Part shown: piece by piece, positions 1 to 53,290 of the stretch | Layout: each line of letters starts with the position of its first letter | Position numbering within the stretch: the first letter of the stretch is position 1 | UHGV virus genome: UHGV-0119950 | Source of the DNA: a virus | Reading direction: 5' to 3' (one strand) | Length of the DNA stretch: 53,290 nucleotides | Program-made: the position numbers and the translations under genes | The notes under the pieces: model-generated | What the model was told of the DNA's origin: nothing | Database searches by the model: none | Seen by the model: the letters and a program-made list of their open reading frames with translations, nothing else

Positions 1-50
1 AAGCGCAGGCGCAGCGATAAAGGAAAAAGATGACGCAGTAATTTATTCAT
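1..50 (-). CDS. phoQ: sensor kinase PhoQ, first 16 codons only (gene runs off the window)
   Basis: Minus-strand ATG overlaps phoP stop (TAATG); translation [16 protein letters not shown] resembles PhoQ N-terminus as I recall it. Confidence 0.5.
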   Translation of the reverse strand, partial: MNKLLRHLFPLSLRLR

Positions 51-724
51 TAGCGCAGTTCGAACAGGTATCCCTGACCACGGACGGTGGTAATCACATC
101 ATCAGGATATCGCGCCTGAATTTTTTTGCGTAAGCGCCCCATTAATACATCAATGGTATGGCTTTCACGCAGTTCCGCATCCGGGTAGAGCTGTAGCATC
201 AACGAATCTTTGCTGACGACTTTGCCATTATTGCGGATCAGCGTTTCCATAATGGTGTATTCAAACGCCGTCAGTTTTATCACTTCATCATTTACGGACA
301 ATTCACGGCGGGAGAGATCCACCTGAAAAGGCGGAATAGAGATAACCTGCGAGGCCAGGCCGCTGTTGCGGCGCATTAACGCCTGCATACGCGCGACCAC
401 TTCTTCAATATGAAACGGTTTTGTCACGTAGTCGTCGGCGCCTGCGCTCAGCACTTCCACTTTATCCTGCCAGCCTTCACGGGCGGTTAATACCAGAACA
501 GGAAGGGAAACGTCATTGCTGCGCCAGCGGCGGATCAGCGAAAGCCCGTCTTCATCCGGGAGGCCTAAATCGACGATGGCGATGTCCGGCAGATGCTCGT
601 TAAGATAATAATCGGCTTCCTTTGCATCTTCTGCGTCATCAACCTGGTGCCCCAAATCCTGTAATTGAACCTTCAGGTGGTGGCGTAATAAGGCATTATC
701 TTCGACAACCAGTACGCGCATCAT
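50..724 (-). CDS. phoP: response regulator PhoP (OmpR family)
   Basis: 224 aa; near-identical over its length to E. coli/Salmonella PhoP as I recall them ([19 protein letters not shown]...[12 protein letters not shown]); receiver plus winged-helix domains. Confidence 0.95.
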
Positions 725-794
725 CTTTTCTCCCTAAATTAACGGTATTAGTAGTTTAACGCTGATTCTGTGGATTGAAACCAGCGCTATGAAA

Positions 795-2081
795 TTAAAT
801 AACTTTTTTCATACTCCCTCGCCCGTGGGGGCGTCCTGGGGGCAGTGCTGTCGGCATCTGATTGTTCAGCATGTTGACCTGATCCTGGTTCATGTCATCA
901 ATCCACTTGGAGTAAACCTCGTACACCATACGCGCATCTTCATGTCCCATCTGGCTGGCAATGAACGACGGGTTCGCTCCGGCCATCAGCGTCCAGCAGG
1001 CGTATGTGTGGCGCGACTGATATGGATTGCGCTTACGTATACCTGAAAGTTTAGTCCCACGTTTCCAGCCATACGAAATCGAGTCCTTGGAAAAGTAACC
1101 GCCTTTCGTTGATGAGTATGTTGTCGGTGAAAAAACGAAGCGAAGATATTGCTGCTCAGTTTTTCCGATCTCACGATGATGAAACTGAATTTCCTGTTTT
1201 GGACTGTTCCCGGTGATTTCGTATTGCTCCAGCAGAGCATCATGAGCAGGTTGCAGCAACGTTATCGTCCTTATCCCGGCATCTGTTTTAGGGGGTACAA
1301 ATACTCGCTTGTTCGTCAAATTTCTGGATACGTGGATTTCACCTTTTACCAAATCAATATCTTCCCATGCCAGTGCGCATATCTCGCCCGGCCTCATCCC
1401 TGTATGTACCGCAATAATGATGATTAATGCCTGGCTACGGGGAAGGGCGGCTATCAGTGCCTGGTACTCATGAAGTAAAAGTGGGTCGGGATCATTTTTA
1501 GATAACTTGAGTCGCGACACTCCTTCATAAGGAGCATGCAATATAAACTGGCTTCGGTTTGCAAGCTTCAGCATTTCTGATAAAACAGCCATCTGTTTAT
1601 TGACTGTTGAGGGCGCTCGCCCATTTTTGATGCGGTTTGGTATTGAAGGGTTGAAAACTTCCCCGGTCAGGAGTTCTTTGCGGTAATTCAGAATATCTGC
1701 GTGCTGAATATCAACCAGGCGTGTGTTCTCGCCCACTACTCGTTTCAGGGTTTTAACGACTGATGTGATGGATAGTAAAGTGGCTTCAGATACCTCCAGT
1801 GACTTTGTGTCTGTAAAAAAATCACTCAGTTCTTTGAATGTAGAGATCCGTTTTGTGGACGAAAATTTCTTAAGAGCTTTTGATTCCGGGAAACGATCTG
1901 CGTAGTCGAACTTACCGAGTTGTATCTCACTCACAATTGCCGCGCGCAGATTGCCCGCTTTTTTAATGTTGCTACTGTTGACAACCCAACCCTGGAGAAC
2001 TTCGCGGCAACGAATGCCGCGATAGATAAATGTGATCCTGATTTTTCCGTTATGCAGTTCAACACCAGTCGGATATTTCAT
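795..2081 (-). CDS. int: phage integrase, tyrosine recombinase
   Basis: 428 aa; C-terminal catalytic motifs (HTGMRPGE, RHTYACW...GHEDARMVYEVY); followed by xis on same strand; sits at prophage edge. Confidence 0.9.
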   Translation of the reverse strand: MKYPTGVELHNGKIRITFIYRGIRCREVLQGWVVNSSNIKKAGNLRAAIVSEIQLGKFDYADRFPESKALKKFSSTKRISTFKELSDFFTDTKSLEVSEATLLSITSVVKTLKRVVGENTRLVDIQHADILNYRKELLTGEVFNPSIPNRIKNGRAPSTVNKQMAVLSEMLKLANRSQFILHAPYEGVSRLKLSKNDPDPLLLHEYQALIAALPRSQALIIIIAVHTGMRPGEICALAWEDIDLVKGEIHVSRNLTNKRVFVPPKTDAGIRTITLLQPAHDALLEQYEITGNSPKQEIQFHHREIGKTEQQYLRFVFSPTTYSSTKGGYFSKDSISYGWKRGTKLSGIRKRNPYQSRHTYACWTLMAGANPSFIASQMGHEDARMVYEVYSKWIDDMNQDQVNMLNNQMPTALPPGRPHGRGSMKKVI

Positions 2082-2296
2082 TAAGCATCCTGAACTAACT
2101 GATTAATCTTCGGGTAGTTGTACCAAAGCAGACCTTTAGCGTTGTCAGTCTGTCCAAGCGCAGTAAGGTGCTTGAAGTGAACACCTTCAACCCATAGCTT
2201 CAGTCGATAATTTTTAATCTGTCCTTCAGTAAGTCCTGTTCTTTCGGTAAGTCTGGACTCAACAACCCACTCTTCGTTAAAAATTACCTGTGACAT
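2081..2296 (-). CDS. xis: excisionase-like protein
   Basis: 71 aa ORF directly upstream of int with 1-nt overlap; size and position typical of lambdoid Xis. Confidence 0.65.
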   Translation of the reverse strand: MSQVIFNEEWVVESRLTERTGLTEGQIKNYRLKLWVEGVHFKHLTALGQTDNAKGLLWYNYPKINQLVQDA

Positions 2297-2360
2297 GGTT
2301 CACCTCAGGTAACCGGCGCCAGTATAGATGCGCCGGTGTTGTGACATTGATAATTCGTTA

Positions 2361-2600
2361 TCAGGCAATCTGCCCTGGCAGTGCGCGCAGTCGGCGCATA
2401 CCTGTCATTGCGGTGGCGACATAGCTCTTATGTCGGTTAACAACTTCTACCGTCACCTTCACGCCGTCGACCGCCACGGTATAAGTGGTCTTTGTTTTCT
2501 GTCTGCCAAACTCCCCGTAAAGCTCAACATGTTTTGCCAGAGCAGCATCGCACGCCCTGCGCGCCAGCGGAGATTGCTTACTACGATTGATAAGGCGCAT
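2361..2600 (-). CDS. hypothetical early protein
   Basis: 79 aa ORF in early-left operon between recombination genes and xis. Confidence 0.4.
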   Translation of the reverse strand: MRLINRSKQSPLARRACDAALAKHVELYGEFGRQKTKTTYTVAVDGVKVTVEVVNRHKSYVATAMTGMRRLRALPGQIA

Positions 2601-2640
2601 ATAACCCCCTGTGACGGGAGGGCTGACCCTCCCGCCTCCC

Positions 2641-3750
2641 TTAGTTCACGTATTCCGGTTTCATGTCGTCAAGGGTGATGCGGAACTGGTCATACAGTTC
2701 TTCACCCAGATGACGTTTGGCAGCGCTGAGCGTATTTTCAGCTTTAGCGAACATCGCTGCGGCTTCCGGTTCGCTGGGATTTGGAAGTGAGTTGATCACA
2801 GCCTCGACCTTGTTCTGCGCATCGACCTGGTAATAACGTTTCACCGCCTTATTTTTCAGTTCGGTGAACAGCGCTGTGCCCAGCAACGCTTTCTGCGATT
2901 CGATATCCGCGCGGATAGCTTTGGCCTGGTCAACAGAGCTTGCTGTATCAATCCGGTCACGTAGATCGTCTGCAACGGCATCAACATTAGTTGCCGATTC
3001 CTGCGCGCTGGTCGTGGTGCTAACCTCGCCAGTGATTTCCTGTACGCTCATGCGCTGGACTGGCGCAGGGTTAATCTCGCGTTCTTCTCGCTGCTCAACT
3101 TCATCAGGGCTGTACACGCCGAGGATCACTTCCGGGCAGTACAGGCGAGCCCAATATTTAACGCCCAAATAGGCAATTTGCTGTTTAGGATTGGAAACCC
3201 ACAGCGGGGAATTGCGGGTAACAACGCCGGAGAGGTAAAGAGGTTCCCCCCAGGTGATTTCGGATTCACCGCGCAGGATTGCGCCAACCTGGACGAACAG
3301 GCCGATCTCGTCCTCATCCGTCCAGCCACGAACGCGTTCAGTGACGGTGTATTTGCCGTTTTTCCCGTTTTTATCGCGCGTAATTTCCTGTGTTCTGGTG
3401 CAGCGCTCCCAGTCACCTCCATAACGGTAATGAAAACGGCCATGAATGGCACTGGAACTGGCGATTACCGCGTTGACAAGTTGCGCCTCGTATCCAAGAA
3501 CACCGTTAACCAGATGCGTTTTTTGCGCCACCGCGTATGGGTTCATGCCCCACTGCATCGCCTGCATAACGATTGCCATGCAGTCTGCCGGTTTACCTGC
3601 CAGATGCGCCGGGACCGTCACCTGGGAGTCGGCCATCAGATTTGCGAATGCGGTTAACTGGCTCAGCGCCTGTACGTTAAAAATCGCGTTACTGGCTGAA
3701 ATGGTGTTTGGTGCCTGCTGTTCAGTGGTGACAATGCTGGTGTTTTCCAT
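2641..3750 (-). CDS. single-strand annealing protein, RecT/Red-beta family
   Basis: Start moved to ATG with RBS AAGGGGG (MENTSIV...). Segment MAIVMQAMQWGMNPY resembles lambda Bet LLIVANQYGLNPW; sits directly downstream of exonuclease gene. Confidence 0.7.
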   Translation of the reverse strand: MENTSIVTTEQQAPNTISASNAIFNVQALSQLTAFANLMADSQVTVPAHLAGKPADCMAIVMQAMQWGMNPYAVAQKTHLVNGVLGYEAQLVNAVIASSSAIHGRFHYRYGGDWERCTRTQEITRDKNGKNGKYTVTERVRGWTDEDEIGLFVQVGAILRGESEITWGEPLYLSGVVTRNSPLWVSNPKQQIAYLGVKYWARLYCPEVILGVYSPDEVEQREEREINPAPVQRMSVQEITGEVSTTTSAQESATNVDAVADDLRDRIDTASSVDQAKAIRADIESQKALLGTALFTELKNKAVKRYYQVDAQNKVEAVINSLPNPSEPEAAAMFAKAENTLSAAKRHLGEELYDQFRITLDDMKPEYVN

Positions 3751-3760
3751 GATTTCCCCC

Positions 3761-6700
3761 TTATGCCTGTACGCGCAGCGCTTCAAGACGGCGCACATCA
3801 AAATCGTTGAGTTCTTCGGCGTAATCTTCGGTAATCGGCGCTGGCCATTCGCCAGTGTCGAACCCGTTCGCTATGGCGCGCATCGCTTTGCGGTATTCCA
3901 GCATGCCGAGTTCAAGCAGTTCTTCGGATGCCTCGATGATGGCGATCCAGTGGTAGTTCTCGTCTTTGTTGACGAATATCCAGAAAAACTGGTCCAGCGC
4001 TGCGGTTTCGCAGTACATGGCAGCGCTCAGGTGATAATCGCGCTCGATGATTTCCCGGTGCAGTTTGGCGCGTAGGCCTTCCTGCTTGATATTCCACATG
4101 CTGATAGTCTTCAGGTCAGCGCCGATGCGCAGGCCGCCCATGTCGATTTCAAGGTCTGGCCGCACGCGGATTTCCAGCCCGGTTTCCTCATCAATACCGA
4201 AATAGCTCACTTCTACGGCGCGGTTCGGATGCGTCAGCAGCTTCCCGGCGGTCGGGTGATTCAGCAGCGCTTTCTGGATGGCCTGCGCGGTGCTCAACTG
4301 CTGGCGGGTAACCAGAATTTTATCGCCGGGATTTTCTCGCCAAGCGTCAAGCAGCTCGTCGGCAAACACTGTTTCAGGTTTGACGGTTTTCACTGTCTGA
4401 ATCAGATCCGCTTTGGTGCCGGATACTTTCAACGGCTGTGGCTTCTGTGCTTCCTGTGCAACGAGATCAGGATTGATGATCGCCAGTTGCTCAAGCAGCG
4501 CGTCACGGCTTCCGCTGGTTTTCACCTGCGGCGGAAGGGTGGCGTTGTACTCTTTGATGCAGGCCTTCATTGCTGTGGCGGTATGCTTGGTTCCGTTCTC
4601 AATACGCTGGAACTCTTCAGGCAATTGCTCATATGATGCATACGATTCGTCAACGGATGCCCCAAGCGGTAACGGTGCGGGCAGGGTGGTGTTGTACTCT
4701 TCCAGTAGCGCTTTTATATCGTCGGCACTAAGCAGCGGCGGCAGGCTGGCGTTGTGCTCGTCGATAACCGCGCGGATCGTCGCTGTCGTCGTAAGCGCGC
4801 CTTCCGGGATTTCCGGTTCGATGCTGAACTCTTTTTCCAGTTGTTCAGGCTGTAACGCCAGCGCATGCACCAGGTTCCCCATATCCAGGACTTTGGTGCG
4901 TTCTTTCTGGATGGTTTTGGATACGTGGCGCGCCTCGAAATACATCAGCGATACCCGCGCATCTTTTACCATCGTCGAACTGATGCCATTCGCCGCGTGA
5001 TATACCTCGTTCGGTACGCCTTCATAACGCCCCGGCTCGAAGTATTCCGGCCACACTGGCGTTGGTTCTTCCTGTTGCGCTTCTGGCTCAGAATGGCTTG
5101 CAGAATCGTTGTTCTGGCTCACTTCCGACTGATTGTGGTCTACATCGGCTTGCTCGCCGGTATCTGCTTCTTCACCATTCCCCAAATCGCTTTCGCTTGT
5201 ACGCAGCGCATCACCAGTCTGTTTTTCATCACTGACAGTTTCTTGAACCTGCACATCGCTGGTGGTCTCCGCTTCCTGTTTTGTGCCATGAGTTGAGGAG
5301 TTCTGCATTAAAGCGGACACGTCGAAAATGTCGTCTGCAACTTTTTTCACCAGTTCAGGTTGCTCGGTTTGCTGGCTTGTCTCTGTCTTCACCCATTTCG
5401 GATCATTTGGGTCGCTGATACCCGGAACGAATTCACCGCGACCGGCGGCAAGCTGGCGTTCAACCTCTTCGCGGAGTAACTCAAGCGCAGAAGTGACCTT
5501 CTCGGGTGCCGGAGCCATCGGCATTGGCATTGATGAGCGACCGCAGGCGATATCAACGATCATTTCATCCGGGTGAGCGTGATCGGTTTCAGTCATGACA
5601 CGATTGAGATACTCGCGATGACGGAAAGGAGATTTAAACAGTTCCTCTGGCGTTGTTTTTACCGTAGCGACATTGCAGGCGCGGGAGTAATCCATCCCAC
5701 CAGGCATTTCTTCAAACAATTTGCAGGTCGCAATAAATTCATCGAGTACGTTATCTTCCCCTGAGCGGGAGAGATTCATAATGGCGTTGGCTTCAACATC
5801 GATCTCGAAGGAAGGGCTGTAAATATCGAACTCTTTGTTACGGGCGATCAGGCCAAGTGCTATTTCATATTCGAGCCCGGTTTTTGTCAGTGGAGTAAGA
5901 CGGTCAGTCTTATTACCGCCACCGGCGTTCGCGCCAGATGGTGTGCGATTAATTTCAGATACACGATTACCTTTGCACCACTCTTTAACGAGCAGCCCGC
6001 GATCAATATGAGGGGTATCGAACCATGTTTTCAGAAACTGGATAACGCTTGCCAGCTCAGGGATTTTGCCATCGGCAGGAAACACGCTCTTAACAGCATT
6101 TACCGCTTTATGGATATCGTGTTCAATGGCCTTTTTGAATGGTTCAACATTCTCAGCCGCAAGTAAAAGGTTCTGGACATATGAATTATCTGTGTCCATT
6201 TCCAGAGCGAGAATTGCTTTTTTCTGCTCTGCGTCGACATGATAGAGATACTCGCCATCGCCAATATGTTGAGCCAGAACACGATGACGGAAGGGCATTG
6301 TTGCCACAACGGTTAACTGAGGGTGTTCAGGTAGATCGCCATTGTCTTCAGTTGACGCCTGATCGTGCTGGATAATTTCGCCAGTTTCGGTATCGACAAC
6401 TTCTTCATTGCCAAAATCTTCCGTGTGATCTTCCAGCACTTCACCTGTTTCGGTATCAACACCATCAACGATACGCTGACGGGCGACGGCAACGGCCTCA
6501 GAAGAGGGCAACGTAACACCGGGGATCTGTACCCAGGTCATGTTGTCTTTGCCGAGTTGGTAGAAATCGCAGAACGTTAAGCTGAGTTCGCCTTCTGGCG
6601 GAAGCTCGTTAACGACGGGGAAATTAGTGGCAACAGCTTTAAAATAATCTTTCAGCTTTGCGCCGGATTTAATCAGGAGATAATCCAGTGTGGCATTTGC

Positions 6701-6796
6701 CGCTTCAAAATCATCGCTGCACCAGAGAACTGCATCTTTATGGCCAGATGATTTCTTTGCTTTGCGGACTAAAAATACAGGATTAGTTCCACTCAT
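3761..6796 (-). CDS. exodeoxyribonuclease VIII-like (RecE-like) with long acidic central region
   Basis: About 1011 aa from ATG with RBS GAGGA (MSGTNPVFLV...); large size, nuclease-like C-terminus and pairing with RecT-like gene. Track ORF start at 7003 would overlap upstream gene. Confidence 0.7.
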   Translation of the reverse strand: MSGTNPVFLVRKAKKSSGHKDAVLWCSDDFEAANATLDYLLIKSGAKLKDYFKAVATNFPVVNELPPEGELSLTFCDFYQLGKDNMTWVQIPGVTLPSSEAVAVARQRIVDGVDTETGEVLEDHTEDFGNEEVVDTETGEIIQHDQASTEDNGDLPEHPQLTVVATMPFRHRVLAQHIGDGEYLYHVDAEQKKAILALEMDTDNSYVQNLLLAAENVEPFKKAIEHDIHKAVNAVKSVFPADGKIPELASVIQFLKTWFDTPHIDRGLLVKEWCKGNRVSEINRTPSGANAGGGNKTDRLTPLTKTGLEYEIALGLIARNKEFDIYSPSFEIDVEANAIMNLSRSGEDNVLDEFIATCKLFEEMPGGMDYSRACNVATVKTTPEELFKSPFRHREYLNRVMTETDHAHPDEMIVDIACGRSSMPMPMAPAPEKVTSALELLREEVERQLAAGRGEFVPGISDPNDPKWVKTETSQQTEQPELVKKVADDIFDVSALMQNSSTHGTKQEAETTSDVQVQETVSDEKQTGDALRTSESDLGNGEEADTGEQADVDHNQSEVSQNNDSASHSEPEAQQEEPTPVWPEYFEPGRYEGVPNEVYHAANGISSTMVKDARVSLMYFEARHVSKTIQKERTKVLDMGNLVHALALQPEQLEKEFSIEPEIPEGALTTTATIRAVIDEHNASLPPLLSADDIKALLEEYNTTLPAPLPLGASVDESYASYEQLPEEFQRIENGTKHTATAMKACIKEYNATLPPQVKTSGSRDALLEQLAIINPDLVAQEAQKPQPLKVSGTKADLIQTVKTVKPETVFADELLDAWRENPGDKILVTRQQLSTAQAIQKALLNHPTAGKLLTHPNRAVEVSYFGIDEETGLEIRVRPDLEIDMGGLRIGADLKTISMWNIKQEGLRAKLHREIIERDYHLSAAMYCETAALDQFFWIFVNKDENYHWIAIIEASEELLELGMLEYRKAMRAIANGFDTGEWPAPITEDYAEELNDFDVRRLEALRVQA

Positions 6797-6920
6797 TATT
6801 TGATCCTCAATTCGTGTAGAATGGAGGCGCCTTAATGGCACCTCGGTTTTACCAGGTGATGTCCGGTGTAACTTTGGTCGGTGCCACCGGACGGAAGGCC
6901 CACCCTGTGTGGGCTTTCGC

Positions 6921-7208
6921 TTAATGAACAGTTCTGAAAACTTTTTCTGAGTAATCGAGTTTGTAGCTGCGGTAGTTGCCAAAACCGGCGTTATCGCCAT
7001 CACTTACTTTCACGGACAACATTGAAATTGCCTCTACAGCACAAAGAGGACAGTCGAACTTGCCGAATACATAGCCACCGTCAAGAATGACCGTGACCGC
7101 GCCCGTTTCGGCTGAATGAATAACGCCTGATACTTTCTTCTCGCAGTTGAATACAGCCAATTCTTTATTCACTGCTTTCAGGTTCATTTCGATTTTTGCG
7201 ATTTCCAT
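6921..7208 (-). CDS. hypothetical early protein
   Basis: 95 aa ORF in early-left operon. Confidence 0.45.
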   Translation of the reverse strand: MEIAKIEMNLKAVNKELAVFNCEKKVSGVIHSAETGAVTVILDGGYVFGKFDCPLCAVEAISMLSVKVSDGDNAGFGNYRSYKLDYSEKVFRTVH

Positions 7209-7295
7209 AAAACTTCTCCGGTTGTTAAATTCAGGGTGTAAGAATCCGCGCCAAATTTATGGCGAATTTTTTATTTCATATTTCAGGACTGCTGG

Positions 7296-7454
7296 TTAAC
7301 TTTCGTGCGCCATCTGATCGTATTCAGCGCATTGCTTTGAGCAGTATTCTTTTTCTTTGTTGGCAAGCCGGTTGCCATTGCGATAGAAAAGGATGCTCTT
7401 TACTTCTTTGCCTTCTTCAACGGGTTTGCGGCAGTAACCGCATTCTTTCTGCAT
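7296..7454 (-). CDS. small zinc-ribbon protein (CxxC...CxxxC), 52 aa
   Basis: Not in ORF track (<60 aa). RBS GAGGAGGGG upstream of ATG; translation MQKECGYCRKPVEEGK...YCSKQCAEYDQMAHES. Confidence 0.4.
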   Translation of the reverse strand: MQKECGYCRKPVEEGKEVKSILFYRNGNRLANKEKEYCSKQCAEYDQMAHES

Positions 7455-7463
7455 TACCCCTCC

Positions 7464-7649
7464 TCAGATGCTTGCTGGCAGCTCTCCGTTGTGAATGATT
7501 CCCTCAACAGGCCAGCACTCACCATTAACCTTTTGCTCGACAGCTGCGGCCTGGCATTCCTGCTGGTTGTCATATACACCGAGAATCACATCCTGAAAGT
7601 CACCGTTGGTCATTGCGACCGTTAATACCAGTGCGAATAGTTCCCCCAT
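7464..7649 (-). CDS. hypothetical small protein
   Basis: 61 aa ORF; start overlaps stop of upstream gene (TGATG), GGAGG upstream. Confidence 0.4.
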   Translation of the reverse strand: MGELFALVLTVAMTNGDFQDVILGVYDNQQECQAAAVEQKVNGECWPVEGIIHNGELPASI

Positions 7650-7777
7650 CAGTGAAGAGTCCTCCCGATTGCAGCAGCATAAATACGTTTTGCTTCTTCC
7701 CAGTCTTTAATGCTGTGGTGAGCCACTGCGAAGGATGCCTTGCGCTGTGCCTCCCGGACTTGCTGCTTGTTAATCAT
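7649..7777 (-). CDS. hypothetical small protein (42 aa, MINKQQVREAQRK...)
   Basis: Internal ATG of track ORF 7649..7954; ATG overlaps stop of upstream gene (ATGATTAA), indicating translational coupling. Confidence 0.35.
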   Translation of the reverse strand: MINKQQVREAQRKASFAVAHHSIKDWEEAKRIYAAAIGRTLH

Positions 7778-8114
7778 CGTTATCCTCCAGGTGCCCGTTA
7801 TCGCGAAGCCAGCTAATGACCTCGTCAGGAGAAAGACGATCCAGAATTTCCGGTAACTTGCTGTTATTGTCAGCCCAGTCGATGTAATCCGGCAGGTCGA
7901 TAGCGGCGAACAGCACATCGCTTTCGATTTCTTCCAGCACGTCATCCACTTCAACGCCGCGAATTTCAGTGTTCACAAAATCGCGATAACCGCTGGTTGA
8001 AACGTCAACTCCCTGCGCCTTGAGATCTAAATCAATTTTCATTTTCACCCTCTGCTTGCCGTTGTCGCCCGGCTGGCGGAACGTTTGATACCTGCTGCGC
8101 GTTAACTCATCCAC
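7770..8114 (-). CDS. hypothetical protein, first gene of early-left operon
   Basis: 114 aa acidic protein; N-terminal Arg content too weak to call an N-like antiterminator. Confidence 0.45.
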   Translation of the reverse strand: MDELTRSRYQTFRQPGDNGKQRVKMKIDLDLKAQGVDVSTSGYRDFVNTEIRGVEVDDVLEEIESDVLFAAIDLPDYIDWADNNSKLPEILDRLSPDEVISWLRDNGHLEDNDD

Positions 8115-8164
8115 CTCATCACCATCTTCATACGCCTGGTGCGGCTACTTCGTGGGCGTCCTGC

Positions 8165-8256
8165 CTGGGTGGTCGTGTTGCTGTGATATTGATTAAATCA
8201 CTGGTTTATAGTTGTGTCAACTTTGAATTGATGTTTGGTGTAAATTTTAGGTTTAT
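8165..8256. promoter_or_regulatory. putative left operator/promoter region (OL-like)
   Basis: Divergent intergenic region; GATATTGATTAAATCA (8185-8200) nearly matches GAATATTGATTGAAATA in the cI/cro intergenic region. Confidence 0.35.
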
Positions 8257-8526
8257 ATGTTGGGAGAGGGAGCGTGTGTTATGCTCACAAAAACATCAAT
8301 TGGCGAGGGCTGGGTGATGGATTACGAAGAACTGGCGCAACTGCGCTATCAGGAAATGTGCCGGATTGTGGGGGATGTCGTTTTTGCGATGGTGGCTGAA
8401 GGGCATGAAACCAAAAGAGTGGCTATAGCTGACGTGATACGAACGGAGATATCGAAGGGGCTGGATAAGTGGGATGCTGACCAGATTCAGGTTATGGAAC
8501 TGGCAGTGAAGTTTCTGGAAGAGTAG
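8257..8526 (+). CDS. hypothetical protein transcribed divergently from early-left operon
   Basis: 89 aa ORF (possible later start at MLTKTS); followed by strong terminator. Confidence 0.45.
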   Translation: MLGEGACVMLTKTSIGEGWVMDYEELAQLRYQEMCRIVGDVVFAMVAEGHETKRVAIADVIRTEISKGLDKWDADQIQVMELAVKFLEE

Positions 8527-8528
8527 GG

Positions 8529-8562
8529 CAATAAAAAACCCGGCTCGGTGGCCGGGTGTTTT
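8529..8562. terminator. bidirectional rho-independent terminator
   Basis: Hairpin CCCGGCTCGGTGGCCGGG flanked by A-run upstream and T-run downstream; ends both the 8257..8526 gene and the minus-strand cassette. Confidence 0.6.
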
Positions 8563-8954
8563 TAGTTACACGCGAATTTTATACCATCTAGTGTTGTGTT
8601 TTTAAGGATGTCTTCGGCATAAAATTTGAAGTAAACCCTCATCAAAGATGAAAAATACCAAGTATATTCCTTTAAAAAATCCTCATTGAGATTTTCGCTT
8701 TTTGGATAAGAGAAAATCATTCTAATGTCGATTTTTAGAGAAAAATCTGGTTTTTCACTGCCTTTCCTGAACCCTTGAGCGATGGGGCTTGCTGAAACTT
8801 TAATTGATGACATTGATGGATCGCCACCACCGACTTCAAAATCTAAGGCGCCATATACAACCTTGATCGTGCCCTCACCAGGTGTAAGCATGGTTTGATT
8901 GAACTCCACGTTTAGAATCGCAGATTCAACCATGTTGATATCGTTAGGCAACAT
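8562..8954 (-). CDS. hypothetical protein, cassette gene 3 of 3
   Basis: 130 aa; AT-rich; start overlaps stop of upstream gene by 11 nt; no recognisable motif. Confidence 0.5.
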   Translation of the reverse strand: MLPNDINMVESAILNVEFNQTMLTPGEGTIKVVYGALDFEVGGGDPSMSSIKVSASPIAQGFRKGSEKPDFSLKIDIRMIFSYPKSENLNEDFLKEYTWYFSSLMRVYFKFYAEDILKNTTLDGIKFACN

Positions 8955-9363
8955 TTATCTCATAATCCCTGTTTTGAGGCTTAATGGTAATCTTGATGAC
9001 TGGGCTTGGTTCGTCCATGAAACTATTTAAATTCATAACGTAGTGCTTATGAGCAGGTATAACAGGATGAGAAACATCACATCCATTCTTCAGGATTACT
9101 ACTTTTGCTTCGGCACCTAGAGCGTAGGAAATATCGGAGAGGGTTTTTAGTGTCATGTTCCTAGTTCCATCTAGCAACTGAGAAACATGCGAAGCCGACT
9201 TGCCAAGTTTTTTAGCAAGTTCACGCTTAGTTATACCTGTATCCTGCATAGCTAAAAGGATGTCTTCTGTAGTATTGAACACTAATCGTTCGGAAGCCAT
9301 CTCTCTATCACTAATGTATGGAAAACCAAAAATTTCTTCTGCGAAAGTCTTATCAGTAGTCAT
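8944..9363 (-). CDS. XRE-family HTH DNA-binding protein (antitoxin-like), cassette gene 2 of 3
   Basis: 139 aa; helix-turn-helix segment ITKRELAKKLGKSASHVSQLLDG; overlaps both neighbours. Confidence 0.6.
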   Translation of the reverse strand: MTTDKTFAEEIFGFPYISDREMASERLVFNTTEDILLAMQDTGITKRELAKKLGKSASHVSQLLDGTRNMTLKTLSDISYALGAEAKVVILKNGCDVSHPVIPAHKHYVMNLNSFMDEPSPVIKITIKPQNRDYEINVA

Positions 9364-9781
9364 CTAAACCTCTCTCGATTCTCTCCCAGTTGTTACAAAC
9401 TTTTTGGACATCAGAATCGCTTAAATCATCAAAATCTTTGTAGATGTAATGACTCATAAAATAAGTCATTGATACTCTCTCCGACTCCCAGTAGTACCCT
9501 CGAATAGGTATCTTCTTTATAGCCCAGAAATTTTTTTTAGGTTTGCCATTGTAAGAAGGCAGTATTCCTTCCTTTCTGACGCTGAGATCTGGAGTTCTTT
9601 TACCTGATGCCAGGCGCTCTATTTGTAGTCTAAGCTTGACCATCATGGCTTTTTGCTTCTTAGCAGGAGTAACACTCAGTATCGCATCAGCTAGAGTTTT
9701 TAGCGCTCCATTACAATGGGTTACAGTGAAGCAAGCGCCCTTAAAAGTATGTTGAACCATCCACTTATCCATAGTTAACAT
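9353..9781 (-). CDS. hypothetical protein, possible RelE/HigB-like toxin fold, cassette gene 1 of 3
   Basis: 142 aa; AT-rich; precedes an HTH gene in toxin-then-antitoxin order; toxin assignment is only by arrangement and loose pattern; start codon uncertain (no clear RBS). Confidence 0.45.
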   Translation of the reverse strand: MLTMDKWMVQHTFKGACFTVTHCNGALKTLADAILSVTPAKKQKAMMVKLRLQIERLASGKRTPDLSVRKEGILPSYNGKPKKNFWAIKKIPIRGYYWESERVSMTYFMSHYIYKDFDDLSDSDVQKVCNNWERIERGLDDY

Positions 9782-9875
9782 ATATATTAACTCACAATTT
9801 GCAAGTGAGCCACCTTCATCTTATAGAGATAATCCGAAAAGCATGATGGTTAGCAATTCATGTCCTTATCAACTC

Positions 9876-10031
9876 TCAAAGGGACATACCGATAACGGCA
9901 TTAACCACACTTGACGCCATAAACACGCCGCCAACGATGAAGCTGGCCTGGTTCTTCCTGGTAGCGCCAAGAGTCAACAGAACCACTGAAAGGGCAAAGA
10001 AAGGTATCGCGATTATGCTGAACGTGTTCAT
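9876..10031 (-). CDS. small hydrophobic membrane protein, 51 aa
   Basis: Not in ORF track. Translation MNTFSIIAIPFFALSVVLLTLGATRKNQASFIVGGVFMASSVVNAVIGMSL; two hydrophobic stretches; directly downstream of repressor gene on same strand. Confidence 0.4.
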   Translation of the reverse strand: MNTFSIIAIPFFALSVVLLTLGATRKNQASFIVGGVFMASSVVNAVIGMSL

Positions 10032-10043
10032 GTTGACCTCAAG

Positions 10044-10463
10044 TTATTGCGATTCTCCGTCACCCTTAATCCGTCGCCCCATGTACTTCGCGTACAGCTC
10101 GTCGAGCTCCTTCAGTCGCAGAGATACGATCCGCAACATGTTCTGCTGCTCTTCTTCCGGCAGCTGGCGATAGAGTTCCAGCAGGCGCTGCTCGTCAGGC
10201 TTCATACCATCTTTCTCGCCGACATCTTCCCCGAGCAGCCAGGCGACCGAAACACCAACAGCATCGGCTATAGCCAGTGCTGATTTTTTGCTAATAACGC
10301 CTTTTTTAAACCAGCTATTGACCGCCTGAGGCGAGACTCCGGCTATTCGCGCCATATCTGCTTTGGTAATGCCTCTGGCATAGACCTCGTTGAGTCGCGC
10401 TATCAATGCTTTGTTGGGTTCTTCTTTTCTCATTCTCTCATTGTAAATGGTTAGTTTACACAC
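10044..10463 (-). CDS. prophage repressor, CI-like HTH, no S24 peptidase domain
   Basis: 139 aa; HTH (ITKADMARIAGVSPQAVNSWFKKG); divergent from cro-like gene; too short for a LexA-like cleavage domain. Confidence 0.75.
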   Translation of the reverse strand: MCKLTIYNERMRKEEPNKALIARLNEVYARGITKADMARIAGVSPQAVNSWFKKGVISKKSALAIADAVGVSVAWLLGEDVGEKDGMKPDEQRLLELYRQLPEEEQQNMLRIVSLRLKELDELYAKYMGRRIKGDGESQ

Positions 10464-10534
10464 TCAATAAATTGAATATTGATTGAAATATAAATCTGTG
10501 GTTTACTTTCTTCGTTGATAGTTAGGAGAAGAAA
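10464..10534. promoter_or_regulatory. OR-like operator/promoter region between repressor and cro-like gene
   Basis: 71-bp divergent intergenic region with AT-rich repeated TTGATTGAAAT/ATTGAATATTG motifs. Confidence 0.45.
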
Positions 10535-10768
10535 ATGACAGCACTTGATAAAGCAATTAAGGCCGCTGGTTCAGCGAGAAAGCTAAGCATGGCACTTGGT
10601 GTAACCAGTATGTCAATTAGCCATTGGAAACATCGCGACAGAGGCATTGTGCCGCCAGATTACATATTAAAAATTCACAGCATAACCGGTGTTACTCCCC
10701 ACGAATTGCGCCCTGATCTGTATCCGAACCCAACGGATGGATTACCGGCGCAGGAAGCGAGGGCGTAA
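10535..10768 (+). CDS. cro: Cro-like HTH regulator
   Basis: 77 aa; HTH (SARKLSMALGVTSMSISHWKHR); divergent from repressor. Confidence 0.7.
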   Translation: MTALDKAIKAAGSARKLSMALGVTSMSISHWKHRDRGIVPPDYILKIHSITGVTPHELRPDLYPNPTDGLPAQEARA

Positions 10769-10770
10769 CC

Positions 10771-11313
10771 GTGCATTCAATTTCATTTCAACAAAATACC
10801 GGGTTTCCTCCAGCCACGATGATAAATCGCAATCAGCCTGATCCGGCGGATAAGCATGACCAGATTCGGGCTGCCGTTCGTGCGTGGTCGGCATCGCTGG
10901 ACAACCAGGACGTAGTCGCCGGGATCATCGTTGAAGAATGGGAACGGCAGGGCGGCGCCGGGCTGGATTTTCCTGACGACCTGAGCCGTAAGCGGCAGAA
11001 GCTTTTCCGCTGGCTGGACAGCGACACCGGATATGCGCGCGAAAACATCCGCCAGCTGACTCCGGCAATCCTGGCTGTTATGCCGCTGGAATTTCGTGGG
11101 CGCCTTATCGGACAGGATTGTTTCATGACGCGTTTTGCAGCGATGGAGAAGGAAATCAGCGAGGCGAAACAGGCCGTAATGTTGAATGCGCCAAAGCATC
11201 AACTGGTGAAAGAGGTCAGGGAAGGGATTGAGCATCTGCTGAATATGTTGCCGGATGATGCTGTTGTTCAGGTTCTGAGTGGTATCGCGGCCATAGCGCC
11301 GGGTGTCATGTGA
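10771..11313 (+). CDS. CII-like regulatory protein (possibly CP76-type)
   Basis: 180 aa ORF immediately after cro-like gene (GTG start); position matches lambdoid cII; family call from memory. Confidence 0.45.
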   Translation: MHSISFQQNTGFPPATMINRNQPDPADKHDQIRAAVRAWSASLDNQDVVAGIIVEEWERQGGAGLDFPDDLSRKRQKLFRWLDSDTGYARENIRQLTPAILAVMPLEFRGRLIGQDCFMTRFAAMEKEISEAKQAVMLNAPKHQLVKEVREGIEHLLNMLPDDAVVQVLSGIAAIAPGVM

Positions 11314-11576
11314 GGTTACCAGATGAATCATTTGGAGTTCATAGAAAAGCATGTCCGGGAAGAGTTGATCCGACAGGGCTTCACCGTAGCGGTGGCTCAG
11401 GGGGGGCATTTCAGGCCGTCGATATGTACAAGCGAATGAGCCAGGCAAGCAGAAAGGGGAGGATTTTTGATGATGTTTTACGTCACGCGAAATTGTGGGC
11501 AGAAAAACAAACATTACCGGCTGATCGGTTTGATTCAAAACGGGCTAAACGGGGCAGGCAACAGGGCTTGTTCTGA
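11310..11576 (+). CDS. hypothetical basic protein
   Basis: 88 aa ORF between CII-like and replication genes. Confidence 0.3.
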   Translation: MRLPDESFGVHRKACPGRVDPTGLHRSGGSGGAFQAVDMYKRMSQASRKGRIFDDVLRHAKLWAEKQTLPADRFDSKRAKRGRQQGLF

Positions 11577-11695
11577 AAGGGTGAAGACCGCTGTGCTCGA
11601 ACACAGACGGCCTTCGGGTGCAATTAGTTGCGTACTCATTGCGAGGTCATTATGACAAAGAGTTTTTCAAAACACCAGGCAAGGGAGGCATAGCT

Positions 11696-12694
11696 ATGTC
11701 GAATGTCGCCTACGCCGATTTTGCGGCGCGTACCGCCGTCAGGAGCAACCGGATGGAAAACCAGAAGACCGGATTCATCCCGTTGTACCGGAGTGTACTC
11801 AAGCAGCCCTGGTCAGAAGATGTTTACCTGCGTACGTTGTGGGATAACCTGCTTTTGGGCGCTGCCAGCCAGCCATACACAGCGAGCTTTAAAGGTCGCC
11901 AATGGCCGCTACAAACCGGACAACTGGTGACCACGGCGGCCGATCTGGGCCTGAAACTACGTGACAGAAAAGGCAACCCAACAAGCCGTGATGCTGTTGA
12001 GAGAATGCTGACATTTTTTGTGCGCGAAGGGATGATTTCCATTGAGGGGGAACGGCAAAGAGGGCGTGTGATCACGATCTCAAATTATGCCGAATATGCT
12101 CAAAAAATGGACAATTTACCCGCACAAACTTCCGCACATACCAGCGCACATATGACCGCACATGGCGAAGCCAGTAACGGCGCGGGTTTGGCGGCAGGTA
12201 GCGCACATGAAAGCGCACATACATCCGCACAAACAAGCGCACATCATGAACAATATATATTAAATACTAACGTATTTAATGTACGTCAGAGAATTTCCAA
12301 AGTTGTTCCTGATGCAGCAGTCCAGACTCCGAAAGGTGACAAGTGGGGGACATCTGACGATCTCCGTTGCGCAGAGTGGATGCTGGCACTGCGTGACATC
12401 ACCAAACCATCCCTGAAAAAACCGAACATGGCTGGCTGGGCGAATGACATACGCCTGATGCGCCAACTGGACGGACGCACCCACAAAGAGATTTGTGAGT
12501 TGTTCAGATGGGCCTGCAAAGACTCGTTCTGGTACAAAAATATTCTCTCTCCCGCAAAGCTCCGCGCCAAGTGGGACACGTTAACCCTTCACCGTGAAGA
12601 CACTACCCGCAAGCCACGCGCAGATGTCAGCGCAAGCAAATCCGAAACTGGCCCGCACTGGAACAGTGCTGAAGCATGGGAGAAATTTTTATGA
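11696..12694 (+). CDS. replication initiator, O-like (replisome organiser N-terminal domain)
   Basis: ATG with RBS AAGGGAGG; N-terminus fits replisome-organiser pattern; gene contains iterons and AT-rich tract; followed by P-like gene. Confidence 0.65.
   Translation: MSNVAYADFAARTAVRSNRMENQKTGFIPLYRSVLKQPWSEDVYLRTLWDNLLLGAASQPYTASFKGRQWPLQTGQLVTTAADLGLKLRDRKGNPTSRDAVERMLTFFVREGMISIEGERQRGRVITISNYAEYAQKMDNLPAQTSAHTSAHMTAHGEASNGAGLAAGSAHESAHTSAQTSAHHEQYILNTNVFNVRQRISKVVPDAAVQTPKGDKWGTSDDLRCAEWMLALRDITKPSLKKPNMAGWANDIRLMRQLDGRTHKEICELFRWACKDSFWYKNILSPAKLRAKWDTLTLHREDTTRKPRADVSASKSETGPHWNSAEAWEKFL
12121..12290. repeat. putative origin of replication: two clusters of four 12-bp iterons (CGCACA plus 6 nt) followed by AT-rich tract
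   Basis: CGCACA recurs at 12-bp period at 12121-12168 and 12202-12249, then CAATATATATTAAATACTAACGTATTTAATGTACG; encodes the TSAH peptide repeats in the O-like protein. Confidence 0.5.
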
Positions 12695-13386
12695 CCCCGG
12701 ATCTTTATCGTGCAATTCAGAATCGCGACAGCGAAATGCTATCGCGCATGGCTGGAGACTCTTACGACGGACGTAAGGTTGTTAACAGTGACGCTGAAAA
12801 GCTGGTGGATATGCTTTTTGAAAATCTCATGCAGGTATTTCCGGCATCCACTCAGACGAACCTACGTACTGGCGATGATATTCGCGTTGCAAAGCAGCAA
12901 TGGATCGCCGCTTTTGCTGAGTCAGGCATCACCTCCCGTGAGCAACTTTCCGCCGGAATGCAGAAAGCCCGATCCAGTCAGTCACCGTTCTGGCCGTCGC
13001 CGGGTCAGTTTATTTCGTGGTGCCGTGAGGGGAGTGGCGCGCTGGGAGTCAGTGTGGACGACATCATGAGCGAATACTGGCGCTGGCGGAAACTTGTTTT
13101 TCGCTATCCGACGAGTGAGCAGTTCCCCTGGAGGGATAAAAACCCGCTGTATTACCACGTCTGCCTGGAGCTGCGCCGTCGTGGAACGGAGGGGCAACTC
13201 AGCGAAAAGGAACTTATCCGGGCCGCTGGCGACATCCTGCATGACTGGGAAAAGCGTGCTCTTGCTGGCAAGCCCATACCACCTGTTCGTCGCGCTATAG
13301 CCGCGCCTTCGCAGGATCGTGGGCCAACACCAGCCGAGCTGTTAATGGCGAAGTACAAGCAGCGTAAAGACGCCGGGCTGATTTAA
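12691..13386 (+). CDS. replication protein P-like helicase loader
   Basis: Matches lambda P as I recall it (FPAS, RQWVLAFRENGIT vs QQWIAAFAESGIT, PFLPSPGQFVAWCRE vs PFWPSPGQFISWCRE); ATG overlaps O-like stop. Confidence 0.8.
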   Translation: MTPDLYRAIQNRDSEMLSRMAGDSYDGRKVVNSDAEKLVDMLFENLMQVFPASTQTNLRTGDDIRVAKQQWIAAFAESGITSREQLSAGMQKARSSQSPFWPSPGQFISWCREGSGALGVSVDDIMSEYWRWRKLVFRYPTSEQFPWRDKNPLYYHVCLELRRRGTEGQLSEKELIRAAGDILHDWEKRALAGKPIPPVRRAIAAPSQDRGPTPAELLMAKYKQRKDAGLI

Positions 13387-13402
13387 CGGGAGGAGAATAA
13401 CG

Positions 13403-13714
13403 ATGGCAAGCAAATCACTGTGGGCAATTGTTGATTTCCTTCGGGAAAACCAGACCATCACGCCGCGACAGGTTCAGAACCTGCTGGGATGTGACTGCAA
13501 GAAATCTCACAACCTGTTGCTTCACCTGACGCGCAAAGCGGTAGTGATCCGTACAGGCGAGCCGCATCACCCGGTCTATTCGCTGTTGCCCGGCGGAGAA
13601 CTGAATATCAAGCGCTTCAAATCGACCGTGAGAAAAAACATGGTCTCATCCGTTTGCCGAAACAGTGCGGCGATGAAGCGAATTTTAATGGTTTGGGGGA
13701 GGGCATCAGCATGA
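13403..13714 (+). CDS. hypothetical protein
   Basis: 103 aa ORF with RBS GGGAGGAG. Confidence 0.4.
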   Translation: MASKSLWAIVDFLRENQTITPRQVQNLLGCDCKKSHNLLLHLTRKAVVIRTGEPHHPVYSLLPGGELNIKRFKSTVRKNMVSSVCRNSAAMKRILMVWGRASA

Positions 13715-14280
13715 AATCAACGGTAGAAACAAAAATCATTGAGTTAGTGAAGTCAGGGCATGAGCTGGCGAAAGAACTGCATTGTGCTGAGTCTGCCGCG
13801 CTGGTGAACTATCTGGCAACGCAGCTTGAAGTGCATTTTGCCCGTAGCAATGCGCTGGCTGCAAAACTGAGCATGATTAACGACCTCATGGATGCCGCTG
13901 AACAGGCCAACAAACTGGCGCAGGAAGCAACGGAAAAACTGGTACAGGAGCGTGACGCTCTGGCTGCGGAACTAAGCGCAGTTGAGTCCATTCACAACGA
14001 TGCAGTATTCATCACTGACGAGCACTATGAGCAATGCCCGCGAGAAGTTCAGAAGATAGTTCGATCGCTGGCTGTGTTGCAGATACCTGCTTACGACTCT
14101 TTCCTGGATGAAGTGCGGGCGCATGACCTTAACGCCTTCATTCAGCATCACAGTGCAGAACTGGATGCGCATATTAAAAACGGTGGTGAGCAGTTCGACG
14201 AAAAATCAGTACGCATCAGAGACATCATCGTCTCAGTTCGCTTGTTCATGGATCAACTTCGCAAAGGCGGTGCAGCATGA
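13711..14280 (+). CDS. hypothetical coiled-coil protein
   Basis: ATG at 13711 with RBS GGGGAGG, overlaps upstream stop (ATGA). Confidence 0.45.
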   Translation: MKSTVETKIIELVKSGHELAKELHCAESAALVNYLATQLEVHFARSNALAAKLSMINDLMDAAEQANKLAQEATEKLVQERDALAAELSAVESIHNDAVFITDEHYEQCPREVQKIVRSLAVLQIPAYDSFLDEVRAHDLNAFIQHHSAELDAHIKNGGEQFDEKSVRIRDIIVSVRLFMDQLRKGGAA

Positions 14281-14825
14281 AACCAACATTAACGGCAGAA
14301 TTGCGAAGGGAACTGCATAAATTGGCAACTGACGCGCACGAGTTGGGCATCATCAAGCGGTATTCGAAGGGACTAGAGGCGCAGAGAAAATTTTACGCTG
14401 CTGCAACCCCTCTGGTTATTCGCGCGCTGCTGGATGAGCTGGAAGCGCTCCAGTCTTTCCGTACCGCATTCAATGAGTGGCACGATAAAACAGAATGGGT
14501 GCAGACGGATAAGCGGCTTGACGTCATTAAGCCGTGGGGTAAGCACCGCGCCGACGTTCTGAAGCTCTATATCGATCACCTGGAATCAAAGCCGGAAGCC
14601 AAAGAAGAACAGCGAGCTAACTGGTTTCATATGGCGCAGAAGTTAGGCGAGAATTTGGACGCCGCAGAGAAGCGCATAGCAGAACTGGAGGCGAAATTAG
14701 CTAACCCCGTGCTGCTCCCGAAAACAAACGGCTACTGGACTGAGCAAGAAAAGGCGTATGAAGAAGCCATTATGTTCGCTAAGCGGCAGGTTCGTCTGGC
14801 TGGATTCAGTGTGGAGGACATGTAA
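14277..14825 (+). CDS. hypothetical protein (Ead/Ea22-like early protein)
   Basis: 182 aa helical ORF; start overlaps upstream stop. Confidence 0.4.
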   Translation: MKPTLTAELRRELHKLATDAHELGIIKRYSKGLEAQRKFYAAATPLVIRALLDELEALQSFRTAFNEWHDKTEWVQTDKRLDVIKPWGKHRADVLKLYIDHLESKPEAKEEQRANWFHMAQKLGENLDAAEKRIAELEAKLANPVLLPKTNGYWTEQEKAYEEAIMFAKRQVRLAGFSVEDM

Positions 14826-15067
14826 TGGCTATTTTTATGGAAGTACGTTGTGCAGGTCGCGGTGATGTTGATGGTTGCCATTCTGACCAGAACGCCGAAC
14901 CAATGACGACAGCACATGAAAGCGTTAAGGGTGTTTCTACGGCGCTGAAATTTCTTAAAGACGATTCACTCAATAACGGCTGGGTGTTGCACAAAGGTGA
15001 GCTTTATTGCCCGGCATGCGCCGAAGCAAAAGCATGGGACGCCGCTGGCATCGGTAAGGGGGAGTGA
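14825..15067 (+). CDS. hypothetical protein with C-terminal CPAC motif
   Basis: 80 aa ORF. Confidence 0.35.
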   Translation: MAIFMEVRCAGRGDVDGCHSDQNAEPMTTAHESVKGVSTALKFLKDDSLNNGWVLHKGELYCPACAEAKAWDAAGIGKGE

Positions 15068-15069
15068 TA

Positions 15070-15254
15070 TGAAACGAGAAATTATTACCGTCACCCGTCC
15101 TGGAAACTGCTGCCCAGGGCATGACAAATACCCATGCGAAAAATACAGAAACAGACGCTCTGTTCGCCAGCGCGCTATCGGTATTAAAAAAGAACATCGC
15201 CATGTGCGCAGGAATATGCGTCAGGAGTTGCTTTCAGTTATAGGTGAGGACTAA
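15070..15254 (+). CDS. hypothetical small Cys-rich basic protein
   Basis: 61 aa from internal ATG (MKREIITVTRPGNCCPGHDKYPCEKYR...). Confidence 0.35.
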
Positions 15255-15257
15255 CCC

Positions 15258-15536
15258 ATGACCACTATTACCAGAGAGCTTATCGCCGCATATCTTAACG
15301 GCGAAGTTAAAACGCTCACTAACAGCGAACAGAAAGAGCTGGCGCGTATCGCGCTGGCATCGCTGGACGATGAAATAAAACTACGCCCTGTAGGGGTTAT
15401 GAGCGAGTCAGCCTTTCATAGGCTTGAACGCAGCGAGTCACGTTTTATTGCGCTGTGGCCTCGTCCTGGTATCTTTTTGCCGCGCCCACGTCCAGACGAT
15501 GGCGTTATCGTTTATGCAAAGGTTGAGGGTGCGTGA
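15258..15536 (+). CDS. hypothetical protein
   Basis: 92 aa ORF in tightly packed early operon. Confidence 0.4.
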   Translation: MTTITRELIAAYLNGEVKTLTNSEQKELARIALASLDDEIKLRPVGVMSESAFHRLERSESRFIALWPRPGIFLPRPRPDDGVIVYAKVEGA

Positions 15537-15772
15537 TGGCTATTGCATCAGGATATTCCATTGACGCCTATTGCGACTGCGAACAATGCGTAAATAACAT
15601 CGACCCAGTTGGTCGTTGGTGCCGTCAAGAAATGATCAGCGCAACCGGAGAGTCTTACGCAGAATGCGCTGCGCTAATCCGTAGCTATGGCTGGAAGTTA
15701 AGTCGCAACAAGATGCATGCGTTGCACCTGGGCATAAAAAACCGAAATCATGGAGTAAATTATGACAACTAA
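15536..15772 (+). CDS. hypothetical Cys-containing protein
   Basis: 78 aa; ATG overlaps upstream stop. Confidence 0.4.
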   Translation: MAIASGYSIDAYCDCEQCVNNIDPVGRWCRQEMISATGESYAECAALIRSYGWKLSRNKMHALHLGIKNRNHGVNYDN

Positions 15773-16337
15773 CAACCACCCGGCGCACGGCCCGCTCTCA
15801 GATTACCGATTGCACTGCATTCGTGAAATCTTGGGCAAAGCAGCAGCACAAAGAGACGGCGGTAATCTCGGTTACGCAATGTCTGATGCTGTGAAAGCGT
15901 TTGATGAACTGCTGGAAGTGCGCAAGGCGGAGCCGGTTGCTTTCATCAATGGAGCGTGGACGCTGGTTTATTATCGCCCGCCGAAAGAATCTGGTCTGAA
16001 GATTGGCGATAAGCTCTACACCGCCCCGCCAGCGCCTGTAGATAACACGTTCATCCCCAAAAATCTGGACAGAGCGCTCGGCGTGGTTGGCGTGGCGCTA
16101 CCTGAGTCGAAAGAGGAGTTTAATTTCCAGATTGAGCGCTGGATACAGCGACTGATTGACCGTGTTATTCGTTACTCCGATGAATTCAAAGAGCAACCAG
16201 CACCAGTAGTGCCACCAGAGCAAAACTGGGAAGAGTTATGCCGACAGCATCCAGACATGAGCATCGGTGATGCCATTATTCGCGCTGCATGGTGGAATCT
16301 TTGCCGCGCCGCCATGCTTCAGGGGGATAAATCGTGA
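15762..16337 (+). CDS. hypothetical protein
   Basis: 191 aa ORF. Confidence 0.45.
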   Translation: MTTNNHPAHGPLSDYRLHCIREILGKAAAQRDGGNLGYAMSDAVKAFDELLEVRKAEPVAFINGAWTLVYYRPPKESGLKIGDKLYTAPPAPVDNTFIPKNLDRALGVVGVALPESKEEFNFQIERWIQRLIDRVIRYSDEFKEQPAPVVPPEQNWEELCRQHPDMSIGDAIIRAAWWNLCRAAMLQGDKS

Positions 16338-16825
16338 AAACTATCCAGTTATCTGAGCGTGAGCTTTTCATGATTTTCAACATGCTGACGCCGCCCTACG
16401 CAGTCAGCGACACCCACACAGACGAGTTCAACGAATTGCGTAACAAAGTCTTTTACGCTCTGCGTGATGCTCAGAACGATGAACCTGTAAGTAATCGTGA
16501 TGAGTTGCCGCTGGACTATCTTCAAGGCCACAAAGACGGACTTGAGTGGGCTGCACAACTGGCTGAGGCTAATCACCCACAAACCGGCGATTGGCTTTAC
16601 GATGACCCGACAGAGCTTGCAAAGGCGATACGCAAGGGGCCGGATATGCCATTACCCAATGGCAACTCTCCGGTGATTCCGAATGGTTGGGTAATGGTGC
16701 CTGTTGAGCCAACAGAAGCGATGATTAACGCTTACAGAGGTGCACTTTATTCAGGGGAGTCGGCTGTCTCCTGTATTGATTTGTACAAGGCCATGATTGC
16801 AGCAGCGCCACAGCAGGAGGAATGA
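16334..16825 (+). CDS. hypothetical protein
   Basis: 163 aa ORF, GTG start overlapping upstream stop. Confidence 0.45.
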   Translation: MKTIQLSERELFMIFNMLTPPYAVSDTHTDEFNELRNKVFYALRDAQNDEPVSNRDELPLDYLQGHKDGLEWAAQLAEANHPQTGDWLYDDPTELAKAIRKGPDMPLPNGNSPVIPNGWVMVPVEPTEAMINAYRGALYSGESAVSCIDLYKAMIAAAPQQEE

Positions 16826-17082
16826 TGGATCAACTTCTGCAATACGCCACCAATCGGATTATAGAACTGGAAAACCTTCTGCTGGTGAATGTTGAGGAAA
16901 CGGTCTGGCCAGCAGAGGTTCAGATGGTTTTTAGTCAAATCGAAAACGCCGGGAGTTTCCCGGCGCACCACCAGCGCCGATTGCAGCACCACATCAACAG
17001 AATGTGGCTGGAAAAAATACCGGTTACTTCGATTATTGCCGCAGCGCGCTCGCTGGCAGATGCAATGGAGAAATACGCGTGA
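16822..17082 (+). CDS. hypothetical protein
   Basis: 86 aa ORF. Confidence 0.4.
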   Translation: MMDQLLQYATNRIIELENLLLVNVEETVWPAEVQMVFSQIENAGSFPAHHQRRLQHHINRMWLEKIPVTSIIAAARSLADAMEKYA

Positions 17083-19160
17083 GAAATAGCGAAATCATTG
17101 TTGATAATTTTGCTGGTGGCGGCGGTGCTTCCACTGGAATTGAGATGGCGACTGGCCGCAGCGTGGACATTGCGATTAACCACGATCCGAATGCCGTTGC
17201 GATGCACACGACAAACCACCCCAATACACTGCATTATTGCGAATCTGTCTACGATGTCAGGCCGAAGGTAGCGACCGCCGGGCGTCCGGTGGCGCTGGCG
17301 TGGTTCTCGCCGGATTGCCGTCACTTTTCAAAAGCCAAAGGTGCGAAGCCGGTAGAGAAAGCGATCCGGGGTCTGGCCTGGGTAGTTCTGCGCTGGGGGC
17401 TGGATGTAAAACCCCGGGTGATGAAACTGGAGAACGTCGAAGAATTTAAAACGTGGGGCCCTTTGCTCGCTGGTGAAATGAGGCCAGACCCGGCCCGTGC
17501 TGGAGAAAATTTTGAGGCGTTCATTGGTATGCTGACTACTGGCATCCGGGCTGACCACCCGGCACTGGCGGAGTGCTGTGAATTTCTGGGTATTTCTCTT
17601 GATAGTGAAGACGCCGCGAGGCTGATCAAAGGGCTGGGCTACATCGTCGAGTATCGCGAGTTGCGCGCCTGCGACTACGGTGCGCCGACGATCCGCAAGC
17701 GATTCTTTATGATTATGCGTTGTGACGGGAAACCGATTGTGTGGCCTGAGCCAACACATGGCGATCCGAAATCACCGGCTGTCCAGGCTGGTAAGCTGGC
17801 ACCGTGGCGCACAGCTGCGGAGTGCATAGACTGGACAATTCCGGCTCCATCGATATTCGATCGCAAAAAGCCGCTGGCAGAAAATACCCTTAAGCGCATC
17901 GCGCGCGGCATCCAGCGATTTGTTATCGACAGTGCGTCGCCGTTTATCGTGAAGTGCAACCACACCAGCAGCCGTTCAAGTTATGATTGTTTCCGTGGGC
18001 AGCCACTGGAAGAACCCCTGCAAACGATCACGAAAAAGCATGGTTACGCCGTCGCAGTACCACATCTGACGAAGTTCCGTACCGGCGCAACCGGGCAGGA
18101 AGTCACCGAACCTGTACCGACTGTAACAGCTGGCACGTCGGCGCGCCCGGGTGGGAATGGTCATGCGCTTGGTATCGTTGAAGCTGCGCTGACTCCGTTC
18201 CTGGCTGGTAATGGCGGCAGTGAGTACCAGGCTAAGCCGCGCCCGCTGGATAAACCAGCTCACACTATACTGAAACAATCCCGGGCATGTGTCGTTGCGC
18301 CGGTTATCGCCCGACAGTTTGGCGCCAGCACCGGCCACCGCGCAGATGAGCCGAACGCGACTATTACCGCTGGTGGCGGCGGTAAATCGCAACTTGTTAC
18401 ATCGACACTGATCCAGATGGGATACGGGGAAAGGCCAGGTCAGGAACCTCGCGTTCTCCAGATCGAAAAACCGTTAGGGACAGTAACCGCTGGTGGAAAC
18501 AAGTTCGCCGTGGCCAGCGCATTTCTGGCGAAGCACTACGGCGGCAACTATACGGGACCGGGCGTCGGGCTGGATGAGCCGACTCACTCAGTTACGACGG
18601 TTGATCATCATGCGGTTGTTGCGGCACATCTAATGGTGAACAACACCGGGCATCCTGGCGGCTCCGTGGACTCTCCAGCGCATACCGTTACAACAGGAAA
18701 TCACCATGCTGTAGTGACTTCTCATCTTGTGCATTTGCGAGGGTTCTGCAAAGACGGTCAAAAAATGGATCAGCCGGTGCCAACGATTACCGCCGGAGGC
18801 CAGCATGTTGGGGAGGTGAAAACCACTCTGGCAGTTGAGCACTACAACGAACAGCGCGCGCAACAGACGTTGGCGTTCCTGCGTGAATATTGCGGCGAAG
18901 ATTGTACCGGGCTGGTGGATATCGACGGGATCACATATCGTATTGTTGATATCGGAATGCGCATGCTGCAACCGCATGAGCTTTACCGCGCGCAGGGCTT
19001 CCCGGACTGGTACATCATCGATCGGGATTATCGCGGCGTGAAGTATGCAAAGGATAAGCAGGTTGCCCGCTGCGGTAATGCTGTGCCGCCACCGTTCGCC
19101 GAGGCTCTGGTAAGGGCCAATTTACCCGAACTTTGCCAGCCGAAAGAAATGGCAGCGTAA
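17079..19160 (+). CDS. DNA (cytosine-5) methyltransferase with eight tandem repeats in the variable region
   Basis: Motif I DNFAGGGG, motif IV SPDCRHFS (Cys present, PDC not PCQ), motif VI LENVEEF, motif IX QGFPDWY, motif X CGNAV; GTG at 17079 with GGAG upstream chosen over track start 17004. Confidence 0.8.
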   Translation: MRNSEIIVDNFAGGGGASTGIEMATGRSVDIAINHDPNAVAMHTTNHPNTLHYCESVYDVRPKVATAGRPVALAWFSPDCRHFSKAKGAKPVEKAIRGLAWVVLRWGLDVKPRVMKLENVEEFKTWGPLLAGEMRPDPARAGENFEAFIGMLTTGIRADHPALAECCEFLGISLDSEDAARLIKGLGYIVEYRELRACDYGAPTIRKRFFMIMRCDGKPIVWPEPTHGDPKSPAVQAGKLAPWRTAAECIDWTIPAPSIFDRKKPLAENTLKRIARGIQRFVIDSASPFIVKCNHTSSRSSYDCFRGQPLEEPLQTITKKHGYAVAVPHLTKFRTGATGQEVTEPVPTVTAGTSARPGGNGHALGIVEAALTPFLAGNGGSEYQAKPRPLDKPAHTILKQSRACVVAPVIARQFGASTGHRADEPNATITAGGGGKSQLVTSTLIQMGYGERPGQEPRVLQIEKPLGTVTAGGNKFAVASAFLAKHYGGNYTGPGVGLDEPTHSVTTVDHHAVVAAHLMVNNTGHPGGSVDSPAHTVTTGNHHAVVTSHLVHLRGFCKDGQKMDQPVPTITAGGQHVGEVKTTLAVEHYNEQRAQQTLAFLREYCGEDCTGLVDIDGITYRIVDIGMRMLQPHELYRAQGFPDWYIIDRDYRGVKYAKDKQVARCGNAVPPPFAEALVRANLPELCQPKEMAA

Positions 19161-19166
19161 TGTATA

Positions 19167-19200
19167 ATCCCTCTCAAAGCATCGAGAGGGATTCGTTTTT
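19167..19200 (+). terminator. rho-independent terminator after methyltransferase
   Basis: Stem ATCCCTCTC / GAGAGGGAT with 8-nt loop, followed by T-run. Confidence 0.5.
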
Positions 19201-19377
19201 CTTCGGTATCTCGCGCTGCGGACTGTAGAGTTTCCCGTTAATAACTATCCAGCTACCCTTAATCCACTTCGTGACCTGCTGTCGATTAACGCCCATATGT
19301 CTGGCGAACTCTGATTGATTTCCCTGGTGGTGAATAGCAATGTAATCGGTCAAGGTAAGAGCATTCATGTTATTCAC
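19174..19377 (-). CDS. Cro-like HTH DNA-binding protein
   Basis: 67 aa; HTH (QSEFARHMGVNRQQVTKWIKG); start overlaps stop of upstream acidic-protein gene. Confidence 0.5.
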   Translation of the reverse strand: MNNMNALTLTDYIAIHHQGNQSEFARHMGVNRQQVTKWIKGSWIVINGKLYSPQREIPKKNESLSML

Positions 19378-19840
19378 CTTTTACAGCAGGGTTGACGATC
19401 AGATAGCTGGTACCGTGCTCGTCTTCCATTTCTACAGCGTCGAAACCAAGATGGGCGGCAGCGCGACCTCTCAGGCGCTGCATTTCCCAACTAGCTGCTG
19501 CAAACTCATCCGCTGAATCAGTCCGAGGTGACAGAATATCAGCAAACGCGTCGTCACACTCATCGTCAGCCAGTGCGTATGCCAGCGCTTCCAGTTGTTC
19601 TTCGTCTGCTTCAACTTCACTACGCAGGAAACTTATGACATCAGCGATACGGTCGTGTAAGTCTCCATTATCTGCGATGATTTCAACGTTGTAGCTGTAA
19701 ACAAAATTACCGTGAGAGCCTGCAACATCGAAATCTGAGCAAGCAAAGATACCATCAAAAATATTGTCACCAGACATTGCGAAAGCGCCAACTTTGATTA
19801 CTGGAGCGGTGTTTTCGTATGAGCCGTGAAACAGTTTCAT
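19370..19840 (-). CDS. hypothetical strongly acidic protein
   Basis: 156 aa; long acidic stretch (EVEADEEQLEALAYALADDECDDAFADIL); co-oriented with downstream HTH gene. Confidence 0.5.
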   Translation of the reverse strand: MKLFHGSYENTAPVIKVGAFAMSGDNIFDGIFACSDFDVAGSHGNFVYSYNVEIIADNGDLHDRIADVISFLRSEVEADEEQLEALAYALADDECDDAFADILSPRTDSADEFAAASWEMQRLRGRAAAHLGFDAVEMEDEHGTSYLIVNPAVKGE

Positions 19841-19873
19841 GATGATTGTCCATTTTGTTTGTGTAAGTGTATT

Positions 19874-19893
19874 GTAATCAATAAATGATTACA
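19874..19893. promoter_or_regulatory. perfect inverted repeat, candidate operator
   Basis: TGTAATCA-ATA-TGATTACA (8-bp arms, 4-nt spacer) about 35 bp upstream of the acidic-protein gene start. Confidence 0.4.
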
Positions 19894-20072
19894 TTCAAGT
19901 GACTTTTATCACGGATCGGAAAGACATTGGTACGTGTATAATGATAAAAAATGAATACCGTAGGGGATTGCATGTCAGACTGGAATATCGCAGCAAAATA
20001 GAAAGAAGAGCAGGACAAGGTTAATGTTGATCTGGCCGCCAGCGGCGTTGCGTATAAAGAGCGCCTGAACAT

Positions 20073-20231
20073 GCCGGTTGTTGCTGAAGTGGTGATGCGT
20101 GAGCAGCCGGAGCACTTGCGCGACTATTTCATTGAGCGCGTCAGATACTATCGTGAGCAAAGCCTGAAGCTACCGAAATCATCCGATCCGCGCTACATCG
20201 AAATGGCTGAGCAGAACGCCAAAAAGTAACT
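20073..20231 (+). CDS. hypothetical small protein (52 aa)
   Basis: Not in ORF track; short ORF ([30 protein letters not shown]...) ending just before a strong terminator; coding status uncertain. Confidence 0.25.
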
Positions 20232-20248
20232 GAACATGGAATGAACTC

Positions 20249-20271
20249 AACCCGCTTCGGCGGGTTTTTTT
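20249..20271 (+). terminator. rho-independent terminator
   Basis: AACCCGCTTCGGCGGGTT hairpin followed by TTTTTTT. Confidence 0.6.
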
Positions 20272-20342
20272 ACGCCTGAAATTTGTGTCTACGGGTTAAC
20301 AATTCGTGCTCTTAAAACGTTGATCATTTCGTTTTATAGGTA

Positions 20343-20362
20343 TACTGTATAAAAATACAGTA
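20343..20362. promoter_or_regulatory. LexA box (SOS operator)
   Basis: TACTGTATAAAAATACAGTA, exact CTGT-N8-ACAG palindrome, about 20 bp upstream of dinI-like start. Confidence 0.75.
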
Positions 20363-20380
20363 TACGCAATGGAGGCCACT

Positions 20381-20614
20381 ATGAAAGTTGAGTTAACTAT
20401 TGATCGAACAAAGAAACTTCCTGATGGTGCAGTGCCAGCACTTGAAAAAGAATTGCTTAAACGACTGAATAATCAGTATGAGAATTGCAGCCTGACAATC
20501 CGTCGCGCCGGATCAGATGGACTGAGCGTTTTCGGTGGCGATAAGGACGATAAAAAGAAAATTGAAAAGATCCTCCAGGAGACCTGGGAAAGCGCTGACG
20601 ACTGGTTTTACTAA
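20381..20614 (+). CDS. dinI: DinI-family protein
   Basis: MKVELTIDRTKKLP...KIEKILQETWESADDWFY matches E. coli DinI as I recall it (C-terminal ILQETWESADDWF); RBS GGAGG; LexA box upstream. Confidence 0.8.
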   Translation: MKVELTIDRTKKLPDGAVPALEKELLKRLNNQYENCSLTIRRAGSDGLSVFGGDKDDKKKIEKILQETWESADDWFY

Positions 20615-20730
20615 CATTGCGCTTGGGGCTGGCGCGCATTTTTCAGAATACCGCAATTTGCGTATCCCTTTGATGCTGCTGCCGACAATTTTTAACCGCG
20701 TCTGTATGTCGCTCGAAGGGAGAACAGAAT

Positions 20731-20979
20731 GTGAGTAATTCAGCTTTGCAAACGTCAGAAGATAACTGGTATGACATTGTAAGACGGTCTGACGGCTGCG
20801 TGGTGTTTAGCTTTCCTTCGTCGGGCAGGCATCTTATCTATCGCGTCAATGGCATGGTTTCCATGCGGCCTTTGCTGGATGATGAAGAAGTCTTTACTCC
20901 CAATGGCTTTATGCAATTTATTCGCCGTCTCGGCTACCGGGTAACGCCGCCTTCTGATAATATGAAATCAACGGTCTGA
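20731..20979 (+). CDS. hypothetical protein
   Basis: 82 aa, GTG start with RBS AAGGGAG. Confidence 0.4.
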   Translation: MSNSALQTSEDNWYDIVRRSDGCVVFSFPSSGRHLIYRVNGMVSMRPLLDDEEVFTPNGFMQFIRRLGYRVTPPSDNMKSTV

Positions 20980-21016
20980 ACAGCCGTTAACCTGCTGCGC
21001 CACGGAGTGAACAACC

Positions 21017-21616
21017 ATGGCGCAATTACAACTCATTAAGCAGTCAACAGGAATCCTGATCCCCGCGACGCCGGAGACCAGTGATTTTCTGCAATCAAAA
21101 TGCAAGCTCGGCTCCGTTCTGGTTGCCGACTTTAAGCTTGTCCGCAATCCGGCGTTTCATCGCCGTTTCTTTGCGCTCCTGAATCTTGGATTCGAATACT
21201 GGGAACCAACGGGCGGCGCCATATCAGCTAACGAGCGAAAACTGGTGAATGGTTACGCCAGATTCCTGGCATCGTATGGCGGGAATGAAGGGGCGTTGCT
21301 GGATGCTGCTGAGCAGTATCTGGAGCAGATCGCCAGTCGCCGTATCACGAACGGAATCAGCCTGTGTAAATCCTTTGATGCATACCGCGCCTGGGTAACT
21401 GTCGAGGCCGGTCACTTTGACGCCATCCAGTTACCAGATGGCACGCTCCGCAAACACCCTCGCAGCATCGCGTTCTCCAGTATGGACGAAACCGAATTCC
21501 AGCATCTCTATAAGGCCGCGCTCGATGTCCTGTGGCGCTGGATATTGTCCCGTACCTTCAACAGCAGGGAAGAGGCTGAGAACGCCGCCGCCCAGCTCAT
21601 GAGCTTTGCGGGGTAA
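21017..21616 (+). CDS. hypothetical nin-region-like protein (possibly DUF1367/YbcN-like)
   Basis: 199 aa ORF upstream of ybcO-like and rusA; family call from memory, not verified. Confidence 0.4.
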   Translation: MAQLQLIKQSTGILIPATPETSDFLQSKCKLGSVLVADFKLVRNPAFHRRFFALLNLGFEYWEPTGGAISANERKLVNGYARFLASYGGNEGALLDAAEQYLEQIASRRITNGISLCKSFDAYRAWVTVEAGHFDAIQLPDGTLRKHPRSIAFSSMDETEFQHLYKAALDVLWRWILSRTFNSREEAENAAAQLMSFAG

Positions 21617-21822
21617 TGGCGATGAAGTATTCATATTTTCATCACACGGAATGCACCACCGAGCAGGCAGAGCGCCTGATTGCCGATTATCAGTCTCGCG
21701 GCGTCAGAGCCCAAAAGAGCCTCAATCCTGATTTCCTGACCTGGACAGTCAGCGCGAAATTACAAGAGTGCGAACGTCCGGCGCGGACGCCGAGAACCTT
21801 CCGACAAAAAGGATGGGGGTGA
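21616..21822 (+). CDS. hypothetical small protein
   Basis: 68 aa; ATG overlaps upstream stop (TAATG). Confidence 0.35.
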   Translation: MAMKYSYFHHTECTTEQAERLIADYQSRGVRAQKSLNPDFLTWTVSAKLQECERPARTPRTFRQKGWG

Positions 21823-21824
21823 GC

Positions 21825-22115
21825 ATGGCTAACCTTCGAAAAGCTGCGCGTGGACGGGAATGCCAGGTGCGTATTCCGGGAGTATGCAACGGCAACCCCG
21901 AGACATCTGTGCTGGCCCATATCCGCATCGCTGGGTTATGTGGCACCGGCATCAAACCGCCAGACCTTATCGCGACTATCGCATGCTCATCATGCCATGA
22001 CGAGATTGATCGCCGAACTCATCTGGTTGATGCGGAATATGCGAAGGAGTGCGCGCTGGAGGGGATGGCCCGAACTCAGGTTATCTGGTTGAAGGAGGGT
22101 CTCATAAAATCATGA
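21825..22115 (+). CDS. ybcO: YbcO-like (DUF1364) Cys-rich putative nuclease
   Basis: MANLRKAARGRECQVRIPGVCNGNPETSVLAH...CSSCHDEIDRR resembles E. coli DLP12 YbcO as I recall it; sits upstream of rusA as in DLP12. Confidence 0.6.
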   Translation: MANLRKAARGRECQVRIPGVCNGNPETSVLAHIRIAGLCGTGIKPPDLIATIACSSCHDEIDRRTHLVDAEYAKECALEGMARTQVIWLKEGLIKS

Positions 22116-22468
22116 CAGTCTACGACATCACGCCGATCGGCAAGCCCAGAATGACTCAGCGCGACAGATGGCACAAACGGCCAGCGACAGAGGCGTACTG
22201 GTCATACAAATCGCAGGTGCGTCTGCTGGGCATCGAGTTACCGGAAGCCGGTTATCACATCACATTTGTTATCCCTATGCCTCGAAGCTGGAGCAAGAAG
22301 AAGCGCGCACAACACGCCGGGCAGCCACATCAGCAGAAGCCAGACAAAGACAATCTGGAAAAGGCGCTGCTGGATGCAGTGTTTGATGAAGATAGTCACG
22401 TCTGGGATGGCCGGGTAACAAAAATCTGGGGCGAGAGAGGGCAGATCATCATCGAGGAGGCAAAGTGA
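22112..22468 (+). CDS. rusA: Holliday junction resolvase RusA
   Basis: MTVYDITPIGKPRMTQRDRW...IPMPRSWSKKKR pattern typical of RusA; ATG overlaps ybcO-like stop. Confidence 0.8.
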   Translation: MTVYDITPIGKPRMTQRDRWHKRPATEAYWSYKSQVRLLGIELPEAGYHITFVIPMPRSWSKKKRAQHAGQPHQQKPDKDNLEKALLDAVFDEDSHVWDGRVTKIWGERGQIIIEEAK

Positions 22469-22600
22469 AGCCTGAGGTTATTGAGTCTCTTCGCTGGCGC
22501 TGGCTGCGTCTCCGCATTTATCGCTACCGGGGATCTTTTCCTGTGGCATACCGCATCCTTCGCAATTACATCCGCATTGAAGAAAAACGGGAGCATCAAA

Positions 22601-23407
22601 ATGAATCTTGAGTCCTTACCAAAATATTTTTCGCCTAAATCCATGATGCTCGGCGCTGTTCCATGCGGAATTTCAGCAGACACGCTGACTATTACTGACG
22701 TAATGGCATCCCTCGGGCTACTTACTGCAAAAGCAGCGGTGGGTATTGAATTGTATCTGGCAAAAGCCGGGGTTTTATCCTCAGACAATATCATTGCCTA
22801 CATTAAGAAGCTGGCAGAGCAACGAGCAGAACGCCACGGAAAACTCAAAAAAATGGAAGAGAATGAGCGCTCAAAATTTCTCGATACTATGGCGCGTTAT
22901 GTGTTTCGCGATTATTCCCTCAGTGCGGCCAGTCTGATCACTTGCCCGGATTGCCACGGACAGAAGTTTATTGATGCTGAGGTTTTCACGAACAAGGTTA
23001 CTTTCCCGGATGGTAAGCCACCAAAATGGGTAAAAGATACGAAAGGTATTTCTCCGTCAGACTGGGAGGTGTGGAAATCAGTACGTGAGCAAGTGCGCGT
23101 CGTGTGTAAGACGTGCGATGGTAAAGGCCATGTGAAAAACGAATGCCGTTGCCGGGGGCGCGGAGAAATTCTCGATAAGAAAAAATCAGAGTTGCAGGGC
23201 GTTCCGGTTTATAAAAAATGCCCGAGATGCAAGGGAAGAGGTCACCCACGCCTCAAAGATACCGAGATTTTTAAAGCGCTGGGAATAACGGAAATGGTAT
23301 GGCGGTACAACTATAAACAGTTTTTCGATCGGCTGGTGGAGCATTGCCATATTGAGGAATCGTATGCAGAAAAGGTTCTGGGAAACGTGACCCGATGGCC
23401 AGCATAA
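22601..23407 (+). CDS. late antiterminator Q (phage 82 type)
   Basis: From internal ATG MNLESLPKYFSPKS; resembles Q82 as I recall it (MRLESVAKFHSPKS, CRDCHGTG, CGRCKG, QCHKEESIAD...NAVTR); located just before lysis genes. Confidence 0.7.
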   Translation: MNLESLPKYFSPKSMMLGAVPCGISADTLTITDVMASLGLLTAKAAVGIELYLAKAGVLSSDNIIAYIKKLAEQRAERHGKLKKMEENERSKFLDTMARYVFRDYSLSAASLITCPDCHGQKFIDAEVFTNKVTFPDGKPPKWVKDTKGISPSDWEVWKSVREQVRVVCKTCDGKGHVKNECRCRGRGEILDKKKSELQGVPVYKKCPRCKGRGHPRLKDTEIFKALGITEMVWRYNYKQFFDRLVEHCHIEESYAEKVLGNVTRWPA

Positions 23408-23494
23408 TTTAGCTATTGCAAAATTAACGGAAAATGGCTAACCTGATTCCAACGATGGGTTGTTACGCCTGTGACGTTATAAGAATTAAAAAAA

Positions 23495-23518
23495 CCTCGC
23501 TTCGGCGGGGTTTTCTTT
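23495..23518 (+). terminator. candidate tR'-like terminator downstream of Q
   Basis: CCTCGCTTCGGCGGGG hairpin followed by TTTTCTTTT, about 90 bp after Q stop. Confidence 0.45.
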
Positions 23519-23992
23519 TATGGATTACCGACGCCAATAAGACAAAGTGCGGGGAGTGTTGCGGAGCCTACATGTTCCAGCCGACCGCAAAAGCTCACAT
23601 GGGCAGGACCACAATCTGATACCGCGATAGCTTTTGCTGATTGCGCCGGAGCGGTAACCGGCAACAATTTTAAGCCTCGGTGATTGCCGGGGCTTTTTGC
23701 TTTTTAAACACAATGGAAAGCCTTCTTTCATGCCCTGCTTAGGCGCAACACTAAGTATTCGGGAGGGCTGGCTTCCCATTGTGGTGAATGCGCAGGCTGA
23801 TGCGCTAAGCGGCAAAATAATCGGGATGAGACAGGCCACCTATCCGCTGTTTTTCCAGCTTTGACTGGTAACACTCTAAACAAGCCGGAGATCAGCACCG
23901 GCCACCACAATCATTTTTAAGGCTGCCACTCGGCGGCCCTTTTTTATTTCCCCTCGTACTGAGAGGACTCACAGCAATTAAGAGGGGGCTAA

Positions 23993-24385
23993 ATGTCCGA
24001 TCCTGTAACTGGCACCGGTGCTGTACTCAGCGGAGGTCTGTTGGGCTCCGTTGCATATGGCGTATTTACTCACACCGATTTTGGCGTCGTTTTTGGCGCG
24101 TTTGGCGGCGCCGTATTTTACGTCGCAACTGCGGCTAACCTGACCCGAATTCGCCTTACCGCATATTTTTTGACGTCCTTTATCGTTGGGGTGCTCGGCG
24201 CGGGGTTAGTGGGTTCGAAACTTTCAGCCTGGACGGGGTACAGTGACCGGCCACTTGATGCGCTTGGCGCCGTGATTATGTCTGCCATCACCATAAAAGT
24301 GCTGACGTTCATCAACGGCCAGGATCTGAACAGTTTGTTCGGTATGCTTTCGCGGCTTCGCGGAGGAGGGGGAAATGGTAAGTGA
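23993..24385 (+). CDS. holin
   Basis: 130 aa, Gly-rich with several predicted transmembrane stretches; first gene of lysis cassette. Confidence 0.6.
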   Translation: MSDPVTGTGAVLSGGLLGSVAYGVFTHTDFGVVFGAFGGAVFYVATAANLTRIRLTAYFLTSFIVGVLGAGLVGSKLSAWTGYSDRPLDALGAVIMSAITIKVLTFINGQDLNSLFGMLSRLRGGGGNGK

Positions 24386-24653
24386 CCCGACAGCACTGCT
24401 TAACTCGATCACCTGCGCGGTGATAGTTCTTGTTCTGATGTTCTACCAGCGTCGGGGTGCACGTCACCGGCCTTTCATTTCGTTTCTGGCATATCTGACC
24501 GTGCTGGTTTACGCCGCCATTCCTTTGAAGTTCATTTTCGGCCTGTATCACGATTCAAACTGGTTTGTGGTACTGGTGAATATTCTGATTTGCGTTGCAG
24601 TTCTCTGGGTTCGTGGAAACGTGGCTCGACTTATTGACATGCTGCATAAATAA
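24375..24653 (+). CDS. holin-associated membrane protein (second holin or antiholin)
   Basis: 92 aa with hydrophobic segments; overlaps holin stop. Confidence 0.45.
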   Translation: MVSDPTALLNSITCAVIVLVLMFYQRRGARHRPFISFLAYLTVLVYAAIPLKFIFGLYHDSNWFVVLVNILICVAVLWVRGNVARLIDMLHK

Positions 24654-24789
24654 AAGACGAGTTGCAGCGACATCACTACAACCCGCCAAAGGTCACCAAA
24701 AGGTATTAGGATAAATCTTAATTCTAATTATGTTTTAAATCACTTCTTAAAGCATCCTTAAATCTGGTAGTTCCTGTACGGATAATTTT

Positions 24790-25419
24790 ATGAATCAACA
24801 ACAATTTCAGCACGCGGTTGGTGTAAGCGCCGGATTAGCTGTGCGCTGGTTTTCGCACATCGATGCAGCAATGAAAGAATTTGGCATCACTGCGCCGCTC
24901 GACCAGGCGATGTTCATCGCGCAGATGGGGCATGAGTCCGGCGGGTATGAAAAGCTGGTGGAAAGTCTGAACTACGCAGCCGATCGTCTTGTTCCCGTAT
25001 TCGGCAAGCACCGTATCACGGCACAGCAGGCTGCCGCACTCGGCAGAACGGCAACGCAACCAGCTAATCAGAAAGCGATAGGCAATCTGGTTTACGGTGG
25101 TGAATGGGGTAAAAAGAACCTGGGCAATCAGGTCGCTGGTGACGGCTGGAAATATCGTGGGCGCGGGCTGAAGCAAATCACAGGGTTAAGCAACTATCGC
25201 AAATGCGGCATGGCGCTAAAACTGGATCTGGTCACGCAGCCGGAATTGCTGGAACAGGACGAAAATGCAGCGCGTTCCGCAGCGTGGTTCTTTGCCACCA
25301 GCGGATGCCTTGTGTATTCCGGCGATGTGGAACGTATCACGATCATCATCAATGGCGGTAAAAACGGTCTTGATGACCGCCGTCACCGTTTCAATCTGGC
25401 AAAAGCCGTGCTGGTGTGA
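24790..25419 (+). CDS. endolysin, glycoside hydrolase family 19 type
   Basis: 209 aa; FIAQMGHESGGY motif typical of GH19 phage lysins; between holin and spanin genes. Confidence 0.75.
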   Translation: MNQQQFQHAVGVSAGLAVRWFSHIDAAMKEFGITAPLDQAMFIAQMGHESGGYEKLVESLNYAADRLVPVFGKHRITAQQAAALGRTATQPANQKAIGNLVYGGEWGKKNLGNQVAGDGWKYRGRGLKQITGLSNYRKCGMALKLDLVTQPELLEQDENAARSAAWFFATSGCLVYSGDVERITIIINGGKNGLDDRRHRFNLAKAVLV

Positions 25420-25426
25420 GGCAGCT

Positions 25427-25696
25427 ATGGGAATTGAAATGATTATCGGCCTGGCCGCAGCGGTGATTGCCGCTATCGCTGGTGCTTTCGGTTTCGGCCA
25501 TGCGCGCGGCACCAGCAAAGCGGAAGCCAAAGCAGACAAGCAGCGCACAGAAGAGAACGCCGCAGCAACGGTAGCGGCAGCAGAGCGCCGGGTGGAAGTA
25601 ACGAAAGAGGCCAGTAATGTACAGCAGACTGTTAACCATATGCGTGGCGACGATGTTGATCGCGAGCTGCGCGACAACTGGACCCGCAAGGATTGA
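25427..25696 (+). CDS. i-spanin (Rz-like)
   Basis: N-terminal transmembrane helix (MIIGLAAAVIAAIAGAFGF) then charged helical region; immediately after endolysin. Confidence 0.6.
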   Translation: MGIEMIIGLAAAVIAAIAGAFGFGHARGTSKAEAKADKQRTEENAAATVAAAERRVEVTKEASNVQQTVNHMRGDDVDRELRDNWTRKD

Positions 25697-25847
25697 GGTA
25701 GTGGACACGGCCTGCGATTGGGTTAAGCCCATCTACGGCACGGCTCACGACTGGGATGTGCTGGACAAGCAGACGAAGCGCGACATCCTGGCGCATAACA
25801 AAACGTGGCAGGCGAACTGCCATAAGAAGCAAGCAATGAGTTTATAA
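25617..25847 (+). CDS. o-spanin (Rz1-like lipoprotein), overlapping Rz in another frame
   Basis: Signal peptide with lipobox LIASC; starts inside the Rz-like gene out of frame and extends past it. Confidence 0.55.
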   Translation: MYSRLLTICVATMLIASCATTGPARIEVVDTACDWVKPIYGTAHDWDVLDKQTKRDILAHNKTWQANCHKKQAMSL

Positions 25848-25911
25848 ATTAAAGATCTTCTACTTGTGTGCCGATTATGTTTCCATTCTTACTGTATGGA
25901 GATGGATGCAC

Positions 25912-26271
25912 ATGAAAGTATTACAAACATTAGGCGGTTACCAAGGTGGTCAGGCCGGGATTTTTCAGTACAAAAGGAATAGCGATGGGGTAGTTATTGA
26001 TCCTACCGTCGGTATGAATGCTAATGCGGAAATCATTGAGATTTCTAACGATGATTGGAGTGGGATGATTAATCGGTTAGAAAACATTGGCAAGAAAGTC
26101 GTTGATTTGACGGAGATAAAACAAGAGATCGCAGATGAGCTCGGGATGAATAACACTGAGACTGCCGCCGTGGTTGCTATATTGGAACACGAAGGAACAT
26201 TCGACCATTATGGCGGATTTATCGGTGGCGGGGAGTCAGTTTCAATTCATCTACGTAGGGATGATGACTAA
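25912..26271 (+). CDS. hypothetical protein
   Basis: 119 aa from ATG with GGAG upstream; lower GC than surrounding lysis genes. Confidence 0.4.
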   Translation: MKVLQTLGGYQGGQAGIFQYKRNSDGVVIDPTVGMNANAEIIEISNDDWSGMINRLENIGKKVVDLTEIKQEIADELGMNNTETAAVVAILEHEGTFDHYGGFIGGGESVSIHLRRDDD

Positions 26272-26295
26272 TTCAAGCTGGTTTTAAGGGGACAG

Positions 26296-26319
26296 GCCTC
26301 GAATTCGCGAGGCTTTTTA
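26296..26319 (+). terminator. rho-independent terminator
   Basis: GCCTCGAATTCGCGAGGC hairpin followed by TTTTTA. Confidence 0.55.
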
Positions 26320-26366
26320 TTGCCATCACCATGGGCAGACCCATCGTAATGGCGAAATCACAGTAT

Positions 26367-26573
26367 TTATCGATATAACCGACCAAGTGCCTTAATGGCT
26401 GCGATTCTAATCTCTATATCATCACTTTGGCTTAATTTGTGTAGTTCCTGGGTAATGTTATCCGCTTGGCATCTACCTTCGCCTAACGCATAGATTGCAG
26501 CAAGTTTGATGTCTTTTGGCTGGGTCATCATCTGCAACAAAAGCATGTTAGCTATTGGTTGCGGCATGCTCAT
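26367..26573 (-). CDS. small HEAT-repeat-like protein (68 aa)
   Basis: ATG with RBS AAAGGGAA (MSMPQPIANML...); repeats AAIYALGEG and AAIKALGRL resemble HEAT/PBS-type repeats; AT-rich. Confidence 0.4.
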   Translation of the reverse strand: MSMPQPIANMLLLQMMTQPKDIKLAAIYALGEGRCQADNITQELHKLSQSDDIEIRIAAIKALGRLYR

Positions 26574-26687
26574 ATTTATTCCCTTTAATGAGATAAACAC
26601 TGGTACTCACAGACAAGCTGGAAATGTGCTGTTGCGAGTACCTCATCGGTTTAAACGTGCATATACGTTTAACGCATATGCCAGTAT

Positions 26688-27125
26688 TTATGGATTTCCT
26701 AAGATTATCGCGTTATCTATACGATCCCAGCACTCAGTAAAATCAAACACCTTTTTTGCACTCGATACTGAGCCCCAGTGCTCCTTGAGATTCATAGCGT
26801 GGCGGTAAGTGGTTGCGATCGGATAGTCATGGTAGCCTTTTTCGTCAGCCACGATCGCGCGAGTTCTACCTTCGTCAAACCTTGTTATGCCATCGCGAGA
26901 AATGTGCATTATCGATGGGTTTAGCTCTCCGCCGTGCGTCATCCATTCTCTGATAGAAGTCAGTTTGGTGCTTATTGGGTCGTACCCATCCTCTTTGAAT
27001 TGAGCCAAGGCAACTTCTTTTGCCCAAGCACTGTTAACGATAAGAATCACTGCCTTATCGCTTTGATCTGAATTTTCGCAAATATTCCAGATTTTTTTAT
27101 AGGCGGGAGTTACACATCTAATCAT
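26688..27125 (-). CDS. hypothetical protein (145 aa), AT-rich moron
   Basis: Internal ATG with strong RBS AAGGAAG preferred over track TTG start at 27167; no recognisable motif. Confidence 0.45.
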   Translation of the reverse strand: MIRCVTPAYKKIWNICENSDQSDKAVILIVNSAWAKEVALAQFKEDGYDPISTKLTSIREWMTHGGELNPSIMHISRDGITRFDEGRTRAIVADEKGYHDYPIATTYRHAMNLKEHWGSVSSAKKVFDFTECWDRIDNAIILGNP

Positions 27126-27235
27126 TGTTCTTCCTTTTCTATCAGCCACTGGAATCATTATCGTCAATTCACTGAGAAAGCTTAAGCGTATTTCACTTTA
27201 TGGCGACCATCGAATCAAAATAACGGAGTAAAACA

Positions 27236-28222
27236 ATGGCAAAACCGGACTGGGGCGAGCTTCAGCAACGGTTCCTGTCCGACAATGCCGCTACCGGCGT
27301 ATCACCGAAGGATTGGTGTGAAGCGCAGGGACTGAATTACGCAACAGCCCGCCGATACATAAAAAGACCAACTGCGCAAAAACCTGCGCAGAAAAAATTG
27401 CGCACTGCGCAAAAGGAAAAATGCGCAAAAGAGTTGGTGGATGATGACGGTCTTACTGCTCAGCAGCGTTTATTTGTTGCGGAGTACCTGAAGGATAACA
27501 ATGCCACGCAGGCTGCCATTCGTGCCGGGTACAGCAAGAAGACTGCTGAACAAATTGGGTATCAACTTCTTCAGAAAACTTCAGTTGCGCAGGCAATTGC
27601 GCAGCAGCAGAAAGAATCGTTAATGCGCACACTCGGCAGCGCAGACGAGGTGCTTGCGCAGATGTGGCAACTCGCCACTTTCGACGCAAATCAGCTTTCG
27701 CAATATCGTCGTGGCTGCTGCCGCTACTGCTGGGGCTTTGGTCATCAGTATCAGTGGCGTGACGCAGTTGAGTATGAAGAGAAGCGACTCGAAGCGATTG
27801 AACGCAAACGTCGCGAGCCTGAGGACGTGGGCGGATATGGATATGACCATACGCAGGAACCAAATCCTGATTGCCCGCGCTGTAATGGTGATGGCATTGG
27901 TCAGCCGTTCTTTGCCGACACGCGCAAACTGGCACCTGATGCTGCGCTTGCCTATTCCGGCGTTAAGCTCGGCAAGTACGGCGTTGAAATTACCGCGATA
28001 AGCCGCGAACGGATGTTTGAAGCCGTAATGAAGCGCCTCGGCCTGGCAGACAGTGAATTTGCTCAGCGCCTGCAACAATTGGAAATTGAACGACGACAAT
28101 TGGAGGTTGACAAACTTCGATGGGAGATAGCCCTGGATAAAAACCCAGCGGGATTTGAAGAGGATTATCAACTTCAGCCAATAACTCCCGATGAGGAACC
28201 TCCAGATGATCCAATCCTCTAA
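27236..28222 (+). CDS. terminase small subunit
   Basis: 328 aa; segment LTAQQRLFVAEYLKDNNATQAAIRAGYSKKTAEQIGYQLL typical of TerS; immediately upstream of TerL. Confidence 0.75.
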   Translation: MAKPDWGELQQRFLSDNAATGVSPKDWCEAQGLNYATARRYIKRPTAQKPAQKKLRTAQKEKCAKELVDDDGLTAQQRLFVAEYLKDNNATQAAIRAGYSKKTAEQIGYQLLQKTSVAQAIAQQQKESLMRTLGSADEVLAQMWQLATFDANQLSQYRRGCCRYCWGFGHQYQWRDAVEYEEKRLEAIERKRREPEDVGGYGYDHTQEPNPDCPRCNGDGIGQPFFADTRKLAPDAALAYSGVKLGKYGVEITAISRERMFEAVMKRLGLADSEFAQRLQQLEIERRQLEVDKLRWEIALDKNPAGFEEDYQLQPITPDEEPPDDPIL

Positions 28223-29519
28223 TAGCGATGCCGTCAGCCTGACACCGAAACAGGCAAATATTTACGTCTGGGGGTGGCAGCGTTCAGCGCGTTTCAGAGA
28301 TGCTGTATGTGGTCGCCGATTTGGTAAAACATTCCTGGGCAAAGCGGAGATGCGCAGAGCCGCCAGGCTGGCGCAGAAATGGAAAGTCAGTGTAGAGGAT
28401 GAAATCTGGTACTGCGCGCCAACCCAAAAACAGGCAAAGCGTGTTTTCTGGCGGAGGCTGAAACAATCAATACCTCCACACTGGCGGGCATCGAAGCCGA
28501 ACGAGACTGAATTATCGATCACACTCAAAAGCGGCCATATAATGCGATGCGTCGGGTTGAATAACTATGATGATTTGCGTGGTTCTGGCTTGTTTTTCGT
28601 GCTGGTGGATGAATGGGCGGATTGTCCCTATGCAGCGTGGGAGGAAGTATTGCGCCCGATGCTGTCGACATGTCGGTATATCGTAAACGGTGTGCAGTAT
28701 ATAGGCGGGCATGCTCTTCGAATTGGCACACCCAAGGGATTCAACCATTGCTATGATTCATGGCTTGCCGGGCAGGACAACCGAGAACCTGATCATAAAA
28801 GCTGGCTTTATACTTCTGTGGATGGCGGAAATGTCCCGCCTGAAGAGCTTGCAGCTGCTCGCCGGCGAATGGACCCTAGGACATTCAGGCAGGAATATGA
28901 AGCCTCTTTCGAAAACTATCAGGGCGTTGTCTATTACTGCTTTGATCGCCGTAAAAATCATACTGATGAGATCGTTAAACCTGGTGAAGCGCTTCATATT
29001 GGCATGGACTTTAACGTAGGGAAAATGGCGGCAGTGGTATACGTGCTGCGTGATGGACTTCCCCGCGCTGTAGATGAGTTTATGGATATTTTCGATACTC
29101 CCGCAATGATTGAAGCGATTAAGACGCGGTATGCAGAAGGGAAACACACAATCAGTATTTATCCTGATGCTTCGGGGAAAAACCGGAAGTCCAGCAACGC
29201 CAGTGAGTCCGATATTTCACTTCTCTATGATGCCGGATTCTCTGTGCTGGTTAACGACAGCAACCCGGCAGTAAGGGACAGGATAAATGCGGTTAACTCT
29301 ATGTTGTGCAATACCTACGGTGAGCGCAGGATGATGGTTAATACGGTAACCTGCCCGAAATTCACTCAATGCCTTGAGCGACAGGTTTATAACGATAAAG
29401 GTGAGCCTGATAAGAAAGGCGGCTTTGACCACGGCAATGATGGCGGTGGTTATCCAATCGTGTTCCTGTTCCCTGTTAACGCTACAGCGTTCGACATCAC
29501 CCTCGATACGACATTCTGA
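28191..29519 (+). CDS. terminase large subunit
   Basis: 442 aa; Walker A GRRFGKT, Walker B-like VLVDEWAD; overlaps TerS end; start choice uncertain. Confidence 0.8.
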   Translation: MRNLQMIQSSNSDAVSLTPKQANIYVWGWQRSARFRDAVCGRRFGKTFLGKAEMRRAARLAQKWKVSVEDEIWYCAPTQKQAKRVFWRRLKQSIPPHWRASKPNETELSITLKSGHIMRCVGLNNYDDLRGSGLFFVLVDEWADCPYAAWEEVLRPMLSTCRYIVNGVQYIGGHALRIGTPKGFNHCYDSWLAGQDNREPDHKSWLYTSVDGGNVPPEELAAARRRMDPRTFRQEYEASFENYQGVVYYCFDRRKNHTDEIVKPGEALHIGMDFNVGKMAAVVYVLRDGLPRAVDEFMDIFDTPAMIEAIKTRYAEGKHTISIYPDASGKNRKSSNASESDISLLYDAGFSVLVNDSNPAVRDRINAVNSMLCNTYGERRMMVNTVTCPKFTQCLERQVYNDKGEPDKKGGFDHGNDGGGYPIVFLFPVNATAFDITLDTTF

Positions 29520-29520
29520 T

Positions 29521-30924
29521 ATGGCAAATAATGATATTACCTTTGTCCGTCCTGAGGTCAGGGCGGCAATGCCCGTGTGGAAAAAAATTCGCGATGTTTG
29601 TAAGGGGGCGGATGCCGTTAAGGCAGAAGGGAACGCGTATCTCCCGTATCTCGATCCCTCCGATAAATCAGCGCGAAACAAAAAACGCAATGAGGCGTAC
29701 ATTGAAAGAGCAGTTTTCTATGCGGTAACGGGAAATACGAAAATCGGCCTGATGGGCCTTGCCTTTCGTAAAGACCCGACTCTGACCGCGCCGGAAAAGC
29801 TCACTTACGTTCAGAACAATGCTGATGGTGCCGGGACAAGTATCTACCAGCAGGCGCAGCAGGTGCTTGAAAATGTTCTTGAGGTGGCCCGTGACGGGCT
29901 TTATGTTGATTATGCCAGCGCCAGCGATGAAGCCATCATTCTCCGCTATCTGGCAGAGAACATCATAAACTGGCGCACGGAAAGGATTAACGGACGCGAT
30001 CAGCTAGTGCTGGTGGTGCTGCGCGAGTGCATTGAAGAGCCTGACGGTTACGGATTTCAGGAACGCATCCAGTATCGTGAACTGGCGCTGGAGAAGGGAA
30101 AATTCGTTTGCCGGGTCTGGCGCAGGTCGGGTGATACGCAATCCGGGGCGTATGAAGTCAGCACCGAGTACTGGCCTAAGCCCAAAGGAGAAAACTACTG
30201 GGATGAAATCCCGTTCACCTTTGTTGGTGCGCAAAATAACGACCCGACAATTGATGAATCCCCACTTGCAGCGCTGACAGAAATTAATATGGGTCATTAC
30301 CGGAATTCCGCTGACTATGAGGACAGTGTGTTTTTCTGCGGTCAGGTGCAGCCGGTTATTACTGGTCTTGATACAAACTGGCGAGACTGGTTGCAAAAGG
30401 CTGGCATTAAAGTTGGTTCCAGAACGCCATTCTTACTTCCGAAAGACGGAAGTTTCACCTACGCACAGGCGCAACCTAATACCCTCGCTAAAGAGGCAAT
30501 GGACAGCAAGCGTGATTATATGGTGCAGCTCGGAGCCCGGTTAATTGAGCAGAATTCTGCTGTCAAAACAGCCACGCAGGCTACCGGAGAGCAGACGTCA
30601 TCGACTTCTGTTCTGGGTATCTGCGCAGCGAACGTCACTGAAGCCTATGGGCGAGTTCTCGCGTGGTGCGCGCGCTATCTTGGTGTGAAAAATGAAACAC
30701 CGACATTCGTTATCAGTCAGGAGTTTATCGCCAGAGTGGCTGAGTCAGGGATAGTCACAGCTATTGTTGCGGCATGGCAGTCCGGCGCGATTCGTGATTC
30801 CGATATGGTACGCGCGTTGCAGAAACTGGACATCATAGACCCCGCTGACAGCGTTGAAGATGTGATCGACACAATCCGCAATCAGGAGCCAACGTTGATC
30901 GGAGGCGGGAATGGCGACGGTTAA
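29521..30924 (+). CDS. portal protein
   Basis: 467 aa from ATG just after TerL stop; size and position between terminase and head morphogenesis gene. Confidence 0.65.
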   Translation: MANNDITFVRPEVRAAMPVWKKIRDVCKGADAVKAEGNAYLPYLDPSDKSARNKKRNEAYIERAVFYAVTGNTKIGLMGLAFRKDPTLTAPEKLTYVQNNADGAGTSIYQQAQQVLENVLEVARDGLYVDYASASDEAIILRYLAENIINWRTERINGRDQLVLVVLRECIEEPDGYGFQERIQYRELALEKGKFVCRVWRRSGDTQSGAYEVSTEYWPKPKGENYWDEIPFTFVGAQNNDPTIDESPLAALTEINMGHYRNSADYEDSVFFCGQVQPVITGLDTNWRDWLQKAGIKVGSRTPFLLPKDGSFTYAQAQPNTLAKEAMDSKRDYMVQLGARLIEQNSAVKTATQATGEQTSSTSVLGICAANVTEAYGRVLAWCARYLGVKNETPTFVISQEFIARVAESGIVTAIVAAWQSGAIRDSDMVRALQKLDIIDPADSVEDVIDTIRNQEPTLIGGGNGDG

Positions 30925-32023
30925 CGAGCAACTGCGTGATGAATCAATCGCGCACGCTATCTGGATTAGTCGTTACAGTACCGGCGTTGCCAACAGGATG
31001 GTGAAGCTGCTCAACGAAAGTGATGCTGAGCTGACAGCGCGCCTGCTGGTGGCTATGGATGGGCTTGATGCAGACAGTTTCACTGTAACGCGCCTTCAGG
31101 CATTACTCGCCAGTGTCAGGGCAGTGAACCATCAGGCGATTCAGTCAGTGCTACAAGGGTTGTCCACTGAACTGAATGACCTGGCTCAGCATGAGGCTGG
31201 TTATCAGTTGAGCCTGTTTGATTCTCTTCTGCCTGATTTTGTGACCAACGTGCATCCTCTGGTGGGTATCTCTCCTGACGCGGTTTACGCGGCGGCGATG
31301 GCGAAACCCTTTCAGGGACGATTGCTCAGCGAATGGGCGTCAAACCTCGAAGCGGATCGCCTGAACCGTATCATCAATACAGTGCGACAGGGCTTTTTGC
31401 TGGGCGATACGACAGAGCAGATAGCGCGCAAGGTTCGCGGCCACGCTAATCGTGGATACCAGGATGGTGCGTTACAGATGAGTCGCGCCAATGCCGCCAG
31501 TATCGCGAAAACGGCGGTGGGGCATCTTGCGGCGACGGCGCGTAACAGTTTCGTCAGTGCCAATGACGACATCATTAAGGCGAGGCAGCAACTATCGACC
31601 CTGGACAACAGGACGTCATCTCAATGCAGAATAAGGGACCGTCTGCAATGGACGTTAGATAAGAAACCAATCGGGCATAAAATTCCATACCTCCAGGGCG
31701 CTGGGCGATTGCATTTCTGTTGCCGCTCAACCGAGACCTACGTTCTCAAATCAGCGAAAGAACTGGGTATCGATGTTCGCGATATCCCGCCAGCGGAACG
31801 CGCCAGCATGGATGGTGTTGTGCCCGGCGATACCAATTATCAGGAATGGTTCTCGCGCCAGTCGTTCGATCGCCAGAAGCAGATCGTCGGCGAGAAACGC
31901 GCGCGGCTGATGCGTGACGGCGGCATGTCACCGGATGAGTTTTACACCGACAAAGGCGAATGGCTGACGCTGGCGCAGTTGCGGGAACGTGATACACAGG
32001 CGTTTAAAGAGGCGAGGTTGTGA
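30911..32023 (+). CDS. head morphogenesis protein (phage Mu F / SPP1 gp7-like)
   Basis: 370 aa; position after portal and general Mu F-like pattern. Confidence 0.6.
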   Translation: MATVNEQLRDESIAHAIWISRYSTGVANRMVKLLNESDAELTARLLVAMDGLDADSFTVTRLQALLASVRAVNHQAIQSVLQGLSTELNDLAQHEAGYQLSLFDSLLPDFVTNVHPLVGISPDAVYAAAMAKPFQGRLLSEWASNLEADRLNRIINTVRQGFLLGDTTEQIARKVRGHANRGYQDGALQMSRANAASIAKTAVGHLAATARNSFVSANDDIIKARQQLSTLDNRTSSQCRIRDRLQWTLDKKPIGHKIPYLQGAGRLHFCCRSTETYVLKSAKELGIDVRDIPPAERASMDGVVPGDTNYQEWFSRQSFDRQKQIVGEKRARLMRDGGMSPDEFYTDKGEWLTLAQLRERDTQAFKEARL

Positions 32024-32052
32024 TATCTTATTTAGACCAACAGGAGGTGATA

Positions 32053-32166
32053 ATGATTATCCAGTTAATCACAATAGCCTTAGGTCTGGCTGCAATAGTT
32101 ATATCCAGTCGTTCAATTTATGAAATGTGGAAATTCGAACGGGAATACAAAAAGAAAGGTCGCTAA
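32053..32166 (+). CDS. small membrane protein (37 aa)
   Basis: Not in ORF track; strong RBS AGGAGG; MIIQLITIALGLAAIVISSRSIYEMWKFEREYKKKGR; followed by two hairpin-T-run terminators. Confidence 0.35.
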   Translation: MIIQLITIALGLAAIVISSRSIYEMWKFEREYKKKGR

Positions 32167-32198
32167 GGCGGCCTTTTTTATTATCTGAAATTCACAAC

Positions 32199-32228
32199 AG
32201 GCTGCCTCCGGGCGGCCTTTTTTATTGG
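32199..32228 (+). terminator. rho-independent terminator (second of two tandem)
   Basis: GGCTGCC-TCCG-GGCGGCC followed by TTTTTTATT; a similar AAGGCGGCCTTTTTTATT element lies about 35 bp upstream. Confidence 0.5.
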
Positions 32229-32262
32229 GCCAGGCCCACACTGAATATCCCAAGGGGACAAC

Positions 32263-33042
32263 ATGCTTATTCGTAACATGCTCATCAAATATTACGCACC
32301 GGCTGGTGAAGAAGATAACTCTGGCGGTGGTGGCGATGGCGCACCAGACATTACGCCGGAAATTCAGAAGCTGATTGATGAGCAGGTATCGGCTCAGGTG
32401 TCAGGGCTGAAAAACAAAAATACAGAGCTGCTCGGAAAGCTCAAGGAGTCAACCGAGTCCCTCAAACGTTTTGACGGTATCGACCCTGACGCTGTTCGCA
32501 GCATTCTGCAACGTTTTTCCGACGACGAAGAAGCAAAGCTGATCGCCGATGGAAAAATTGATGAGGTGCTGAACAAACGTACTGAACGTTTACGCGCTGA
32601 CGTTGATAAGCAAATCAAGGCCGCTAACGAGCGTGCGGATAAAGCTGAAGCGTTCTCGAATAAATTCCGGGATCGGGTGCTGGCTGATGCAATTCGCGCG
32701 GCGGCTGCAACCGTCGGCGCGCTGCCTGAAGCGTCCGACGACCTGATCCTCCGTGCCAAAGGCACATTCCAGCTCAACGACGAAGGCGAGGCCGTAGCTG
32801 TTGATGCAAACGGTGATGTTCTGTTCGGCAAAGACGGCAAGACCCCGTTAAGCCCTGCTGAGTGGGCGGAATCCCTGAAAGAATCCGCGCCGCACCTGTT
32901 CCCCCGCGCTGAAGGCACAGATGCAGGTGGTCATAAGCAGCAGGGAAGCGGCGCTCTTAAACGCTCTGAAATGACATCGGCCGATAAAACAGCCTACATC
33001 CGTAAACACGGACAACAGGCCTTCCTCAGGTTACCAAAGTAA
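32263..33042 (+). CDS. scaffolding protein
   Basis: 259 aa charged helical protein immediately upstream of major capsid gene. Confidence 0.55.
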   Translation: MLIRNMLIKYYAPAGEEDNSGGGGDGAPDITPEIQKLIDEQVSAQVSGLKNKNTELLGKLKESTESLKRFDGIDPDAVRSILQRFSDDEEAKLIADGKIDEVLNKRTERLRADVDKQIKAANERADKAEAFSNKFRDRVLADAIRAAAATVGALPEASDDLILRAKGTFQLNDEGEAVAVDANGDVLFGKDGKTPLSPAEWAESLKESAPHLFPRAEGTDAGGHKQQGSGALKRSEMTSADKTAYIRKHGQQAFLRLPK

Positions 33043-33051
33043 GGAACAACA

Positions 33052-33999
33052 ATGGCTACGACCGTTAATACTGATCTGATTATTTATGACGATCTCGCGC
33101 AAACTGCGTTTCTGGAGCGCCGTCAGGATAATCTGGATGTTTTTAACCAGGCGTCTAATGGTGCAATCATTCTCGATAACGAACTGATCGAAGGTGATTT
33201 CCGTAAGCGCGCTTTCTATAAAGTCGGCGGTTCTATCGAAGCGCGTGACGTTAACTCTACTGACCCGGTAACGGGTAAAAAAATCGGTGCGGGCGAGTCC
33301 GTCAGCGTAAAAGCACCGTGGAAATATGGCCCGTACGAAACTACGGAAGAAGCGTTCAAGCGTCGTGGACGTGATGTGAGCGAGTTTTCTGAGGTGATCG
33401 GTGTCGATGTGGCTGATGCCACGCTGGAAGGCTATATCAAATACGCACTTCAGGGGCTGATTGCTGCTATTGGCGCTAACGCTGATATGGTCGTGACTGC
33501 GGATATTGCCACTGATGGCAAGAAAACGCTGACTCGCGGCCTGCGCACCTACGGCGATAAGTTCAACCGCGTTTCCCTGTTCGTCATGCACTCCACTACC
33601 TACTTCGATATTGTTGATCAGGCTATCGACAACAAAATCTACGAAGAAGCGGGCGTGGTCGTGTACGGCGGTCAGCCAGGTACGCTGGGTAAACCGGTTC
33701 TGGTAACCGATACGATGCCTGTTGATGCAATTCTGGGGCTGGTGGCCGGTGCTGTATCAGTAACTGAGTCTCAGGCGCCGGGGTTTCGCTCCTATGACAT
33801 CAACGACCAGGAAAACCTCGCGATCGGCTATCGTGCTGAAGGTACGGTGAACGTCGAACTGCTGGGGTACAGCTGGGACACCACCAAAGGCGAAAACCCG
33901 GACCTTACCGCCATTGGCACGCAGGGGAACTGGAAGAAACACTTCACCAGCAACAAATCCACTGCGGGGGTTTTGATTCAGCTCGGCGGCGGCAGCTAA
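33052..33999 (+). CDS. major capsid protein
   Basis: 315 aa after scaffold gene, followed by strong terminator. Confidence 0.65.
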   Translation: MATTVNTDLIIYDDLAQTAFLERRQDNLDVFNQASNGAIILDNELIEGDFRKRAFYKVGGSIEARDVNSTDPVTGKKIGAGESVSVKAPWKYGPYETTEEAFKRRGRDVSEFSEVIGVDVADATLEGYIKYALQGLIAAIGANADMVVTADIATDGKKTLTRGLRTYGDKFNRVSLFVMHSTTYFDIVDQAIDNKIYEEAGVVVYGGQPGTLGKPVLVTDTMPVDAILGLVAGAVSVTESQAPGFRSYDINDQENLAIGYRAEGTVNVELLGYSWDTTKGENPDLTAIGTQGNWKKHFTSNKSTAGVLIQLGGGS

Positions 34000-34004
34000 T
34001 CACC

Positions 34005-34027
34005 AGGGGCTTCGGCCCCTTTTTTAT
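34005..34027 (+). terminator. rho-independent terminator after capsid gene
   Basis: AGGGGCTTCGGCCCCT hairpin followed by TTTTTTT. Confidence 0.6.
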
Positions 34028-34152
34028 TGCGCGTCCACCGCGCCTGACAAACGAGAGTCTTTCAGAAAGTGAGCCTGAGAACGCCGTACAGGTGGCGACC
34101 TCTCTCGGGCTGCGTTCTGGTGGACAGGCTCACTTTTTAAAAGGAAACGCAG

Positions 34153-34356
34153 ATGAAATACCAGATAGCGAAGTTATACCGTGGAGACCATTTCCTTGGT
34201 TACGGTATTGCCGTGGATGGTCAGCTACTGGATGGACAGGCCTCGACCAGCATTAACACCGAAATAACTTCCTTGCCAACGGTCACAGTGGTTTTTAACC
34301 TCAATAAAGACCACGCCGAAAATCAAATCACCATTGACCTTGACGAGAAGGTATAA
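34153..34356 (+). CDS. hypothetical small protein
   Basis: 67 aa ORF immediately upstream of glycosyltransferase gene. Confidence 0.35.
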   Translation: MKYQIAKLYRGDHFLGYGIAVDGQLLDGQASTSINTEITSLPTVTVVFNLNKDHAENQITIDLDEKV

Positions 34357-34359
34357 GCA

Positions 34360-35820
34360 ATGGATGTCATTGTTGGTGGGGTTCCTTATGTCCGCGCCGA
34401 TAGCGTTTCCCATAATAAAATTGGAATCGCGATAACCACTCACAACAGGCCGGATGTCCTCGCAAAATCACTTGAGCAACATCGAAAATATTTACCTCCC
34501 GGTGCGGTCGTGTTCGTCATTGATGATGGTTCAAATCCGCCAGCAACAGCTCCGGGTTGGTGTAATTTAATCCGGCACGATAATTCAAAAGGCATTGTTG
34601 CTTCGAAGAACGCCAGTCTTACAGCGCTGATGGATGCCGGGTGCGAGCATCTTTTTTTATGGGACGATGACGCATGGCCGATTGCCGATGGCTGGCATCT
34701 TCCGTATATCGAATCGCCTGAGCCGCATCTTGCGTATCAGTTCCTCGACCTTGCCGGGCCGCGAAAACTTAACGATCTCGCTGTGCTTTATAGCGACGAT
34801 AAGCATGTGGCGTACACCGGACAGCGCGGCGTGATGCTGTATTACCACCGCAGCGCTATCGAGCGTGTCGGTGGTTTCGACTGGATTTACGGGCGCGGCA
34901 TGTACGAACACAGCGACCTTGCCCTGCGCATCCATAACGCCGGGCTGACGACGTGGGTTTATGCCGACGTCACCAGCTCAGATAAGTTGATTCATTCGCT
35001 CGATGAGCATGAAGCTGTAGACCGTTCGGTGCCAACGGCAGACAGGAAAGCGCTGGTGGAACGTAATGTAAAAATCCACAACGAGCGGCGCGATACGGGG
35101 TATACCGGCTATGTCGAATACCGGCGCCAGCGCGACGTTGTGATCACAACATTACTGACGAGCCAACCGGACCCGCAGCGCGGTACGAAAATGACGGCCT
35201 CGCCTGACATGCTGGCTAAATGGGCGGCTTCGCTCCGGCAGTGTGGACGTATCGCGCTGGTGGATGAATTACTAACGGCCCCGGCAGATGTTGAGCTATG
35301 TCGCGTTCCTGACGTGAAGATGAATGTCTACTTTCGTCGCTGGTTGCACATCTGGCAGCACCTGCGAGATCACCCTGAATACCGGTTCGTCTGGTGTACC
35401 GATGGTACCGATGTCGAAATGCTTCGCGCGCCATGGGAAGAAATGGAGGCCGGGAAGCTCTACGTTGGCTCGGAGCCGAAAACTTACGCTGACGCCTGGG
35501 CAAAACAGAATCATCCTGAACGCATCTATCAGGAATTCATCGAACAGCATCGCAACGATGTGATGCTTAACGCCGGGCTTCTGGGTGGCACGCGCGCTGA
35601 TGTGATGGCGTTCGCTCACGGCATCATCCGTCTTTACTACCGGATCGAGAGTTATCGGTTCTGGAAGACAGAGCAGGCTGATGCAGCGGTGGGCGATATG
35701 ATCGCATTTGGCATTGTCGCGCAGTCATTTGGCGATCGCATTGTCACCGGCCCGCGCATCCACACAGTGTTTAAGTCTGAAGGTATCGGTAAGGAGTACG
35801 CCTGGTTTAAACATAAATAA
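34360..35820 (+). CDS. two-domain glycosyltransferase (N-terminal GT-A/GT2-like)
   Basis: 486 aa; GIAITTHNRPDVLAKSL...VFVIDDGSNP and LWDDDAWP (DxD) match GT2 signatures; C-terminal half not identified. Confidence 0.7.
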   Translation: MDVIVGGVPYVRADSVSHNKIGIAITTHNRPDVLAKSLEQHRKYLPPGAVVFVIDDGSNPPATAPGWCNLIRHDNSKGIVASKNASLTALMDAGCEHLFLWDDDAWPIADGWHLPYIESPEPHLAYQFLDLAGPRKLNDLAVLYSDDKHVAYTGQRGVMLYYHRSAIERVGGFDWIYGRGMYEHSDLALRIHNAGLTTWVYADVTSSDKLIHSLDEHEAVDRSVPTADRKALVERNVKIHNERRDTGYTGYVEYRRQRDVVITTLLTSQPDPQRGTKMTASPDMLAKWAASLRQCGRIALVDELLTAPADVELCRVPDVKMNVYFRRWLHIWQHLRDHPEYRFVWCTDGTDVEMLRAPWEEMEAGKLYVGSEPKTYADAWAKQNHPERIYQEFIEQHRNDVMLNAGLLGGTRADVMAFAHGIIRLYYRIESYRFWKTEQADAAVGDMIAFGIVAQSFGDRIVTGPRIHTVFKSEGIGKEYAWFKHK

Positions 35821-35832
35821 GGAGAATTTTGC

Positions 35833-35988
35833 ATGTCTAACGAAGAAAACGTGGAGAAGCTGGTAAAGAAAAGCGTCCCTGACAAAAATGAGACGCTTGT
35901 GTTAGACCGATTAAAAGAATCTATTCTTGACTGGGCGGCTTGTCTAAAGAGCGCTTCACAGTTGCCAGAGCATCCCTGGCGGCATTGA
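35833..35988 (+). CDS. hypothetical small protein (51 aa)
   Basis: Not in ORF track; RBS AAGGAG; 3' end overlaps convergent minus-strand ORF; uncertain. Confidence 0.3.
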   Translation: MSNEENVEKLVKKSVPDKNETLVLDRLKESILDWAACLKSASQLPEHPWRH

Positions 35989-36178
35989 TAAATCTCTCAT
36001 CATGAGAGGCTGCGGAGTTAGGAAGCTCTTTTACGAGATTTTCCATTTCAGCGATCAGATAAGTGGAAACGCCATTATTCACACTCAATTTATCCATGGC
36101 GCTGATCATTTTAGGGAGGAGAAATCCAACCTGTAACTCGAGAGTAAAAATTCTGTCAAAAAGCTCTTTGCTATCCAT
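35921..36178 (-). CDS. hypothetical small helical protein
   Basis: 85 aa minus-strand ORF with AAGGA upstream; convergent with 35833..35988. Confidence 0.35.
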   Translation of the reverse strand: MDSKELFDRIFTLELQVGFLLPKMISAMDKLSVNNGVSTYLIAEMENLVKELPNSAASHDERFINAARDALATVKRSLDKPPSQE

Positions 36179-36307
36179 TAATTTCCTTATTCAGAGGTAA
36201 TCAGCCATCCCTCCGTACCTGAGTGCGCCAGTGTCCCACCACTGACGGGCTGAATGTTTACCTTAACCAGGGTTAAAGAGAAGCAACACCCTGATATTCA
36301 GACAGTA

Positions 36308-36330
36308 GCCGCCATCGTGCGGCTTTTTTA
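36308..36330 (+). terminator. rho-independent terminator-like hairpin
   Basis: AGCCGCCATCGTGCGGCT followed by TTTTTTATT. Confidence 0.45.
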
Positions 36331-36344
36331 TTGGAGATTCGCTG

Positions 36345-36941
36345 GTGGCTGAAAAAATAAAGTTTGTGGTTATCGGCCATCGCTCAAGAGAACCTCAGGC
36401 GCGAGCGCTGGCCTACCAAATCGGCCCCTCCGCCCACGTGATGATCGACCCTGACAGCCATGGAGCAGCATGGAATCACCGACGTGCGCTTGAGTGGGCT
36501 ACTGAACAGGACTGTCGGGTTGTAATCATTGAGGATGACGCGATACCTGTATCGTGCTTTGTGGCTCTGATTACTGGATGGTTAGAGCGCTTCCCCGACA
36601 CCCTGTTGAGCTTTTACCTGGGCACTGGCCGACCGCCGCAGTACCAGATGCAGATTGCTGAACGTTTGATCGTTGCCGATAAAACGCGCGCTGACTTCAT
36701 CACGTTGCCACGATTAATACATGGTGTGTGCTACAGCGTCCCGCCCCAGCATATTGAGCGCGTGTTATCTCGATGGGACAGCAGTAAGCCAGCCGATTAT
36801 GCCGTGGGTGATGCCTGGGGCGGTTCAGTGGTCTATCCGTGTTACTCACTGGTGGAGCATGCCGACGGTGAACCGGTAGAGCGTCATCCAGACAGAATAC
36901 CGCGCACAGAGCGCCGACGGGCGTGGAGATTATCTCAATGA
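36345..36941 (+). CDS. putative nucleotide-sugar transferase-like protein
   Basis: 198 aa, GTG start with GGAG upstream; VVIIEDDA resembles a DxD motif; weak assignment. Confidence 0.4.
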   Translation: MAEKIKFVVIGHRSREPQARALAYQIGPSAHVMIDPDSHGAAWNHRRALEWATEQDCRVVIIEDDAIPVSCFVALITGWLERFPDTLLSFYLGTGRPPQYQMQIAERLIVADKTRADFITLPRLIHGVCYSVPPQHIERVLSRWDSSKPADYAVGDAWGGSVVYPCYSLVEHADGEPVERHPDRIPRTERRRAWRLSQ

Positions 36942-37333
36942 CAACCTATATAACCGTTGCCGATGTTGACCAGTTGCTTGGCGAAAACTGGACTGAGCCA
37001 GATAAAAAGGCAAAAGCGGTTCTGATGGCCAATACCTGGATGACAGGCCTAAATCTTCAGGATATCGACCTCAATAATATCCCTGATGATGTAAAACAGG
37101 CCGGGGCATACGCTGCTTCCGTCGCGGCTGCTGGCAATCTATATCAACAAAAAACAGATTCTGGCGTGGTGACGAGTAAAAGCGTTGAAGCCGATGATGT
37201 GAAGGTTTCCAGAACGTTTGCCGAGCTTTCAACAAGCAGCACTGAATTACTTGATCCTGATTTGCAACTGGCGCTGGCCATGCTCAATCCATGGATGCTT
37301 AGCCCGTTCCAGACGTTCTTTGTGAGGTCTTGA
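36938..37333 (+). CDS. head-tail connector / head completion protein
   Basis: 132 aa from ATG overlapping upstream stop; position between head and tail modules. Confidence 0.45.
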   Translation: MTTYITVADVDQLLGENWTEPDKKAKAVLMANTWMTGLNLQDIDLNNIPDDVKQAGAYAASVAAAGNLYQQKTDSGVVTSKSVEADDVKVSRTFAELSTSSTELLDPDLQLALAMLNPWMLSPFQTFFVRS

Positions 37334-37334
37334 T

Positions 37335-37589
37335 ATGTCCGATTTTAAAGTTGTCCCATTTCAAAAGACCAATCAGCACAAAGTGGATAATGGTGAGGTT
37401 ATTCGCTTGCTGAAACAGGCCCTGGAACACGCAGAAAATGGGGGGTGCCACAGCGTTGCAGTGATACTGCTTGATGATGCCGGGAATGCAATCGATTGTT
37501 GGCATAACGGTGGTCGGCCGTATGTAATGGTGGGTGCTATGGAGTCGCTTAAAACGGATTTTATCCATACTCATATTGAGCGGCGGTGA
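37335..37589 (+). CDS. hypothetical protein
   Basis: 84 aa ORF within structural module. Confidence 0.35.
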   Translation: MSDFKVVPFQKTNQHKVDNGEVIRLLKQALEHAENGGCHSVAVILLDDAGNAIDCWHNGGRPYVMVGAMESLKTDFIHTHIERR

Positions 37590-37593
37590 CGCT

Positions 37594-37977
37594 ATGGGCA
37601 TTCGTGACGAGCTTCAGACCGAAATCGCCGCAGCGTTCGATGACGATCTTGCCGACGCCGTTAACAACTTTACCGGCTCTTACGTCATCCAAACCGGATG
37701 GGACCCGGTAACGGAAACAGGCGGTGAAACCACAGTGACCTACACCGGGCGTGGCGTTCTGTCGAAATACAGCCTCAACCGCATCGATGGCGTCAATATC
37801 CTGCACGGTGACCTGAAATTAACCGCGCTGACGAATGAAGTTACCGACGAACCGAAAGTCGATCACTTCATCACTGCACCAGACCTGATTACCGGAGAAC
37901 AGCAGCACTACAAGGTCATTACGGCAGGAACCGATCCGGCGAAAGCAACATATTCCATTCAGTTACGGAGGGTGTGA
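37594..37977 (+). CDS. putative head-tail joining protein
   Basis: 127 aa from ATG at 37594; position only. Confidence 0.4.
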   Translation: MGIRDELQTEIAAAFDDDLADAVNNFTGSYVIQTGWDPVTETGGETTVTYTGRGVLSKYSLNRIDGVNILHGDLKLTALTNEVTDEPKVDHFITAPDLITGEQQHYKVITAGTDPAKATYSIQLRRV

Positions 37978-37978
37978 T

Positions 37979-38359
37979 ATGGCGAACGGGTGGAGTATCG
38001 ACCCCTCTGTTTTTATGAATCAGGTTGAGGAGGACGTTGGTAAAAAATTGCGTTTTATCTCGCTTCAGTTGCTGAATGAAATTGTCTCTCGCTCTCCGGT
38101 CGATACCGGGCGTTTCCGTGCGAATAATCAGGTGAGTATCGGCTCTCCTGAATACGGCACCACCGATACAACAGATAAAAATGGATCGGCGACTTTGCAG
38201 CAAGGCAGCGCTGTTATAGCGCAGGGAAAACCTTATTCAGTCATCTACATTCAGAATAACCTCCCATACGCGGAACCTCTGGAAAATGGTCACTCGCAGC
38301 AGGCTCCGGCGGGTATCTACGCTGTCTCATTCCACGGTGTAACACAGGCCTACAAATGA
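37979..38359 (+). CDS. HK97 gp10-like tail completion protein
   Basis: 126 aa; RFRANNQVS and PYAEPLENGHSQQAP resemble the gp10 family as I recall it. Confidence 0.5.
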   Translation: MANGWSIDPSVFMNQVEEDVGKKLRFISLQLLNEIVSRSPVDTGRFRANNQVSIGSPEYGTTDTTDKNGSATLQQGSAVIAQGKPYSVIYIQNNLPYAEPLENGHSQQAPAGIYAVSFHGVTQAYK

Positions 38360-38748
38360 CCCTCACAGAAATTCGTAACGCTGTCATCACCCGAATGACG
38401 GCGCAGACGGCTATTGCCTCTGATGCTGTGGATTATCCCAACGGACCAGTATTTGACCCAAGCGGTCGCGATATCTGGGCTCGCTTTACCAATATTTCCG
38501 GACTGGCCGGCGCGAATGAAATCGGTGCAGGACCCGTCGTTCAACGCACCGGGGTATTGATTATTCAGATCTTCGTCCCTGTTGGTTCTGGCTCTCTGCT
38601 TATCACTCAAACAGCAGACAAACTCCGCGAGCTTTTCGAATTCCAGAATGATGGAAAACTCAGTTATTTCGCCGTTTCCGCTGTTCCTGCTGGTGAAACA
38701 GATGGCTGGTCTCAGCTCAATCTACAAATTCCTTACCGCGCTCTGTAG
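38356..38748 (+). CDS. putative tail terminator / minor tail protein
   Basis: 130 aa immediately upstream of major tail gene. Confidence 0.45.
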   Translation: MTLTEIRNAVITRMTAQTAIASDAVDYPNGPVFDPSGRDIWARFTNISGLAGANEIGAGPVVQRTGVLIIQIFVPVGSGSLLITQTADKLRELFEFQNDGKLSYFAVSAVPAGETDGWSQLNLQIPYRAL

Positions 38749-38774
38749 CGCTTAACTTCGATGGAGGTGACCGC

Positions 38775-39695
38775 ATGTCGAGCGGCGCTAAGGTACTCTC
38801 GGCCTTTATACGGGAAACTACGGTAGGTGTAACTCCGGCAGGAGCGTGGAGTCTGATAAAGCGCTCCGCGTGGGGGGTGAAACCGACCCAAAACACAAAT
38901 GACAATGACGAAATCGGTGGCACCCGCATGGCGCAGGGTATGTCGATGGGCACCGTTGATGTCGGTGGCGATGTGGCGACGAAGTTTCGCTGGGGACAGC
39001 ATGATGCGTTTCTGGCGTCCTGCTTCGGTGCTGACTGGGTTGGCGATAGCCTGACTATGGGTAATGAACGTATCACGTTCTCACTCGCAACGTATGCTTC
39101 CGATGTTGGTATCGCCTCTATCGTTCGCGGCGCGCAGGTAAGCGTGTTCCAGTTGGAGGTTCCTAACGACGGTGATGTTACCGCGACGATCACTTTCGCC
39201 GGGCTGGGCTGGGATTCGAAAGCTGATGACACCAGTTATATCGAAGGAACACCTGCGGATAACTCTGGCGAGCTGCGTTACTCGTTCAAAGAGGTCACGG
39301 CAATCAACCTGAACGGCATCGACGGCGGTGATGGTTTCTGTATCGACACCTTCAACATCCAGTTCGACAACAACGTTCAGACCCAGCGTTGTATCGGCAC
39401 CGGCTCACCATATGCCGGGGCCAATATTCCGACTACGTTCACGCCGTCAGGTTCAATCACATTATCCTGGTCTAAAGCTGCGTGGGAGGTTTGGAGCAAA
39501 ACACTGACCGGGGCGACGGTGCCGTTTAGCTTCACCCTGGCGAACGACGAAGGGCAGTACACTTTCAACTTCCCGAAAGTACAGGTCGCAGGCGACTGGC
39601 CGGATGGGGGCAATACCGACATTATCCAGGTTCAACTCGATATCACTGCGGCAGACGAGTCACCGACCATTACCCGCACAGCTGCGGGCAGTTAA
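38775..39695 (+). CDS. major tail (tube) protein
   Basis: 306 aa between tail completion genes and the chaperone/tape-measure block. Confidence 0.6.
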   Translation: MSSGAKVLSAFIRETTVGVTPAGAWSLIKRSAWGVKPTQNTNDNDEIGGTRMAQGMSMGTVDVGGDVATKFRWGQHDAFLASCFGADWVGDSLTMGNERITFSLATYASDVGIASIVRGAQVSVFQLEVPNDGDVTATITFAGLGWDSKADDTSYIEGTPADNSGELRYSFKEVTAINLNGIDGGDGFCIDTFNIQFDNNVQTQRCIGTGSPYAGANIPTTFTPSGSITLSWSKAAWEVWSKTLTGATVPFSFTLANDEGQYTFNFPKVQVAGDWPDGGNTDIIQVQLDITAADESPTITRTAAGS

Positions 39696-39755
39696 TTTCC
39701 CTTGCCCGTTCCGCTCTGCATGGCGGCGCGGGCTTTTTTCATGCAGGAGTTTCGA

Positions 39756-40223
39756 ATGATTATCCTCAACCCACGAATTGATGTTGGTGGCGAGCGCTGG
39801 TTTACGCCGCTGAAAGATCTCAAACCCATTGAAGGCCTAAAGCTGCTCGTCAGCAGCGTTGATAACGACCAGTATCGCTCGCGTAATGCGCTTATACGCC
39901 GCCACATTGAAAAAATGGATGCCAGTTACCAGGTGGGAACCAGCGAATTTAGCCTGTCTGCGGTCGGGGAAATTGACTCTGCCGATGATCTTCTGATCGA
40001 CAACTGCGCGCGTTACCTGCTGAAAGACTGGAAGGGCGTTGGTGAGCTTGTTGAAGGCGAAGAAGTTCCGATTGAGTACACACCTGAACGCGGCGCTGCA
40101 CTTCTGAAACAGGAACCAGCAATTTACTGGCAAATTCTGGCTGAAGCCGCCAGCATCGCTCAGGGCAAAGAGCAGCAAAAGCAGGAAACCGTAAAAAAGC
40201 CATCGAAGCGCAGAAATGGCTAA
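39756..40223 (+). CDS. tail assembly chaperone (gpG-like)
   Basis: ATG with RBS AGGAG; directly upstream of tape measure gene; slippery A_AAA_AAG near 3' end. Confidence 0.6.
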   Translation: MIILNPRIDVGGERWFTPLKDLKPIEGLKLLVSSVDNDQYRSRNALIRRHIEKMDASYQVGTSEFSLSAVGEIDSADDLLIDNCARYLLKDWKGVGELVEGEEVPIEYTPERGAALLKQEPAIYWQILAEAASIAQGKEQQKQETVKKPSKRRNG

Positions 40224-40543
40224 GCGAGTTCGGCGGGGAGCAGGGCGAAAAGGCAAAGTGGCGAAGGGAGAAATTAAAACTTCCGCCAATCCCTGAGCCA
40301 GAAATCGACGGCGTGACAGGGGAAATCCTCAACGCTTACTCCGTTATTTCCCGCTCCCGGCTGTATGCCGGGATGGCTGGCGCGCCGCTGCCGATATCGC
40401 TTCATGATATTGAGCGCTTTCTTTCTGCACGTCCCGTCCTCATTGATCGTGATGAATTTGACGCGGCGATATTTGCCCTCGATGACGCATGGCGTGAGCA
40501 GTGGGCGCAGGAACAGAAAAAACACGGCAAACAGAAACAATAA
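39756..40543 (+). CDS. putative GT-like frameshift fusion product of the tail assembly chaperone
   Basis: Frame 0 to 40199 then -1 frame to stop at 40543; mirrors lambda G/GT arrangement upstream of tape measure gene. Confidence 0.45.
40193..40199 (+). promoter_or_regulatory. candidate -1 programmed frameshift slippery heptamer A_AAA_AAG
   Basis: AAAAAAG in the zero frame of the chaperone gene 25 nt before its stop; the -1 frame is open from 40145 to 40543. Confidence 0.5.
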
Positions 40544-40582
40544 GCCCGGTATGTCCGGGTATTTTTATGCCCGGAGATCGCT

Positions 40583-43462
40583 ATGTCAGAACAGACATCC
40601 CGCCTCGCCGTCATTATTGACAGCACCGGCGCAGAAAAAAATGCTGAAAGCCTGACCAGCGCCCTTCACGGGCTTACCGAGTGGGGGCAGAAAGCAGCGG
40701 CCAGCGCCGGAAAAGTAACGAAGGCGACCGAAGAAGAATCCGCTGCTTTATCGGAACTACTGGACCGCATTGATCCGGTTAACGCTGCGCTGAACAAACT
40801 GGATAAACAACAGCAACAACTGGCGAAATTTAAGTCGAAAGGCATGCTGGACGATGAGACCTTTGATGTCTATTCGAAAAAAATCGAAGAGGCCCGCAAT
40901 CGTCTCTCTGGGTTTTCAGAGCAATTGAAAAATACTGGCATGTCAGCAAAGCAAACCGCTTTTGCGATGCGCATGCTGCCCGCTCAGATGACCGATATCG
41001 TCGTGGGTCTGTCTACCGGGCAAAGTCCGTTCATGGTGCTGATGCAGCAGGGCGGTCAGTTAAAAGATATGTTCGGCGGCATCGGCCCGGCGATTAAAGG
41101 CGTTAGCTCCTATGTGATGGGCCTGATCAATCCTTTCACGCTGGCGGCTGCTGCGGTCGGCGTGCTGGGTGTGGCGTACTACAAAGGCACGCAGGAACAG
41201 GACGCTTTCAATAAATCACTCATCCTGACGGGTAACCAGGTAGGGAAAACATCGGGTCAACTGGCGGACATTGCCGCGCGTGCTGGTGTAGCGGCGAACT
41301 CTACCACTGGCAAAGCAGCATCGACGTTAAATTTACTGGTGGAATCTGGAAAGGTTGCCGGTGACTCGCTTGAGCGCGTGACCACTGCCGTTGTTAAAAC
41401 GAGTGAGGCCACTGGTATTGCGACCGATAAACTGGTGGACGATTTCAACAAAATTGCCGCCGATCCGGTTGAGGCAATCACTAAACTGAACGATCAGTAT
41501 CACTTCCTTACGCTGGCAACTTACAACCAGATTAAGGCCCTCCAGGATGAAGGGAATCAGCAGGAAGCGGCGCGCGTTGCTACTGATGCTTACGCCACCA
41601 CCATGCAGCAGCGTGCCGCAGATATTCAGGATAACCTCGGTTATCTCGAAAAGGCATGGAACGGACTCACCGGCGCAGCAAAAGGCGCATGGGATGCAAT
41701 GCTGGGCGTTGGGCGCGAGCAGTCTCTTGAACAACGCTTGGCTGATGCGACTAAAAAGGCAAATGATGCGCGCGGCAAAGCCGTGGGTAATATTTTCGGT
41801 GTGCCAGGGTGGCAAACTGAAGCAGCAGCAGCGGCTAATTTTCTGCAAAGTGCTATCGACCTGCAAGGCGACCTTACAAAAGTTGTCGCGGCTGGCAGAG
41901 AAGAGCAGGATAAGGCAATTAAAATACAGCAGGAAGCTGATCGCGTTAACCAGCAGTTCCTGTCGAATGCTGATAAGCGAAACAAGGCGATTCAGCAGCA
42001 GAAGAAATTCCTTGATGCCGGGGCCATCAGTGCAGATCAGTACGCGAAAAATATCGCGCGCATCAATGAAATGTACAAAGACCCTAAATCGCCAACAGCA
42101 GCGAAGGGAAAAGCATATAGCGAAGATGCAGCGACACGACTGCTGGACCAGTTAAACCAGCAGACATCCGCAATGCAGTCCCAGCTTGACGCCAGCGATA
42201 AGCTCACCAGCGCCACTCAGGCGCGAGTGAAGTTTGAACAGCAGATAGCTGACCTCAAATCGAAAACGCAGCTCACCGCCGATCAGAAATCGCTTTTGTC
42301 CCGCTCTGAAGAAATTCTTCAGGCCTACAAACGACAGGAGGCGTTACAAAACTCCGTTAAAACGCTCGACGATTATCGGAAAATGCAGGAGCAGGTTAAA
42401 GCGAAGGATGAGCAGCAGAATGATTTGCTTCGCGAACGGCTTGCGCTGCTGGAAAAAGCAAAAGCCACAGGGAAGCTGGCGCCGGGGGAATACGAGCAAA
42501 CCCGATCTGATATTTACAAAAACACCCCAGCGGAGTTGCCTTCTTCAGTGAAGAGTGTGGTTGGCAACCTGTCACCGACTGGCGGCCAGTTATCCGGCAC
42601 GTTCGGCGGTATGCAACAGCAGTACATGCAACTCGATCAGGCGCAACAGCAGTTACAAACGTGGTTGCAGGCGCAGGAAGCAGCATATGCCCAGGCTGCG
42701 CAAATCACCACGGAAGGCGAAGCGCGCATGACAGCAATCCGCCAGCAGGCGGCGCAAGCCAACCAGGTTATTGAATCCCAGAAAAACGAAATCATCACCA
42801 GTGCGACGCAAACCATGATCGACAGTGGTTTGCAGATTCTGGCGACTGGTTTCGGGGAGCAATCCGGGATTTATAAAGCTGCGTTCGCTGCCAGCAAGGC
42901 ATTCGCTATTGCACAGTCTCTGGTTTCGATCCAGCAGGGGATAGCGATGGCGGCGGCTAACCCGTTCCCGTACAACATCGCTGCGATGGCATCCGTTGCA
43001 GCGGCGACGGCGAGCATCGTTTCTAACATTGCAGCCGTAGCTGATGTTGGTTTTGCTGTCGGTGGTTTTACGGGCCCGGGCGGAAAATACCAGCCCGCCG
43101 GGATAGTGCATAAAGGCGAGTATGTTTTTGACCAGGCTGCAACCAACCGGATCGGCGTCTCGAACCTTGAGGCGCTGCGCAATGGTGGTTCTCTGGATGC
43201 AACGCTGAGCAAGCCCGGTTTCGGTACGGGGGCGCAGAACGTCAATAACAACAGCAATGCTATGACCCTGAACGCCCCCATCAACCAGAACTTCAATATT
43301 CAGCAGGGAGTAAGCCCAGACCAGATGAATCTGTCGCTGGCGCAGACTCAGAAACAGGCTACCAGCGATGCATTAGATCAGGTCGCCAATCAGATCGTGA
43401 AAGGTAACGGGAAGGTGGGTAACGCAATGCGAGGAACGTACACCGGAAGGAGAATGACCTGA
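40583..43462 (+). CDS. tail tape measure protein
   Basis: 959 aa, long helical Q/A-rich protein, Gly-rich C-terminal region; canonical position. Confidence 0.85.
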
Positions 43463-43926
43463 TGGCTGAAAAATACTATCCTCACGATTATCTCCCTATG
43501 CCGCTTCAGGACGGTTATGCATTTCAGCCAGTCAGTCCGTTAAAGCGCACCGAAATAACCACCGGCCGCGCCCGTCAGCGCCGCGCGTTTATTTCGACAC
43601 CGACACAGGCAAATGTGCAGTGGTTTTTCGAAAACGATGCTCAGGCTCAGCTTTTTGAGGGCTGGTATCACGAAACCATCACTGACGGCGCCGACTGGTT
43701 TTTTATGCGGTTGCAAACGCCGCTGGGCGTTGAACTCTACAAATGTCGGTTTACGGACATCTATCAGGGGCCGACGCTGGTCGCCCCGATTTACTGGCAG
43801 TTCTCCGCGACGCTTGAGCTGTGGACTCGACCCGTCCTCGGCGATGGCTGGGCTGAGTTCCCGGATTACATCATCAACAGCAGCATCATCGATATTGCAC
43901 TTAACAGGGAGTGGCCGGAAGCATGA
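43462..43926 (+). CDS. minor tail protein (gpM-like)
   Basis: 154 aa right after tape measure gene; weak pattern resemblance to lambda M. Confidence 0.45.
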   Translation: MAEKYYPHDYLPMPLQDGYAFQPVSPLKRTEITTGRARQRRAFISTPTQANVQWFFENDAQAQLFEGWYHETITDGADWFFMRLQTPLGVELYKCRFTDIYQGPTLVAPIYWQFSATLELWTRPVLGDGWAEFPDYIINSSIIDIALNREWPEA

Positions 43927-44411
43927 CCAGTCCGACTTTAAAACGACTGTACGCCTCTTCCGGTGAAGAGGTCATTATCAAAACTTTGCAGATCAACATC
44001 GGTGATGATGTCATGTATCTCTGCGATGGCTACGACAATATAACAGCGACGACGGAAACTGGTGAAGAGGTCACATTCATCGCCAGCGCCATCGATGTTG
44101 CGCTACCGGCGCGGAACAGTGACGGCACGCAGGACTTGCAGTTTGCTGTCTCAAACATCAAAGGAGAAGCATCCACATCCGTGCGTAGCGCGCTGGAAAA
44201 TCTACGTGGCGCCACGGTGACCTACCGACAATATACATCCGATGATTTAGCTGCCCCCGCAGAACGTCCATACACGCTAACTGTGAAAAATGGGTACTGG
44301 ACCGCGACGCAGGCGCAAATTATCGCTGGATATATGAACGTGCTGGATACTGGATGGCCCCGCTATAGCTACACACTCCCGTTCTATCCGGGCTTGCGTT
44401 ACATGAGTTAA
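43911..44411 (+). CDS. minor tail protein (gpL-like position)
   Basis: 166 aa ORF; position only. Confidence 0.4.
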   Translation: MAGSMTSPTLKRLYASSGEEVIIKTLQINIGDDVMYLCDGYDNITATTETGEEVTFIASAIDVALPARNSDGTQDLQFAVSNIKGEASTSVRSALENLRGATVTYRQYTSDDLAAPAERPYTLTVKNGYWTATQAQIIAGYMNVLDTGWPRYSYTLPFYPGLRYMS

Positions 44412-44469
44412 TGTTCAGCCATAAATTACTTGATAAGATAAGGTTCTTCTTATTGACAGGGATAGAAAA

Positions 44470-44982
44470 GTGAAACGATTTTTGCTGGTTTCTGCCGTAA
44501 TTTTACTGGCCGGATGTTCGGCTAAATACAATACGAACAATATTCAGAGCAACACTGAGCAGTTAGTCAAAGATGCTCCAGTTGCTATTTCTATGCCATC
44601 TGATGGGGTATATGAAACCCGCACATATGCTGGCTCTGGAAATTCGACAGCGACTGCATTAAAAGCTGCTTTTTTGCGACATTCAGATAACGTAGCGATT
44701 TACGCTGATTGTGAAGATGTTACTTGTCTGAAAAATAATCATACAATCCATCATGGATACTACGTTGTTCCTCAGATATTGCATTGGGAGGACAGGGCTA
44801 CTGAGTGGTCAGGAATTCCAGATAAAATTGAAGTGAAAATTACAATTTATAATGCAGAATCCAACAATCGGATTGCCTCAACGATTATTAGCGGGAAAAG
44901 TAAGTGGGCAACATTTGGTGGTGATCATCCGCAAGACTTGTTGCCAGAGCCAGTAAACTCGTACATCTCCAGCCTGTATTAA
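44470..44982 (+). CDS. lipoprotein moron inside the tail module
   Basis: GTG start; signal peptide MKRFLLVSAVILLAGCS with lipobox LAGC; AT-rich; own terminator downstream. Confidence 0.6.
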   Translation: MKRFLLVSAVILLAGCSAKYNTNNIQSNTEQLVKDAPVAISMPSDGVYETRTYAGSGNSTATALKAAFLRHSDNVAIYADCEDVTCLKNNHTIHHGYYVVPQILHWEDRATEWSGIPDKIEVKITIYNAESNNRIASTIISGKSKWATFGGDHPQDLLPEPVNSYISSLY

Positions 44983-45004
44983 ACCGTCAGTAAACTACAT
45001 TTCA

Positions 45005-45029
45005 AACCCCGTATAAACGGGGTTTTTTA
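45005..45029 (+). terminator. rho-independent terminator after lipoprotein gene
   Basis: AACCCCGTATAAACGGGGTT hairpin followed by TTTTTAT. Confidence 0.6.
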
Positions 45030-45051
45030 TTGCCTGAAATTCGGAGGCTTA

Positions 45052-45432
45052 ATGTTCAATCAAGATAAATACCTTTCGGTCAGATGGCTGAAGGGCGGTC
45101 GCGCTTACCCTGAACTTGACTGTTTCGGCATTGTGAATGAGGTGCGTCGCGATCTGGGGCTTCATGAGTGGCCGGATTTCGCCGGAGTGACGAAAGATAG
45201 TGGAGGGCTTAATCGAGAAGCGAGGAAACTGATGCTTTCCCTACAACGCTGCGAGCCATGTGAAGGTGCGGGTGTTGCCTGCTATTCAGGCTCAACTGTT
45301 ACGCATGTCGGCGTTGTCGTGGTGCTTAATGGCCGTCTGCATGTGGCCGAATGCAACCCTAAATCCAACGTTTCTTTTACGCCGGTGGCGCAGTTTGTTC
45401 GCCGCTTCGTTAAAGTGGAGTTCTGGAAGTGA
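45052..45432 (+). CDS. tail protein with NlpC/P60-like Cys/His pattern (gpK-like position)
   Basis: 126 aa; LDCFGIV and THVGVV resemble C40 peptidase Cys and His contexts. Confidence 0.45.
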   Translation: MFNQDKYLSVRWLKGGRAYPELDCFGIVNEVRRDLGLHEWPDFAGVTKDSGGLNREARKLMLSLQRCEPCEGAGVACYSGSTVTHVGVVVVLNGRLHVAECNPKSNVSFTPVAQFVRRFVKVEFWK

Positions 45433-48146
45433 CCATCAGAATTTATCCTTCCCGGTTACCCGGCGAGCCGCTGGAAACGCATGAACATGGTGCGGTGACT
45501 ATTCATCAGTGGATGGCGCGGAATGTTGAAAATTACCGCGCTGACATGAAGCATCCGATCGCCATTGAAGTGGACGGCGTGAATATCCCGGCTGCTGCAT
45601 GGTTTGATTATGCGATCAGCCCGAAAAGTGATGTGCGCATTTATCCGGTCCCTCATGGCGCCGTTGCGCTGGCGTGGATTGCCGTTGCTGTTTCGGTCGC
45701 ATCTGTTGCTTATGCGCTGTTCTTTGCGCCTGGCGCATCAGATCCCGGTGGTTTCTCTTCGTCGACAGGCGATTCACTGGACGTTAACCCGGCAAAAGCG
45801 AACCGTGCAAAGCTGGGTGATCCAATTCGCGAGTTGTTCGGACGCCGCCGAATTTACCCCGATTACGTAGTGCAACCGGTAACCCGCTTCAGCCCGGACG
45901 ATCCGACAGTGATGACCGTTGAAATGTTCGTTGCTCTGGGATTCGGACAATTTTCATTCGGCGAAGGGGATATGCGCGTCGGCGCCACGCCAGTTTCATC
46001 GCTTGGTGATGGTTTCGCATACACCGTTTTTCAGCCGGGCCAGAATGTGGCTGGTGATCGCCGTAGTGAAAACTGGTTTAACTCTACCGAGGTTGGCGGG
46101 ACGTCATCGGGTGCCGGGCTGGATATGGCCCAGACCGCACCGGATACGGATGATGTGTTAGCGCAGTCACTGACGGTGTCGGGAAGCACAATCACGTTTA
46201 ACGGATTAAGCGCTGATGATGATACTGCAACAAACGAGCTGCCTGATTCGTGGATTGCTGGCGCAACGGTTGAGCTAATCGTACCCGATCAGTTTGTTGT
46301 TACCAATGATGGCGCATACAGCCGCATTACCAGTGACAATCTGGCGGAAATAGCCCCTTACGTCGGAATGCCGGTAACGCTCTGGTACAACAGCGTCGAC
46401 TACAGTCTGTTTATCGCTTCGTATACGCCGCATGCAGACGCGACAGAGGAAGAAGAGGAAGTCACCGCGTCGATAACGCTGGCTTATGAGAGTGAAACCG
46501 GCGCGCCTTTTACGGGTATTCCTGAGGGGTATATCAGGCTTTCCGTTTCTCACGCTGGGTATCAGTACAAAATTTTCGATGTGGACGGCACCAGTGTAAC
46601 TCTTCAACGCTTGATTGATGGTGTTGTCGATAACACATGGCCGGGTTTCGTGGCGCGCACCGTGCTTGATTTTGAGGCATCTGGCGTTAACCAGAACGAC
46701 TCCTGGATGGGCCCGTTTCTGGCATGCCCGGATAATGAAACCATCGACATGTTTGAAGTGAATTTCTTCTTCCCGAATGGCATTTGCGGATACGACAAAA
46801 AAGGGAGAAAACAAAACAGAACGGTTCGCTGGGAAGTTCAGTACCGCGTTTATGGCTCTGGTTCGGGATGGATGAGCAAAACCGGTTCGTATAACACAAA
46901 AAATATTAATGGCCTTGGTTTCACTGAGCGCATCACGCTGAGTTCTCCCGGCCTTGTTGAAGTGCGGTGCCGACGCACTAACGAACAGGGGCAGGATAAC
47001 AGCCGCGATAATATGTACTGGCAATCATTGCGTGGCCGCCTGCTGACCAGACCGTCATCGTACGCTGGCGTAACGACTATGGGGGTCACGGTGGAAACCG
47101 GCGGCAAGCTGGCGGCGCAGTCCGATCGCCGGGTGAACGTGGTAGCCACAAGGATTTACGACACTGGCGCGGCGCGCAGCATATCCGGCGCGCTGTACCA
47201 CGTTGGTAACTCGTTGGGGCTGGATATGGACACCGACGCCATTAATGCGCTGGAAAGCGCGTACTGGACGCCTGACAATGAGTTTTTTGACTTCGAGACG
47301 ACCGATAGTACATCTGCGCTGGAGGTTTTACAGAAGATCGCCAACGCCGGGAAAAGCTATTTTCTGCTGGCAGACGGGCTTGCCTCGGTTGCGCGCGAAG
47401 GCGTTAAGCCCTGGTCGGGGGTTATCAGTCCGCATGAGATGACCGAGGATCTGCAAACCGCGTTTGTGGCTCCTTCTGACGACGACTATGACGGCGTGGA
47501 TGTTACGTATATCAACGGAACGACATGGGCGGAGGAAACGGTACAGTGCCGGACACCGGATAATCCAACGCCCGTAAAAATCGAAGACTATACGCTTGAT
47601 GGCGTGCTAGACCGGGACCGGGCATATCAGATCGGCATGCGGCGGCTGATTAAGTACCTACAGCAACGGCTGACGCATACGACATTAACCGAACTGGACG
47701 CCCTTTGCTATAACGTCGGCGACCGCATAGTGCTGACAGACGATATTCCTGGCAATAAAACCATTTCCTGTCTGGTTGATGAAATGACAACCGAAAATGC
47801 GCTGACAACATTCACGGTAACCGAGCCATTGGATTGGAGTTATGAAAACCCGCGAGTGATCATCCGATTTCAGGACGGGACCGCATCATCTCTTCTTACG
47901 GCAATCAGGGCTGGTGATTATCAGGTGACGGTGCGATACCTGAATGAATTTGCTGAAATCGTCCTCAATGATCCGGCTATTGAGCCACCACGCCTTATTT
48001 TTTGCGACTCTTCGCGCGTTGGCTATAACGCCATTATCTCTGAGATCGCGCCTCAATCTGATGGCACATGCCAGATAACGGCGAAACAGTATAAACCCAG
48101 CTTCTACGATTACGACAATGCCACTTATCCCGGCAACGTCGTATAA
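45429..48146 (+). CDS. tail tip / host specificity protein (gpI-like N-terminus fused to gpJ-like body)
   Basis: 905 aa; N-terminal region with hydrophobic segment as in lambda gpI; large size; followed by terminator and tailspike gene. Confidence 0.65.
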   Translation: MTIRIYPSRLPGEPLETHEHGAVTIHQWMARNVENYRADMKHPIAIEVDGVNIPAAAWFDYAISPKSDVRIYPVPHGAVALAWIAVAVSVASVAYALFFAPGASDPGGFSSSTGDSLDVNPAKANRAKLGDPIRELFGRRRIYPDYVVQPVTRFSPDDPTVMTVEMFVALGFGQFSFGEGDMRVGATPVSSLGDGFAYTVFQPGQNVAGDRRSENWFNSTEVGGTSSGAGLDMAQTAPDTDDVLAQSLTVSGSTITFNGLSADDDTATNELPDSWIAGATVELIVPDQFVVTNDGAYSRITSDNLAEIAPYVGMPVTLWYNSVDYSLFIASYTPHADATEEEEEVTASITLAYESETGAPFTGIPEGYIRLSVSHAGYQYKIFDVDGTSVTLQRLIDGVVDNTWPGFVARTVLDFEASGVNQNDSWMGPFLACPDNETIDMFEVNFFFPNGICGYDKKGRKQNRTVRWEVQYRVYGSGSGWMSKTGSYNTKNINGLGFTERITLSSPGLVEVRCRRTNEQGQDNSRDNMYWQSLRGRLLTRPSSYAGVTTMGVTVETGGKLAAQSDRRVNVVATRIYDTGAARSISGALYHVGNSLGLDMDTDAINALESAYWTPDNEFFDFETTDSTSALEVLQKIANAGKSYFLLADGLASVAREGVKPWSGVISPHEMTEDLQTAFVAPSDDDYDGVDVTYINGTTWAEETVQCRTPDNPTPVKIEDYTLDGVLDRDRAYQIGMRRLIKYLQQRLTHTTLTELDALCYNVGDRIVLTDDIPGNKTISCLVDEMTTENALTTFTVTEPLDWSYENPRVIIRFQDGTASSLLTAIRAGDYQVTVRYLNEFAEIVLNDPAIEPPRLIFCDSSRVGYNAIISEIAPQSDGTCQITAKQYKPSFYDYDNATYPGNVV

Positions 48147-48166
48147 CAACAATCTCTCCAATACAG

Positions 48167-48188
48167 ACCCGCTCCGGCGGGTTTTTTC
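48167..48188 (+). terminator. rho-independent terminator
   Basis: ACCCGC-TCCG-GCGGGT hairpin followed by TTTTTT. Confidence 0.6.
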
Positions 48189-48203
48189 GTTTATGAGGCC
48201 CAT

Positions 48204-50165
48204 ATGACGACTTACAACACCGGCAATCCGCTGGGGTCTGCTGCTGCAAAAGATTTGTACGATAACGCCCAGAACCTTGATCACCTTTCAAATGACCAGG
48301 AAAATGAGCTATGGCCTGATCGTTTTGGTAAAAATCGCCTTACATGGCACGGAATGGAAGAGCGTTATAAAACAGCGCTCGCAAACCTCGGTTTAAATCC
48401 TGTCGGGACATTTCAGGGCGGGGCGGTTATTAATTCCGCCGGTGACATCATCCAGGATGAAACAACAGGCGCATGGTATCGCTGGGATGATCTCACGACC
48501 CTGCCGAAAACCGTTCCATCTGGTTCTACTCCAGATTCATCCGGCGGCACAGGTGTCGGAAAATGGCTGGCCGTAGATGTCAGCGATGTGTTGAGAAAAC
48601 AACTTGCTGAAGAAGGAAGTCAGGTTCTCATTTCTGGTGAAACCGCTGACGATGTGGCTCTTGCTTCAAAAACGGCTAAACTTTTATCACAGTATTCACA
48701 TGTTCGTAGTTATTCTGATGATAGCGAAAAAATACTTAATATCTTTGATAATGAAAATTGCTCTCTCGAAGGTGGAGTGTACTACTTAAATGATTCCTTC
48801 GACTTCATAGGTAATAAAAATATTAGAGTTAATAAAGACACGACAATTAATGTAACCGGAGAAATAGATCAACTATTTAGATTCCTTGGTCATGTGGCAT
48901 GGGATGGGTTAGGTAAGCTTACTATTAATGCAAATCATTTTGACAAGCCTGACAGAACTGAGTCTATTCTTTGCTTTCCAAATTATATCCCAACCCTTAA
49001 TAATATTGATATCCATGGAGCTAACGGGCTTTCTGTTCTGGTCGGAATGCCTAGTTTTGGACCCGGAGCACCTGTTGCACAAGGTATCGGATATATAAAA
49101 AATGTACGTACATTTGATTGTGGAAAGGGGGTGCATGTATATGGTAATGTTAATAAAGATACCACAATTATTACAGAGAATCTTTATACCGATAATTTAA
49201 CTGGTTATCTGAATGGCAATGGAAACGGTGGCGGCGGAAATACTTTTTATCTTTCGTATCATCGCCAGGCTAAAAACATCGGTGGATACTTTGAGCATCA
49301 TCCTGACAGCTATGGATCAAATATCAACAGGAGTCTTTATGGAGCCTACGAGGGTGGATGGTTTCAAGGGGCTGATGGAACTCAGTCGCGGGGCCCAACT
49401 TTTGGTGAGGATCTCGAGTATGGTGCGATATATGGCGGAGGTGTTTCAAGAAATTGTGGCTTTGCTGCAATTTCCGCTGACATCAGAAAATCAGATGGCT
49501 CATATCCGATTTCTAGAGTTTTAATTGACGGGTGGACTGCTATAGAGTGTGGTAGAACTATATATTCTCAGGCGCAAGATCTCAGTTTCGGAAATATTCA
49601 CACAAAGGAATCTAAGTCTGGTGATTTTTTGATAAGGATTAATGGTGCAACTCCTAAATCAGTTAAGCAAACTGGTGTGGTAACAGCGTTTAATGGAACA
49701 TCGTCGACAAAACCTACTCTTATTTGGGCGGATAAGACCACATCTTTGTATCTGATTCCTGAACAGATAGTCTCTGATGATACCGTTAACATTAACGTGC
49801 CTGTAGTAGCTGATAACTCAACATCCACAGGATCGGAAATAAATATAGGAACCCAGTATCCCATTGTTACTCAAGATTATATAATCCCGAACATGCGTAG
49901 AGTAACGGAGGTTGATATGTCTTTAGTTTCATCAGTCATAACACTCAGACTTCCAGCAGCAAATCTAAGCAATATAAAAGGTATGCAGCATAAAATTTAT
50001 GTGAGAGGTGGCAATGGAACAAAAATATTACGAATTACGGTTAATAATGCGGATGGTACAATAAATGGAGCCACCGGATACATTGATTTTACACCACAAG
50101 CAGGATCTGTGCGTGTTATTGATTGCCTGAACAAAGGTTCAGGCAATTACCTTGTAACCACGTAA
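48204..50165 (+). CDS. tailspike / tail fibre protein with AT-rich C-terminal receptor-binding module
   Basis: 653 aa; N-terminal part at backbone GC, C-terminal about 520 aa AT-rich, Asn/Gly/Thr-rich as in beta-helical tailspikes. Confidence 0.65.
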   Translation: MTTYNTGNPLGSAAAKDLYDNAQNLDHLSNDQENELWPDRFGKNRLTWHGMEERYKTALANLGLNPVGTFQGGAVINSAGDIIQDETTGAWYRWDDLTTLPKTVPSGSTPDSSGGTGVGKWLAVDVSDVLRKQLAEEGSQVLISGETADDVALASKTAKLLSQYSHVRSYSDDSEKILNIFDNENCSLEGGVYYLNDSFDFIGNKNIRVNKDTTINVTGEIDQLFRFLGHVAWDGLGKLTINANHFDKPDRTESILCFPNYIPTLNNIDIHGANGLSVLVGMPSFGPGAPVAQGIGYIKNVRTFDCGKGVHVYGNVNKDTTIITENLYTDNLTGYLNGNGNGGGGNTFYLSYHRQAKNIGGYFEHHPDSYGSNINRSLYGAYEGGWFQGADGTQSRGPTFGEDLEYGAIYGGGVSRNCGFAAISADIRKSDGSYPISRVLIDGWTAIECGRTIYSQAQDLSFGNIHTKESKSGDFLIRINGATPKSVKQTGVVTAFNGTSSTKPTLIWADKTTSLYLIPEQIVSDDTVNINVPVVADNSTSTGSEINIGTQYPIVTQDYIIPNMRRVTEVDMSLVSSVITLRLPAANLSNIKGMQHKIYVRGGNGTKILRITVNNADGTINGATGYIDFTPQAGSVRVIDCLNKGSGNYLVTT

Positions 50166-50176
50166 TGCCGATTATT

Positions 50177-51262
50177 TTACGTATTTACGATATTTTTCTT
50201 AACTTTTGCAGCGCGCGGCGCTAAATGCCGCGCCACTTTCCTTGAAGGTTCTTCTACAATGTGGAAAAGTATATGCGAAATGGCGAAACTTACGCCAACA
50301 ATCAACAAAACATTTGAGAATCCAAGTTTAGGATTATAAAATGGCACGGGAAGGTATTTTTTAAGAAGTACAGTTATTACTATTGTATGTACAAGATAAA
50401 GCGAATAAGAAACGTTGCCCATCCAGTCAAGGATTTTATTTAATTTTATCTCTCTTGTTGTTTCGAATATTGAAAGAGAAAGCAAAAGCATAAAAGCATA
50501 AACACCACAATTTAGCAATCCGTGACCGCCATTATATCCAGACATATAGAAGAATATAAATGCAAAAACAGAAATAAAGAGTAACGGCGCTGATATATTT
50601 TTGAAAGAGTGAATTTTTGCATAGTTATAGATCTGATAGATAACCATCCCAGCGACGAACTCAAGTAGCATTGGCGATGCGAACAGTTTTAGCACCCATG
50701 GGGCGCTAGGGTCGTTTAATGTTGAATATCCACTAAGATTAATCTCACCATTATATAGTATTCCCAAAATAGATACTGAAGCAATTATTATTGCAGTGCT
50801 AATATAAAATCTATTCTTCCAGGAAATCGACATCGCAAATGAAAATATGATGTAAAAAATTATCTCATACGTCAGAGTCCAGGCAGTTGATATCACCGAA
50901 TAACCGAACCAAGGGGCTGATTTCTCAAAGTTTAAGTTAATAAAGAAAAGGGCTTTTAGATAATTAATATCTATCGGCTTTGTGAATATTAATGCGCATG
51001 ACACCAGACATATAAAATAAACAGGGTATAATCTAAAAAAACGCTTCACAATAAATGAACGAACAGAGGAGTCCTTTTCTGTTGACAACATGATTACAAA
51101 TCCACTTATCATGAAAAAAAGATCCACTCCTATGTATCCATAGTTAAACAATATGTTACCCAAATTGCTCTGAGCATAAATATTGTTCAATTCTCCACGG
51201 GCATGATATAAGACGACAAGCAAAGCAGCTATTCCACGGAGGTATTGCAAAGAATAAAGCAT
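50177..51262 (-). CDS. acyltransferase family 3 membrane protein (O-antigen acetylase-like)
   Basis: 361 aa, many transmembrane segments; N-terminal LRGIAALLVVLYHA signature; AT-rich; convergent with tailspike. Confidence 0.75.
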   Translation of the reverse strand: MLYSLQYLRGIAALLVVLYHARGELNNIYAQSNLGNILFNYGYIGVDLFFMISGFVIMLSTEKDSSVRSFIVKRFFRLYPVYFICLVSCALIFTKPIDINYLKALFFINLNFEKSAPWFGYSVISTAWTLTYEIIFYIIFSFAMSISWKNRFYISTAIIIASVSILGILYNGEINLSGYSTLNDPSAPWVLKLFASPMLLEFVAGMVIYQIYNYAKIHSFKNISAPLLFISVFAFIFFYMSGYNGGHGLLNCGVYAFMLLLSLSIFETTREIKLNKILDWMGNVSYSLYLVHTIVITVLLKKYLPVPFYNPKLGFSNVLLIVGVSFAISHILFHIVEEPSRKVARHLAPRAAKVKKNIVNT

Positions 51263-51515
51263 TTTATTAGCCTTGGTTGTTTATTTTTTAATAGTAAGAA
51301 ATTTATCAATTCTAGCATTCATCCCGCTTGTGAGCGACAATTTTGTTAACATTATGTCATTGTGATGGGTGCGCATTTAAAAAATCATTACTGGTGGTTG
51401 CCTGCTGCTGACTTCCCACCTGACCAATCACCCATAAAACTAAATTTCACCTCCCGCCAGTCACTTACTGTTTCATTCACTCTTAGGGGCTTGATTGCTG
51501 CCACCGATGCAATAA

Positions 51516-51535
51516 TACTGTATGTATAGACAGTG
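51516..51535. promoter_or_regulatory. LexA box upstream of umuD
   Basis: TACTGTATGTATAGACAGTG, exact CTGT-N8-ACAG, 18 bp upstream of the umuD-like start. Confidence 0.7.
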
Positions 51536-51552
51536 TCATTGAGGTGATTATC

Positions 51553-51972
51553 ATGCAGTTTTTCACGCCTACAGAACCACGCCAGATAGTGTCGCTCCCA
51601 ATGTTTAGTGATCTTGTGCAATGCGGGTTTCCTTCGCCAGCCGCAGATTACGTTGAGTCGCGTATAGACCTTAACGAATTGCTGGTGCGGCACCCAAGCG
51701 CGACGTATTTCGTAAAGTCCACTGGAGATTCTATGCGTGATGCTGGAATCGGCGAGGGCGATTTGTTGGTAGTCGACAGTTCACGAAAAGCAGGGCATGG
51801 AGACATTGTCATTGCAGCGGTCGATGGTGAGTTCACAGTTAAGCGCCTGTTGCTGCATCCGGTTGTCATGCTAAAGCCTGAAAACTCTGTGTATAAACCA
51901 ATCATGATTGGGAGTGAAGACAATCTGGAGGTTTTTGGCGTCGTAACTTACATCGTGAAGTCTGCTGACTGA
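51553..51972 (+). CDS. umuD: UmuD-like protein (S24 peptidase, pol V accessory subunit)
   Basis: [18 protein letters not shown]...[13 protein letters not shown]...[17 protein letters not shown] matches E. coli UmuD as I recall it; RBS GAGGTG. Confidence 0.85.
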
Positions 51973-51974
51973 GT

Positions 51975-53240
51975 ATGTTTGCGCTCGTGGATGTGAACAG
52001 TTTTTATGCGAGCTGTGAAACGGTATTCAGGCCAGACCTCAAAGGAAGGCCGGTAGTCGTTCTCTCTAACAACGATGGCTGTGTCATTGCGCGTTCGGCA
52101 GCAGCGAAGCCCTTTGTGAAAATGGGGGAGCCCTATTTCAAACAAAAAGAGACTTTTCGCCGTCACGGCATCGTCGCGTTCTCCAGTAACTATGAGCTTT
52201 ACGCTGATATGTCGAACCGCGTAATGACAACGCTGGAAGAAATGAGTCCTCGCGTCGAAATTTACAGCATAGACGAGGCATTTTGCGATCTTACTGGTGT
52301 GAGAAACTGCCGTGACCTTACTGAGTTTGGCCGGGAGATCCGCACTACAGTATTACAGCGTACACATCTCACCGTCGGTGTCGGTATTGCGCAGACAAAA
52401 ACCCTCGCGAAACTGGCTAACTATGCGGCAAAGAAGTGGCAACGACAGACTGGCGGCGTTGTTGATTTATCGAACCTTGATCGTCAGCGTAAACTCATGG
52501 CAGTACTGCCTGTTGATGATGTATGGGGTATCGGGCGACGCATTGGCAAGAAACTTCAGGCGATGGGCATCAAAACTGCTCTTGACCTGGCTGATACAGA
52601 TGGCCGGTTTATCAGGAAGCATTTCAATATTGTGCTCGAAAGAACGGTACGCGAGCTGCGTGGTGAGCCGTGTCTGGAACTGGAAGAGTTTGCACCAGTA
52701 AAGCAGGAGATCGTCTGCTCACGCTCTTTCAGTGGTCGTATCACTGCTTACGAAGAGATACGCCAGGCGATATGCAGCTACGCATCACGCGCAGCGGAAA
52801 AGTTACGGGGCGAGCATCAGTATTGCCGGTTTATCTCCGCGTTCGTGAAGACAAGCCCGTTTGCACTGAACGAACCGTATTACGGCAACAGTGCCTCTGT
52901 GAAGCTTCTGACCCCGACGCAGGACAGCCGGGACATTATCGACGCGGCCACGCGATGCCTGGATGCTGTCTGGAAAGACGGACACAGGTATCAGAAGGCT
53001 GGTGTGATGCTTGGTGACTTCTTCAGCCAGGGCGTGGCGCAACTAAATCTGTTTGATGACAACGCACCGCGCGCTGGTAGCGAAAAACTGATGGAAGTGC
53101 TGGATCATCTCAATGCCAAAGACGGCAGAGGAACACTGTATTTCGCAGGGCAGGGCATACAACAGCAATGGCAGATGAAACGGGAGATGCTCTCACCGCG
53201 ATATACCACTCGATATGAAGACCTTTTATGTGTTAAGTGA
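51975..53240 (+). CDS. umuC: UmuC-like Y-family DNA polymerase (pol V catalytic subunit)
   Basis: 421 aa; MFALVDVNSFYASCETVFRPDL...SIDEAF typical of UmuC; follows umuD by 2 bp. Confidence 0.9.
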   Translation: MFALVDVNSFYASCETVFRPDLKGRPVVVLSNNDGCVIARSAAAKPFVKMGEPYFKQKETFRRHGIVAFSSNYELYADMSNRVMTTLEEMSPRVEIYSIDEAFCDLTGVRNCRDLTEFGREIRTTVLQRTHLTVGVGIAQTKTLAKLANYAAKKWQRQTGGVVDLSNLDRQRKLMAVLPVDDVWGIGRRIGKKLQAMGIKTALDLADTDGRFIRKHFNIVLERTVRELRGEPCLELEEFAPVKQEIVCSRSFSGRITAYEEIRQAICSYASRAAEKLRGEHQYCRFISAFVKTSPFALNEPYYGNSASVKLLTPTQDSRDIIDAATRCLDAVWKDGHRYQKAGVMLGDFFSQGVAQLNLFDDNAPRAGSEKLMEVLDHLNAKDGRGTLYFAGQGIQQQWQMKREMLSPRYTTRYEDLLCVK

Positions 53241-53290
53241 AAAAAGTGTCTGTCGTAAATAGTATCTGCCCGGCATGGCCCATCAATGTG

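Follow-up and report, generated by a model that had tools for sequence, protein, structure and literature searches.

Tandem units in an orphan prophage cytosine methyltransferase appear to evolve as swappable DNA-recognition cassettes

Introduction

Why would a phage DNA methyltransferase carry eight repeats in the place of a single target-recognition domain? The question is raised by a gene in the virus genome UHGV-0119950, the 53,290-nucleotide window analysed here. Canonical enzymes such as M.HhaI, M.HaeIII and 3g7u from the E. coli prophage CP-933R share with its product the catalytic fold and the order of motifs I to X. They differ from it in that a single domain of about 80 aa recognises the target and motif IV reads P-C-Q, and the sequence similarity is confined to the core motifs.

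Tandem recognition domains are established in the methylases of Bacillus phages (PMC12707154, PMC8936443). M.SPRI, M.Phi3TI, M.SPbetaI, M.Rho11sI and M.H2I, together with M.(phi)BssHII, are orphan phage enzymes like the one studied here, with one core and with tandem recognition modules between motifs VIII and IX. Their modules are colinear, and the presence or absence of a module differs among related phages. The adenine methyltransferases M.EcoGII, the Hia5/Hin1523 class and ARM81ld_p56 follow the same biological logic by another route. Enzymes of the M.EcoGII/Hia5 type are orphan, prophage-borne and silent in the lysogen, and their very broad methylation serves as general anti-restriction (PMC12707154, PMC3299994, PMC7556043). 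They modify N6 of adenine, belong to another fold class and have no repeat array; their breadth comes from a lack of specificity, not from modules.

In the literature we found no characterised enterobacterial member of the query's family, no account of its repeat or cassette architecture and no experiments on the query protein or its close orthologues. Within its own family the protein is ordinary, and it belongs to a known kind of enzyme. What is new here is that the unit types occur once per protein, that they have cognates across phyla, and that units are cleanly lost, gained and reordered.

Results

The gene and its surroundings

The reading frame is open from 17004 to 19160 on the plus strand. 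GTG 17079 is likely the true start, because it overlaps the upstream TGA (GTGA), has a GGAG 11 nt upstream and yields a 693-aa product identical to one annotated as a gene in public assemblies (Table 1). A search for near-identical DNA gave an 80% match over the full length in two E. coli genomes and partial matches in the remaining genomes; phage records matched the 3' 170 nt only.

The prophage is lambdoid, and the gene belongs to its nin region, between O/P-like replication genes and NinB/Q. Around it are phage genes of that region, an AcrIF11-like gene accompanied by an HTH gene, and DinI, NinB, YbcO and Q. None is an endonuclease partner, which confirms the orphan status proposed for the gene and rules out a restriction-modification system. 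Modification-pathway genes were likewise absent nearby. The AcrIF11-like anti-CRISPR gene adjoins the methyltransferase gene, and we considered whether the two form a conserved anti-defence pair; this was rejected, since the AcrIF11-like gene is missing within 4 kb in 80 of 80 related loci.

Table 1. Features of the methyltransferase gene, with positions in the window and residues counted from the start at 17079
Feature	Position	Strand	Remarks
CDS, orphan C5-cytosine DNA methyltransferase	17079..19160	+	693 aa plus stop; GTG start
Shine-Dalgarno-like GGAGA	17063..17067	+	11 nt 5' of GTG; read from sequence
Motif I FAGGGG, AdoMet binding	17109..17126	+	aa 11-16; F11, G13, G15, G16 invariant in family
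Motif IV SPDCRHFS	17307..17330	+	aa 77-84; catalytic Cys80
Motif VI ENV	17430..17438	+	aa 118-120; invariant in family
Motif VIII TIRKR	17688..17702	+	aa 204-208; T204, R206, R208 invariant
Unit 1 PLEEPLQTITKKHGYAVAVPHLTKFRTGATGQE	18003..18101	+	aa 309-341; tail type KFRTGATG
Unit 2 VTEPVPTVTAGTSARPGGNGHALGIVEAALTPFLAGNGGSEYQ	18102..18230	+	aa 342-384; long turn insertion
Unit 3 PLDKPAHTILKQSRACVVAPVIARQFGASTGH	18243..18338	+	aa 389-420; tail type RQFGASTG
Unit 4 RADEPNATITAGGGGKSQLVTSTLIQMGYGERPGQEPR	18339..18452	+	aa 421-458; tail type GYGERxGQ, found across phyla
Unit 5 IEKPLGTVTAGGNKFAVASAFLAKHYGGNYT	18462..18554	+	aa 462-492; type KPLGTV.AG / KHYGGNY
Unit 6 LDEPTHSVTTVDHHAVVAAHLMVNNTGHPGG	18570..18662	+	aa 498-528; cassette most often absent from close relatives
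Unit 7 SVDSPAHTVTTGNHHAVVTSHLVHLRGFCKDGQ	18663..18761	+	aa 529-561; tail type LRGTCKDG
Unit 8 MDQPVPTITAGGQHVGEVKTTLAVEHYNEQRAQQ	18765..18866	+	aa 563-596; runs into predicted helix aa 591-605 before motif IX
Motif IX region RMLQPHELYRAQGFP	18960..19004	+	aa 628-642; QGFP at aa 639-642
Motif X GNAVPP	19074..19091	+	aa 666-671; G666, N667, V669, P671 invariant
Terminator-like hairpin	19166..19193	+	immediately 3' of stop codon; consensus match only

The catalytic core

All the core C5 motifs that a sequence-only reading had reported were recovered in the 693-aa product by a motif scan, and the Pfam profile PF00145 matches it in three stretches, with 71.2 bits (cutoff 22) and E = 1.4e-19. With the narrower TIGR00675 dcm model the score is 47.9, below the cutoff of 100.65. 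Motifs I, IV (Cys), VI, VIII, IX and X stand in canonical order and are invariant or nearly so among 122 family members. Motif IV indeed reads SPDCRHFS, with Asp in place of the Pro adjacent to Cys80 and Arg in place of the Gln; Cys80 itself is invariant. SPDC[KTR]HFS is the form of this motif throughout the family, and relatives with a SPDCxHFS motif IV have been reported to be active.

AlphaFold models the catalytic domain with pLDDT above 90, and Foldseek matches it at a probability of 1.00 to the C5 methylases 3g7u, DNMT1, M.HhaI and M.HaeIII. Profile and model together confirm the predicted identity of the product as a C5-cytosine DNA methyltransferase of the PF00145 superfamily. It would follow the standard C5 mechanism, with Cys80 as the nucleophile and with ENV and R206/R208, in the setting of an unusual but family-wide P-D-C. 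The description of the protein as oversized is right beside canonical enzymes (320-450 aa) but wrong within its own family, where about 650-700 aa is normal.

Eight units between motifs VIII and IX

Eight tandem units with a P-x-x-T-[IV]-T core had been proposed at nt about 18000-18850. We scored the protein with a unit HMM of 35 positions, iterated with about 1,980 units out of 271 proteins. It detects exactly eight units, every one with E <= 2e-8, and places the array at nt 18003-18866. The unit length first given, 25-33 aa, had to be corrected: units are 31-43 aa long, with a period of 32-48 aa. The loose pattern P..[ST][IVL][TLK] begins at aa 313, 345, 393, 425, 465, 501, 533 and 566. Six occurrences fit the strict pattern P..T[IV]T; over 20,000 shuffles the mean was 0.03, and no shuffle had more than 2. 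The array (aa 309-596) falls between motif VIII (204-208) and motif IX (628-642).

In each cassette a variable loop is followed by [DE]-x-P-x-x-T-[IV]-T, then by a variable turn and last by a hydrophobic strand. The P-x-x-T core is near-invariant (98% and 95% of 1,022 units). M.HhaI reads its site through two Gly-rich loops around Q237 and T250-L251, residues that we verified in its sequence, and the cassette layout of variable loop, T-[IV]-T and Gly-rich turn is comparable. The unit profile gave no alignment with the M.HhaI recognition domain and found no chain among PDB sequences at E <= 10.

The array itself was modelled with low confidence. In the full-length AlphaFold run, with a 122-sequence alignment as input, the array has pLDDT below about 58, and the segments flanking it, which are strongly conserved, reach 80-98. 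A natural two-unit variant (L061) was modelled with a mean pLDDT of 82.7; its unit 1 lies at 52-78 and its hybrid unit region, 337-369, below 50. From neither model can one see how a unit folds or docks.

Units are exchanged as wholes

The family of the query is very large, occurs in phages and prophages across phyla and has SPDCxHFS as the rule. Its members have from 1 to 12 units, most commonly 7, and each unit adds about 32 aa. Unit types are discrete, with one copy per protein: one type has 56 units in 56 proteins, another 46 in 46 and a third 43 in 43. The units of the query are only 13-45% identical to one another, compared with 45-87% to their best cognates elsewhere. For six of the eight, cognates at 57-73% occur in representatives that are no more than 63% identical overall. 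Across phyla a unit type keeps 54-60% identity, whereas sibling units share about 25%. Tandem Repeats Finder detected no repeats in the DNA; given this result and the low mutual identity of the units, the repeat is old and present at the protein level only.

Which unit types a protein contains is uncorrelated with the identity of its catalytic core (r = 0.03). Among relatives with cores 77-93% identical we found the arrays 12345678, 1234578, 1245678, 134578, 13457 and even 18, and Firmicutes have arrays with reordered units. Unit deletions are exact and in frame, with their junctions within the framework motifs. The tail of a unit is co-inherited with the head of the next unit (r = 0.24) more than with its own head (r = 0.08). 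Purifying selection acts on all eight units across genera, with a conservation of 0.86 in the array and 0.90 in the core. The order in which the unit types follow one another is also loosely maintained (relative-position SD 0.07-0.27).

From these comparisons, single units appear to have been lost, gained and reordered in close relatives through in-frame recombination at the framework motifs. The units seem to evolve like separate, swappable DNA-recognition cassettes; the link from cassette to specificity is one that we infer. Two other accounts of the array were discarded. A closed beta-propeller is ruled out by the range of 1 to 12 units and by the loss of single units, and a decaying pseudo-repeat by the conservation of all eight units across genera.

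Relatives that have been tested

Broad specificity had been suggested from the sequence of the query, and it gains support through homology to enzymes of the same architecture that have been assayed. Dziewit and Radlinska reportedly described, in 2016, the relaxed-specificity m5C methyltransferases ARM81ld_p31 and ARM81mr_p29 of Aeromonas phages. Relaxed specificity is reported for ARM81ld_p31 (PMC5537653). This protein has the motif SPDCRHFS and five units, and it is 41.6% identical to the query over 99% of its length by tblastn (43.7% and 41.6% in two overlapping segments by blastp). The two have in common the C-terminal tail VRANLPELC.

Pyei1_p05 of Paracoccus is 40.8% identical to the query (aa 6-687, E = 1.8e-167) and has SPDCKHFS and eight units, of types partly different from those of the query. 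We used it as a stand-in for the tested Paracoccus aminophilus enzymes JCM7686_0772 and _2655; their homology to the query runs through its published identity to them of about 69% (PMC6536676). These enzymes, studied by Dziewit et al. in 2014, partly shielded DNA from 16 of the 28 restriction enzymes tested (PMC3925955, Table S6). Partly protected sites include AGCT, GGCC, CCNGG, CCWGG, CCSGG, CCGG, GCGC, ACGT and CTCGAG, among others; CGCG, GATC, CCATGG, CTAG, CATG, GANTC and others were left without protection (PMC3925955). The pattern is selective, not uniform. The published restriction-protection data on relatives do not distinguish a set of separate specificities from a single short, degenerate motif, and the Paracoccus enzymes have been summarised as modifying a cytosine in a CC motif (PMC5537653).

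The query belongs with these enzymes to a family of relaxed-specificity m5C methylases of temperate phages. ARM81ld_p31 and Pyei1_p05 share with it the SPDCxHFS motif and a tandem array of P-x-x-T-[IV]-T units, placed after motif VIII and before motif IX. Like the query, the enzymes of this group are encoded by orphan genes of temperate phages that lie near replication or partition genes. They differ in their hosts, and their identity to the query is only 41-44%.

Comparison with the Bacillus enzymes

M.SPbetaI has two specificities, GGCC and GCNGC. It also contains two copies of a motif like the unit core, SPTLTTMGGGH and EPAFTVNTIDRHGVAI; each of its modules has a [SE]-P-x-[TF]-[LV]-[TN]-T element that resembles the core of the query units. 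Profile comparisons with M.SPbetaI were not significant, either with the unit HMM (best domain E = 0.13) or with hhalign (E = 0.095 over 15 columns), and a whole-family profile aligns with its core only (M.SPbetaI aa 115-259). Its motif IV is the canonical F-P-C, in contrast to P-D-C in the query. The Bacillus enzymes have two to four modules; the query has eight, and its family up to 12, of 32-48 aa. Module independence is proven for the Bacillus enzymes, whereas for the query family we infer it. Judged by these alignments, the query lies outside the Bacillus multispecific lineage, and at best it works like those enzymes.

Some observations count against reading the units as cassettes. At about 32 aa they are shorter than the recognition domains of the Bacillus enzymes, which have about 40-50 aa. 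They show no significant likeness to genuine recognition domains, and AlphaFold gives the array low confidence.

Discussion

What, then, are the eight units for? We favour, with a probability of about 0.55, an early lytic, anti-restriction, multispecific methylase built of tandem mini target-recognition cassettes. Eight such cassettes would replace the one recognition domain and take turns at a single catalytic cleft, each adding its own sequence preference. The scheme would be that of the multispecific Bacillus-phage methylases with their two to four domains, but with a larger number of shorter modules. A role of the repeats in recognition is strengthened by their cassette-like evolution and by the location of the array at the position that defines target-recognition domains. 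The gene appears to belong to a rightward operon, with the replication genes on one side of it and the antiterminator Q on the other, and its start is coupled to the upstream ORF. This position in the nin region and the coupled start suggest that the gene is not expressed in the lysogen and that the enzyme appears early once the prophage is induced or a cell is infected. Replicating phage DNA would be methylated at many different short sequences, and in a new host the progeny would have partial protection from many restriction systems of Type II and possibly of other types.

The units could instead be parts of one elongated recognition domain, an open beta-hairpin solenoid whose target is no more than a very short or degenerate motif, for example CC or GC in loose contexts. 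The repeats would then add general affinity for DNA or processivity in place of separate specificities, and the enzyme would be relaxed, not multispecific. We think this unlikely. In its favour, protection by the relatives is only partial at every protected site, a CC motif is given for the Paracoccus enzymes in a published summary, and the units are short and lack significant similarity to known autonomous recognition domains. The loosely kept unit order likewise fits diverged repeats of a single elongated domain and counts against the explanation that we prefer. Generic DNA-binding repeats, however, can hardly explain why a unit type is kept across phyla at an identity so far above that of its siblings. 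Nor do they sit well with single units cleanly missing from otherwise near-identical proteins, down to two units, or with the rearranged order in some lineages. The protected sites also argue against these motifs: AGCT, GCGC and ACGT are protected although they have no CC, and CGCG and ACGCGT are fully cut although they contain GC.

That the repeats take no part in sequence recognition and are a scaffold, for instance to bind a protein of the phage or the host, to attach the enzyme to the replisome or the packaging machinery, or to serve as a decoy, strikes us as improbable. Specificity would in that case come from the flanks (aa 215-300 and 597-625), which are well folded and strongly conserved, and the array, poorly modelled in both AlphaFold runs, may be flexible or disordered. 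Against this, the array sits exactly where C5 methylases have their recognition domain, and its near-invariant P-x-x-T core recalls the T-[LIV] element of the two M.SPbetaI domains. Members of the family with just one or two units still retain one, and the AcrIF11-like neighbour, the sole candidate partner examined, is absent from the related loci. It is more doubtful still, and in our view very improbable, that the divergent P-D-C signals altered chemistry, with a C5 group other than methyl or another substrate such as single-stranded DNA or RNA. Motif IV does lack the Pro-Cys dipeptide and the following Gln, the TIGR00675 score is under its cutoff, the natural C5-carboxymethyltransferase 8yf3 is among the Foldseek matches, and the chemical group is not identifiable by restriction-protection assays. 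But every other motif for catalysis or AdoMet binding has its canonical, invariant form, the neighbourhood has no modification-pathway genes, and 8yf3 is no closer than ordinary methylases. The relatives, moreover, block 5mC-sensitive enzymes on double-stranded plasmid DNA in E. coli.

Multispecificity built from cassettes, our preferred reading, can be carried over to the family only tentatively, and we would put the larger claim at somewhat less than an even chance. The family may be a combinatorial system of autonomous cassettes of about 32 aa, each reading its own short DNA sequence and all sharing one core. In-frame recombination at the conserved framework, P-x-x-T-[IV]-T and A-L-V, would insert cassettes, remove them and change their order, to give eight, and up to 12, specificities per polypeptide.

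If true, these would be the most multispecific DNA methyltransferases known, with the smallest modular sequence readers described for the enzyme class, and the family would amount to a parts list of very small DNA-recognition modules. Natural variants with units added or deleted exist for pairing modules with motifs, which would be useful in methyltransferase engineering and in reading 5mC methylomes. Thousands of genes labelled only 'DNA cytosine methyltransferase' could be re-annotated by their cassette content. Induced prophages of this type would be expected to have heavily 5mC-marked DNA, in turn a target for Type IV restriction. Should each cassette read DNA independently, a single gene would protect the phage against many restriction systems, which would help to account for the broad range of hosts that these temperate phages have reached within Enterobacterales and beyond.

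Catalytic domain and repeat array

The 693-aa protein is a C5-cytosine methyltransferase by class. It scores above threshold with Pfam PF00145 and below threshold with the narrower TIGR00675 dcm model; AlphaFold models the catalytic domain with confidence, and its structure matches are C5 methylases. The gene probably starts at the GTG listed in the table, because this codon shares bases with the TGA of the preceding ORF (GTGA), GGAG lies 11 nt upstream and an identical 693-aa product has been gene-called in public assemblies.

Features of the window; motif residues are numbered from GTG 17079
Feature	Position (nt)	Position (aa)	Strand	Remark
Host response-regulator gene	50..724
Phage integrase	795..2081
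RecT	2641..3801
RecE-type exonuclease VIII	3761..7003			1,080 aa, C-terminal PDDEXK domain
CI-like HTH repressors	8944..9363, 10044..10463
Methylase ORF	17004..19160		+	GTG at 17079 most likely real start
FAGGGG		11-16
SPDCRHFS (motif IV)		77-84
ENV		118-120
TIRKR		204-208
Unit array (eight units)	18003-18866	309-596		unit HMM
QGFP		639-642
GNAVPP		666-671
HTH protein	19174..19377		-
AcrIF11-like protein	19370..19840		-
DNA polymerase III theta-like small ORF	about 20071..20229		+	Pfam match recorded on identical contig
DinI-like gene	20369..20614		+

The eight tandem repeats noticed in the sequence are real: a unit HMM, iterated over about 1,980 units taken from relatives, finds exactly eight, each at E <= 2e-8. 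The loose pattern P..[ST][IVL][TLK] recurs at aa 313, 345, 393, 425, 465, 501, 533 and 566, and the protein has six copies of the strict P..T[IV]T, of which 20,000 shuffles gave 0.03 on average and never more than 2. Their period is 32-48 aa, not the 25-33 aa first proposed. The consensus of the eight is approximately x-[LV]-[DE]-x-P-x-x-T-[IV]-T-[AT]-G-x-H-x-A-V-V-x-x-x-L-x-x-x-x-G-x-x-x-G. Units within the query are only 13-45% identical to one another, and nothing repeats at the DNA level. AlphaFold models the array in neither the full-length protein nor a natural two-unit variant.

Between motifs VI and VIII, about 30 aa (window 17535..17624, aa 153-182) are predicted with high confidence to form two helices. 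This segment occurs in the query and in ARM81ld_p31, a relative from an Aeromonas phage. It is missing from many relatives, whose matches are broken at residues 152 and 183.

A large family with its own signature

Searched exhaustively, the 50%-identity cluster representatives yielded 2,580 matches at E < 1e-30, which range from about 470 to 1,100 aa. In the best 150 of these, motif IV is nearly always SPDC[KTR]HFS. SPDCRHFS, which the sequence-only reading set apart from PCQ, is thus the family signature; P78 and C80 never vary across the family, and at least 90% of members have D79. The query is oversized only against canonical C5 methylases. The best 150 representatives carry 1 to 12 units (mode 7) and gain about 32 aa per unit on a core of about 444 aa. 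The core proline of the unit is found in 98% and the threonine in 95% of 1,022 units.

Enterobacter, Citrobacter, Salmonella and Klebsiella have close homologues, 82-91% identical and about 690 aa long, of which nearly all carry eight units; they are annotated solely as 'DNA cytosine methyltransferase'. Family members are found in sequenced phages of Klebsiella, Escherichia, Citrobacter, Pectobacterium, Ralstonia, Burkholderia, Aeromonas, Vibrio, Pseudomonas, Nostoc, Roseburia and Bacillus, and also in genomes of Enterobacterales, Firmicutes, Alpha- and Betaproteobacteria and Verrucomicrobia.

Cassette-like evolution of the units

In C5 methylases the target-recognition domain always lies between motifs VIII and IX, and it is there that the units of the query sit. 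Clustering of 729 full-length units yields discrete types that are told apart chiefly by the C-terminal tail (GYGERxGQ, KHYGG.., KFRxGstG, LRGTCkDG, AEVRAFLxKYYG and others), and a protein carries no more than one unit of a type, with 56 units in 56 proteins, 46 in 46 and 43 in 43. Every query unit best resembles one particular unit in other proteins, at an ordinal position that differs between them. For six of the eight, cognates reach 57-73% identity in representatives whose overall identity does not exceed 63%. Compared in the same protein pairs, cognate units and catalytic core are conserved to about the same degree, at 0.54-0.60 and 0.52-0.62, a comparison that is partly circular since types were defined at 50% identity. 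Unit-type content shows no correlation with core identity (r = 0.03).

Among relatives with cores 77-93% identical to the query, arrays read, with units numbered as in the query, 12345678, 1234578 (many), 1245678, 134578, 13457 and 1x4578; that of Kluyvera cryocrescens is 18 only. Cognates of units 1, 4, 5, 6 and 7 recur in reordered arrays, 145347xx in Rahnella (L051, L052), x41x7xx in Brevibacillus (L076) and xx415xxx6 in Cohnella (L060). With Firmicutes included, the cassettes are therefore common to several phyla and have no fixed position.

How are units lost? Pairwise alignments show exact, in-frame deletions with junctions inside framework motifs: ..VD / HHAVV.. at locus L008, where 32 aa are lost, ..ALAPF / IARQF.. 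at L019, which fuses strands of units 2 and 3, ..AVPK / VTPFL.. at L040, which fuses strands of units 1 and 2, and ..PMPTV / TAGGQHVG.. at L061. The last (L061:3995-5419, from K. cryocrescens) is the most extreme, a protein of 475 aa with unit 1 and a unit 2/8 hybrid; it arose when the near-identical P-[VM]-P-T-[VI]-T-A-G heads of units 2 and 8 recombined.

The tail of a unit co-varies with the head of the following unit (r = 0.24; identity 0.45-0.52, background 0.25) and not with its own head (r = 0.08). This indicates that the heritable module consists of a variable loop, [DE]xPxxT[IV]T and a variable turn, and that recombination joins modules within the conserved A-L-V strand. The layout recalls the two Gly-rich loops of M.HhaI near Q237 and T250-L251, which have a role in recognition; we confirmed the M.HhaI sequence at these residues. 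Across genera, orthologues of the query keep all eight units, loops included, under purifying selection (array 0.86, core 0.90).

Relation to tested enzymes

Expressed in E. coli, the m5C methylases JCM7686_0772 and JCM7686_2655 from prophages of Paracoccus aminophilus were reported to have 'relaxed substrate specificity' (Dziewit et al. 2014, PMC3925955). DNA was partially protected from 16 enzymes (AluI, BglI, Bme1390I, BsuRI, CaiI, EcoO109I, EcoRII, Hin6I, HpaII, HpyF10VI, MspI, NciI, PauI, PvuII, TaiI and XhoI) and fully cleaved by 12 (Bsh1236I, Bsp68I, Bsp143I, BspLI, Eco130I, FspBI, Hin1II, HinfI, MbiI, MluI, NcoI and PamDI; PMC3925955 Table S6). According to PMC5537653, phage homologues of these proteins of about 700 aa are widespread, Gammaproteobacteria included, and ARM81ld_p31 and ARM81mr_p29 of Aeromonas phages have relaxed specificity.

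ARM81ld_p31 is 41.6% identical over 99% of the query (tblastn); it shares SPDCRHFS and the C-terminal tail and has five units. Pyei1_p05, a Paracoccus protein about 69% identical to the tested enzymes (PMC6536676), served as a stand-in for the P. aminophilus sequences. It matches the query over aa 6-687 at 40.8% identity, reads SPDCKHFS at motif IV and has eight units, several of them of the query's types. Judged by this homology, the query belongs to a family of broad-specificity phage methylases that has been sampled by experiment; broad restriction-enzyme protection itself is known from the relatives only.

M.SPbetaI has two specificities, GGCC and GCNGC. Its sequence, read from the phage genome, contains a similar motif twice (SPTLTTMGGGH and EPAFTVNTIDRHGVAI), a likeness at motif level only: the unit HMM gave E = 0.13 against M.SPbetaI, and hhalign E = 0.095. 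Nothing aligned between the M.HhaI recognition domain and the units, and the unit profile matched no PDB chain. In Bacillus phage methylases, several recognition domains are lined up along a single polypeptide (PMC12707154, PMC8936443). The query may function like these multispecific enzymes but is not of their lineage. A family member also lies in KY197768.1 ('Bacillus phage phi105'; 29221-30537, in an unannotated stretch, with two matching pieces that cover 88% of the query at 51% identity), so the family and the classical multispecific enzymes coexist in Bacillus phages.

Genomic setting

The gene content of the left end (window 1..11600) identifies the window as a Rac-like/lambdoid prophage that is nearly complete and includes one host junction. 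The left-end genes are followed by O- and P-like replication genes, small nin-region ORFs, the methylase, the leftward AcrIF11-like and HTH genes, and DinI, NinB, YbcO, RusA and Q. The methylase had been called an orphan, and indeed no endonuclease partner is found among its neighbours.

Several nin-region ORFs upstream of it (13654..16825, plus strand) share C-terminal similarity to the same PHROG families (phrog_368, phrog_12449 and phrog_60), and one has a weak Ead/Ea22 match; their sequences suggest paralogous small early proteins. Directly past the methylase stop, tail-to-tail, lies a 156-aa homologue of AcrIF11, an anti-CRISPR ADP-ribosyltransferase (E = 1.1e-11 against PDB 6kyf_A; a precomputed PF26151 match, with none in the local Pfam copy). 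Next on its strand is a 67-aa HTH protein (HTH_28/YdaS-like), probably an Aca-type regulator. In none of the 80 related loci does this pair occur within 4 kb of the methylase, and the adjacency is thus particular to this prophage. Between this pair and ninB come the theta-like ORF and the DinI-like gene; these two, the methylase and the Acr gene make up a host-manipulation cluster in the nin region.

Interpretation

In our leading reading the eight cassettes would share a single catalytic cleft, each lending its own sequence preference, and we infer that one cassette corresponds to one specificity. A bolder reading, to which we give a probability of roughly 0.4, holds that the cassettes, of about 32 aa each, are autonomous recognition modules in a combinatorial array. 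A serious though less likely rival is one composite recognition domain with degenerate specificity. It draws on the loosely kept order of units along the array and on assays of the relatives: the Paracoccus assays show partial protection only, which fits several discrete specificities or one degenerate short motif alike. That the array is a scaffold without a role in recognition is less likely than a composite domain, and altered chemistry is very unlikely.

In the most likely mechanism, the methylase would be silent in the lysogen and made with the delayed-early rightward operon. Replicating phage DNA would be methylated at many short sites, and progeny would be partly protected against a range of restriction systems.

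The multispecific phage methylase is a concept decades old, and tested relatives with the same architecture exist. The cassette anatomy, with 1-12 mini-modules of discrete types, natural deletions of single cassettes and clean junctions, seems unreported in the searchable literature. The four natural deletion variants are ready constructs for tests of cassette function, and this anatomy renders the assignment of modules to motifs directly testable.

Follow-up and report, generated by a model that had tools for sequence, protein, structure and literature searches.

The mechanism of AcrIF11, an anti-CRISPR ADP-ribosyltransferase, has been described in work on Pseudomonas (PMC12421852, PMC13131331). 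Its target residue in Cas8f is N250 in PA14 (PMC12421852, PMC13131331), and the key residues of the family are given as H-F-H-D (PMC12421852). D115/E116 of AcrIF11Pae1 lie in the same loop as D146/E147 of AcrIF11Pae2 (PMC12421852), and mutation of D146/E147 in AcrIF11Pae2 or of D115 in AcrIF11Pae1 abolished both ADP-ribosylation and CRISPR inhibition (Chen et al. 2025, PMC12421852). The helical insert of the family is poorly conserved and was suggested to set target specificity, with acidic residues of this variable region suggested to touch lysines K58/K60 of Cas7f (PMC12421852). A similar logic is found in AcrVA5, an acetyltransferase acting on Cas12a, in that a PAM-sensing residue is changed covalently and sub-stoichiometrically. 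However, AcrVA5 is unrelated to the AcrIF11 family, and chemistry, fold and target all differ.

Regulators of acr promoters include Aca5, for which the HTH_28 domain has been reported (PMC9410906). The Aca5 promoter of P. parmentieri was repressed in an E. coli reporter assay (PMC9410906). [quoted passage not shown] More broadly, acr loci are found grouped with further anti-defence genes, orphan methyltransferases among them (PMC7648647).

Here we analyzed a pair of adjacent minus-strand genes in the viral genome UHGV-0119950, the whole 53,290-nt stretch of which is referred to below as the window. We read the pair as a two-gene acrIF11-aca5 anti-CRISPR operon of a lambdoid prophage, in which AcrIF11 would act against Cas8f and Aca5 would repress its own operon, and we place the probability of this reading at about 85%. 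Operons of this kind are an ordinary, already described class in Enterobacterales prophages, Citrobacter included, as Citrobacter prophages are among the carriers reported by Pinilla-Redondo et al. (PMC7648647). The locus raises no new question.

Organization of the locus

The window is a lambdoid prophage encoding an integrase, RecET, O/P replication genes, NinB, RusA, and Q, with a response-regulator gene flanking it on the left. The two ORFs lie between the 3' end of a C5 cytosine methyltransferase gene and a theta/Hot-like ORF on the plus strand (Table 1). The upstream ORF encodes the strongly acidic 156-aa protein that the first-pass annotation had described, and its acidity was confirmed (pI 4.15). 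An HTH ORF follows directly downstream on the same strand, also as described, but its extent required revision.

As delimited mechanically, the HTH ORF is the longest possible one, spanning 19174..19377 and encoding 67 aa from a GTG start at 19377. The more plausible start is an ATG at 19368, because a Shine-Dalgarno-like AAAGGTG precedes it within the 3' end of the acr gene, the resulting 64 aa equal the length of the closest homologues, and a public contig with an identical locus is annotated with the 64-aa gene. We consider this most likely the true start. A single nucleotide then separates the stop of acr from the ATG of aca, so that the genes do not overlap as had initially been supposed.

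A GC-rich hairpin containing a 10-bp perfect inverted repeat sits where the methyltransferase gene and aca5 converge. It is terminator-like on the plus strand, where a T-run follows it, and has no T-run on the minus strand. That it also terminates the acr-aca transcript is something we only infer.

Table 1. Positions of genes and predicted regulatory features discussed in the text
Feature	Position	Strand	Description
C5 cytosine methyltransferase gene	17004..19160	+	718 aa; Pfam DNA_methylase
Protospacer-like match	18603..18636	-	C. koseri type I-F spacer; 5'-CC PAM 18635-18636; within methyltransferase gene
GC-rich hairpin	19166..19193	.	Convergent ends of methyltransferase gene and aca5; overlaps last codons and stop of aca5
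aca5 gene	19174..19368	-	64 aa from ATG 19368; predicted HTH repressor of acr promoter
acrIF11-family gene	19370..19840	-	156 aa + TAA stop; predicted anti-CRISPR ADP-ribosyltransferase
Predicted -10 hexamer	19871..19876	-	TACAAT; sigma-70-like site; overlaps promoter-proximal arm of operator
Predicted Aca5 operator	19873..19893	.	TGTAATCA-ATAAA-TGATTACA; perfect 8-bp inverted repeat, 5-nt spacer
Predicted -35 hexamer	19893..19898	-	TTGAAT; sigma-70-like site; 4/6 consensus positions

Assignment of the acidic protein to the AcrIF11 family

A homology search and a structure prediction had been proposed at the outset as checks on the acidic protein, and both gave clear answers. The protein matched NCBIfam NF052490.1, an equivalog model for the AcrIF11 family of anti-CRISPR ADP-ribosyltransferases, with a score of 126.6 bits (cut-off 50; E 1.3e-36), covering model positions 1-142 of 142. 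Its best sequence matches in the PDB were both solved AcrIF11 structures, 6KYF (E 1.1e-11) and 8DWQ (E 2.9e-6). A database search returned 149 homologues, and PF26151 was precomputed on all 120 of those among the matches listed. An identical public protein is likewise annotated with this domain (AcrIF11_ADP_ribosyl). NCBI applies the AcrIF11 family name to several homologues at 55-69% identity, which come from Dickeya, Klebsiella oxytoca, and Pectobacterium. The match in PHROGs was to a family of unknown function only, and a PADLOC search with the protein returned nothing.

The predicted model has the beta-sheet core of an ADP-ribosyltransferase, plus a helical insert. It is confident, with lower pLDDT (72-84) at residues 11-25, and can be superposed on solved AcrIF11. 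Across 38-41 aligned homologues, H5 (within LFHGS), F28, G30, F32, H43, W118, E119, Q121, R122, R124, and D140 were invariant, and E141 was at least 90% conserved. D140/E141 align with D146/E147 of AcrIF11Pae2 (8DWQ). Family model, predicted fold, and catalytic residues thus identify the 156-aa protein as a predicted AcrIF11-family ADP-ribosyltransferase.

Several features set it apart from the tested Pseudomonas members, AcrIF11Pae1 (6KYF) and AcrIF11Pae2 (8DWQ), to which it is only about 25-36% identical. It has 156 aa compared with 132 aa in Pseudomonas AcrIF11, and its helical insert is longer and more acidic. About 15 extra residues (residues 11-25) follow the HGS motif in the enterobacterial clade and are missing from 6KYF. 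The genetic context also differs, as the partner of the gene in the window is aca5, in place of aca1, aca4, or aca7.

The composition of the protein had raised the idea of a DNA mimic of the Ocr/ArdA type, acting in anti-restriction together with the neighboring methyltransferase. Ocr and ArdA are likewise small, very acidic anti-defence proteins carried by phages and plasmids, often near methyltransferases. The protein has 32 Asp+Glu and 9 Lys+Arg, giving a net charge of about -23 at a pI of 4.15. Its gene adjoins an orphan C5 methyltransferase gene, and anti-defence genes are known to cluster (PMC7648647). However, a search of a local Pfam-A copy gave no match for the protein at E <= 0.1, and hence no ArdA, Ocr, or other anti-restriction family. 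The predicted model shows an ADP-ribosyltransferase core and helical insert rather than an elongated helical mimic, and the invariant residues correspond to NAD-binding and catalytic positions rather than to a surface array of carboxylates. Ocr and ArdA share neither sequence nor fold with the protein, which has an enzyme active site. They aim at restriction enzymes, whereas its expected target is CRISPR-Cas. We consider a DNA mimic effectively refuted by the fold and by conservation of the catalytic site. The methyltransferase neighbor does fit the clustering of acr genes with orphan methyltransferases (PMC7648647), but this does not speak for anti-restriction activity of the protein. In kind, the first-pass annotation was correct to suspect an anti-defence module.

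The HTH protein and its predicted operator

The small HTH protein was identified through published lists of Aca5 sequences (PMC9410906 supplement). By BLASTP, the 64-aa protein was 49% identical over 57 residues (E 5e-18) to the reference Aca5 of Pectobacterium carotovorum, WP_039494319.1. Identity rose to 79% (E 2e-35) with E. coli WP_012565004.1, which belongs to the Aca5 set of Shehreen et al. 2022 (PMC9410906 supplement). Pfam HTH_28 scored 25.6 bits on the protein against a cut-off of 25. A PDB sequence search gave insignificant matches only (LexA, Cro). As with the reference Aca5, the protein is encoded directly after the acr gene in one operon. The two differ in their recognition helices, which read NRQQVTKW in the window and DAQAVNKW in the reference. 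On this homology, the small HTH protein is assigned to Aca5, a family of acr-promoter repressors.

The identity of the HTH partner bears on two further proposals for the gene pair. One holds that the two genes form a toxin-antitoxin system, with an ADP-ribosyltransferase toxin and an HTH antitoxin that doubles as repressor of the genes, of the ParT-ParS, MbcT-MbcA, or Xre-RES kind. We looked for signs of type II membership, and found neither closest relatives among the toxins of such systems nor a partner antitoxin with a neutralizing domain. The small HTH protein is predicted to be an Aca5 repressor and not an antitoxin, and we regard a toxin-antitoxin system as very unlikely. An antirepressor module was rejected on the same assignment, the HTH protein being an Aca5-type repressor of acr promoters and not the partner of an antirepressor.

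Immediately upstream of the acr gene lies the inverted repeat that had led to the suggestion of autoregulation. The repeat is real and has perfect 8-bp arms, but its spacer is ATAAA (5 nt) instead of ATA, and it starts at 19873 instead of 19874. The arms are TGTAATCA (19873-19880) and TGATTACA (19886-19893), and the coding strand reads TGTAATCA-TTTAT-TGATTACA. The region 19000-20400 has a single sigma-70-like site, on the minus strand (9/12 matches, 16-nt spacer), and the palindrome occupies the spacer between its -35 and -10 hexamers and overlaps the -10. Transcription from this site would start at ~19864 and give a 5' UTR of ~24 nt.

By itself, the inverted repeat is weak evidence, as shuffling the AT-rich 132-nt intergenic region under a Markov model still yielded a perfect repeat with 8-bp arms and at most 10 nt between them in ~5% of cases. 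It gains significance because its core, TAATCA-N5-TGATTA, occurs only once in the 53-kb window, because it lies inside the spacer of the sole promoter-like site of the region, and because homologous loci also have a palindrome in this position (see below). It shares with the published Aca5 operator the TAATCA/TGATTA core, the 5-nt spacing, and the position between -35 and -10. Its outer positions depart from the published consensus (GTAATCA compared with ATAATCA). A second Aca5 site (IR2) was sought in the window and not found, leaving one operator only. By analogy with these published sites, Aca5 would repress transcription at the palindrome at 19873-19893. Autoregulation by the HTH protein thus gains support from both the Aca5 homology and the operator match within the promoter.

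Host and target system

Proteins identical to the 156-aa and 64-aa products are present in public assemblies, and their 90% clusters are Citrobacter koseri. The host of the acrIF11-aca5 prophage is most likely this species. We searched C. koseri for a type I-F system at the protein level using csy1 of E. coli LF82 as bait. This revealed, at 70% identity, a C. koseri Csy1 cluster of 90 sequences. The C. koseri assembly GCA_045742575.1 encodes a full set of cas1, cas2-3, and csy1-4 between clpA and infA, and its two arrays hold 14 and 6 repeats. The motif FGGTKPQNIS, which contains the Asn targeted by AcrIF11, is identical in PA14 (N250) and C. koseri (N251). Both the type I-F target system and the target motif are therefore present in the host species. 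When E. coli genomes were searched for the type I-F repeat, nearly all of them matched, owing to a solitary copy, so that the repeat was no guide to strains with type I-F.

One spacer of the C. koseri system matched the window itself. This 32-nt spacer, from the array beside cas1 in GCA_045742575.1 (locus L089), agreed with 18603-18634 at all but three of its bases (29/32; blastn-short E 2e-7), the mismatches being at positions 3, 12, and 23, of which position 3 is in the seed. The CC flanking the match on its 5' side is the type I-F PAM. We take the match to mean that C. koseri type I-F immunity met related phages earlier; it does not imply current targeting of the prophage. The matched segment sits right beside the acr operon.

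These data bear on whether a protein with the AcrIF11 fold, still regulated by Aca5, might have a different target, such as a subunit of type I-E Cascade or another defence component. Such retargeting would be in keeping with the identity of only about 25-36% to the two tested Pseudomonas proteins. The protein also carries the 15-residue insert specific to its clade and a helical region (residues 58-112) that is divergent and very acidic, with 18 of its 32 acidic residues, and that corresponds to the proposed specificity determinant (PMC12421852). Acr orthologues moreover vary in range, as Citrobacter AcrIF17.2 failed against Pseudomonas I-F (PMC7648647). However, the equivalog-level HMM was passed by a wide margin, C. 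koseri has a type I-F system whose target motif is identical, and a type I-F spacer matches the phage family of the window. AcrIF11 is highly specific for Csy1 in vivo (PMC12421852), and most of the Aca5-linked genes tested to date inhibit I-F (PMC7648647, PMC9410906). We consider a different target unlikely. By analogy with the Pseudomonas enzymes, the 156-aa orthologue would be enzymatically active and target Cas8f.

Proposed mechanism of the acrIF11-aca5 operon

Our model for AcrIF11 acting against Cas8f under Aca5 control follows the published mechanism. On infection or induction, the sigma-70 promoter (TTGAAT / TACAAT) would transcribe acrIF11 and aca5, presumably early and strongly. The AcrIF11-family enzyme would then use NAD+ to mono-ADP-ribosylate the PAM-sensing Asn of Cas8f (Csy1), at N250 in P. 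aeruginosa numbering or N251 in that of C. koseri. Once ADP-ribosylated, the type I-F surveillance complex would lose binding of target DNA. Because the inhibitor would be an enzyme, inhibition could be sub-stoichiometric.

Docking on the lysine-rich Cas7f backbone, and not DNA mimicry toward restriction enzymes, is the probable role of the acidic helical insert (residues ~58-112), and the acidic charge of the protein may serve this docking. Aca5, as a small dimeric HTH repressor, would bind the palindrome in the -35/-10 spacer. The promoter would be shut off later, as Aca5 accumulates and enough Acr has been made.

The locus offers a Citrobacter prophage example of a predicted enzymatic anti-CRISPR beside an orphan C5 methyltransferase, together with a type I-F spacer of the host species against the same phage family. 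It is a small, concrete record of an arms race. It is also relevant to any plan to combat Citrobacter with type I-F CRISPR or CRISPR-armed phages.

Conservation across related loci

We compared 13 genomic and 73 viral loci encoding Acr homologues, some of which duplicate each other. Among the 42 other loci with an Acr at least 55% identical, 39 have an Aca5-like ORF whose start follows the acr stop by 1-6 nt, counting among the 39 one locus (L024) in which the scored aca5-like start lies upstream of the acr stop. Two of the exceptions among the 42 represent a Rouxiella plasmid copy, present in duplicate, in which aca5 is truncated. Acr homologues of 53% identity or less have different neighbor genes.

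The position of the palindrome is also shared. In an automatic search of 34 distinct promoters, the best palindrome was centered 41.5-46.5 nt ahead of the ATG in 24, with a value of 42.5 nt for the window. Yersinia-type promoters have an imperfect GTAGTC...GATTAC at the same place.

The arms of the palindrome varied with the recognition helix of the adjacent Aca5. Helices of the form xxQQVTKW, including that of the window, occur with TAATCA-N5-TGATTA, and the arms of a Ewingella locus (L002) are identical to those of the window. The helix DAQAVNKW occurs with TAGTCA-N5-TGACTA; in full, the operator of the reference-type loci (L010/L042 and relatives) is ATAGTCA-N5-TGACTAT, compared with GTAATCA-N5-TGATTAC in the window. 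The helix RPQKVQ(D/E)W is paired with ATAACCGA-N3-TCGGTTAT, and RRDVVGNW with TGTACAT-N7-ATGTACA. Recognition helix and half-site thus change together, the pattern to be expected of an HTH protein that recognizes the palindrome.

This pairing of helix and half-site (TAATCA, TAGTCA, TAACCGA, TGTACAT, and others) could constitute a specificity code that prevents cross-repression of co-resident acr operons. A separate proposal is that the enterobacterial AcrIF11 clade, with its 15-residue insert and its highly acidic helical insert, has a target range different from, or broader than, that of the Pseudomonas enzymes. A clade of broader range might also modify type I-E Cascade or another defence protein. 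We regard these bolder readings as quite improbable.

A megablast search of 19100-20000 against deposited phages and complete E. coli genomes gave no match, and the cassette is missing from these at the DNA level. Using tblastn against phages, only 7 records were recovered (Erwinia, Yersinia, and Moraxella), all of them labeled hypothetical. The chief value of the assignment is for annotation, as the closest homologues of the two proteins, in C. koseri records and phage genomes, now carry the name 'hypothetical protein' and could be renamed AcrIF11-family anti-CRISPR and Aca5.

Covariation of Aca5 and its operator

Across the promoters upstream of acrIF11 homologues (loci L001-L052), the recognition helix of the HTH repressor Aca5 and the half-site of its predicted operator varied together. 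Five pairings of helix and half-site were distinguished, while the centre of the palindrome remained constant at about 42-46 nt from the acr ATG. These paired changes suggest, at the level of sequence, the existence of several Aca5/operator subtypes that would be mutually orthogonal.

Aca5 recognition helices and the operator half-sites paired with them
Recognition helix	Half-site
QQVTKW	TAATCA
DAQAVNKW	TAGTCA
RPQKVQ(D/E)W	TAACCGA
DRQKVQVW	GTAGTC...GATTAC
RRDVVGNW	TGTACAT

Comparison of the window with loci L002-L045 showed a conserved 5' leader (..ATCGAAACGAGATTGAGG..AAAATG) common to the majority of the related acr promoters. The corresponding stretch of the window (19841-19870) carries the leader ACACTTACACAAACAAAATGGACAATCATCATG, which is unrelated to that of its relatives, downstream of an operator of the same type. 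An unrelated leader next to a same-type operator points to a putative recombination event directly downstream of the operator.

An operator-like repeat was also retained next to a truncated repressor gene. Rouxiella badensis plasmid pSP2 carries two copies of the acrIF11 homologue (L005 and L006) in inverted orientation. In both, aca5 ends after 14 codons (MTLSEYINKNFSEN*), and the operator-like repeat TGTAATCA-N5-TGATTGCA is present upstream of acr. The pSP2 homologue may be an acr gene left without its repressor through loss.

Features surrounding the acr-aca5 operon

Features of the window neighbouring the operon and at its right end
Feature	Position	Strand	Remarks
C5 cytosine methyltransferase gene	17004-19160	+	Pfam DNA_methylase
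Protospacer-like match	18603-18636	-	within the methyltransferase gene
GC-rich hairpin	19166-19193		10 bp, perfect; T-run downstream (+ strand)
Second inverted repeat, TTTTATCA / TGATAAAA	19904-19911 and 19942-19949		8 bp, perfect; arms 30 nt apart
DNA polymerase III theta / phage P1 Hot-like gene	19972-20229	+	divergent from the acr promoter
Acyltransferase-3 family gene	50177-51262	-	right end
umuD/umuC-like pair	51544-53240	+	right end

The theta/Hot-like gene contains an in-frame TAG at codon 10 (19999-20001), and its open reading frame is limited to the C-terminal 52 aa, starting from 20071. This portion still matches Pfam DNA_pol3_theta (E 4e-15), and on the public contig, a deposited assembly contig with an identical acr gene, the theta/Hot-like gene is likewise called as 52 aa only. 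It is either a fresh pseudogene or a gene whose product is shortened at the N-terminus. The second inverted repeat flanks a stretch just upstream of this gene and encloses an extended -10-like sequence, TGTATAAT; the repeat may be a chance match.

On the other side of the operon, the hairpin where the methyltransferase gene and aca5 converge looks like a terminator of the former. It overlaps, on the opposite strand, the stop and final codons of aca5, such that the C-terminal residues of the Aca5 encoded in the window (..ESLSML) are hairpin-encoded.

The methyltransferase itself is unusually long (718 aa in the window; the gene call on the public contig gives 693 aa). Its Pfam DNA_methylase match is broken into three stretches, with approximately 350 residues separating the N-terminal motifs from the C-terminal stretch (624-704). 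The target-recognition region may be large or multiple.

Within this gene, 29 of 32 bases were identical to a type I-F spacer of Citrobacter koseri (GCA_045742575.1, from an array beside cas1), with mismatches at spacer positions 3, 12, and 23. Together with the flanking 5'-CC PAM, this match is evidence that the type I-F system of C. koseri took up spacers from the phage family represented by the window.

At the right end of the window, the acyltransferase-3 family gene and the umuD/umuC-like pair are either prophage cargo or host flank.

Follow-up and report, generated by a model that had tools for sequence, protein, structure and literature searches.

We analysed a window of 53,290 nt (UHGV virus genome UHGV-0119950) in which two minus-strand genes lie with lysis genes (holins, GH19 endolysin, and spanins) on one side and the terminase genes TerS and TerL on the other. 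The host element is a lambdoid prophage of Citrobacter (koseri/sedlakii-type). The larger gene encodes a single-domain protein of 145 aa (26688-27125, minus strand, ATG at 27125-27123) and is preceded by the ribosome binding site (RBS) AAGGAAG (27136-27130). The smaller encodes a 68-aa HEAT-repeat microprotein (26367-26573, minus strand) with the RBS AAAGGGAA (26586-26579). The initial annotation had called both genes, each with its own RBS, and had them running against the flanking lysis and packaging genes; both points hold, and the flanks are now verified by Pfam (holins, GH19 endolysin, TerS of the Terminase_2 type, and TerL). Compared with their homologues, both genes are under purifying selection, with dN/dS of 0.20-0.22 for the 145-aa gene and 0.08-0.25 for the HEAT gene, ratios in which the synonymous sites of distant pairs are saturated. 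Since these values are well below 1, both are real genes.

The description of this region as much more AT-rich than its surroundings was too strong. The shift is modest, with a GC content of 0.429 against a window mean of 0.502 (sd 0.045, 940-nt windows), which is the 8th percentile. The AT-rich block begins at around 25850 and takes in a third gene, an ORFan of 119 aa that follows the spanin genes on the late (plus) strand (25912-26271, GC 0.435). This ORFan is conserved together with both minus-strand genes in Citrobacter prophages, has no family in Pfam, PHROGs, PADLOC, or NCBIfam, and has no tblastn match among 50,697 phage records. A megablast search with this region returned only a hairpin match of 37-47 nt from phages and E. 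coli genomes, and an Rfam scan gave no credible match (RsaH reached 23.5 bits, with a threshold of 50).

The 3' boundary of the pair is convergent and holds two hairpins (26294-26353), identified by terminator scan and RNA folding. The first (26294-26315) carries its T-run on the plus strand, where it is placed to terminate the 119-aa gene; on the minus-strand side it is followed by CUGUCCCCUU, without a U-run. A terminator had been assigned here to the end of the minus-strand cassette. The hairpin is real, but its T-tract fits the 119-aa gene instead. The second, stronger hairpin (26322-26353, RNA fold z = -4.75) sits between the first and the HEAT stop codon, and neither has a U-tract on the minus strand. 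Positions 26311-26357, which include the second hairpin, yield the 37-47-nt match, at 96-97% identity, to Salmonella phage Oslo and an E. coli GF43 prophage, and in both it lies at the same junction as in the window.

At the other end, the divergent intergenic region between the 145-aa gene and terS (27126-27235) contains, on the minus strand, the RBS of the 145-aa gene and a candidate sigma-70 promoter found by eye (-10 GATAAT at 27162-27157, -35 TTAAGC at 27185-27180, spacer of 17 nt). Other phages with the 145-aa gene share this region at 86-91% identity, and the -10 and -35 positions are retained at diverged loci of its homologues. We regard the promoter as putative because a consensus scan passed no sigma-70 promoter within 27126-27235. 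The 145-aa and HEAT genes are probably co-transcribed from a promoter 5' of the 145-aa gene, since no terminator lies between them.

The two genes are separated by a plus-strand scar (LVLTDKLEMCCCEYLIGLN, 26600-26656) that corresponds to the first 57 nt of a Terminase_2-type terS, with the start codon decayed to CTG. It is found in every locus with the 145-aa gene, and at locus L023 the copy plus 17 nt of 3' flank matches the 5' ends of the annotated terS genes of Cronobacter phages ES2 (98% identity) and phiES15 (93%). The scar also stands upstream of a solo HEAT gene in Pantoea and directly upstream of pid in P22 and BTP1, to which the window copy is 84% identical over 57 nt. A second scar of 9 nt (ATGGCGACC, 27200-27208), the start of an Sf6-type terS, became apparent within the divergent region by comparison with L021, L049, L050, and L052, whose Sf6-type terS genes begin with ATGGCGACC at the same distance. 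Just past the 145-aa stop codon lies a 21-bp near-palindrome (CATATACGTTTAACGCATATG, 26660-26680) that folds into a 10-bp hairpin in minus-strand RNA. It is kept in L026 and L046-L048, as a perfect palindrome in L047 and L048, and is deleted in L023 and L025.

Conservation around the 145-aa gene extends over 27254-26601, and the tail of this unit is the terS 5' end. We considered and rejected a structured RNA in this tail, which forms a hairpin in the window, L023, and L001, yet is not kept in L021, where the corresponding sequence is a decayed terS pseudogene with stop codons; the conservation of the tail is due to its terS origin. Comparison of the loci shows a hotspot that is bounded by terS 5'-end scars, left by packaging-module exchanges. 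It has two slots. In one, bordered by the live terS and the 57-nt scar, sits the 145-aa gene. The other lies behind the scar and holds the HEAT gene in the window and many unrelated genes elsewhere; because the same scar precedes P22 pid, we refer to this position of the HEAT gene as the pid slot.

The constant proximity to terS could also mean that the 145-aa protein assists packaging together with the terminase small subunit, e.g., in pac recognition or cutting. Its gene starts 75-110 nt from a terS start codon, and divergently, in every locus, and ParB-like nuclease domains, in line with the matches in BFVD, are common near phage terminases. However, the neighbouring terS genes come from at least four unrelated families, and in L001, L023, L025, and L047 only a cut-down remnant of terS adjoins the gene; the working terminase of L023 is Nu1/gpA, 1.3 kb away. 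The 145-aa gene is, moreover, antisense to the late operon, missing from most relatives, and without a real tblastn match in the 50,697 phage records, and scars travelling with the gene account for its adjacency to terS. On these comparative grounds we reject the packaging role, which we consider very unlikely.

The 145-aa gene occurs in about 20 other phage contigs, where nearly every lineage has a different, unrelated gene downstream (at least 11 such genes); a 7-sequence alignment was used to find related loci. These partners follow 145-aa homologues that are 61-93% identical (L001, L022, L023, L025, L026, and L046-L052). Within the Citrobacter prophage lineage, the 145-aa and HEAT genes are always adjacent, and they could then be a toxin-immunity or abortive-infection pair, in which the 145-aa protein would be an ATPase/nuclease toxin like the contact-dependent inhibition (CDI) toxin ToxB and the HEAT protein its immunity protein or antitoxin. 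ToxB-iToxB offers a precedent of ParB-fold ATPase toxins with a small downstream immunity gene (bioRxiv 10.64898/2026.05.05.722872). The shared strand and the lack of a terminator between the adjacent genes fit such a pair, and polymorphic toxin loci bear a superficial likeness to this arrangement, in which a small, variable gene comes after a conserved one. Yet toxins that are 84-93% identical would need the same antidote, so the unrelated genes downstream of homologues at this level of identity count against the pairing. The two genes are also kept apart by the terS pseudogene scar, and P22, in which this scar stands ahead of pid, lacks the 145-aa gene. The HEAT gene also occurs alone, in prophages and on plasmids (see below), whereas the 145-aa family is very rare. 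A toxin pair is therefore decidedly unlikely.

An obligate two-gene system is rejected for want of conserved co-occurrence across lineages, and the initial view of a two-gene module finds no support, given the variable partners of the 145-aa gene and the solo HEAT genes; a functional coupling specific to the Citrobacter prophage lineage is conceivable. The broader claim that this is moron DNA is well supported. The genes are mobile, present or absent among relatives, located at the lysis-terminase junction, oriented against late transcription, and, for the HEAT gene, in the pid slot. Each turns up sporadically, and independently of the other, at the lysis-terS junction in a range of phages, and on this comparative evidence the region is two independent morons and not a co-evolving pair.

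Scans of Pfam, PHROGs, PADLOC, and NCBIfam assigned the 145-aa protein to no family, and to that extent the earlier statement that it lacks a known motif is borne out. Its fold, by contrast, is recognisable. A sensitive homology and structure search, which the initial annotation had proposed as a check, identified the characteristic alpha/beta fold of the ParB/sulfiredoxin (ParB-CTPase) superfamily. The AlphaFold2 model (pLDDT 93.9) consists of the N-terminal ParB-type fold only, with short extensions, and the matches in BFVD are ParB/sulfiredoxin (Srx) proteins. The nearest solved structure is Osa (PDB: 4ovb), which plasmids use as a fertility-inhibition factor. According to PMC4619093, which cites Maindola 2014 for this, Osa is an ATPase and DNase that works through an Srx-like nucleotide site; it acts on coupling proteins (PMC5696584).

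A GxxR motif, known as a phosphate-binding motif (bioRxiv 10.64898/2026.05.05.722872), is formed by G86-R87-T88-R89 (P-motif, Box II). G86, R87, and R89 are invariant across 17 family sequences, and the motif reads GRTR in the clade of the window protein and GRHR in a distant clade. It aligns with DGvHR of SbnI and GMTR of Osa (FTDGMTRS in Osa, FDEGRTRA in the window), and Thr takes the place of His in it, as in Osa. The only recurrent Pfam match is PFIN (PF22162), hit by nine of the 17 members with a best score of 23.4 bits (E 8.5e-5), which is below the gathering threshold of 27 bits; R388 Osa itself scores 69.5 bits, and the window protein has no match to this family. Neither the window protein nor any of the 17 members matches ParBc (PF02195), even at E values up to 5. 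A 7-sequence profile gave only chance matches to PDB sequences, and with a 17-sequence profile the best PDB sequence match was SbnI, marginal and across the DGxHR motif. One distant member (P0060) is named "ParB N-terminal domain-containing protein" by NCBI and is the only one beside a gene resembling a type IV coupling protein (T4CP), while the window and about 20 related loci are prophage loci at the lysis-terS junction. Taken together, the 145-aa protein is, as judged from its model, a ParB/Srx-fold protein whose family is very rare and has Osa as its nearest characterised relative.

The fold alone does not fix the activity, because it is also found in the kinases SerK and SbnI, the reductase Srx, the toxin ToxB, and DNA clamps. 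A canonical ParB DNA clamp of the partition, Noc, or KorB type is ruled out by the length of 145 aa, the lack of a helix-turn-helix (HTH) or dimerisation domain, and the absence of parA nearby. The protein could instead act on the host, as an ATP-dependent phosphotransferase or modifying enzyme comparable to SerK, SbnI, or sulfiredoxin that would reprogram a metabolite or protein of the cell; its gene would then be a host-physiology moron like P22 pid rather than a means of attack on other mobile elements. Against this, Osa is better in both score and coverage (110 aligned residues against 73-85), no Pfam family other than PFIN recurs, the motif (G-R-T-R) lacks the catalytic Cys of Srx, and the C-terminal substrate domain of SerK and SbnI is missing. 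We consider a phosphotransferase unlikely.

The HEAT-like repeats that had been noticed in the small protein are confirmed by Pfam (HEAT_2, PF13646; 31.0 bits against a gathering score of 27.7). The two repeats, LAAIYALGEG and IAAIKALGR, share an A-x-x-A-L-G signature and are invariant or nearly so in 21 homologues. The protein has 44 homologue clusters and no real tblastn match in the 50,697 phage records. Solo HEAT genes occur in Pantoea and Enterobacter prophages, and the gene is carried by 1,215 IncI-type plasmids, including ColIb-P9, of which 1,201 are conjugative. On IncI1 resistance plasmids it is near-core and adjoins excA. ColIb-P9 is annotated at this gene with a HEAT-repeat protein only, and the literature gives no experimentally named IncI1 gene (ibfA, pifA, exc) at this position. 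The alignment between the window and the IncI plasmids continues past the HEAT start codon for 49 nt upstream and so enters the terS scar. Because the plasmid copy retains ~22 nt of this phage scar, the alignment suggests that the IncI HEAT gene was captured from a phage.

The breadth of this distribution bears on whether the two genes are functionless ORFs that hitch-hike by linkage to a recombination hotspot. Their lack of a known family or phenotype and the rarity of the 145-aa family would fit such passengers. A dN/dS of 0.08-0.25, invariant motifs, a confident fold prediction, and the retention of the HEAT gene on over 1,200 plasmids are at odds with them, and make hitch-hiking extremely unlikely.

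Our preferred explanation, held tentatively and with somewhat less than even confidence, is that two independent accessory genes are stacked in a lysis-terminase recombination hotspot of a Citrobacter prophage, one for an NTP-dependent conflict effector and one for a protein-binding factor. The 145-aa protein would bind and hydrolyse a nucleotide triphosphate through its invariant G-R-x-R motif, and would act alone, in the lysogen or early after infection. Its target may be a rival mobile element (a conjugative plasmid, a phage, or a satellite), either the DNA of that element or the machinery that handles this DNA; the protein is probably an NTP-dependent effector in conflicts between such elements. 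The HEAT protein may be a mini-scaffold that binds a protein of the host or of a rival, sequesters or modulates it, and is of use to temperate phages and IncI conjugative plasmids alike. A defence or host-interaction role, as initially proposed for the cassette, is possible for both genes. A search of PADLOC-DB v2 gave no match for the 145-aa protein and no convincing match for the HEAT protein, which had weak repeat-level matches to giant HEAT-ARM proteins (E 0.003-0.01).

A bolder version, which we regard as a long shot, would make the 145-aa protein the first phage-borne Osa-like factor, an NTP-gated ParB/Srx nuclease that blocks the transfer or packaging motors of rival plasmids, phages, and satellites, with the HEAT protein as a modulator of such factors or a counter-measure to them. 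In lambdoid and P22-like phages, the 145-aa gene with its terS scar would then flag a hypervariable hotspot of accessory and defence genes, the pid slot, that has not been described before. Were the Osa-like reading true, the use of ParB/Srx-fold fertility-inhibition effectors would extend from conjugative plasmids to prophages, a phage-plasmid axis would be added to mobile-element conflict, and the family would be a new, very rare branch among the non-partition uses of the ParB-CTPase fold. Whatever the function, the scar-bounded hotspot links P22 pid, Citrobacter prophages, and other enterobacterial phages, and the scar remnant upstream of the IncI1 HEAT gene makes the locus consistent with phage-to-plasmid gene flow. 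As the HEAT microprotein is near-core in IncI1 resistance plasmids, which are clinically important, the consequences of any function it turns out to have would be broad.

Among known systems, Osa, FiwA, and ICE1056Fin (PF22162 PFIN; 4ovb) resemble the 145-aa protein in fold and motif at 14% sequence identity. Osa is longer (189 aa) and has different N- and C-terminal elaborations, and factors of this type are found on conjugative plasmids, whereas the window gene resides in a prophage at the lysis-terS junction. ToxB likewise has a ParB-fold domain without an HTH or dimerisation domain, a GxxR motif (GNHR, against GRTR or GRHR), and a small gene downstream. It differs in being the C-terminal warhead of CdiA with a fixed cognate immunity gene, while the gene downstream of the 145-aa gene is not conserved and is set apart by the pseudogene scar. 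Short single-domain phage proteins of the ParB-CTPase fold (PMC12704722) are, like the 145-aa protein, essentially the fold alone at about 100-150 aa. That survey was seeded with PF02195 at the Pfam threshold, and the 145-aa family falls outside its set because it has no PF02195 match.

The lambda morons bor and lom share with the window genes a position between late-gene blocks, a GC content below that of the flanks, and presence or absence among relatives; they encode envelope proteins with known lysogen phenotypes and mapped promoters, whereas the window proteins are cytoplasmic. Pid derepresses the dgo operon of the host by way of DgoR and has no sequence relationship to either window protein, and P22 is without the 145-aa gene. 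The promoter, 174-nt 5'UTR, and terminator of pid have been mapped experimentally, whereas the promoter in the window is a candidate. In its setting, pid of P22 and BTP1 closely parallels the window genes: it is a minus-strand accessory gene with lysis genes on one side and terS on the other, stands immediately behind the same scar, and forms its own transcription unit against the late operon (as is predicted in the window) with a hairpin at its 3' end.

The window is a lambdoid prophage, whose late region runs from the Q antiterminator through two holins (Phage_holin_8 and Phage_holin_3_7), a GH19 endolysin, and spanin-like genes to TerS (Terminase_2, 27236-28222), TerL, and the portal. The block between spanins and TerS has a GC content of 0.43, versus 0.50-0.52 in its flanks and 0.502 overall. 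The initial annotation had described an AT-rich two-gene cassette here; the lower GC is real, but the dip is modest, with 940-nt windows this low lying at the 8th percentile. Both minus-strand genes it had called, a 68-aa HEAT gene (26367-26573) and a gene of 145 aa (26688-27125), are present with the ribosome-binding sites described, but the block totals three genes, including a 119-aa ORFan on the late (+) strand, 3' of the spanins (25912-26271), that had neither a family match nor a tblastn match in the phage collection. A rival reading holds the two minus-strand genes to be junk; their dN/dS values relative to homologues (0.20-0.22 for the 145-aa gene, 0.08-0.25 for the HEAT gene) indicate real genes that evolve under purifying selection.

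Close homologues of the 145-aa gene (61-93% identical) are divergent from terS, 75-110 nt from its start codon, in all loci recovered, and the gene that follows them changes nearly every time. In Citrobacter it is the HEAT gene; in other phage contigs it encodes proteins of 143 aa (L001), 96 aa (L022), 74 aa followed by a trypsin-like protein (L023), 216 aa (L025), or 77 aa (L026), or other unrelated proteins (L046-L052). HEAT homologues also occur solo at the lysis-terS junction in Pantoea and Enterobacter prophages. The two genes have been read alternatively as a toxin-immunity pair; the gene neighbourhoods show them to be independent. The proposed moron was right in kind, but a two-gene module is not supported; the observation on 26296-27235 was largely right overall.

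DNA common to the window and other carriers of the 145-aa gene extends from 27254 to 26601 at 86-91% identity. At its downstream end lie 57 nt (26600-26656; MALTDKQEMFCREYLIDLN in the terS reading direction, + strand) that are better conserved than the 145-aa gene. The L023 copy (8453-8509), taken together with 17 nt of 3' flank, aligns with the 5'-terminal 58 nt of annotated terS from Cronobacter phages ES2 (98%) and phiES15 (93%), the window has a decayed start codon, now CTG, and L021 carries in-frame stop codons, from which we interpret these 57 nt as the scar of a replaced packaging module. This Terminase_2-type terS 5' end is ~85-100% identical in many phages, including those in which the adjacent gene has saturated synonymous sites, and could serve as a recombination anchor, undergo gene conversion with live terS, or have a UTR role. 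Scarring is also present on the opposite flank of the 145-aa gene, where ATGGCGACC (27200-27208) corresponds to the start of the Sf6-type terS found beside the gene in L021, L049, L050, and L052. These are also the first 9 nt of a mini-ORF (27200-27223, ATGGCGACCATCGAATCAAAATAA) that closely precedes the terS RBS and is, on sequence comparison, a second layer of terS scarring. In L001, L023, L025, and L047, the neighbouring terS is no more than a truncated remnant. Adjacency to terS might point to the 145-aa protein as a packaging helper, but it is accounted for by the terS 5' fragments, which travel with the gene as homology anchors.

The 145-aa gene thus lies between live terS and scar (slot A), and the HEAT gene lies behind the scar (slot B). 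In phages P22 and BTP1 the same scar (2001-2057 in both loci) immediately precedes pid, in divergent orientation, so the HEAT gene occupies the slot of this characterised minus-strand moron. The promoter of pid is weak, its 5'UTR is long, and it ends at a hairpin terminator (PMC3573128, PMC8835761). In P22, the scar overlaps the portion of the pid 5'UTR reported to yield a processed transcript. Slot B cargo also includes the trypsin-like protein of L023 (9068-9922), which matches PADLOC candidate PDC-S45 (E 3e-19), and a 192-aa protein in L051 (6540-7151) with a weak HEPN-like RNNLAH motif (E about 0.007); the remaining cargoes are ORFans. Judged by this gene content, slot B may be an accessory and defence hotspot.

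The 68-aa protein passes Pfam HEAT_2, and LAAIYALGEG and IAAIKALGR are almost unchanged in 21 homologues, which confirms the two HEAT-like repeats noted initially. Because at 68 aa it can be little more than two helical hairpins, it would act by binding or sequestering a partner protein. Citrobacter koseri has an annotated identical protein, and many Citrobacter genomes keep it in the same synteny: TerS, 145-aa gene, HEAT gene, 119-aa gene, spanins, endolysin, and holins. The gene has no copy in 50,697 deposited phage genomes; homologues with 74-79% identity occur on 1,215 plasmids (1,201 conjugative) of IncI1/Igamma/K types, ColIb-P9 among them. There it stands solo, convergent with excA, among type I toxin genes (Hok/Gef pndA, DqlB) in the trbA-excA gap, described in the literature as highly variable (RD1/RD2); in TY474p2 and ColIb-P9 the HEAT gene and excA share a convergent hairpin. 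The encoded microprotein, though common on IncI plasmids, is uncharacterised, and our literature search linked no HEAT-repeat gene to IncI1 functions. The solo Pantoea copy has the scar 50-80 nt upstream, and the window-IncI alignment extends past the HEAT start codon by 49 nt on its upstream side. This takes in 22 nt of scar, among them GTGAGTGCCAT, which on the opposite strand reads as the terS start ATGGCACTCAC. Since the alignment reaches into the scar, IncI plasmids likely captured the gene from a phage moron, although the overlap is short. That temperate phages and IncI plasmids with shared hosts both carry it suggests that its target belongs to the host cell or to common enemies of phage and plasmid.

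The terminator assigned to the 3' end of the cassette exists as a hairpin (26294-26315), but with the T-run on the + strand, so it is not cassette-oriented; it comes after the 119-aa ORFan. Beyond it lies a second, strong hairpin (26322-26353, GCCATCACCATGGGCAGACCCATCGTAATGGC). The surrounding sequence (26311-26357) has matches of 37-47 nt at 96-97% identity in Salmonella phage vB_SosS_Oslo and an E. coli GF43 prophage, at the equivalent convergent junction of post-lysis genes and minus-strand morons, and appears to be a common 3' boundary element of moron cassettes. Directly past the stop codon of the 145-aa gene is a 21-bp near-palindrome (26660-26680, CATATACGTTTAACGCATATG), perfect in L047 and L048 and cleanly missing from L023 and L025; it may represent an operator-like site or else a small insertion. 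A conserved candidate promoter, TTAAGC-17-GATAAT (27185-27157), precedes the 145-aa gene; the consensus promoter scan made no call there. Both minus-strand genes would be co-transcribed from it and expressed in the lysogen.

The 145-aa gene is very rare. Among 185,579 GTDB species representatives it occurs only in Citrobacter sedlakii NBRC 105722 (100% identical), and five IMG/VR prophage contigs carry identical copies. Homologues form only six clusters (61-92% identity) among 5.8 billion proteins, and an exhaustive HMMER scan for the family found 11 representatives in 1.84 billion. A 61%-identical homologue lies in an element next to flhA (L001 1-16438, ENA ERZ27285069 k141_7879; L002, Logan SRR5240533) with AlpA, a primase/DUF927 protein, PerC, a tape-measure protein, a minor-tail fragment, and a truncated, 76-aa Sf6-type terS; it is either a satellite-like element or a decayed prophage.

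The 145-aa sequence matched nothing in four family libraries (Pfam, PHROGs, PADLOC, and NCBIfam). FDEGRTRA and the following strand resemble the ParB/Srx DGxHR motif, an idea that we then tested. A first AF2 model (7 sequences, pLDDT 71) retrieved Osa, pNOB8 ParB-N, SerK, sulfiredoxin, SbnI, PadC, and KorB as top structures, and Foldseek against viral models returned ParB/Sulfiredoxin proteins, none close (best E 6e-4). G86, R87, and R89 are invariant in a 17-sequence alignment, and the canonical DGRHR appears in a distant clade. In ParB and the ATPase toxin ToxB, GxxR serves as the phosphate-binding P-motif (bioRxiv 10.64898/2026.05.05.722872). Modelling shows a predicted ParB/Srx fold, and the alignment an invariant GxxR motif. 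NCBI gives the name ParB N-terminal domain protein to a distant member, P0060, whose gene adjoins a T4CP-like gene in a Paraburkholderia element. The only Pfam model matched repeatedly was PFIN (PF22162, the Osa family of plasmid fertility-inhibition factors), in 9 of 17 members, the window protein not among them; all matches were sub-threshold (best 23.4 versus 27 bits), so by Pfam's criterion the protein lies outside PFIN. We conclude that the family is a new, very rare ParB/Srx superfamily clade, sister of PFIN. The homology and structure search proposed initially led to Pfam HEAT_2 for the small protein and to a ParB/Srx fold closest to Osa for the larger. A kinase-type host modulator is a rival reading of the 145-aa protein; we regard the protein as a phage-encoded, Osa-like ParB/Srx protein. 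By analogy with Osa, it would be an NTP-dependent enzyme that targets rival elements through their DNA or DNA motors.

These data provide a clean comparative anatomy and a testable Osa-like hypothesis for the 145-aa protein. Like the HEAT gene, pid of P22 and BTP1 sits behind the 57-nt terS scar. Osa is reported to inhibit transfer via coupling proteins (PMC5696584) and to be an ATPase and DNase through its Srx-like motif site (PMC4619093). Aligned by hhalign, the family profile and R388 Osa match over 39 columns around the motif (P 0.005); Osa and the 145-aa protein have the same G-x-T-R variant (FTDGMTRS in Osa, FDEGRTRA in the 145-aa protein), and the alignment continues through FPVLS/YPIAT and then LAEHVG/LKEHWG.

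Follow-up and report, generated by a model that had tools for sequence, protein, structure and literature searches.

What do two glycosyltransferase genes do between the capsid and head-tail adaptor genes of an enterobacterial phage? The question is raised by a 2.9-kb block in the virus genome UHGV-0119950, of which the whole stretch of 53,290 nucleotides was analysed (hereafter the window). An earlier note on this locus had proposed either a virion-protein glycosylation system or an unusual cytoplasmic sugar-modifying moron. Here we show that the block encodes two intact cytoplasmic glycosyltransferases (GTs), GT486 and GT198, which are homologous to mycobacteriophage virion glycosyltransferases and lie in the late operon. 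Because phages carrying these genes almost always have a capsid protein that ends in Gly-Ser (GS), and usually a tail tube protein that does so too, this phage probably glycosylates its own particle. We favour the first of the two proposals, on the comparative evidence of transferase homology and co-variation with GS tails. The block is likely the enterobacterial counterpart of the capsid and tail-tube glycosylation system of mycobacteriophages Che8 (gp108-110), Corndog (gp35-38) and Myrna (gp234/gp238) (Freeman et al. 2023; PMC12363180, PMC11600133, PMC11256854), a reading that has no experimental support; the kind of system is known, and Enterobacteriaceae are a new host group for it. The literature searched yielded no paper on the GT pair in enterobacterial phages, nor any experiment on virion glycosylation in this or any other enterobacterial phage.

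Layout of the block

The elements listed in the earlier note (GT2 signatures, convergent ORFs, hairpins and a DxD-like motif) are all present at the coordinates it gave. The block is preceded by the major capsid protein gene (33052-33999, plus strand; 315 aa; Pfam Gp13-like, E 4e-105), in which codons 33985-33996 encode the proposed Gly-Ser acceptor tag at the C-terminus, ...VLIQLGGGS. An intrinsic terminator-like hairpin with a T-run (GGGGC-TTCG-GCCCC, 34005-34020, plus strand) stands 3' of the capsid gene, at the left edge of the inserted block. Next on the plus strand come a 67-aa ORF of unknown function (34153-34356; phrog_10235, E 7e-29), the two-domain glycosyltransferase GT486 (34360-35820; 486 aa) and a 51-aa ORF (35833-35988), which converges with and overlaps by 68 nt the minus-strand 85-aa orf85 (35921-36178; phrog_18136, E 1e-46). 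A conserved intergenic element (36179-36344, assigned to no strand) lies upstream of orf85 and ends with a second terminator hairpin and T-run (AGCCGC-CATCGT-GCGGCT, 36307-36324, plus strand); it is followed by GT198 (36345-36941, plus strand; 198 aa), which carries an EDD63-65 motif. The head-tail adaptor gene Ad1 (36938-37333, plus strand; phrog_493, E 9e-46) forms the right edge of the insertion, and the tail tube gene (38775-39695, plus strand; 306 aa, Pfam Phage_tube_2) encodes a protein ending ...TITRTAAGS. The true start of Ad1 is the ATG at 36938, in agreement with the gene call, and overlaps the GT198 stop as ATGA; because of this overlap, GT198 is tied to late translation.

No sigma-70-like promoter was found on the plus strand before the GT genes. 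Terminator-like sites in the region show no excess over chance (6 found, 6.3 expected); the two named above are both textbook hairpins and both intergenic. The GC content of the block (0.521) is identical to that of the late region, and the maximal Kyte-Doolittle 19-residue means (1.13 in GT486; 1.78 in GT198, on the DXD strand) indicate no transmembrane segment, so that the backbone-like composition and lack of membrane segments claimed in the earlier note also hold. Its suggestion that the block might be an insertion is confirmed by gene order: compared with Klebsiella phages that share this head module, the 2.9 kb are inserted. Homology to those phages stops at ~33983, and exactly at this junction the capsid tail switches from ...KLEAPAGE to ...QLGGGS; in Klebsiella phage ST846-OXA48phi9.2, the adaptor gene after the capsid gene encodes a protein with 81% identity to Ad1.

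The 67-aa ORF occurs 5' of GT486 in some relatives, at 96-100% identity in loci L011 and L090 and 41-59% in L036 and L080. The 51-aa ORF, which matches no Pfam or PHROGs family, is found together with orf85 in L032 and L035 and is probably not part of the enzyme system. We regard orf85 as a moron-like passenger between the two GT genes, a slot that in other loci holds an HNH gene, orf85 or nothing. The intergenic element is 88-93% identical to HK022 13978-14124, the interval between the srb moron and gpJ, and also to HK633, SPN3UB and Oslo. It belongs to no Rfam family, and an Rfam scan of 33900-37400 returned only a chance RybB match (E 0.99). Similarity of orf85 to HK022 Srb and HK633 gp65 is not significant; these loci have intergenic DNA in common, not the protein.

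Two glycosyltransferases related to mycobacteriophage enzymes

GT486 (phrog_1579, E 1e-245) holds VVFVIDDGSNPP (residues 50-61) and LFLWDDDAWP (residues 98-107). Its N-domain (residues ~1-255) classifies as a GT2/GT7C-like GT-A domain in which D55-D56, DDD102-104 and E183-H184 are each at least 90% conserved across the family. The PF00535 (GT2) score of the window protein only just passes (23.4 bits, cutoff 23.3); among 97 diverse family members, of 28-54% identity, GT2 is matched by 70 (best E 2.5e-10) and Glyco_transf_7C by 67. A GT486 profile matches the GT-A enzymes TagF, K4CP and heparosan synthase in the PDB, where single-sequence and shallow-profile searches gave nothing useful; NCBIfam yielded only a sub-threshold MftF N-terminal match. 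An AF2 model was unusable (pLDDT 45, from an alignment of 49 sequences that were 77-93% identical). GT486 is 38% identical to Myrna gp234 over the full length (residues 20-486, E 9e-94); there is no homology to Che8 gp108 or gp109.

The C-domain of GT486 (residues ~256-486) is unclassified and transferase-like, with motifs DPQRG, WCTDGTDVE, DxTD and NAGxxGG. It matches 383 phage records, 350 of them from Mycobacterium phages, and is ~40% identical to these ~350 mycobacteriophage GTs, including those of cluster F. No Pfam or curated family matches it, and hhalign gave no significant similarity to the N-domain or to GT198, even when the diverse 97-member alignment was used. Its reading as a glycosyltransferase rests solely on GT-annotated actinophage homologues and the motifs.

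GT198 contains RVVIIEDDAIP (residues 58-68) and has a Rossmann-like GT-A fold in which beta-4 is followed by a DXD-type motif; the predicted fold is a minimal, GT25-like GT-A. The alignment shows family-invariant R15, N44-H45, EDDA-P, S-YLG, H126, SLV-H-D and R-AW. Its homologues include Che8 gp110 (34% identity over 194 aa, E 1e-26), Corndog gp38 (E 4e-16) and Myrna gp238 (E 9e-14), and 662 of its 723 matching records are from Mycobacterium. Che8 gp110 and Corndog gp38 are the two transferases reported to be essential for capsid glycosylation (PMC12363180).

Gly-Ser tails co-vary with the transferases

Of the 145 window ORFs with 80 aa or more, just two encode proteins with a GS end: the capsid (...GGGS) and the tail tube (...AAGS). 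We surveyed relatives in three capsid-protein families, whose mutual BLASTP similarity is undetectable or marginal, and found 71 loci with both a GS-ending capsid and GT198, 84 with neither, 6 with the GS end alone and 1 with GT198 alone, the capsid of this last ending ...GATS (per-family Fisher p = 4e-7, 0.055 and 7e-9). Among relatives of the window capsid, GT198 accompanies 5/5 GGGS-ending proteins and 0/46 non-GS proteins, those without the GT ending ...KLEAPAGE. In GT-positive loci, all capsid proteins of the Gp13-like family and of HK97-like lineages (the latter at 96-98%, 84% and 37% identity) end in GS. These counts are uncorrected for shared ancestry; a further caveat is that in window-type phages the cassette physically adjoins the 3' end of the capsid gene.

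The same ends recur in characterised phages: the Che8 capsid ends ...KTGS and its tube ...SDGS, the Corndog capsid ...LVGS, and a GS end is shared by four mEp390 proteins (capsid, adaptor, tube and tail fibre). The Corndog tube ends ...GDS, not GS. Mycobacteriophage virion glycans are reported to sit at C-termini (Freeman et al. 2023). The core of the window tube stops at ...PTITR, and relatives have an 89-aa Ig-like domain in place of TAAGS; three GT-positive relatives of the window have such Ig-extended tubes without a GS end, and one GT-negative relative has a tube ending ...PAGS. GS tails without GT genes also occur in HK97 and HK022, both with ...SSGS capsids, and in the 6 surveyed loci. 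On whether the HK97 gp5 C-terminus lies at the surface, the literature search yielded data for BPP-1 only.

Gene order and spread

The earlier note had reasoned from proximity to the capsid gene, and here its reasoning is weaker than its conclusion. Capsid-adjacent GT pairs are exceptional, found in only 2/80 related loci; in the other 78 the order is lysis genes, GT486, GT198, HNH, terminase. Its statement that mycobacteriophage virion GTs lie beside capsid genes holds only in part: Corndog alone has transferase genes within the head gene cluster, whereas those of Che8 are at the right genome end, with the capsid gene elsewhere, in the order gp108-110 GTs, HNH gp112, cos, terminase.

Hundreds of phages have kept the pair, among them the cultivable K-12 phages mEp390, HK542 and ECP1, and an identical protein of the cassette occurs on 6 contigs. 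Losses are also seen: in HK022 the GT198 gene is reduced to roughly its 30 3'-terminal nt, and locus L098 retains GT486 without GT198.

Proposed mechanism

We propose that the cassette is a late-expressed system that O-glycosylates C-terminal Gly-Ser tags of virion proteins, a reading we consider likely even though no experiment supports it and the acceptor role is inferred. The GT genes would be co-transcribed with the structural genes, with Q antitermination reading through the flanking terminators. GT198, as a member of the gp110 family, would recognise the flexible ...G-S tail of capsid (...GGGS) and tube (...AAGS) and, as the initiating enzyme, would use a host nucleotide-sugar to attach the first residue at the terminal serine; GT486 would then lengthen the glycan with its two catalytic domains. 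Short O-glycans would thereby coat the particle surface, provided that the C-termini are exposed. The likely benefit is surface masking or adhesion; antibody shielding is the role reported for mycobacteriophage glycans.

A bolder reading, which in our judgement could as readily prove wrong as right, is that the gp110/GT198 family reads a bare C-terminal Gly-Ser-COOH as a minimal and portable glycosylation tag. Tag and enzyme would then have moved between phages of Actinobacteria and Enterobacteriaceae, and any tagged virion protein would be marked, as may be the case for capsid, tube, adaptor and fibre of mEp390. The GS tag and Ig-like C-terminal domains would alternate evolutionarily as particle decoration, and many HK97-like coliphages would have glycosylated virions. 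The ...SSGS end of the HK97 capsid protein itself would be a relic of a lost cassette; HK022 still has the 30-nt GT198 remnant.

Alternative explanations

The best-surviving rival, although unlikely, is a lysogenic-conversion moron, in which soluble GTs would act at the cytoplasmic membrane face on Und-PP-linked O-units, LPS core or ECA, altering the host surface and blocking superinfection. In its favour, PHROGs files both enzymes under 'moron, auxiliary metabolic gene', GT198 resembles GT25, whose known members include LOS/LPS-synthesis enzymes, terminators flank the block, and a moron-type promoter/terminator element is held in common with the HK022 moron. The junction between lysis genes and terminase is, moreover, a classical moron site. 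The missing transmembrane helix, which the earlier note had used as an argument, is weak evidence here and leaves envelope-glycan enzymes possible, O-unit and core transferases being mostly peripheral proteins. Against this rival stand the lack of a plus-strand sigma-70-like promoter before the GT genes, the GT198/adaptor overlap that links GT198 to late translation, and the absence of Gtr-like membrane partners. Furthermore, the nearest characterised relatives modify virions, in phages whose hosts have no LPS, and the co-variation of Gly-Ser capsid tails with the GT genes would be left unexplained.

It is likewise improbable that the enzymes act late in infection on another cytoplasmic target (a host protein, a signalling nucleotide or a non-structural phage protein), with the GS tails unrelated. 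The substrates of both GTs are only inferred, GT-A enzymes are chemically versatile and the GT486 C-domain is unclassified, all of which leave room for this view. However, no match to PADLOC or anti-defence families was obtained, the homologues are capsid-modifying enzymes, and the GS-tail co-variation spans sequence-unrelated capsid and tube families.

DNA hypermodification, in which the GTs would glycosylate hydroxymethylated bases in the manner of T4 a/b-GT or TET-associated glycosyltransferases, is very unlikely. It could draw on a weak Pfam TAGT match (E 0.016 for the window protein; 16/97 family members, best 2.5e-5) and on a 718-aa C5-cytosine methyltransferase encoded in the window. 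The match, however, reaches 15.5 bits against a gathering threshold of 27.5 bits, is limited to the generic nucleotide-binding half of GT-A, and is outscored by GT2. Known DNA GT pathways always include a 5mYOX/TET or ThyS enzyme (10.1101/2023.12.21.572611), and no 5mYOX/TET or ThyS-like hydroxymethylase was found among the window's large ORFs (those below 110 aa were not scanned). The GT pair of mEp390 is accompanied by no annotated methylase or oxygenase. We rejected DNA glycosylation because neither an oxygenase nor a hydroxymethylase was found among the window's large ORFs or is annotated in mEp390.

That the cassette is a decaying passenger without current function in this prophage is also very unlikely: the losses in HK022 and L098 speak for it, but both ORFs are full length with every family-invariant residue, one protein is identical on 6 contigs and the pair is kept in hundreds of phages.

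Significance

Particle glycosylation has been demonstrated solely for mycobacteriophages, and none is reported for Gram-negative phages in the searchable literature. If the virion-glycosylation reading is true, glycosylated virions would occur in a large lambdoid group infecting E. coli, Klebsiella, Enterobacter, Citrobacter, Cronobacter, Salmonella and Serratia, and phages mEp390, HK542 and ECP1 would ease dissection of the chemistry, the acceptor rule and the biological role. A two-gene cassette with a two-residue tag would be a simple glycan shield against antibodies, with possible uses in therapeutic phages and phage-derived nanoparticles. The virion-glycosylation reading would further explain a conserved and so far unexplained feature of HK97-family capsid proteins, and would connect glycans with Ig-like decoration domains as two alternative ways of coating the surface.

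Comparison with known systems

The DNA glycosyltransferases (T4 a/b-GT, TAGT and base-J JGT-like enzymes) resemble the window enzymes in the GT-A fold, a DDD motif and the weak TAGT match; they differ in their partners, as no hydroxymethylase or oxygenase was found among the window's large ORFs. GtrABC systems are likewise phage-borne glycosyltransferases of temperate enterobacterial phages. They consist of a flippase, a membrane GT2 (GtrB) and a polytopic GtrC beside int/att, whereas the window block has none of these features, with no transmembrane segment and int (795-2081) 32 kb away; family searches gave no match to Gtr families.

Among large and archaeal viruses, the A064R-type multi-domain GTs of PBCV-1, STIV A197 and the GT25s of giant viruses are virus-encoded cytoplasmic GT-A enzymes whose thought or shown target is the virus's own capsid protein; GT486 shares the multi-domain layout of the A064R type. 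The likeness to the window enzymes does not go beyond the fold (8-15% identity); the acceptor sites are different, and none of these capsid GTs is known to use a C-terminal tag.

The closest counterpart is the mycobacteriophage system. The window differs from it in belonging to lambdoid temperate siphophages of Gram-negative Enterobacteriaceae, in lacking homologues of Che8 gp108/gp109 and of the Corndog methyltransferase, and in placing the cassette between capsid and adaptor genes. The two agree in having multi-GT cassettes of soluble enzymes, with GT198 homologous to Che8 gp110, Corndog gp38 and Myrna gp238, GT486 homologous over its full length to Myrna gp234, and the GT486 C-domain matching many cluster-F GTs. 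In most relatives the GTs immediately precede the HNH/cos/terminase junction, an arrangement also seen in Che8, and the window's capsid and tube proteins bear Gly-Ser ends, as do those of Che8.

Gene content of the capsid-adaptor block

Its gene content, read left to right, identifies the window as a lambdoid prophage, whose left boundary falls within 50-2081. There, a response-regulator gene of the host, of OmpR type (50-724), stands directly next to the integrase gene int (795-2081), both on the minus strand. RecT, RecE, O and P come next, then a C5 methylase of 718 aa (17004-19160) and Q (22481-23407); holin and endolysin precede the late genes, which run in the order TerS, TerL, portal, MuF-like protein, scaffold, capsid and tail. 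Orphan methylases of phages are not usually as long as the 718-aa ORF, in which three stretches of PF00145 identify the C-terminal part as a C5-cytosine DNA methyltransferase; the N-terminal ~300 residues had no match in Pfam.

The capsid gene (33052-33999; Pfam Gp13-like, E 4e-105) is followed by a terminator (34005-34020) and by the block at 34153-36941. The block opens with a 67-aa ORF and the 486-aa GT486, in which VVFVIDDGSNPP and LFLWDDDAWP occur. Two small convergent ORFs that share 68 nt lie between GT486 and another terminator (36307-36324), and the 198-aa GT198, with VVIIEDDAIP, closes the block. The head-tail adaptor (phrog_493, E 9e-46) comes next; its actual start codon, ATG at 36938, overlaps the GT198 stop. 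The ORFs, motifs, convergent pair and hairpins listed for this interval in the earlier note are each present as stated; its claims that the enzymes lack a transmembrane segment and that GC content is backbone-like also held, as no TM-like segment occurs in GT486 or GT198 and block GC (0.521) equals that of the late region.

Two glycosyltransferases in an inserted block

GT486 and GT198 are both glycosyltransferases, as established by sequence homology, profile and predicted fold, without biochemical evidence. HMM classification, a check the earlier note had proposed, placed GT486 only at the Pfam GT2 threshold (23.4 bits, cutoff 23.3) and returned no Pfam match for GT198, whose predicted fold is a minimal GT-A (pLDDT 74). 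GT486 additionally matches phrog_1579 (E 1e-245). Among 1.84 billion representatives searched it has 2,345 relatives, which are mostly full-length two-domain proteins of 450-500 aa. Among 97 diverse family members, 70 matched GT2 and 67 Glyco_transf_7C, with D55-D56, DDD102-104 and E183-H184 conserved; the family profile matches the GT-A domains of TagF, chondroitin/heparosan synthases, B4GalT7 and ppGalNAcT1. The C-terminal 230 residues had no curated-family match, and AlphaFold confidence there was too low for use.

Comparison of gene order, also proposed earlier, shows the block to be an insertion relative to Klebsiella phages with the same head module. Specifically, these phages share the terminase-portal-MuF-scaffold-capsid module at ~80% DNA identity, and their capsid gene is followed by a ~320-bp slot, containing a terminator and a small Ig-like-domain ORF, and then by an adaptor with 81% protein identity to that of the window. 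DNA homology stops within the final capsid codons, where the window protein ends ...VLIQLGGGS and the Klebsiella proteins ...VLIKLEAPAGE.

In relatives lacking the glycosyltransferases, the post-capsid slot (L004 9083-9403; L005 15056-15328) codes for a ~90-aa Ig-like domain in a frame different from that of the capsid, and the tail tube bears an 89-aa Ig-like C-terminal domain. Short ...GS tails replace both domains in the window (post-capsid slot; tube, 39680-39695), and Ig-like domains and Gly-Ser (GS) tags appear to be alternative C-terminal decorations.

A mobile two-gene cassette

We compared 80 IMG/VR loci whose GT486 relative is at least 83% identical. Wherever there is enough sequence, GT198 is directly downstream of GT486; the two genes either adjoin or have an HNH homing endonuclease or the small convergent ORF pair between them. 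In 78 of these loci, which belong to HK97-like phages of several distinct terminase and capsid lineages, the cassette has the lysis genes on one side and HNH(gp74)/terminase on the other, as in the isolates mEp390, HK542, ECP1, ENT39118, FSL SP-016 and AsXd-1; the remaining two, which are of the window's own type, place it between capsid and adaptor. The pair is a mobile cassette, and the capsid adjacency stressed in the earlier note, correct for the window, is not the rule.

At least two types of HNH homing-endonuclease gene recur as insertions directly upstream of GT486 or between the two enzymes (L012, L018, L025, L043, L051 and others; L001 6271-6783), and the cassette appears to be a homing hotspot. 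A second recurrent feature is the intergenic DNA at 36179-36344, which is shared at 88-93% identity, in settings that are otherwise unrelated, with HK022 (13978-14124; L006 2501-2647), HK633 (L007 4001-4201), SPN3UB and Oslo. The HK022 copy has the 'srb' moron (minus strand) on one side and gpJ on the other, and the HK633 and window copies lie between a small minus-strand ORF and GT198. The element ends in a plus-strand terminator and probably bears the promoter of the minus-strand ORF; as the accompanying small proteins are non-homologous, the element seems to be a portable promoter/terminator module of the moron type.

Gly-Ser tails accompany GT198

All capsids of the glycosyltransferase-positive loci examined first end in Gly-Ser: ...QLGGGS in the window type, and ...FSSGS, ...ESGS and ...TGAGS or ...GSGS in three HK97-like lineages. 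For three capsid families we then surveyed 80 relatives apiece, taken with flanks of 10 kb, and counted GT198-negative loci solely where candidate slots were covered. Given as GS with GT198, GS without, non-GS with and non-GS without, the counts were 5, 0, 0 and 46 for the window capsid family (Fisher p 4e-7), 52, 2, 0 and 1 for the HK97 gp5-like family (p 0.055) and 14, 4, 1 (...GATS, L277) and 37 for a lineage at 37% identity (p 7e-9), or 71, 6, 1 and 84 pooled. Neither the per-family nor the pooled counts are corrected for shared ancestry. The tail does recur across capsid families whose mutual similarity is undetectable or marginal, and in two window-type lineages with differing cassettes, the GT198 of one (L170) being just 58% identical.

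Tail tubes end ...TAAGS in the window, ...ASGS in mEp390 and ...ESGS or ...DPGS in another lineage; tubes of glycosyltransferase-negative phages end ...PAPSAG or bear an Ig-like domain. Among 145 window ORFs of at least 80 aa, only capsid and tube end in GS. In mEp390, besides capsid and tube, the adaptor (...PEEGS, L008 5170-5496) and a tail fibre (...EDSGS, 18992-20326) do so as well, and could be further targets.

Several loci depart from the association. The capsids of HK97, HK022 and HK633 end ...FSSGS; HK633 has GT198 alone, and HK97 and HK022 have neither enzyme gene. Directly upstream of its HNH gp74-like gene, HK022 keeps approximately the last 30 nt of GT198 (...ERRRAWRLA-stop; record about 40045-40080, L335 about 4545-4580, alignment A5), a deletion scar pointing to cassette loss. 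HK97 and HK022 adaptors also end ...SEEGS; together, the remnant and retained GS ends suggest a cassette-bearing ancestor of these model phages. Furthermore, one locus (L098) combines GT486, without GT198, with a capsid that does not end in GS; three glycosyltransferase-positive window relatives have Ig-extended tubes without GS, and one glycosyltransferase-negative relative has a tube ending ...PAGS. Finally, IMGVR_UViG_2643221773_000004 (L280) has a capsid ending ...SGVPTT, a tube ending ...RPATT and a GT486-like gene without GT198; it is possible that ...TT serves there as a variant tag and that initiation falls to another enzyme.

Proposed function and alternatives

The enzymes are soluble, intact and homologous to virion-modifying enzymes; the cassette lies in the late operon, and enzyme presence co-varies with GS tails (in counts uncorrected for ancestry). 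Virion glycosylation is the likely reading, held at that strength because biochemical evidence does not yet exist. Late expression would come from Q-antiterminated read-through of both terminators. GT198 may recognise the tag and start the glycan on its terminal serine: the presence of GT198, not that of another enzyme, tracks the tag, and no other family is common to the three mycobacteriophages Che8, Corndog and Myrna and to the enterobacterial phages. Within ...QLGGGS, no residue other than the terminal serine has a hydroxyl group. Both domains of GT486 would then extend the glycan. Shielding, adhesion or stability are candidate benefits, with sugars, linkage and benefit not established.

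Action on another cytoplasmic target, or decay of the cassette, is not excluded and has nothing in its support. Conversion of O-antigen or LPS would fit the 'moron' label and the GT25-like fold; however, it is unlikely, as membrane partners and a plus-strand promoter are absent and the GS tag is left unexplained. DNA glycosylation rests on a sub-threshold TAGT match and is very unlikely, the obligatory oxygenase or hydroxymethylase being absent among the large ORFs of the window and from the mEp390 annotation.

Relation to mycobacteriophage virion glycosylation

Virion glycosylation finds its closest parallel in mycobacteriophages; no report of it for enterobacterial phages was found in the literature searched. 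Virion proteins are glycosylated in Che8, Corndog and Myrna, where Che8 gp110 and Corndog gp38 are the essential transferases, capsid and tail tube are the modified subunits, and antibody recognition is lowered (PMC12363180, PMC11600133, PMC11256854); the glycans are reportedly O-linked at C-termini (Freeman et al. 2023). Of the 383 phage records that the GT486 C-domain matched by tblastn, 350 belong to Mycobacterium phages (~40% identity across the whole domain, E about 1e-47), and Myrna gp234 can be aligned with GT486 over the full length (38% identity, E 9e-94). GT198 matched 723 records (662 Mycobacterium, 25 Gordonia, about 32 enterobacterial); BLASTP gave E 1e-26 for Che8 gp110, 4e-16 for Corndog gp38 and 9e-14 for Myrna gp238, and all four share an invariant motif set.

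Relatives of the GT486 C-domain at ~45% identity also occur in the jumbo phages (about 300 kb) LPKP23 (Klebsiella) and KpXa_1 (Serratia) (matches H64/H65), and GT198 matches include Klebsiella and Serratia phage records; the system may therefore not be confined to lambdoid siphophages.

The cassette likely extends virion glycosylation of the mycobacteriophage type to a new group of hosts, with an acceptor rule that is explicit and can be tested. The GS tail of the window capsid and tube is also that of the experimentally glycosylated phages, at the ends of the Che8 capsid (...KTGS), the Che8 tube (...SDGS) and the capsid of Corndog (...LVGS), whose tube ends ...GDS. Gene order is shared as well: Corndog carries a methyltransferase and three glycosyltransferases between portal and protease genes, within the head cluster, and the Che8 order of glycosyltransferases gp108-110, gp111, HNH gp112, cos and terminase resembles the usual enterobacterial cassette site.

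Follow-up and report, generated by a model that had tools for sequence, protein, structure and literature searches.

By means of a programmed -1 ribosomal frameshift, long-tailed phages obtain both a short and a long tail assembly chaperone from a single gene. The closest described counterpart of the locus analyzed here is the G/GT tail assembly chaperone frameshift of phage lambda, which is not known to need a downstream stimulatory structure. In the E. coli dnaX gamma/tau frameshift, a strong upstream Shine–Dalgarno (SD) sequence and a downstream hairpin accompany the slippery heptamer, about half of the ribosomes shift, and the shifted product is the shorter one. The lambda system was described by Levin, Hendrix and Casjens (1993) and by Xu, Hendrix and Duda (2004, 2013, 2014), as summarized in PMC5009743, a review that covers both the biology of lambda G and GT, for which it gives a G:GT ratio of approximately 30:1, and the shiftiness of the heptamer A_AAA_AAG with the single tRNA-Lys of Escherichia coli. 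The tetramer A_AAG is where the one tRNA-Lys of enterobacteria slips from AAG to AAA (PMC5009743; PMC4066793), and in E. coli A_AAA_AAG is most prone to shift when CC follows on its 3' side (PMC5009743). Frameshifting measured in E. coli on A_AAA_AAG and on G_GGA_AAG is 0.29% and 0.28%, respectively, when no stimulator is present; it rises to 4.3% and 3.8% with the stimulators of IS911 and to 39% and 43% when the IS3 pseudoknot is supplied, and E. coli genes strongly avoid AAAAAAG in phase (z = -10.1; PMC4066793 Table S3). A_AAA_AAG is used in one published chaperone cluster of enterobacterial prophages, A_AAA_AAG_25; it includes the gene pair ECs1801/ECs1802 of the E. coli O157 Sakai prophage Sp9 (Sharma et al. 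2014), whose entry reads 'tail assembly chaperone; [true]' (PMC4066793 Table S4). As at the locus described here, the ECs1801/ECs1802 frameshift was inferred from conservation (PMC4066793), and a candidate downstream structure is reported for the cluster (SD/structure 'N/Y', PMC4066793 Table S4).

The locus lies in the virus genome UHGV-0119950, a stretch of 53,290 nt that we refer to in its entirety as the window. Positions 40193–40199 are very probably the G/GT-type programmed -1 frameshift site in the gene for the tail assembly chaperone, at which a GT-like fusion protein would be produced. All four of the sequence-level features by which Xu et al. (2004) define a G/GT frameshift are found here: two overlapping ORFs lie between the tube and tape measure genes; the second ORF, read in the -1 frame, overlaps the 3' end of the first; an in-phase slippery sequence that is conserved among relatives is located within the overlap; and the downstream ORF lacks a start of its own and is constrained as coding sequence from the slip site on. 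The initial annotation had proposed a frameshift of this type, and each testable sequence-level prediction of such a frameshift was borne out.

Tail module, protein families and slip site

The gene order is tube, G, overlapping -1 ORF, and tape measure, and it is identical in the relatives (table 1). The initial annotation noted that long-tailed phages conserve such a frameshift just upstream of the tape measure gene, a location borne out here by the PF18906 tube gene immediately on the 5' side of the chaperone gene and the PF06791 gene immediately on its 3' side. TTG 39702 was rejected as the chaperone start and replaced by ATG 39756, based on the AGGAG at 39745–39749 and on the alignment of homologue N-termini; the N-terminus read from ATG 39756, MIILNPRIDVGGERWF, aligns with those of the homologues.

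Table 1. Features of the tail module and of the predicted frameshift; coordinates are positions in the window.
Feature	Coordinates	Strand	Evidence
Tail tube (major tail) protein gene, 306 aa	38775..39695	+	PF18906 Phage_tube_2, E 5.7e-31; phrog_290
Shine–Dalgarno AGGAG of chaperone gene, 6 nt before ATG 39756	39745..39749	+	Sequence; anti-SD duplex -6.9 kcal/mol
G-like tail assembly chaperone gene, 155 aa, YdaY family	39756..40223	+	phrog_313, E 7.3e-45; homologues PF27119
SD-like AGGA, 6 nt before heptamer, possible upstream stimulator	40183..40186	+	Motif in 39/43 unique relatives
Slippery heptamer A_AAA_AAG	40193..40199	+	Phase; conservation in relatives; low entropy
T-like extension, -1 frame, 114 codons + stop	40199..40543	+	phrog_1189, E 1.6e-33; purifying selection
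Predicted GT fusion, 262 aa (39756..40199 joined to 40199..40543)	39756..40543	+	Junction ...QETVKK|AIEAQKW...; phrog_313, phrog_8233
Tape measure protein gene, 959 aa	40583..43462	+	PF06791 TMP_2, E 4.8e-82; PF24622; phrog_24

The 0-frame product has a significant profile match to the phrog_313/PF27119 family, phrog_313 being annotated as 'tail assembly chaperone'. The -1 part matches phrog_1189, a stand-alone family of 86 residues and unknown function. The conceptual fusion of the two parts covers positions 22–254 of the 258 positions of phrog_313 and positions 72–253 of the 271 positions of phrog_8233, which is also annotated as 'tail assembly chaperone' and for which the E-value improves from 0.003 to 2e-8 once the fusion is used as the query. 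Because the fusion fills the profiles of phrog_313 and phrog_8233, both families have fusion-length members. PF27119 (Phage_YdaY), a recent Pfam family, is found on all 89 homologues in a large protein collection; a profile search with G, T, and the fusion against NCBIfam and a Pfam copy lacking PF27119 gave no match. The nearest chromosomal relatives are prophages of Citrobacter species (93–97% identity), and the host element of the frameshift site is a Citrobacter-type prophage. Megablast searches against phages and against E. coli genomes returned no relatives, which were found only by distant-mode and protein searches.

The AlphaFold model is of low confidence (mean pLDDT 61.5) and for that reason is not used for domain-level claims. 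Its best fold matches in BFVD (TM-scores of 0.31–0.41 for the top hits) are, by annotation, tail or tape-measure chaperones and have a length of about 260 aa; they come from Acinetobacter phage Loki (262 aa), the Escherichia phages Seurat (268 aa) and K1H (259 aa), and Caulobacter phage CcrColossus (268 aa). These proteins, matched at E-values of 6e-5 to 2e-1, resemble the fusion in length and in a predicted two-part architecture; they share only 13–22% identity with it, and the TM-scores, from a low-confidence model, are only 0.25–0.41. The matches to fusion-length chaperones lend at most mild support to the fusion reading. A sequence search of the PDB gave a chance match only (E 0.22), and a fold search of the PDB gave nothing under E 0.9.

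The heptamer AAAAAAG is read in the phase A_AAA_AAG, in which AAA and AAG are codons of the 0 frame (P-site AAA and A-site AAG), a phase that suits tandem -1 re-pairing. The chaperone ORF ends with ...CAG GAA ACC GTA AAA AAG CCA TCG AAG CGC AGA AAT GGC TAA, and its stop codon (TAA, 40221–40223) is located seven codons past AAG, which confirms the earlier placement of the motif in frame 0 of the chaperone gene shortly before its stop. A reading-frame check also confirmed that the -1 frame is open from 40145 through the ORF previously listed at 40313–40543, ending at a TAA stop codon at 40541–40543; over the span 40145–40312 it contains no ATG, GTG, or TTG, the first start codon being GTG 40313. 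A -1 slip would add 114 residues, the earlier estimate having been about 115, and would give a product of 262 aa.

We posit that most ribosomes would translate 39756–40223 and release the 155-aa G-like chaperone, and that a minority would move back by one base with tRNA-Lys on AAA in the P site and on AAG in the A site. Both tRNAs could then re-pair with AAA AAA, the next codon would be GCC at 40199–40201, and translation in the -1 frame onward to 40543 would yield a GT-like fusion of 262 aa (...ETVKK-AIEAQKW...). On the model of phage lambda, the G part that both products have in common may bind the tape measure protein, the T extension may recruit the tail tube protein, and a fixed slip frequency may set a high G:GT ratio; on the same model, both products may be needed for tail assembly and be missing from virions.

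The chance expectation for such a heptamer was estimated from a crude set of 51 genes of the window comprising 15,270 codons. This set contains 37 in-phase X_XXW_WWN heptamers (0.0024 per codon), and the three most shift-prone kinds occur only twice, one occurrence being the site at 40193–40199. The number expected in the 26-codon overlap is 0.06 for any X_XXW_WWN heptamer and 0.003 for a strong one. Open stretches of 100 codons or more contain 63 in-phase heptamers, of which that at 40193 is the sole A_AAA_AAG with a long -1 continuation; an in-phase A_AAA_AAC at 13633, followed by a 213-codon -1 continuation, was rejected as an ordinary overlap with the next gene.

Conservation and frame-specific selection among relatives

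We compared the site among 86 loci, composed of six GenBank phages (approximately 70–74% DNA identity) and 80 IMG/VR loci. A_AAA_AAG is in phase and at the same position in 85 of the 86 loci (62–98% protein identity), the sole exception being Erwinia phage Gungnir39; many of these loci are closely akin, so that 85/86 overstates the number of independent observations, and the informative cases are the diverged lineages. The heptamer is also present in eight further genome loci, and Providencia relatives of about 50% identity retain GTA AAA AAG. In one Providencia locus (L096), the frames overlap by just 16 nt and the heptamer is located inside that overlap. The frame difference is -1 in all relatives analyzed save L083 and L095, each of which has an extra indel, and the overlap ranges from 16 to 151 nt. 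The G stop codon falls 3, 21, or 75 nt past the heptamer depending on the lineage, and the position of the heptamer is fixed. L083 was considered as a natural in-frame fusion and rejected, as it contains a normal heptamer and an unrelated indel in a G-run.

The substitutions found in the diverged lineages follow a pattern. Two Pantoea-type loci (L097 and L098) read ACC GTG GGA AAG TCC, that is, G_GGA_AAG at the homologous codons, the result of two coordinated changes (GTA->GTG and AAA->GGA) that replace lysine with glycine and leave the X_XXY_YYZ pattern intact. Pseudomonas phages, in which the T part is 35–38% identical, have CTG GAA AAG CCA TCG, and the Erwinia phage has GTC GCA AAG TAA at the homologous position. 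Because the Pseudomonas and Erwinia relatives keep only the tetramer A_AAG, we consider this tetramer to be the constant core of the whole family. In a Providencia stuartii chromosome, A7 is found in place of A6, and this extra A results in G and T being encoded as one ORF; its junction, ...ETIKK|VIEAQKW..., matches the one predicted here (...ETVKK|AIEAQKW...).

A run of six A is also a sequence in which RNA polymerase might add one A, bringing G and T into one frame and giving an identical protein (…VKKAIEAQ…). The genomic A7 of Providencia stuartii, which encodes the fusion in a single ORF, indicates that one added A suffices, and mass spectrometry of the junction peptide would presumably be blind to whether the mechanism is ribosomal or transcriptional. 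However, productive slippage by bacterial RNA polymerase usually needs about eight to nine or more A or T, and A6 is shorter than this usual run length. No variation is seen at the final G of AAG (entropy 0), even though a change to AAA would be silent in the G frame and make the run longer, and the substitutes found in relatives (G_GGA_AAG, G_GAA_AAG, and GCA_AAG) are non-homopolymeric and yet keep A_AAG for tRNA-Lys. Based on this pattern, we consider transcriptional slippage very improbable as the source of the predicted fusion, and we discuss the site below as one of ribosomal -1 frameshifting.

Mean column entropies by codon position, calculated from 53 unique aligned sequences, reveal where selection changes frame. 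Upstream of the heptamer the entropies in the G frame are 0.31/0.19/0.90, and over 40224–40312, past the G stop codon and before any start codon, they are 0.28/0.27/1.03 in the -1 frame; the variable positions switch to the -1-frame third positions directly after the heptamer. At the synonymous positions of the heptamer (40193, 40196, and 40199) the entropies are 0.14, 0, and 0, and at the adjacent third positions 40187 and 40190 they are 1.1 and 1.0. Nei–Gojobori estimates for the 38 codons after the slip (40199–40312) gave pN of 0.05–0.21 versus pS of 0.65–1.0 in the -1 frame in eight comparisons; in the same comparisons, pN exceeds pS in the other two frames. Purifying selection on the 38 codons that follow the heptamer and precede any start codon is confined to the -1 frame.

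These results bear on the alternative that the downstream ORF is a separate small gene, expressed from GTG 40313, ATG 40373, or a non-canonical start, and that the heptamer is incidental. Public annotations of the relatives do place a separate small CDS of varying length at this position, and phrog_1189 models a stand-alone family of 86 residues. However, neither GTG 40313 nor ATG 40373 is preceded by an SD sequence, the anti-SD pairing of -1.9 kcal/mol being weaker than the mean background of the window, -2.6 kcal/mol; the corresponding values at the true starts are -13.6 (tube), -6.9 (G), and -6.6 kcal/mol (tape measure). No conserved start codon was found in the downstream ORF among the relatives, in which the first start codon of the -1 frame is located anywhere from codon 17 to codon 89. 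The strong -1-frame selection begins at the heptamer, 38 codons before the first start codon, the protein alignment of the T part among relatives begins at residue 1 after the slip, and the heptamer is kept or compensated at synonymous sites. Independent expression of the downstream ORF is therefore highly unlikely, and translation of this region by way of the -1 slip is the reading that we prefer.

The same selection weighs against the suggestion that the heptamer and the open -1 frame are functionless relics of a decaying prophage in which only the 155-aa protein matters. Decay is seen in the family: the Rac prophage remnant of E. coli K-12 has a truncated G, and among the degraded relatives L083 carries its further indel and P0001 a deletion. 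In the window, however, the tail module is complete and the flanking genes are intact, purifying selection on the -1 ORF extends across genera, and the in-phase heptamer is of a kind otherwise avoided in E. coli genes (PMC4066793). We consider a lack of function extremely improbable and continue with the reading that the site directs a programmed frameshift.

Stimulators and expected efficiency

Folding of the RNA downstream of the heptamer gave energies no better than those of shuffled sequences for either 51 or 91 nt (z = 0.95 and 0.11), and a consensus fold of 43 unique relatives gave -0.93 versus -1.70 +/- 1.49 kcal/mol for column shuffles, with no conserved structure. A downstream stimulator like those of dnaX or the IS elements is accordingly rejected, the two single-sequence folds and the consensus fold all being at shuffle level; the stem-loop that occupies a dnaX-type cassette 5–8 nt past the heptamer was not found. 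An Rfam scan at the slip site gave no match. The comparison with dnaX made in the initial annotation thus stands for the shared A_AAA_AAG heptamer and fails for the hairpin, none being predicted downstream by folding.

Upstream of the heptamer, the SD-like motif that is shared by most of the unique relatives is missing in the Providencia and Pseudomonas relatives. The 6-nt spacing of AGGA 40183–40186 falls inside the range of 6–17 nt used by Sharma et al. 2014 (PMC4066793), and the surrounding region is purine-rich coding sequence; a role of this AGGA as an upstream stimulator is possible. Here and in most relatives the heptamer is followed by CC, which is consistent with a role in shifting, and no more than consistent with one because coding in both frames also constrains the two bases.

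Given the lack of a downstream structure, we expect a low, lambda-like efficiency and not the approximately 50% of dnaX. The fusion would probably amount to anywhere from a few tenths of one percent up to a few percent, given published reporter values of 0.3–4%, and the efficiency of the bare heptamer could be as low as approximately 0.3%. It is a possibility that the whole family runs on a minimal stimulator-free A_AAG slip, with the P-site codon (AAA, GGA, GAA, or GCA) and a nearby 0-frame stop codon as the only determinants of its efficiency.

Annotation status and comparison with known systems

Frameshift annotation of the YdaY family is absent from the six GenBank phage relatives and from the two E. 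coli RefSeq regions that we inspected, K-12 ydaY included, and a search of a literature library found no paper linking ydaY to frameshifting. The family is common, with YdaY homologues present in 1071 of 5426 complete E. coli genomes (approximately 20%), where the PGAP name is 'protein YdaY'. Nearly all database proteins of the family are of G length, with 'protein YdaY' or 'hypothetical protein' as their name. The ydaY gene of the K-12 lineage, which lies in the cryptic Rac prophage, ends with ATA AAA AAG CCA TAG and is followed by an unannotated -1 ORF of 106 codons; in this remnant the heptamer and the -1 ORF are intact and G is truncated. We think it unlikely that E. coli K-12 still makes an unannotated YdaY-T fusion by frameshifting.

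The value of the YdaY-family frameshift is mainly for annotation, and it will not surprise specialists. A joined CDS (39756..40199, 40199..40543) would represent the correct 262-aa product and would remove spurious small ORFs. Within the family, a single homologous position also offers a natural set of variant shift sites (A_AAA_AAG, G_GGA_AAG, G_GAA_AAG, and GCA_AAG plus a stop codon) that could calibrate frameshift predictors. Knowledge of how phage tails are built is unchanged by it.

Among described systems, ECs1801/ECs1802 of Sp9 resembles the present locus in that both encode tail chaperones of enterobacterial prophages, with an in-phase A_AAA_AAG that is conserved and a -1 product that is the longer one, and differs from it in belonging to an unrelated family (phrog_344 and phrog_337). 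We asked whether cluster A_AAA_AAG_25 already covers the YdaY family and found that it does not, with BLASTP E-values of 3 and 1 against G and T; the candidate downstream structure of that cluster also has no conserved counterpart in the YdaY relatives. The likeness to dnaX consists in the heptamer A_AAA_AAG and the re-pairing of tRNA-Lys from AAG to AAA (PMC5009743). In contrast to dnaX, the locus described here has no hairpin, its shifted product is the longer one, and its expected efficiency is low.

The mechanism and the gene arrangement are those of the very well known lambda G/GT system, and it is the YdaY-family instance that is new and unannotated in the records inspected. Unlike the lambda proteins, the G and T proteins described here belong to the PF27119/phrog_313 family and share no sequence similarity with lambda G or T that could be detected, the Pfam search having given no match, and the heptamer is A_AAA_AAG here and G_GGA_AAG in lambda, although the lambda heptamer is the exact site of the Pantoea-type members of the family. 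As in lambda, the chaperone is encoded between the major tail and tape measure genes, the shift is in the -1 direction, the slip site is located a few codons before the G stop codon and is followed by an ORF that has no start of its own, and no downstream stimulatory structure was detected.

Variants of the proposed slip site in related loci

In several relatives, the position homologous to the A_AAA_AAG heptamer, at which the tail assembly chaperone gene (G) is proposed to shift into its -1 frame extension (T), has a different sequence. In Erwinia phage Gungnir39 (L005, approximately 1705–1719) this position reads GTC GCA AAG TAA, leaving A_AAG with a stop codon immediately after, and in Pseudomonas phages Aurca01 and phiPSA1 (L101 and L102) it reads CTG GAA AAG CCA, which corresponds to G_GAA_AAG. 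Judged by sequence, these non-canonical sites suggest that slippage in these phages may occur by a single tRNA or with an imperfect P-site.

Two other homologues are degraded variants. In a 240-aa E. coli protein (P0001), a deletion immediately 5' of the KK codons joins G and T in frame; an IMG/VR locus (L083) has a normal heptamer and a 1-nt indel in a G-run further downstream. A homopolymer variant is found in Providencia stuartii (CP114582.1, approximately 1770–1776 of L095), which has A7 in place of A6 (ATAAAAAAAGTCATAG), so that G and T form one in-frame ORF with the junction as predicted. The additional A is either a genuine mutation that produces the fusion alone or a homopolymer sequencing error.

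Hairpins and other elements in the window

Terminator-like hairpins flank G/T (see table), and the region 38700–40700 contains 8 terminator-like sites vs 2.4 +/- 1.7 in shuffles. One possibility is that the flanking hairpins act as partial terminators and so control gene dosage. Some relatives carry additional genes in the gap between T and the tape measure gene.

Another in-phase heptamer, A_AAA_AAC, looks like an ordinary gene overlap; the -1 frame from this site (213 codons) enters the next gene (13654–14280). In E. coli, A_AAA_AAC is a weak heptamer (0.16% without a stimulator).

The isrB sRNA was first described from Salmonella genomic islands and prophages. Given its lipoprotein-type signal and its position as an insertion among tail-tip genes, the 170-aa ORF looks like a moron or a candidate for superinfection exclusion.

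Features of the window and of the Rac prophage cassette
Feature	Sequence	Coordinates	Strand	Remarks
isrB Hfq-binding sRNA (RF01386)	window	6834–6919	+	full-length Rfam match, 59.6 bits, E 3e-8
A_AAA_AAC, in-phase	window	13633–13639	+	close to end of ORF 13403–13714
terminator-like hairpin with T-run	window	39715–39740	+	between tube gene and G
terminator-like hairpin with T-run	window	40544–40568	+	between T stop and tape measure start
170-aa ORF	window	44470–44982	+	N-terminus MKRFLLVSAVILLAGC; lipoprotein-type signal, lipobox cysteine
ydaY/-1 ORF cassette	L104 (E. coli KLY, K-12 lineage, NZ_CP008801.1)	1192–1859		also in L103

The ydaY cassette of the Rac prophage

Among 5426 complete E. coli genomes, 1071 carry homologues of the chaperone (ydaY); in the two E. 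coli regions inspected, these genes have no slippage annotation. In the cryptic Rac prophage (L104), ydaY is an N-terminally truncated homologue of the window chaperone gene and has the 3' end ATA AAA AAG CCA TAG; it is followed by an intact, unannotated -1 ORF of 106 codons, with ynaA, a tape measure remnant, just downstream.
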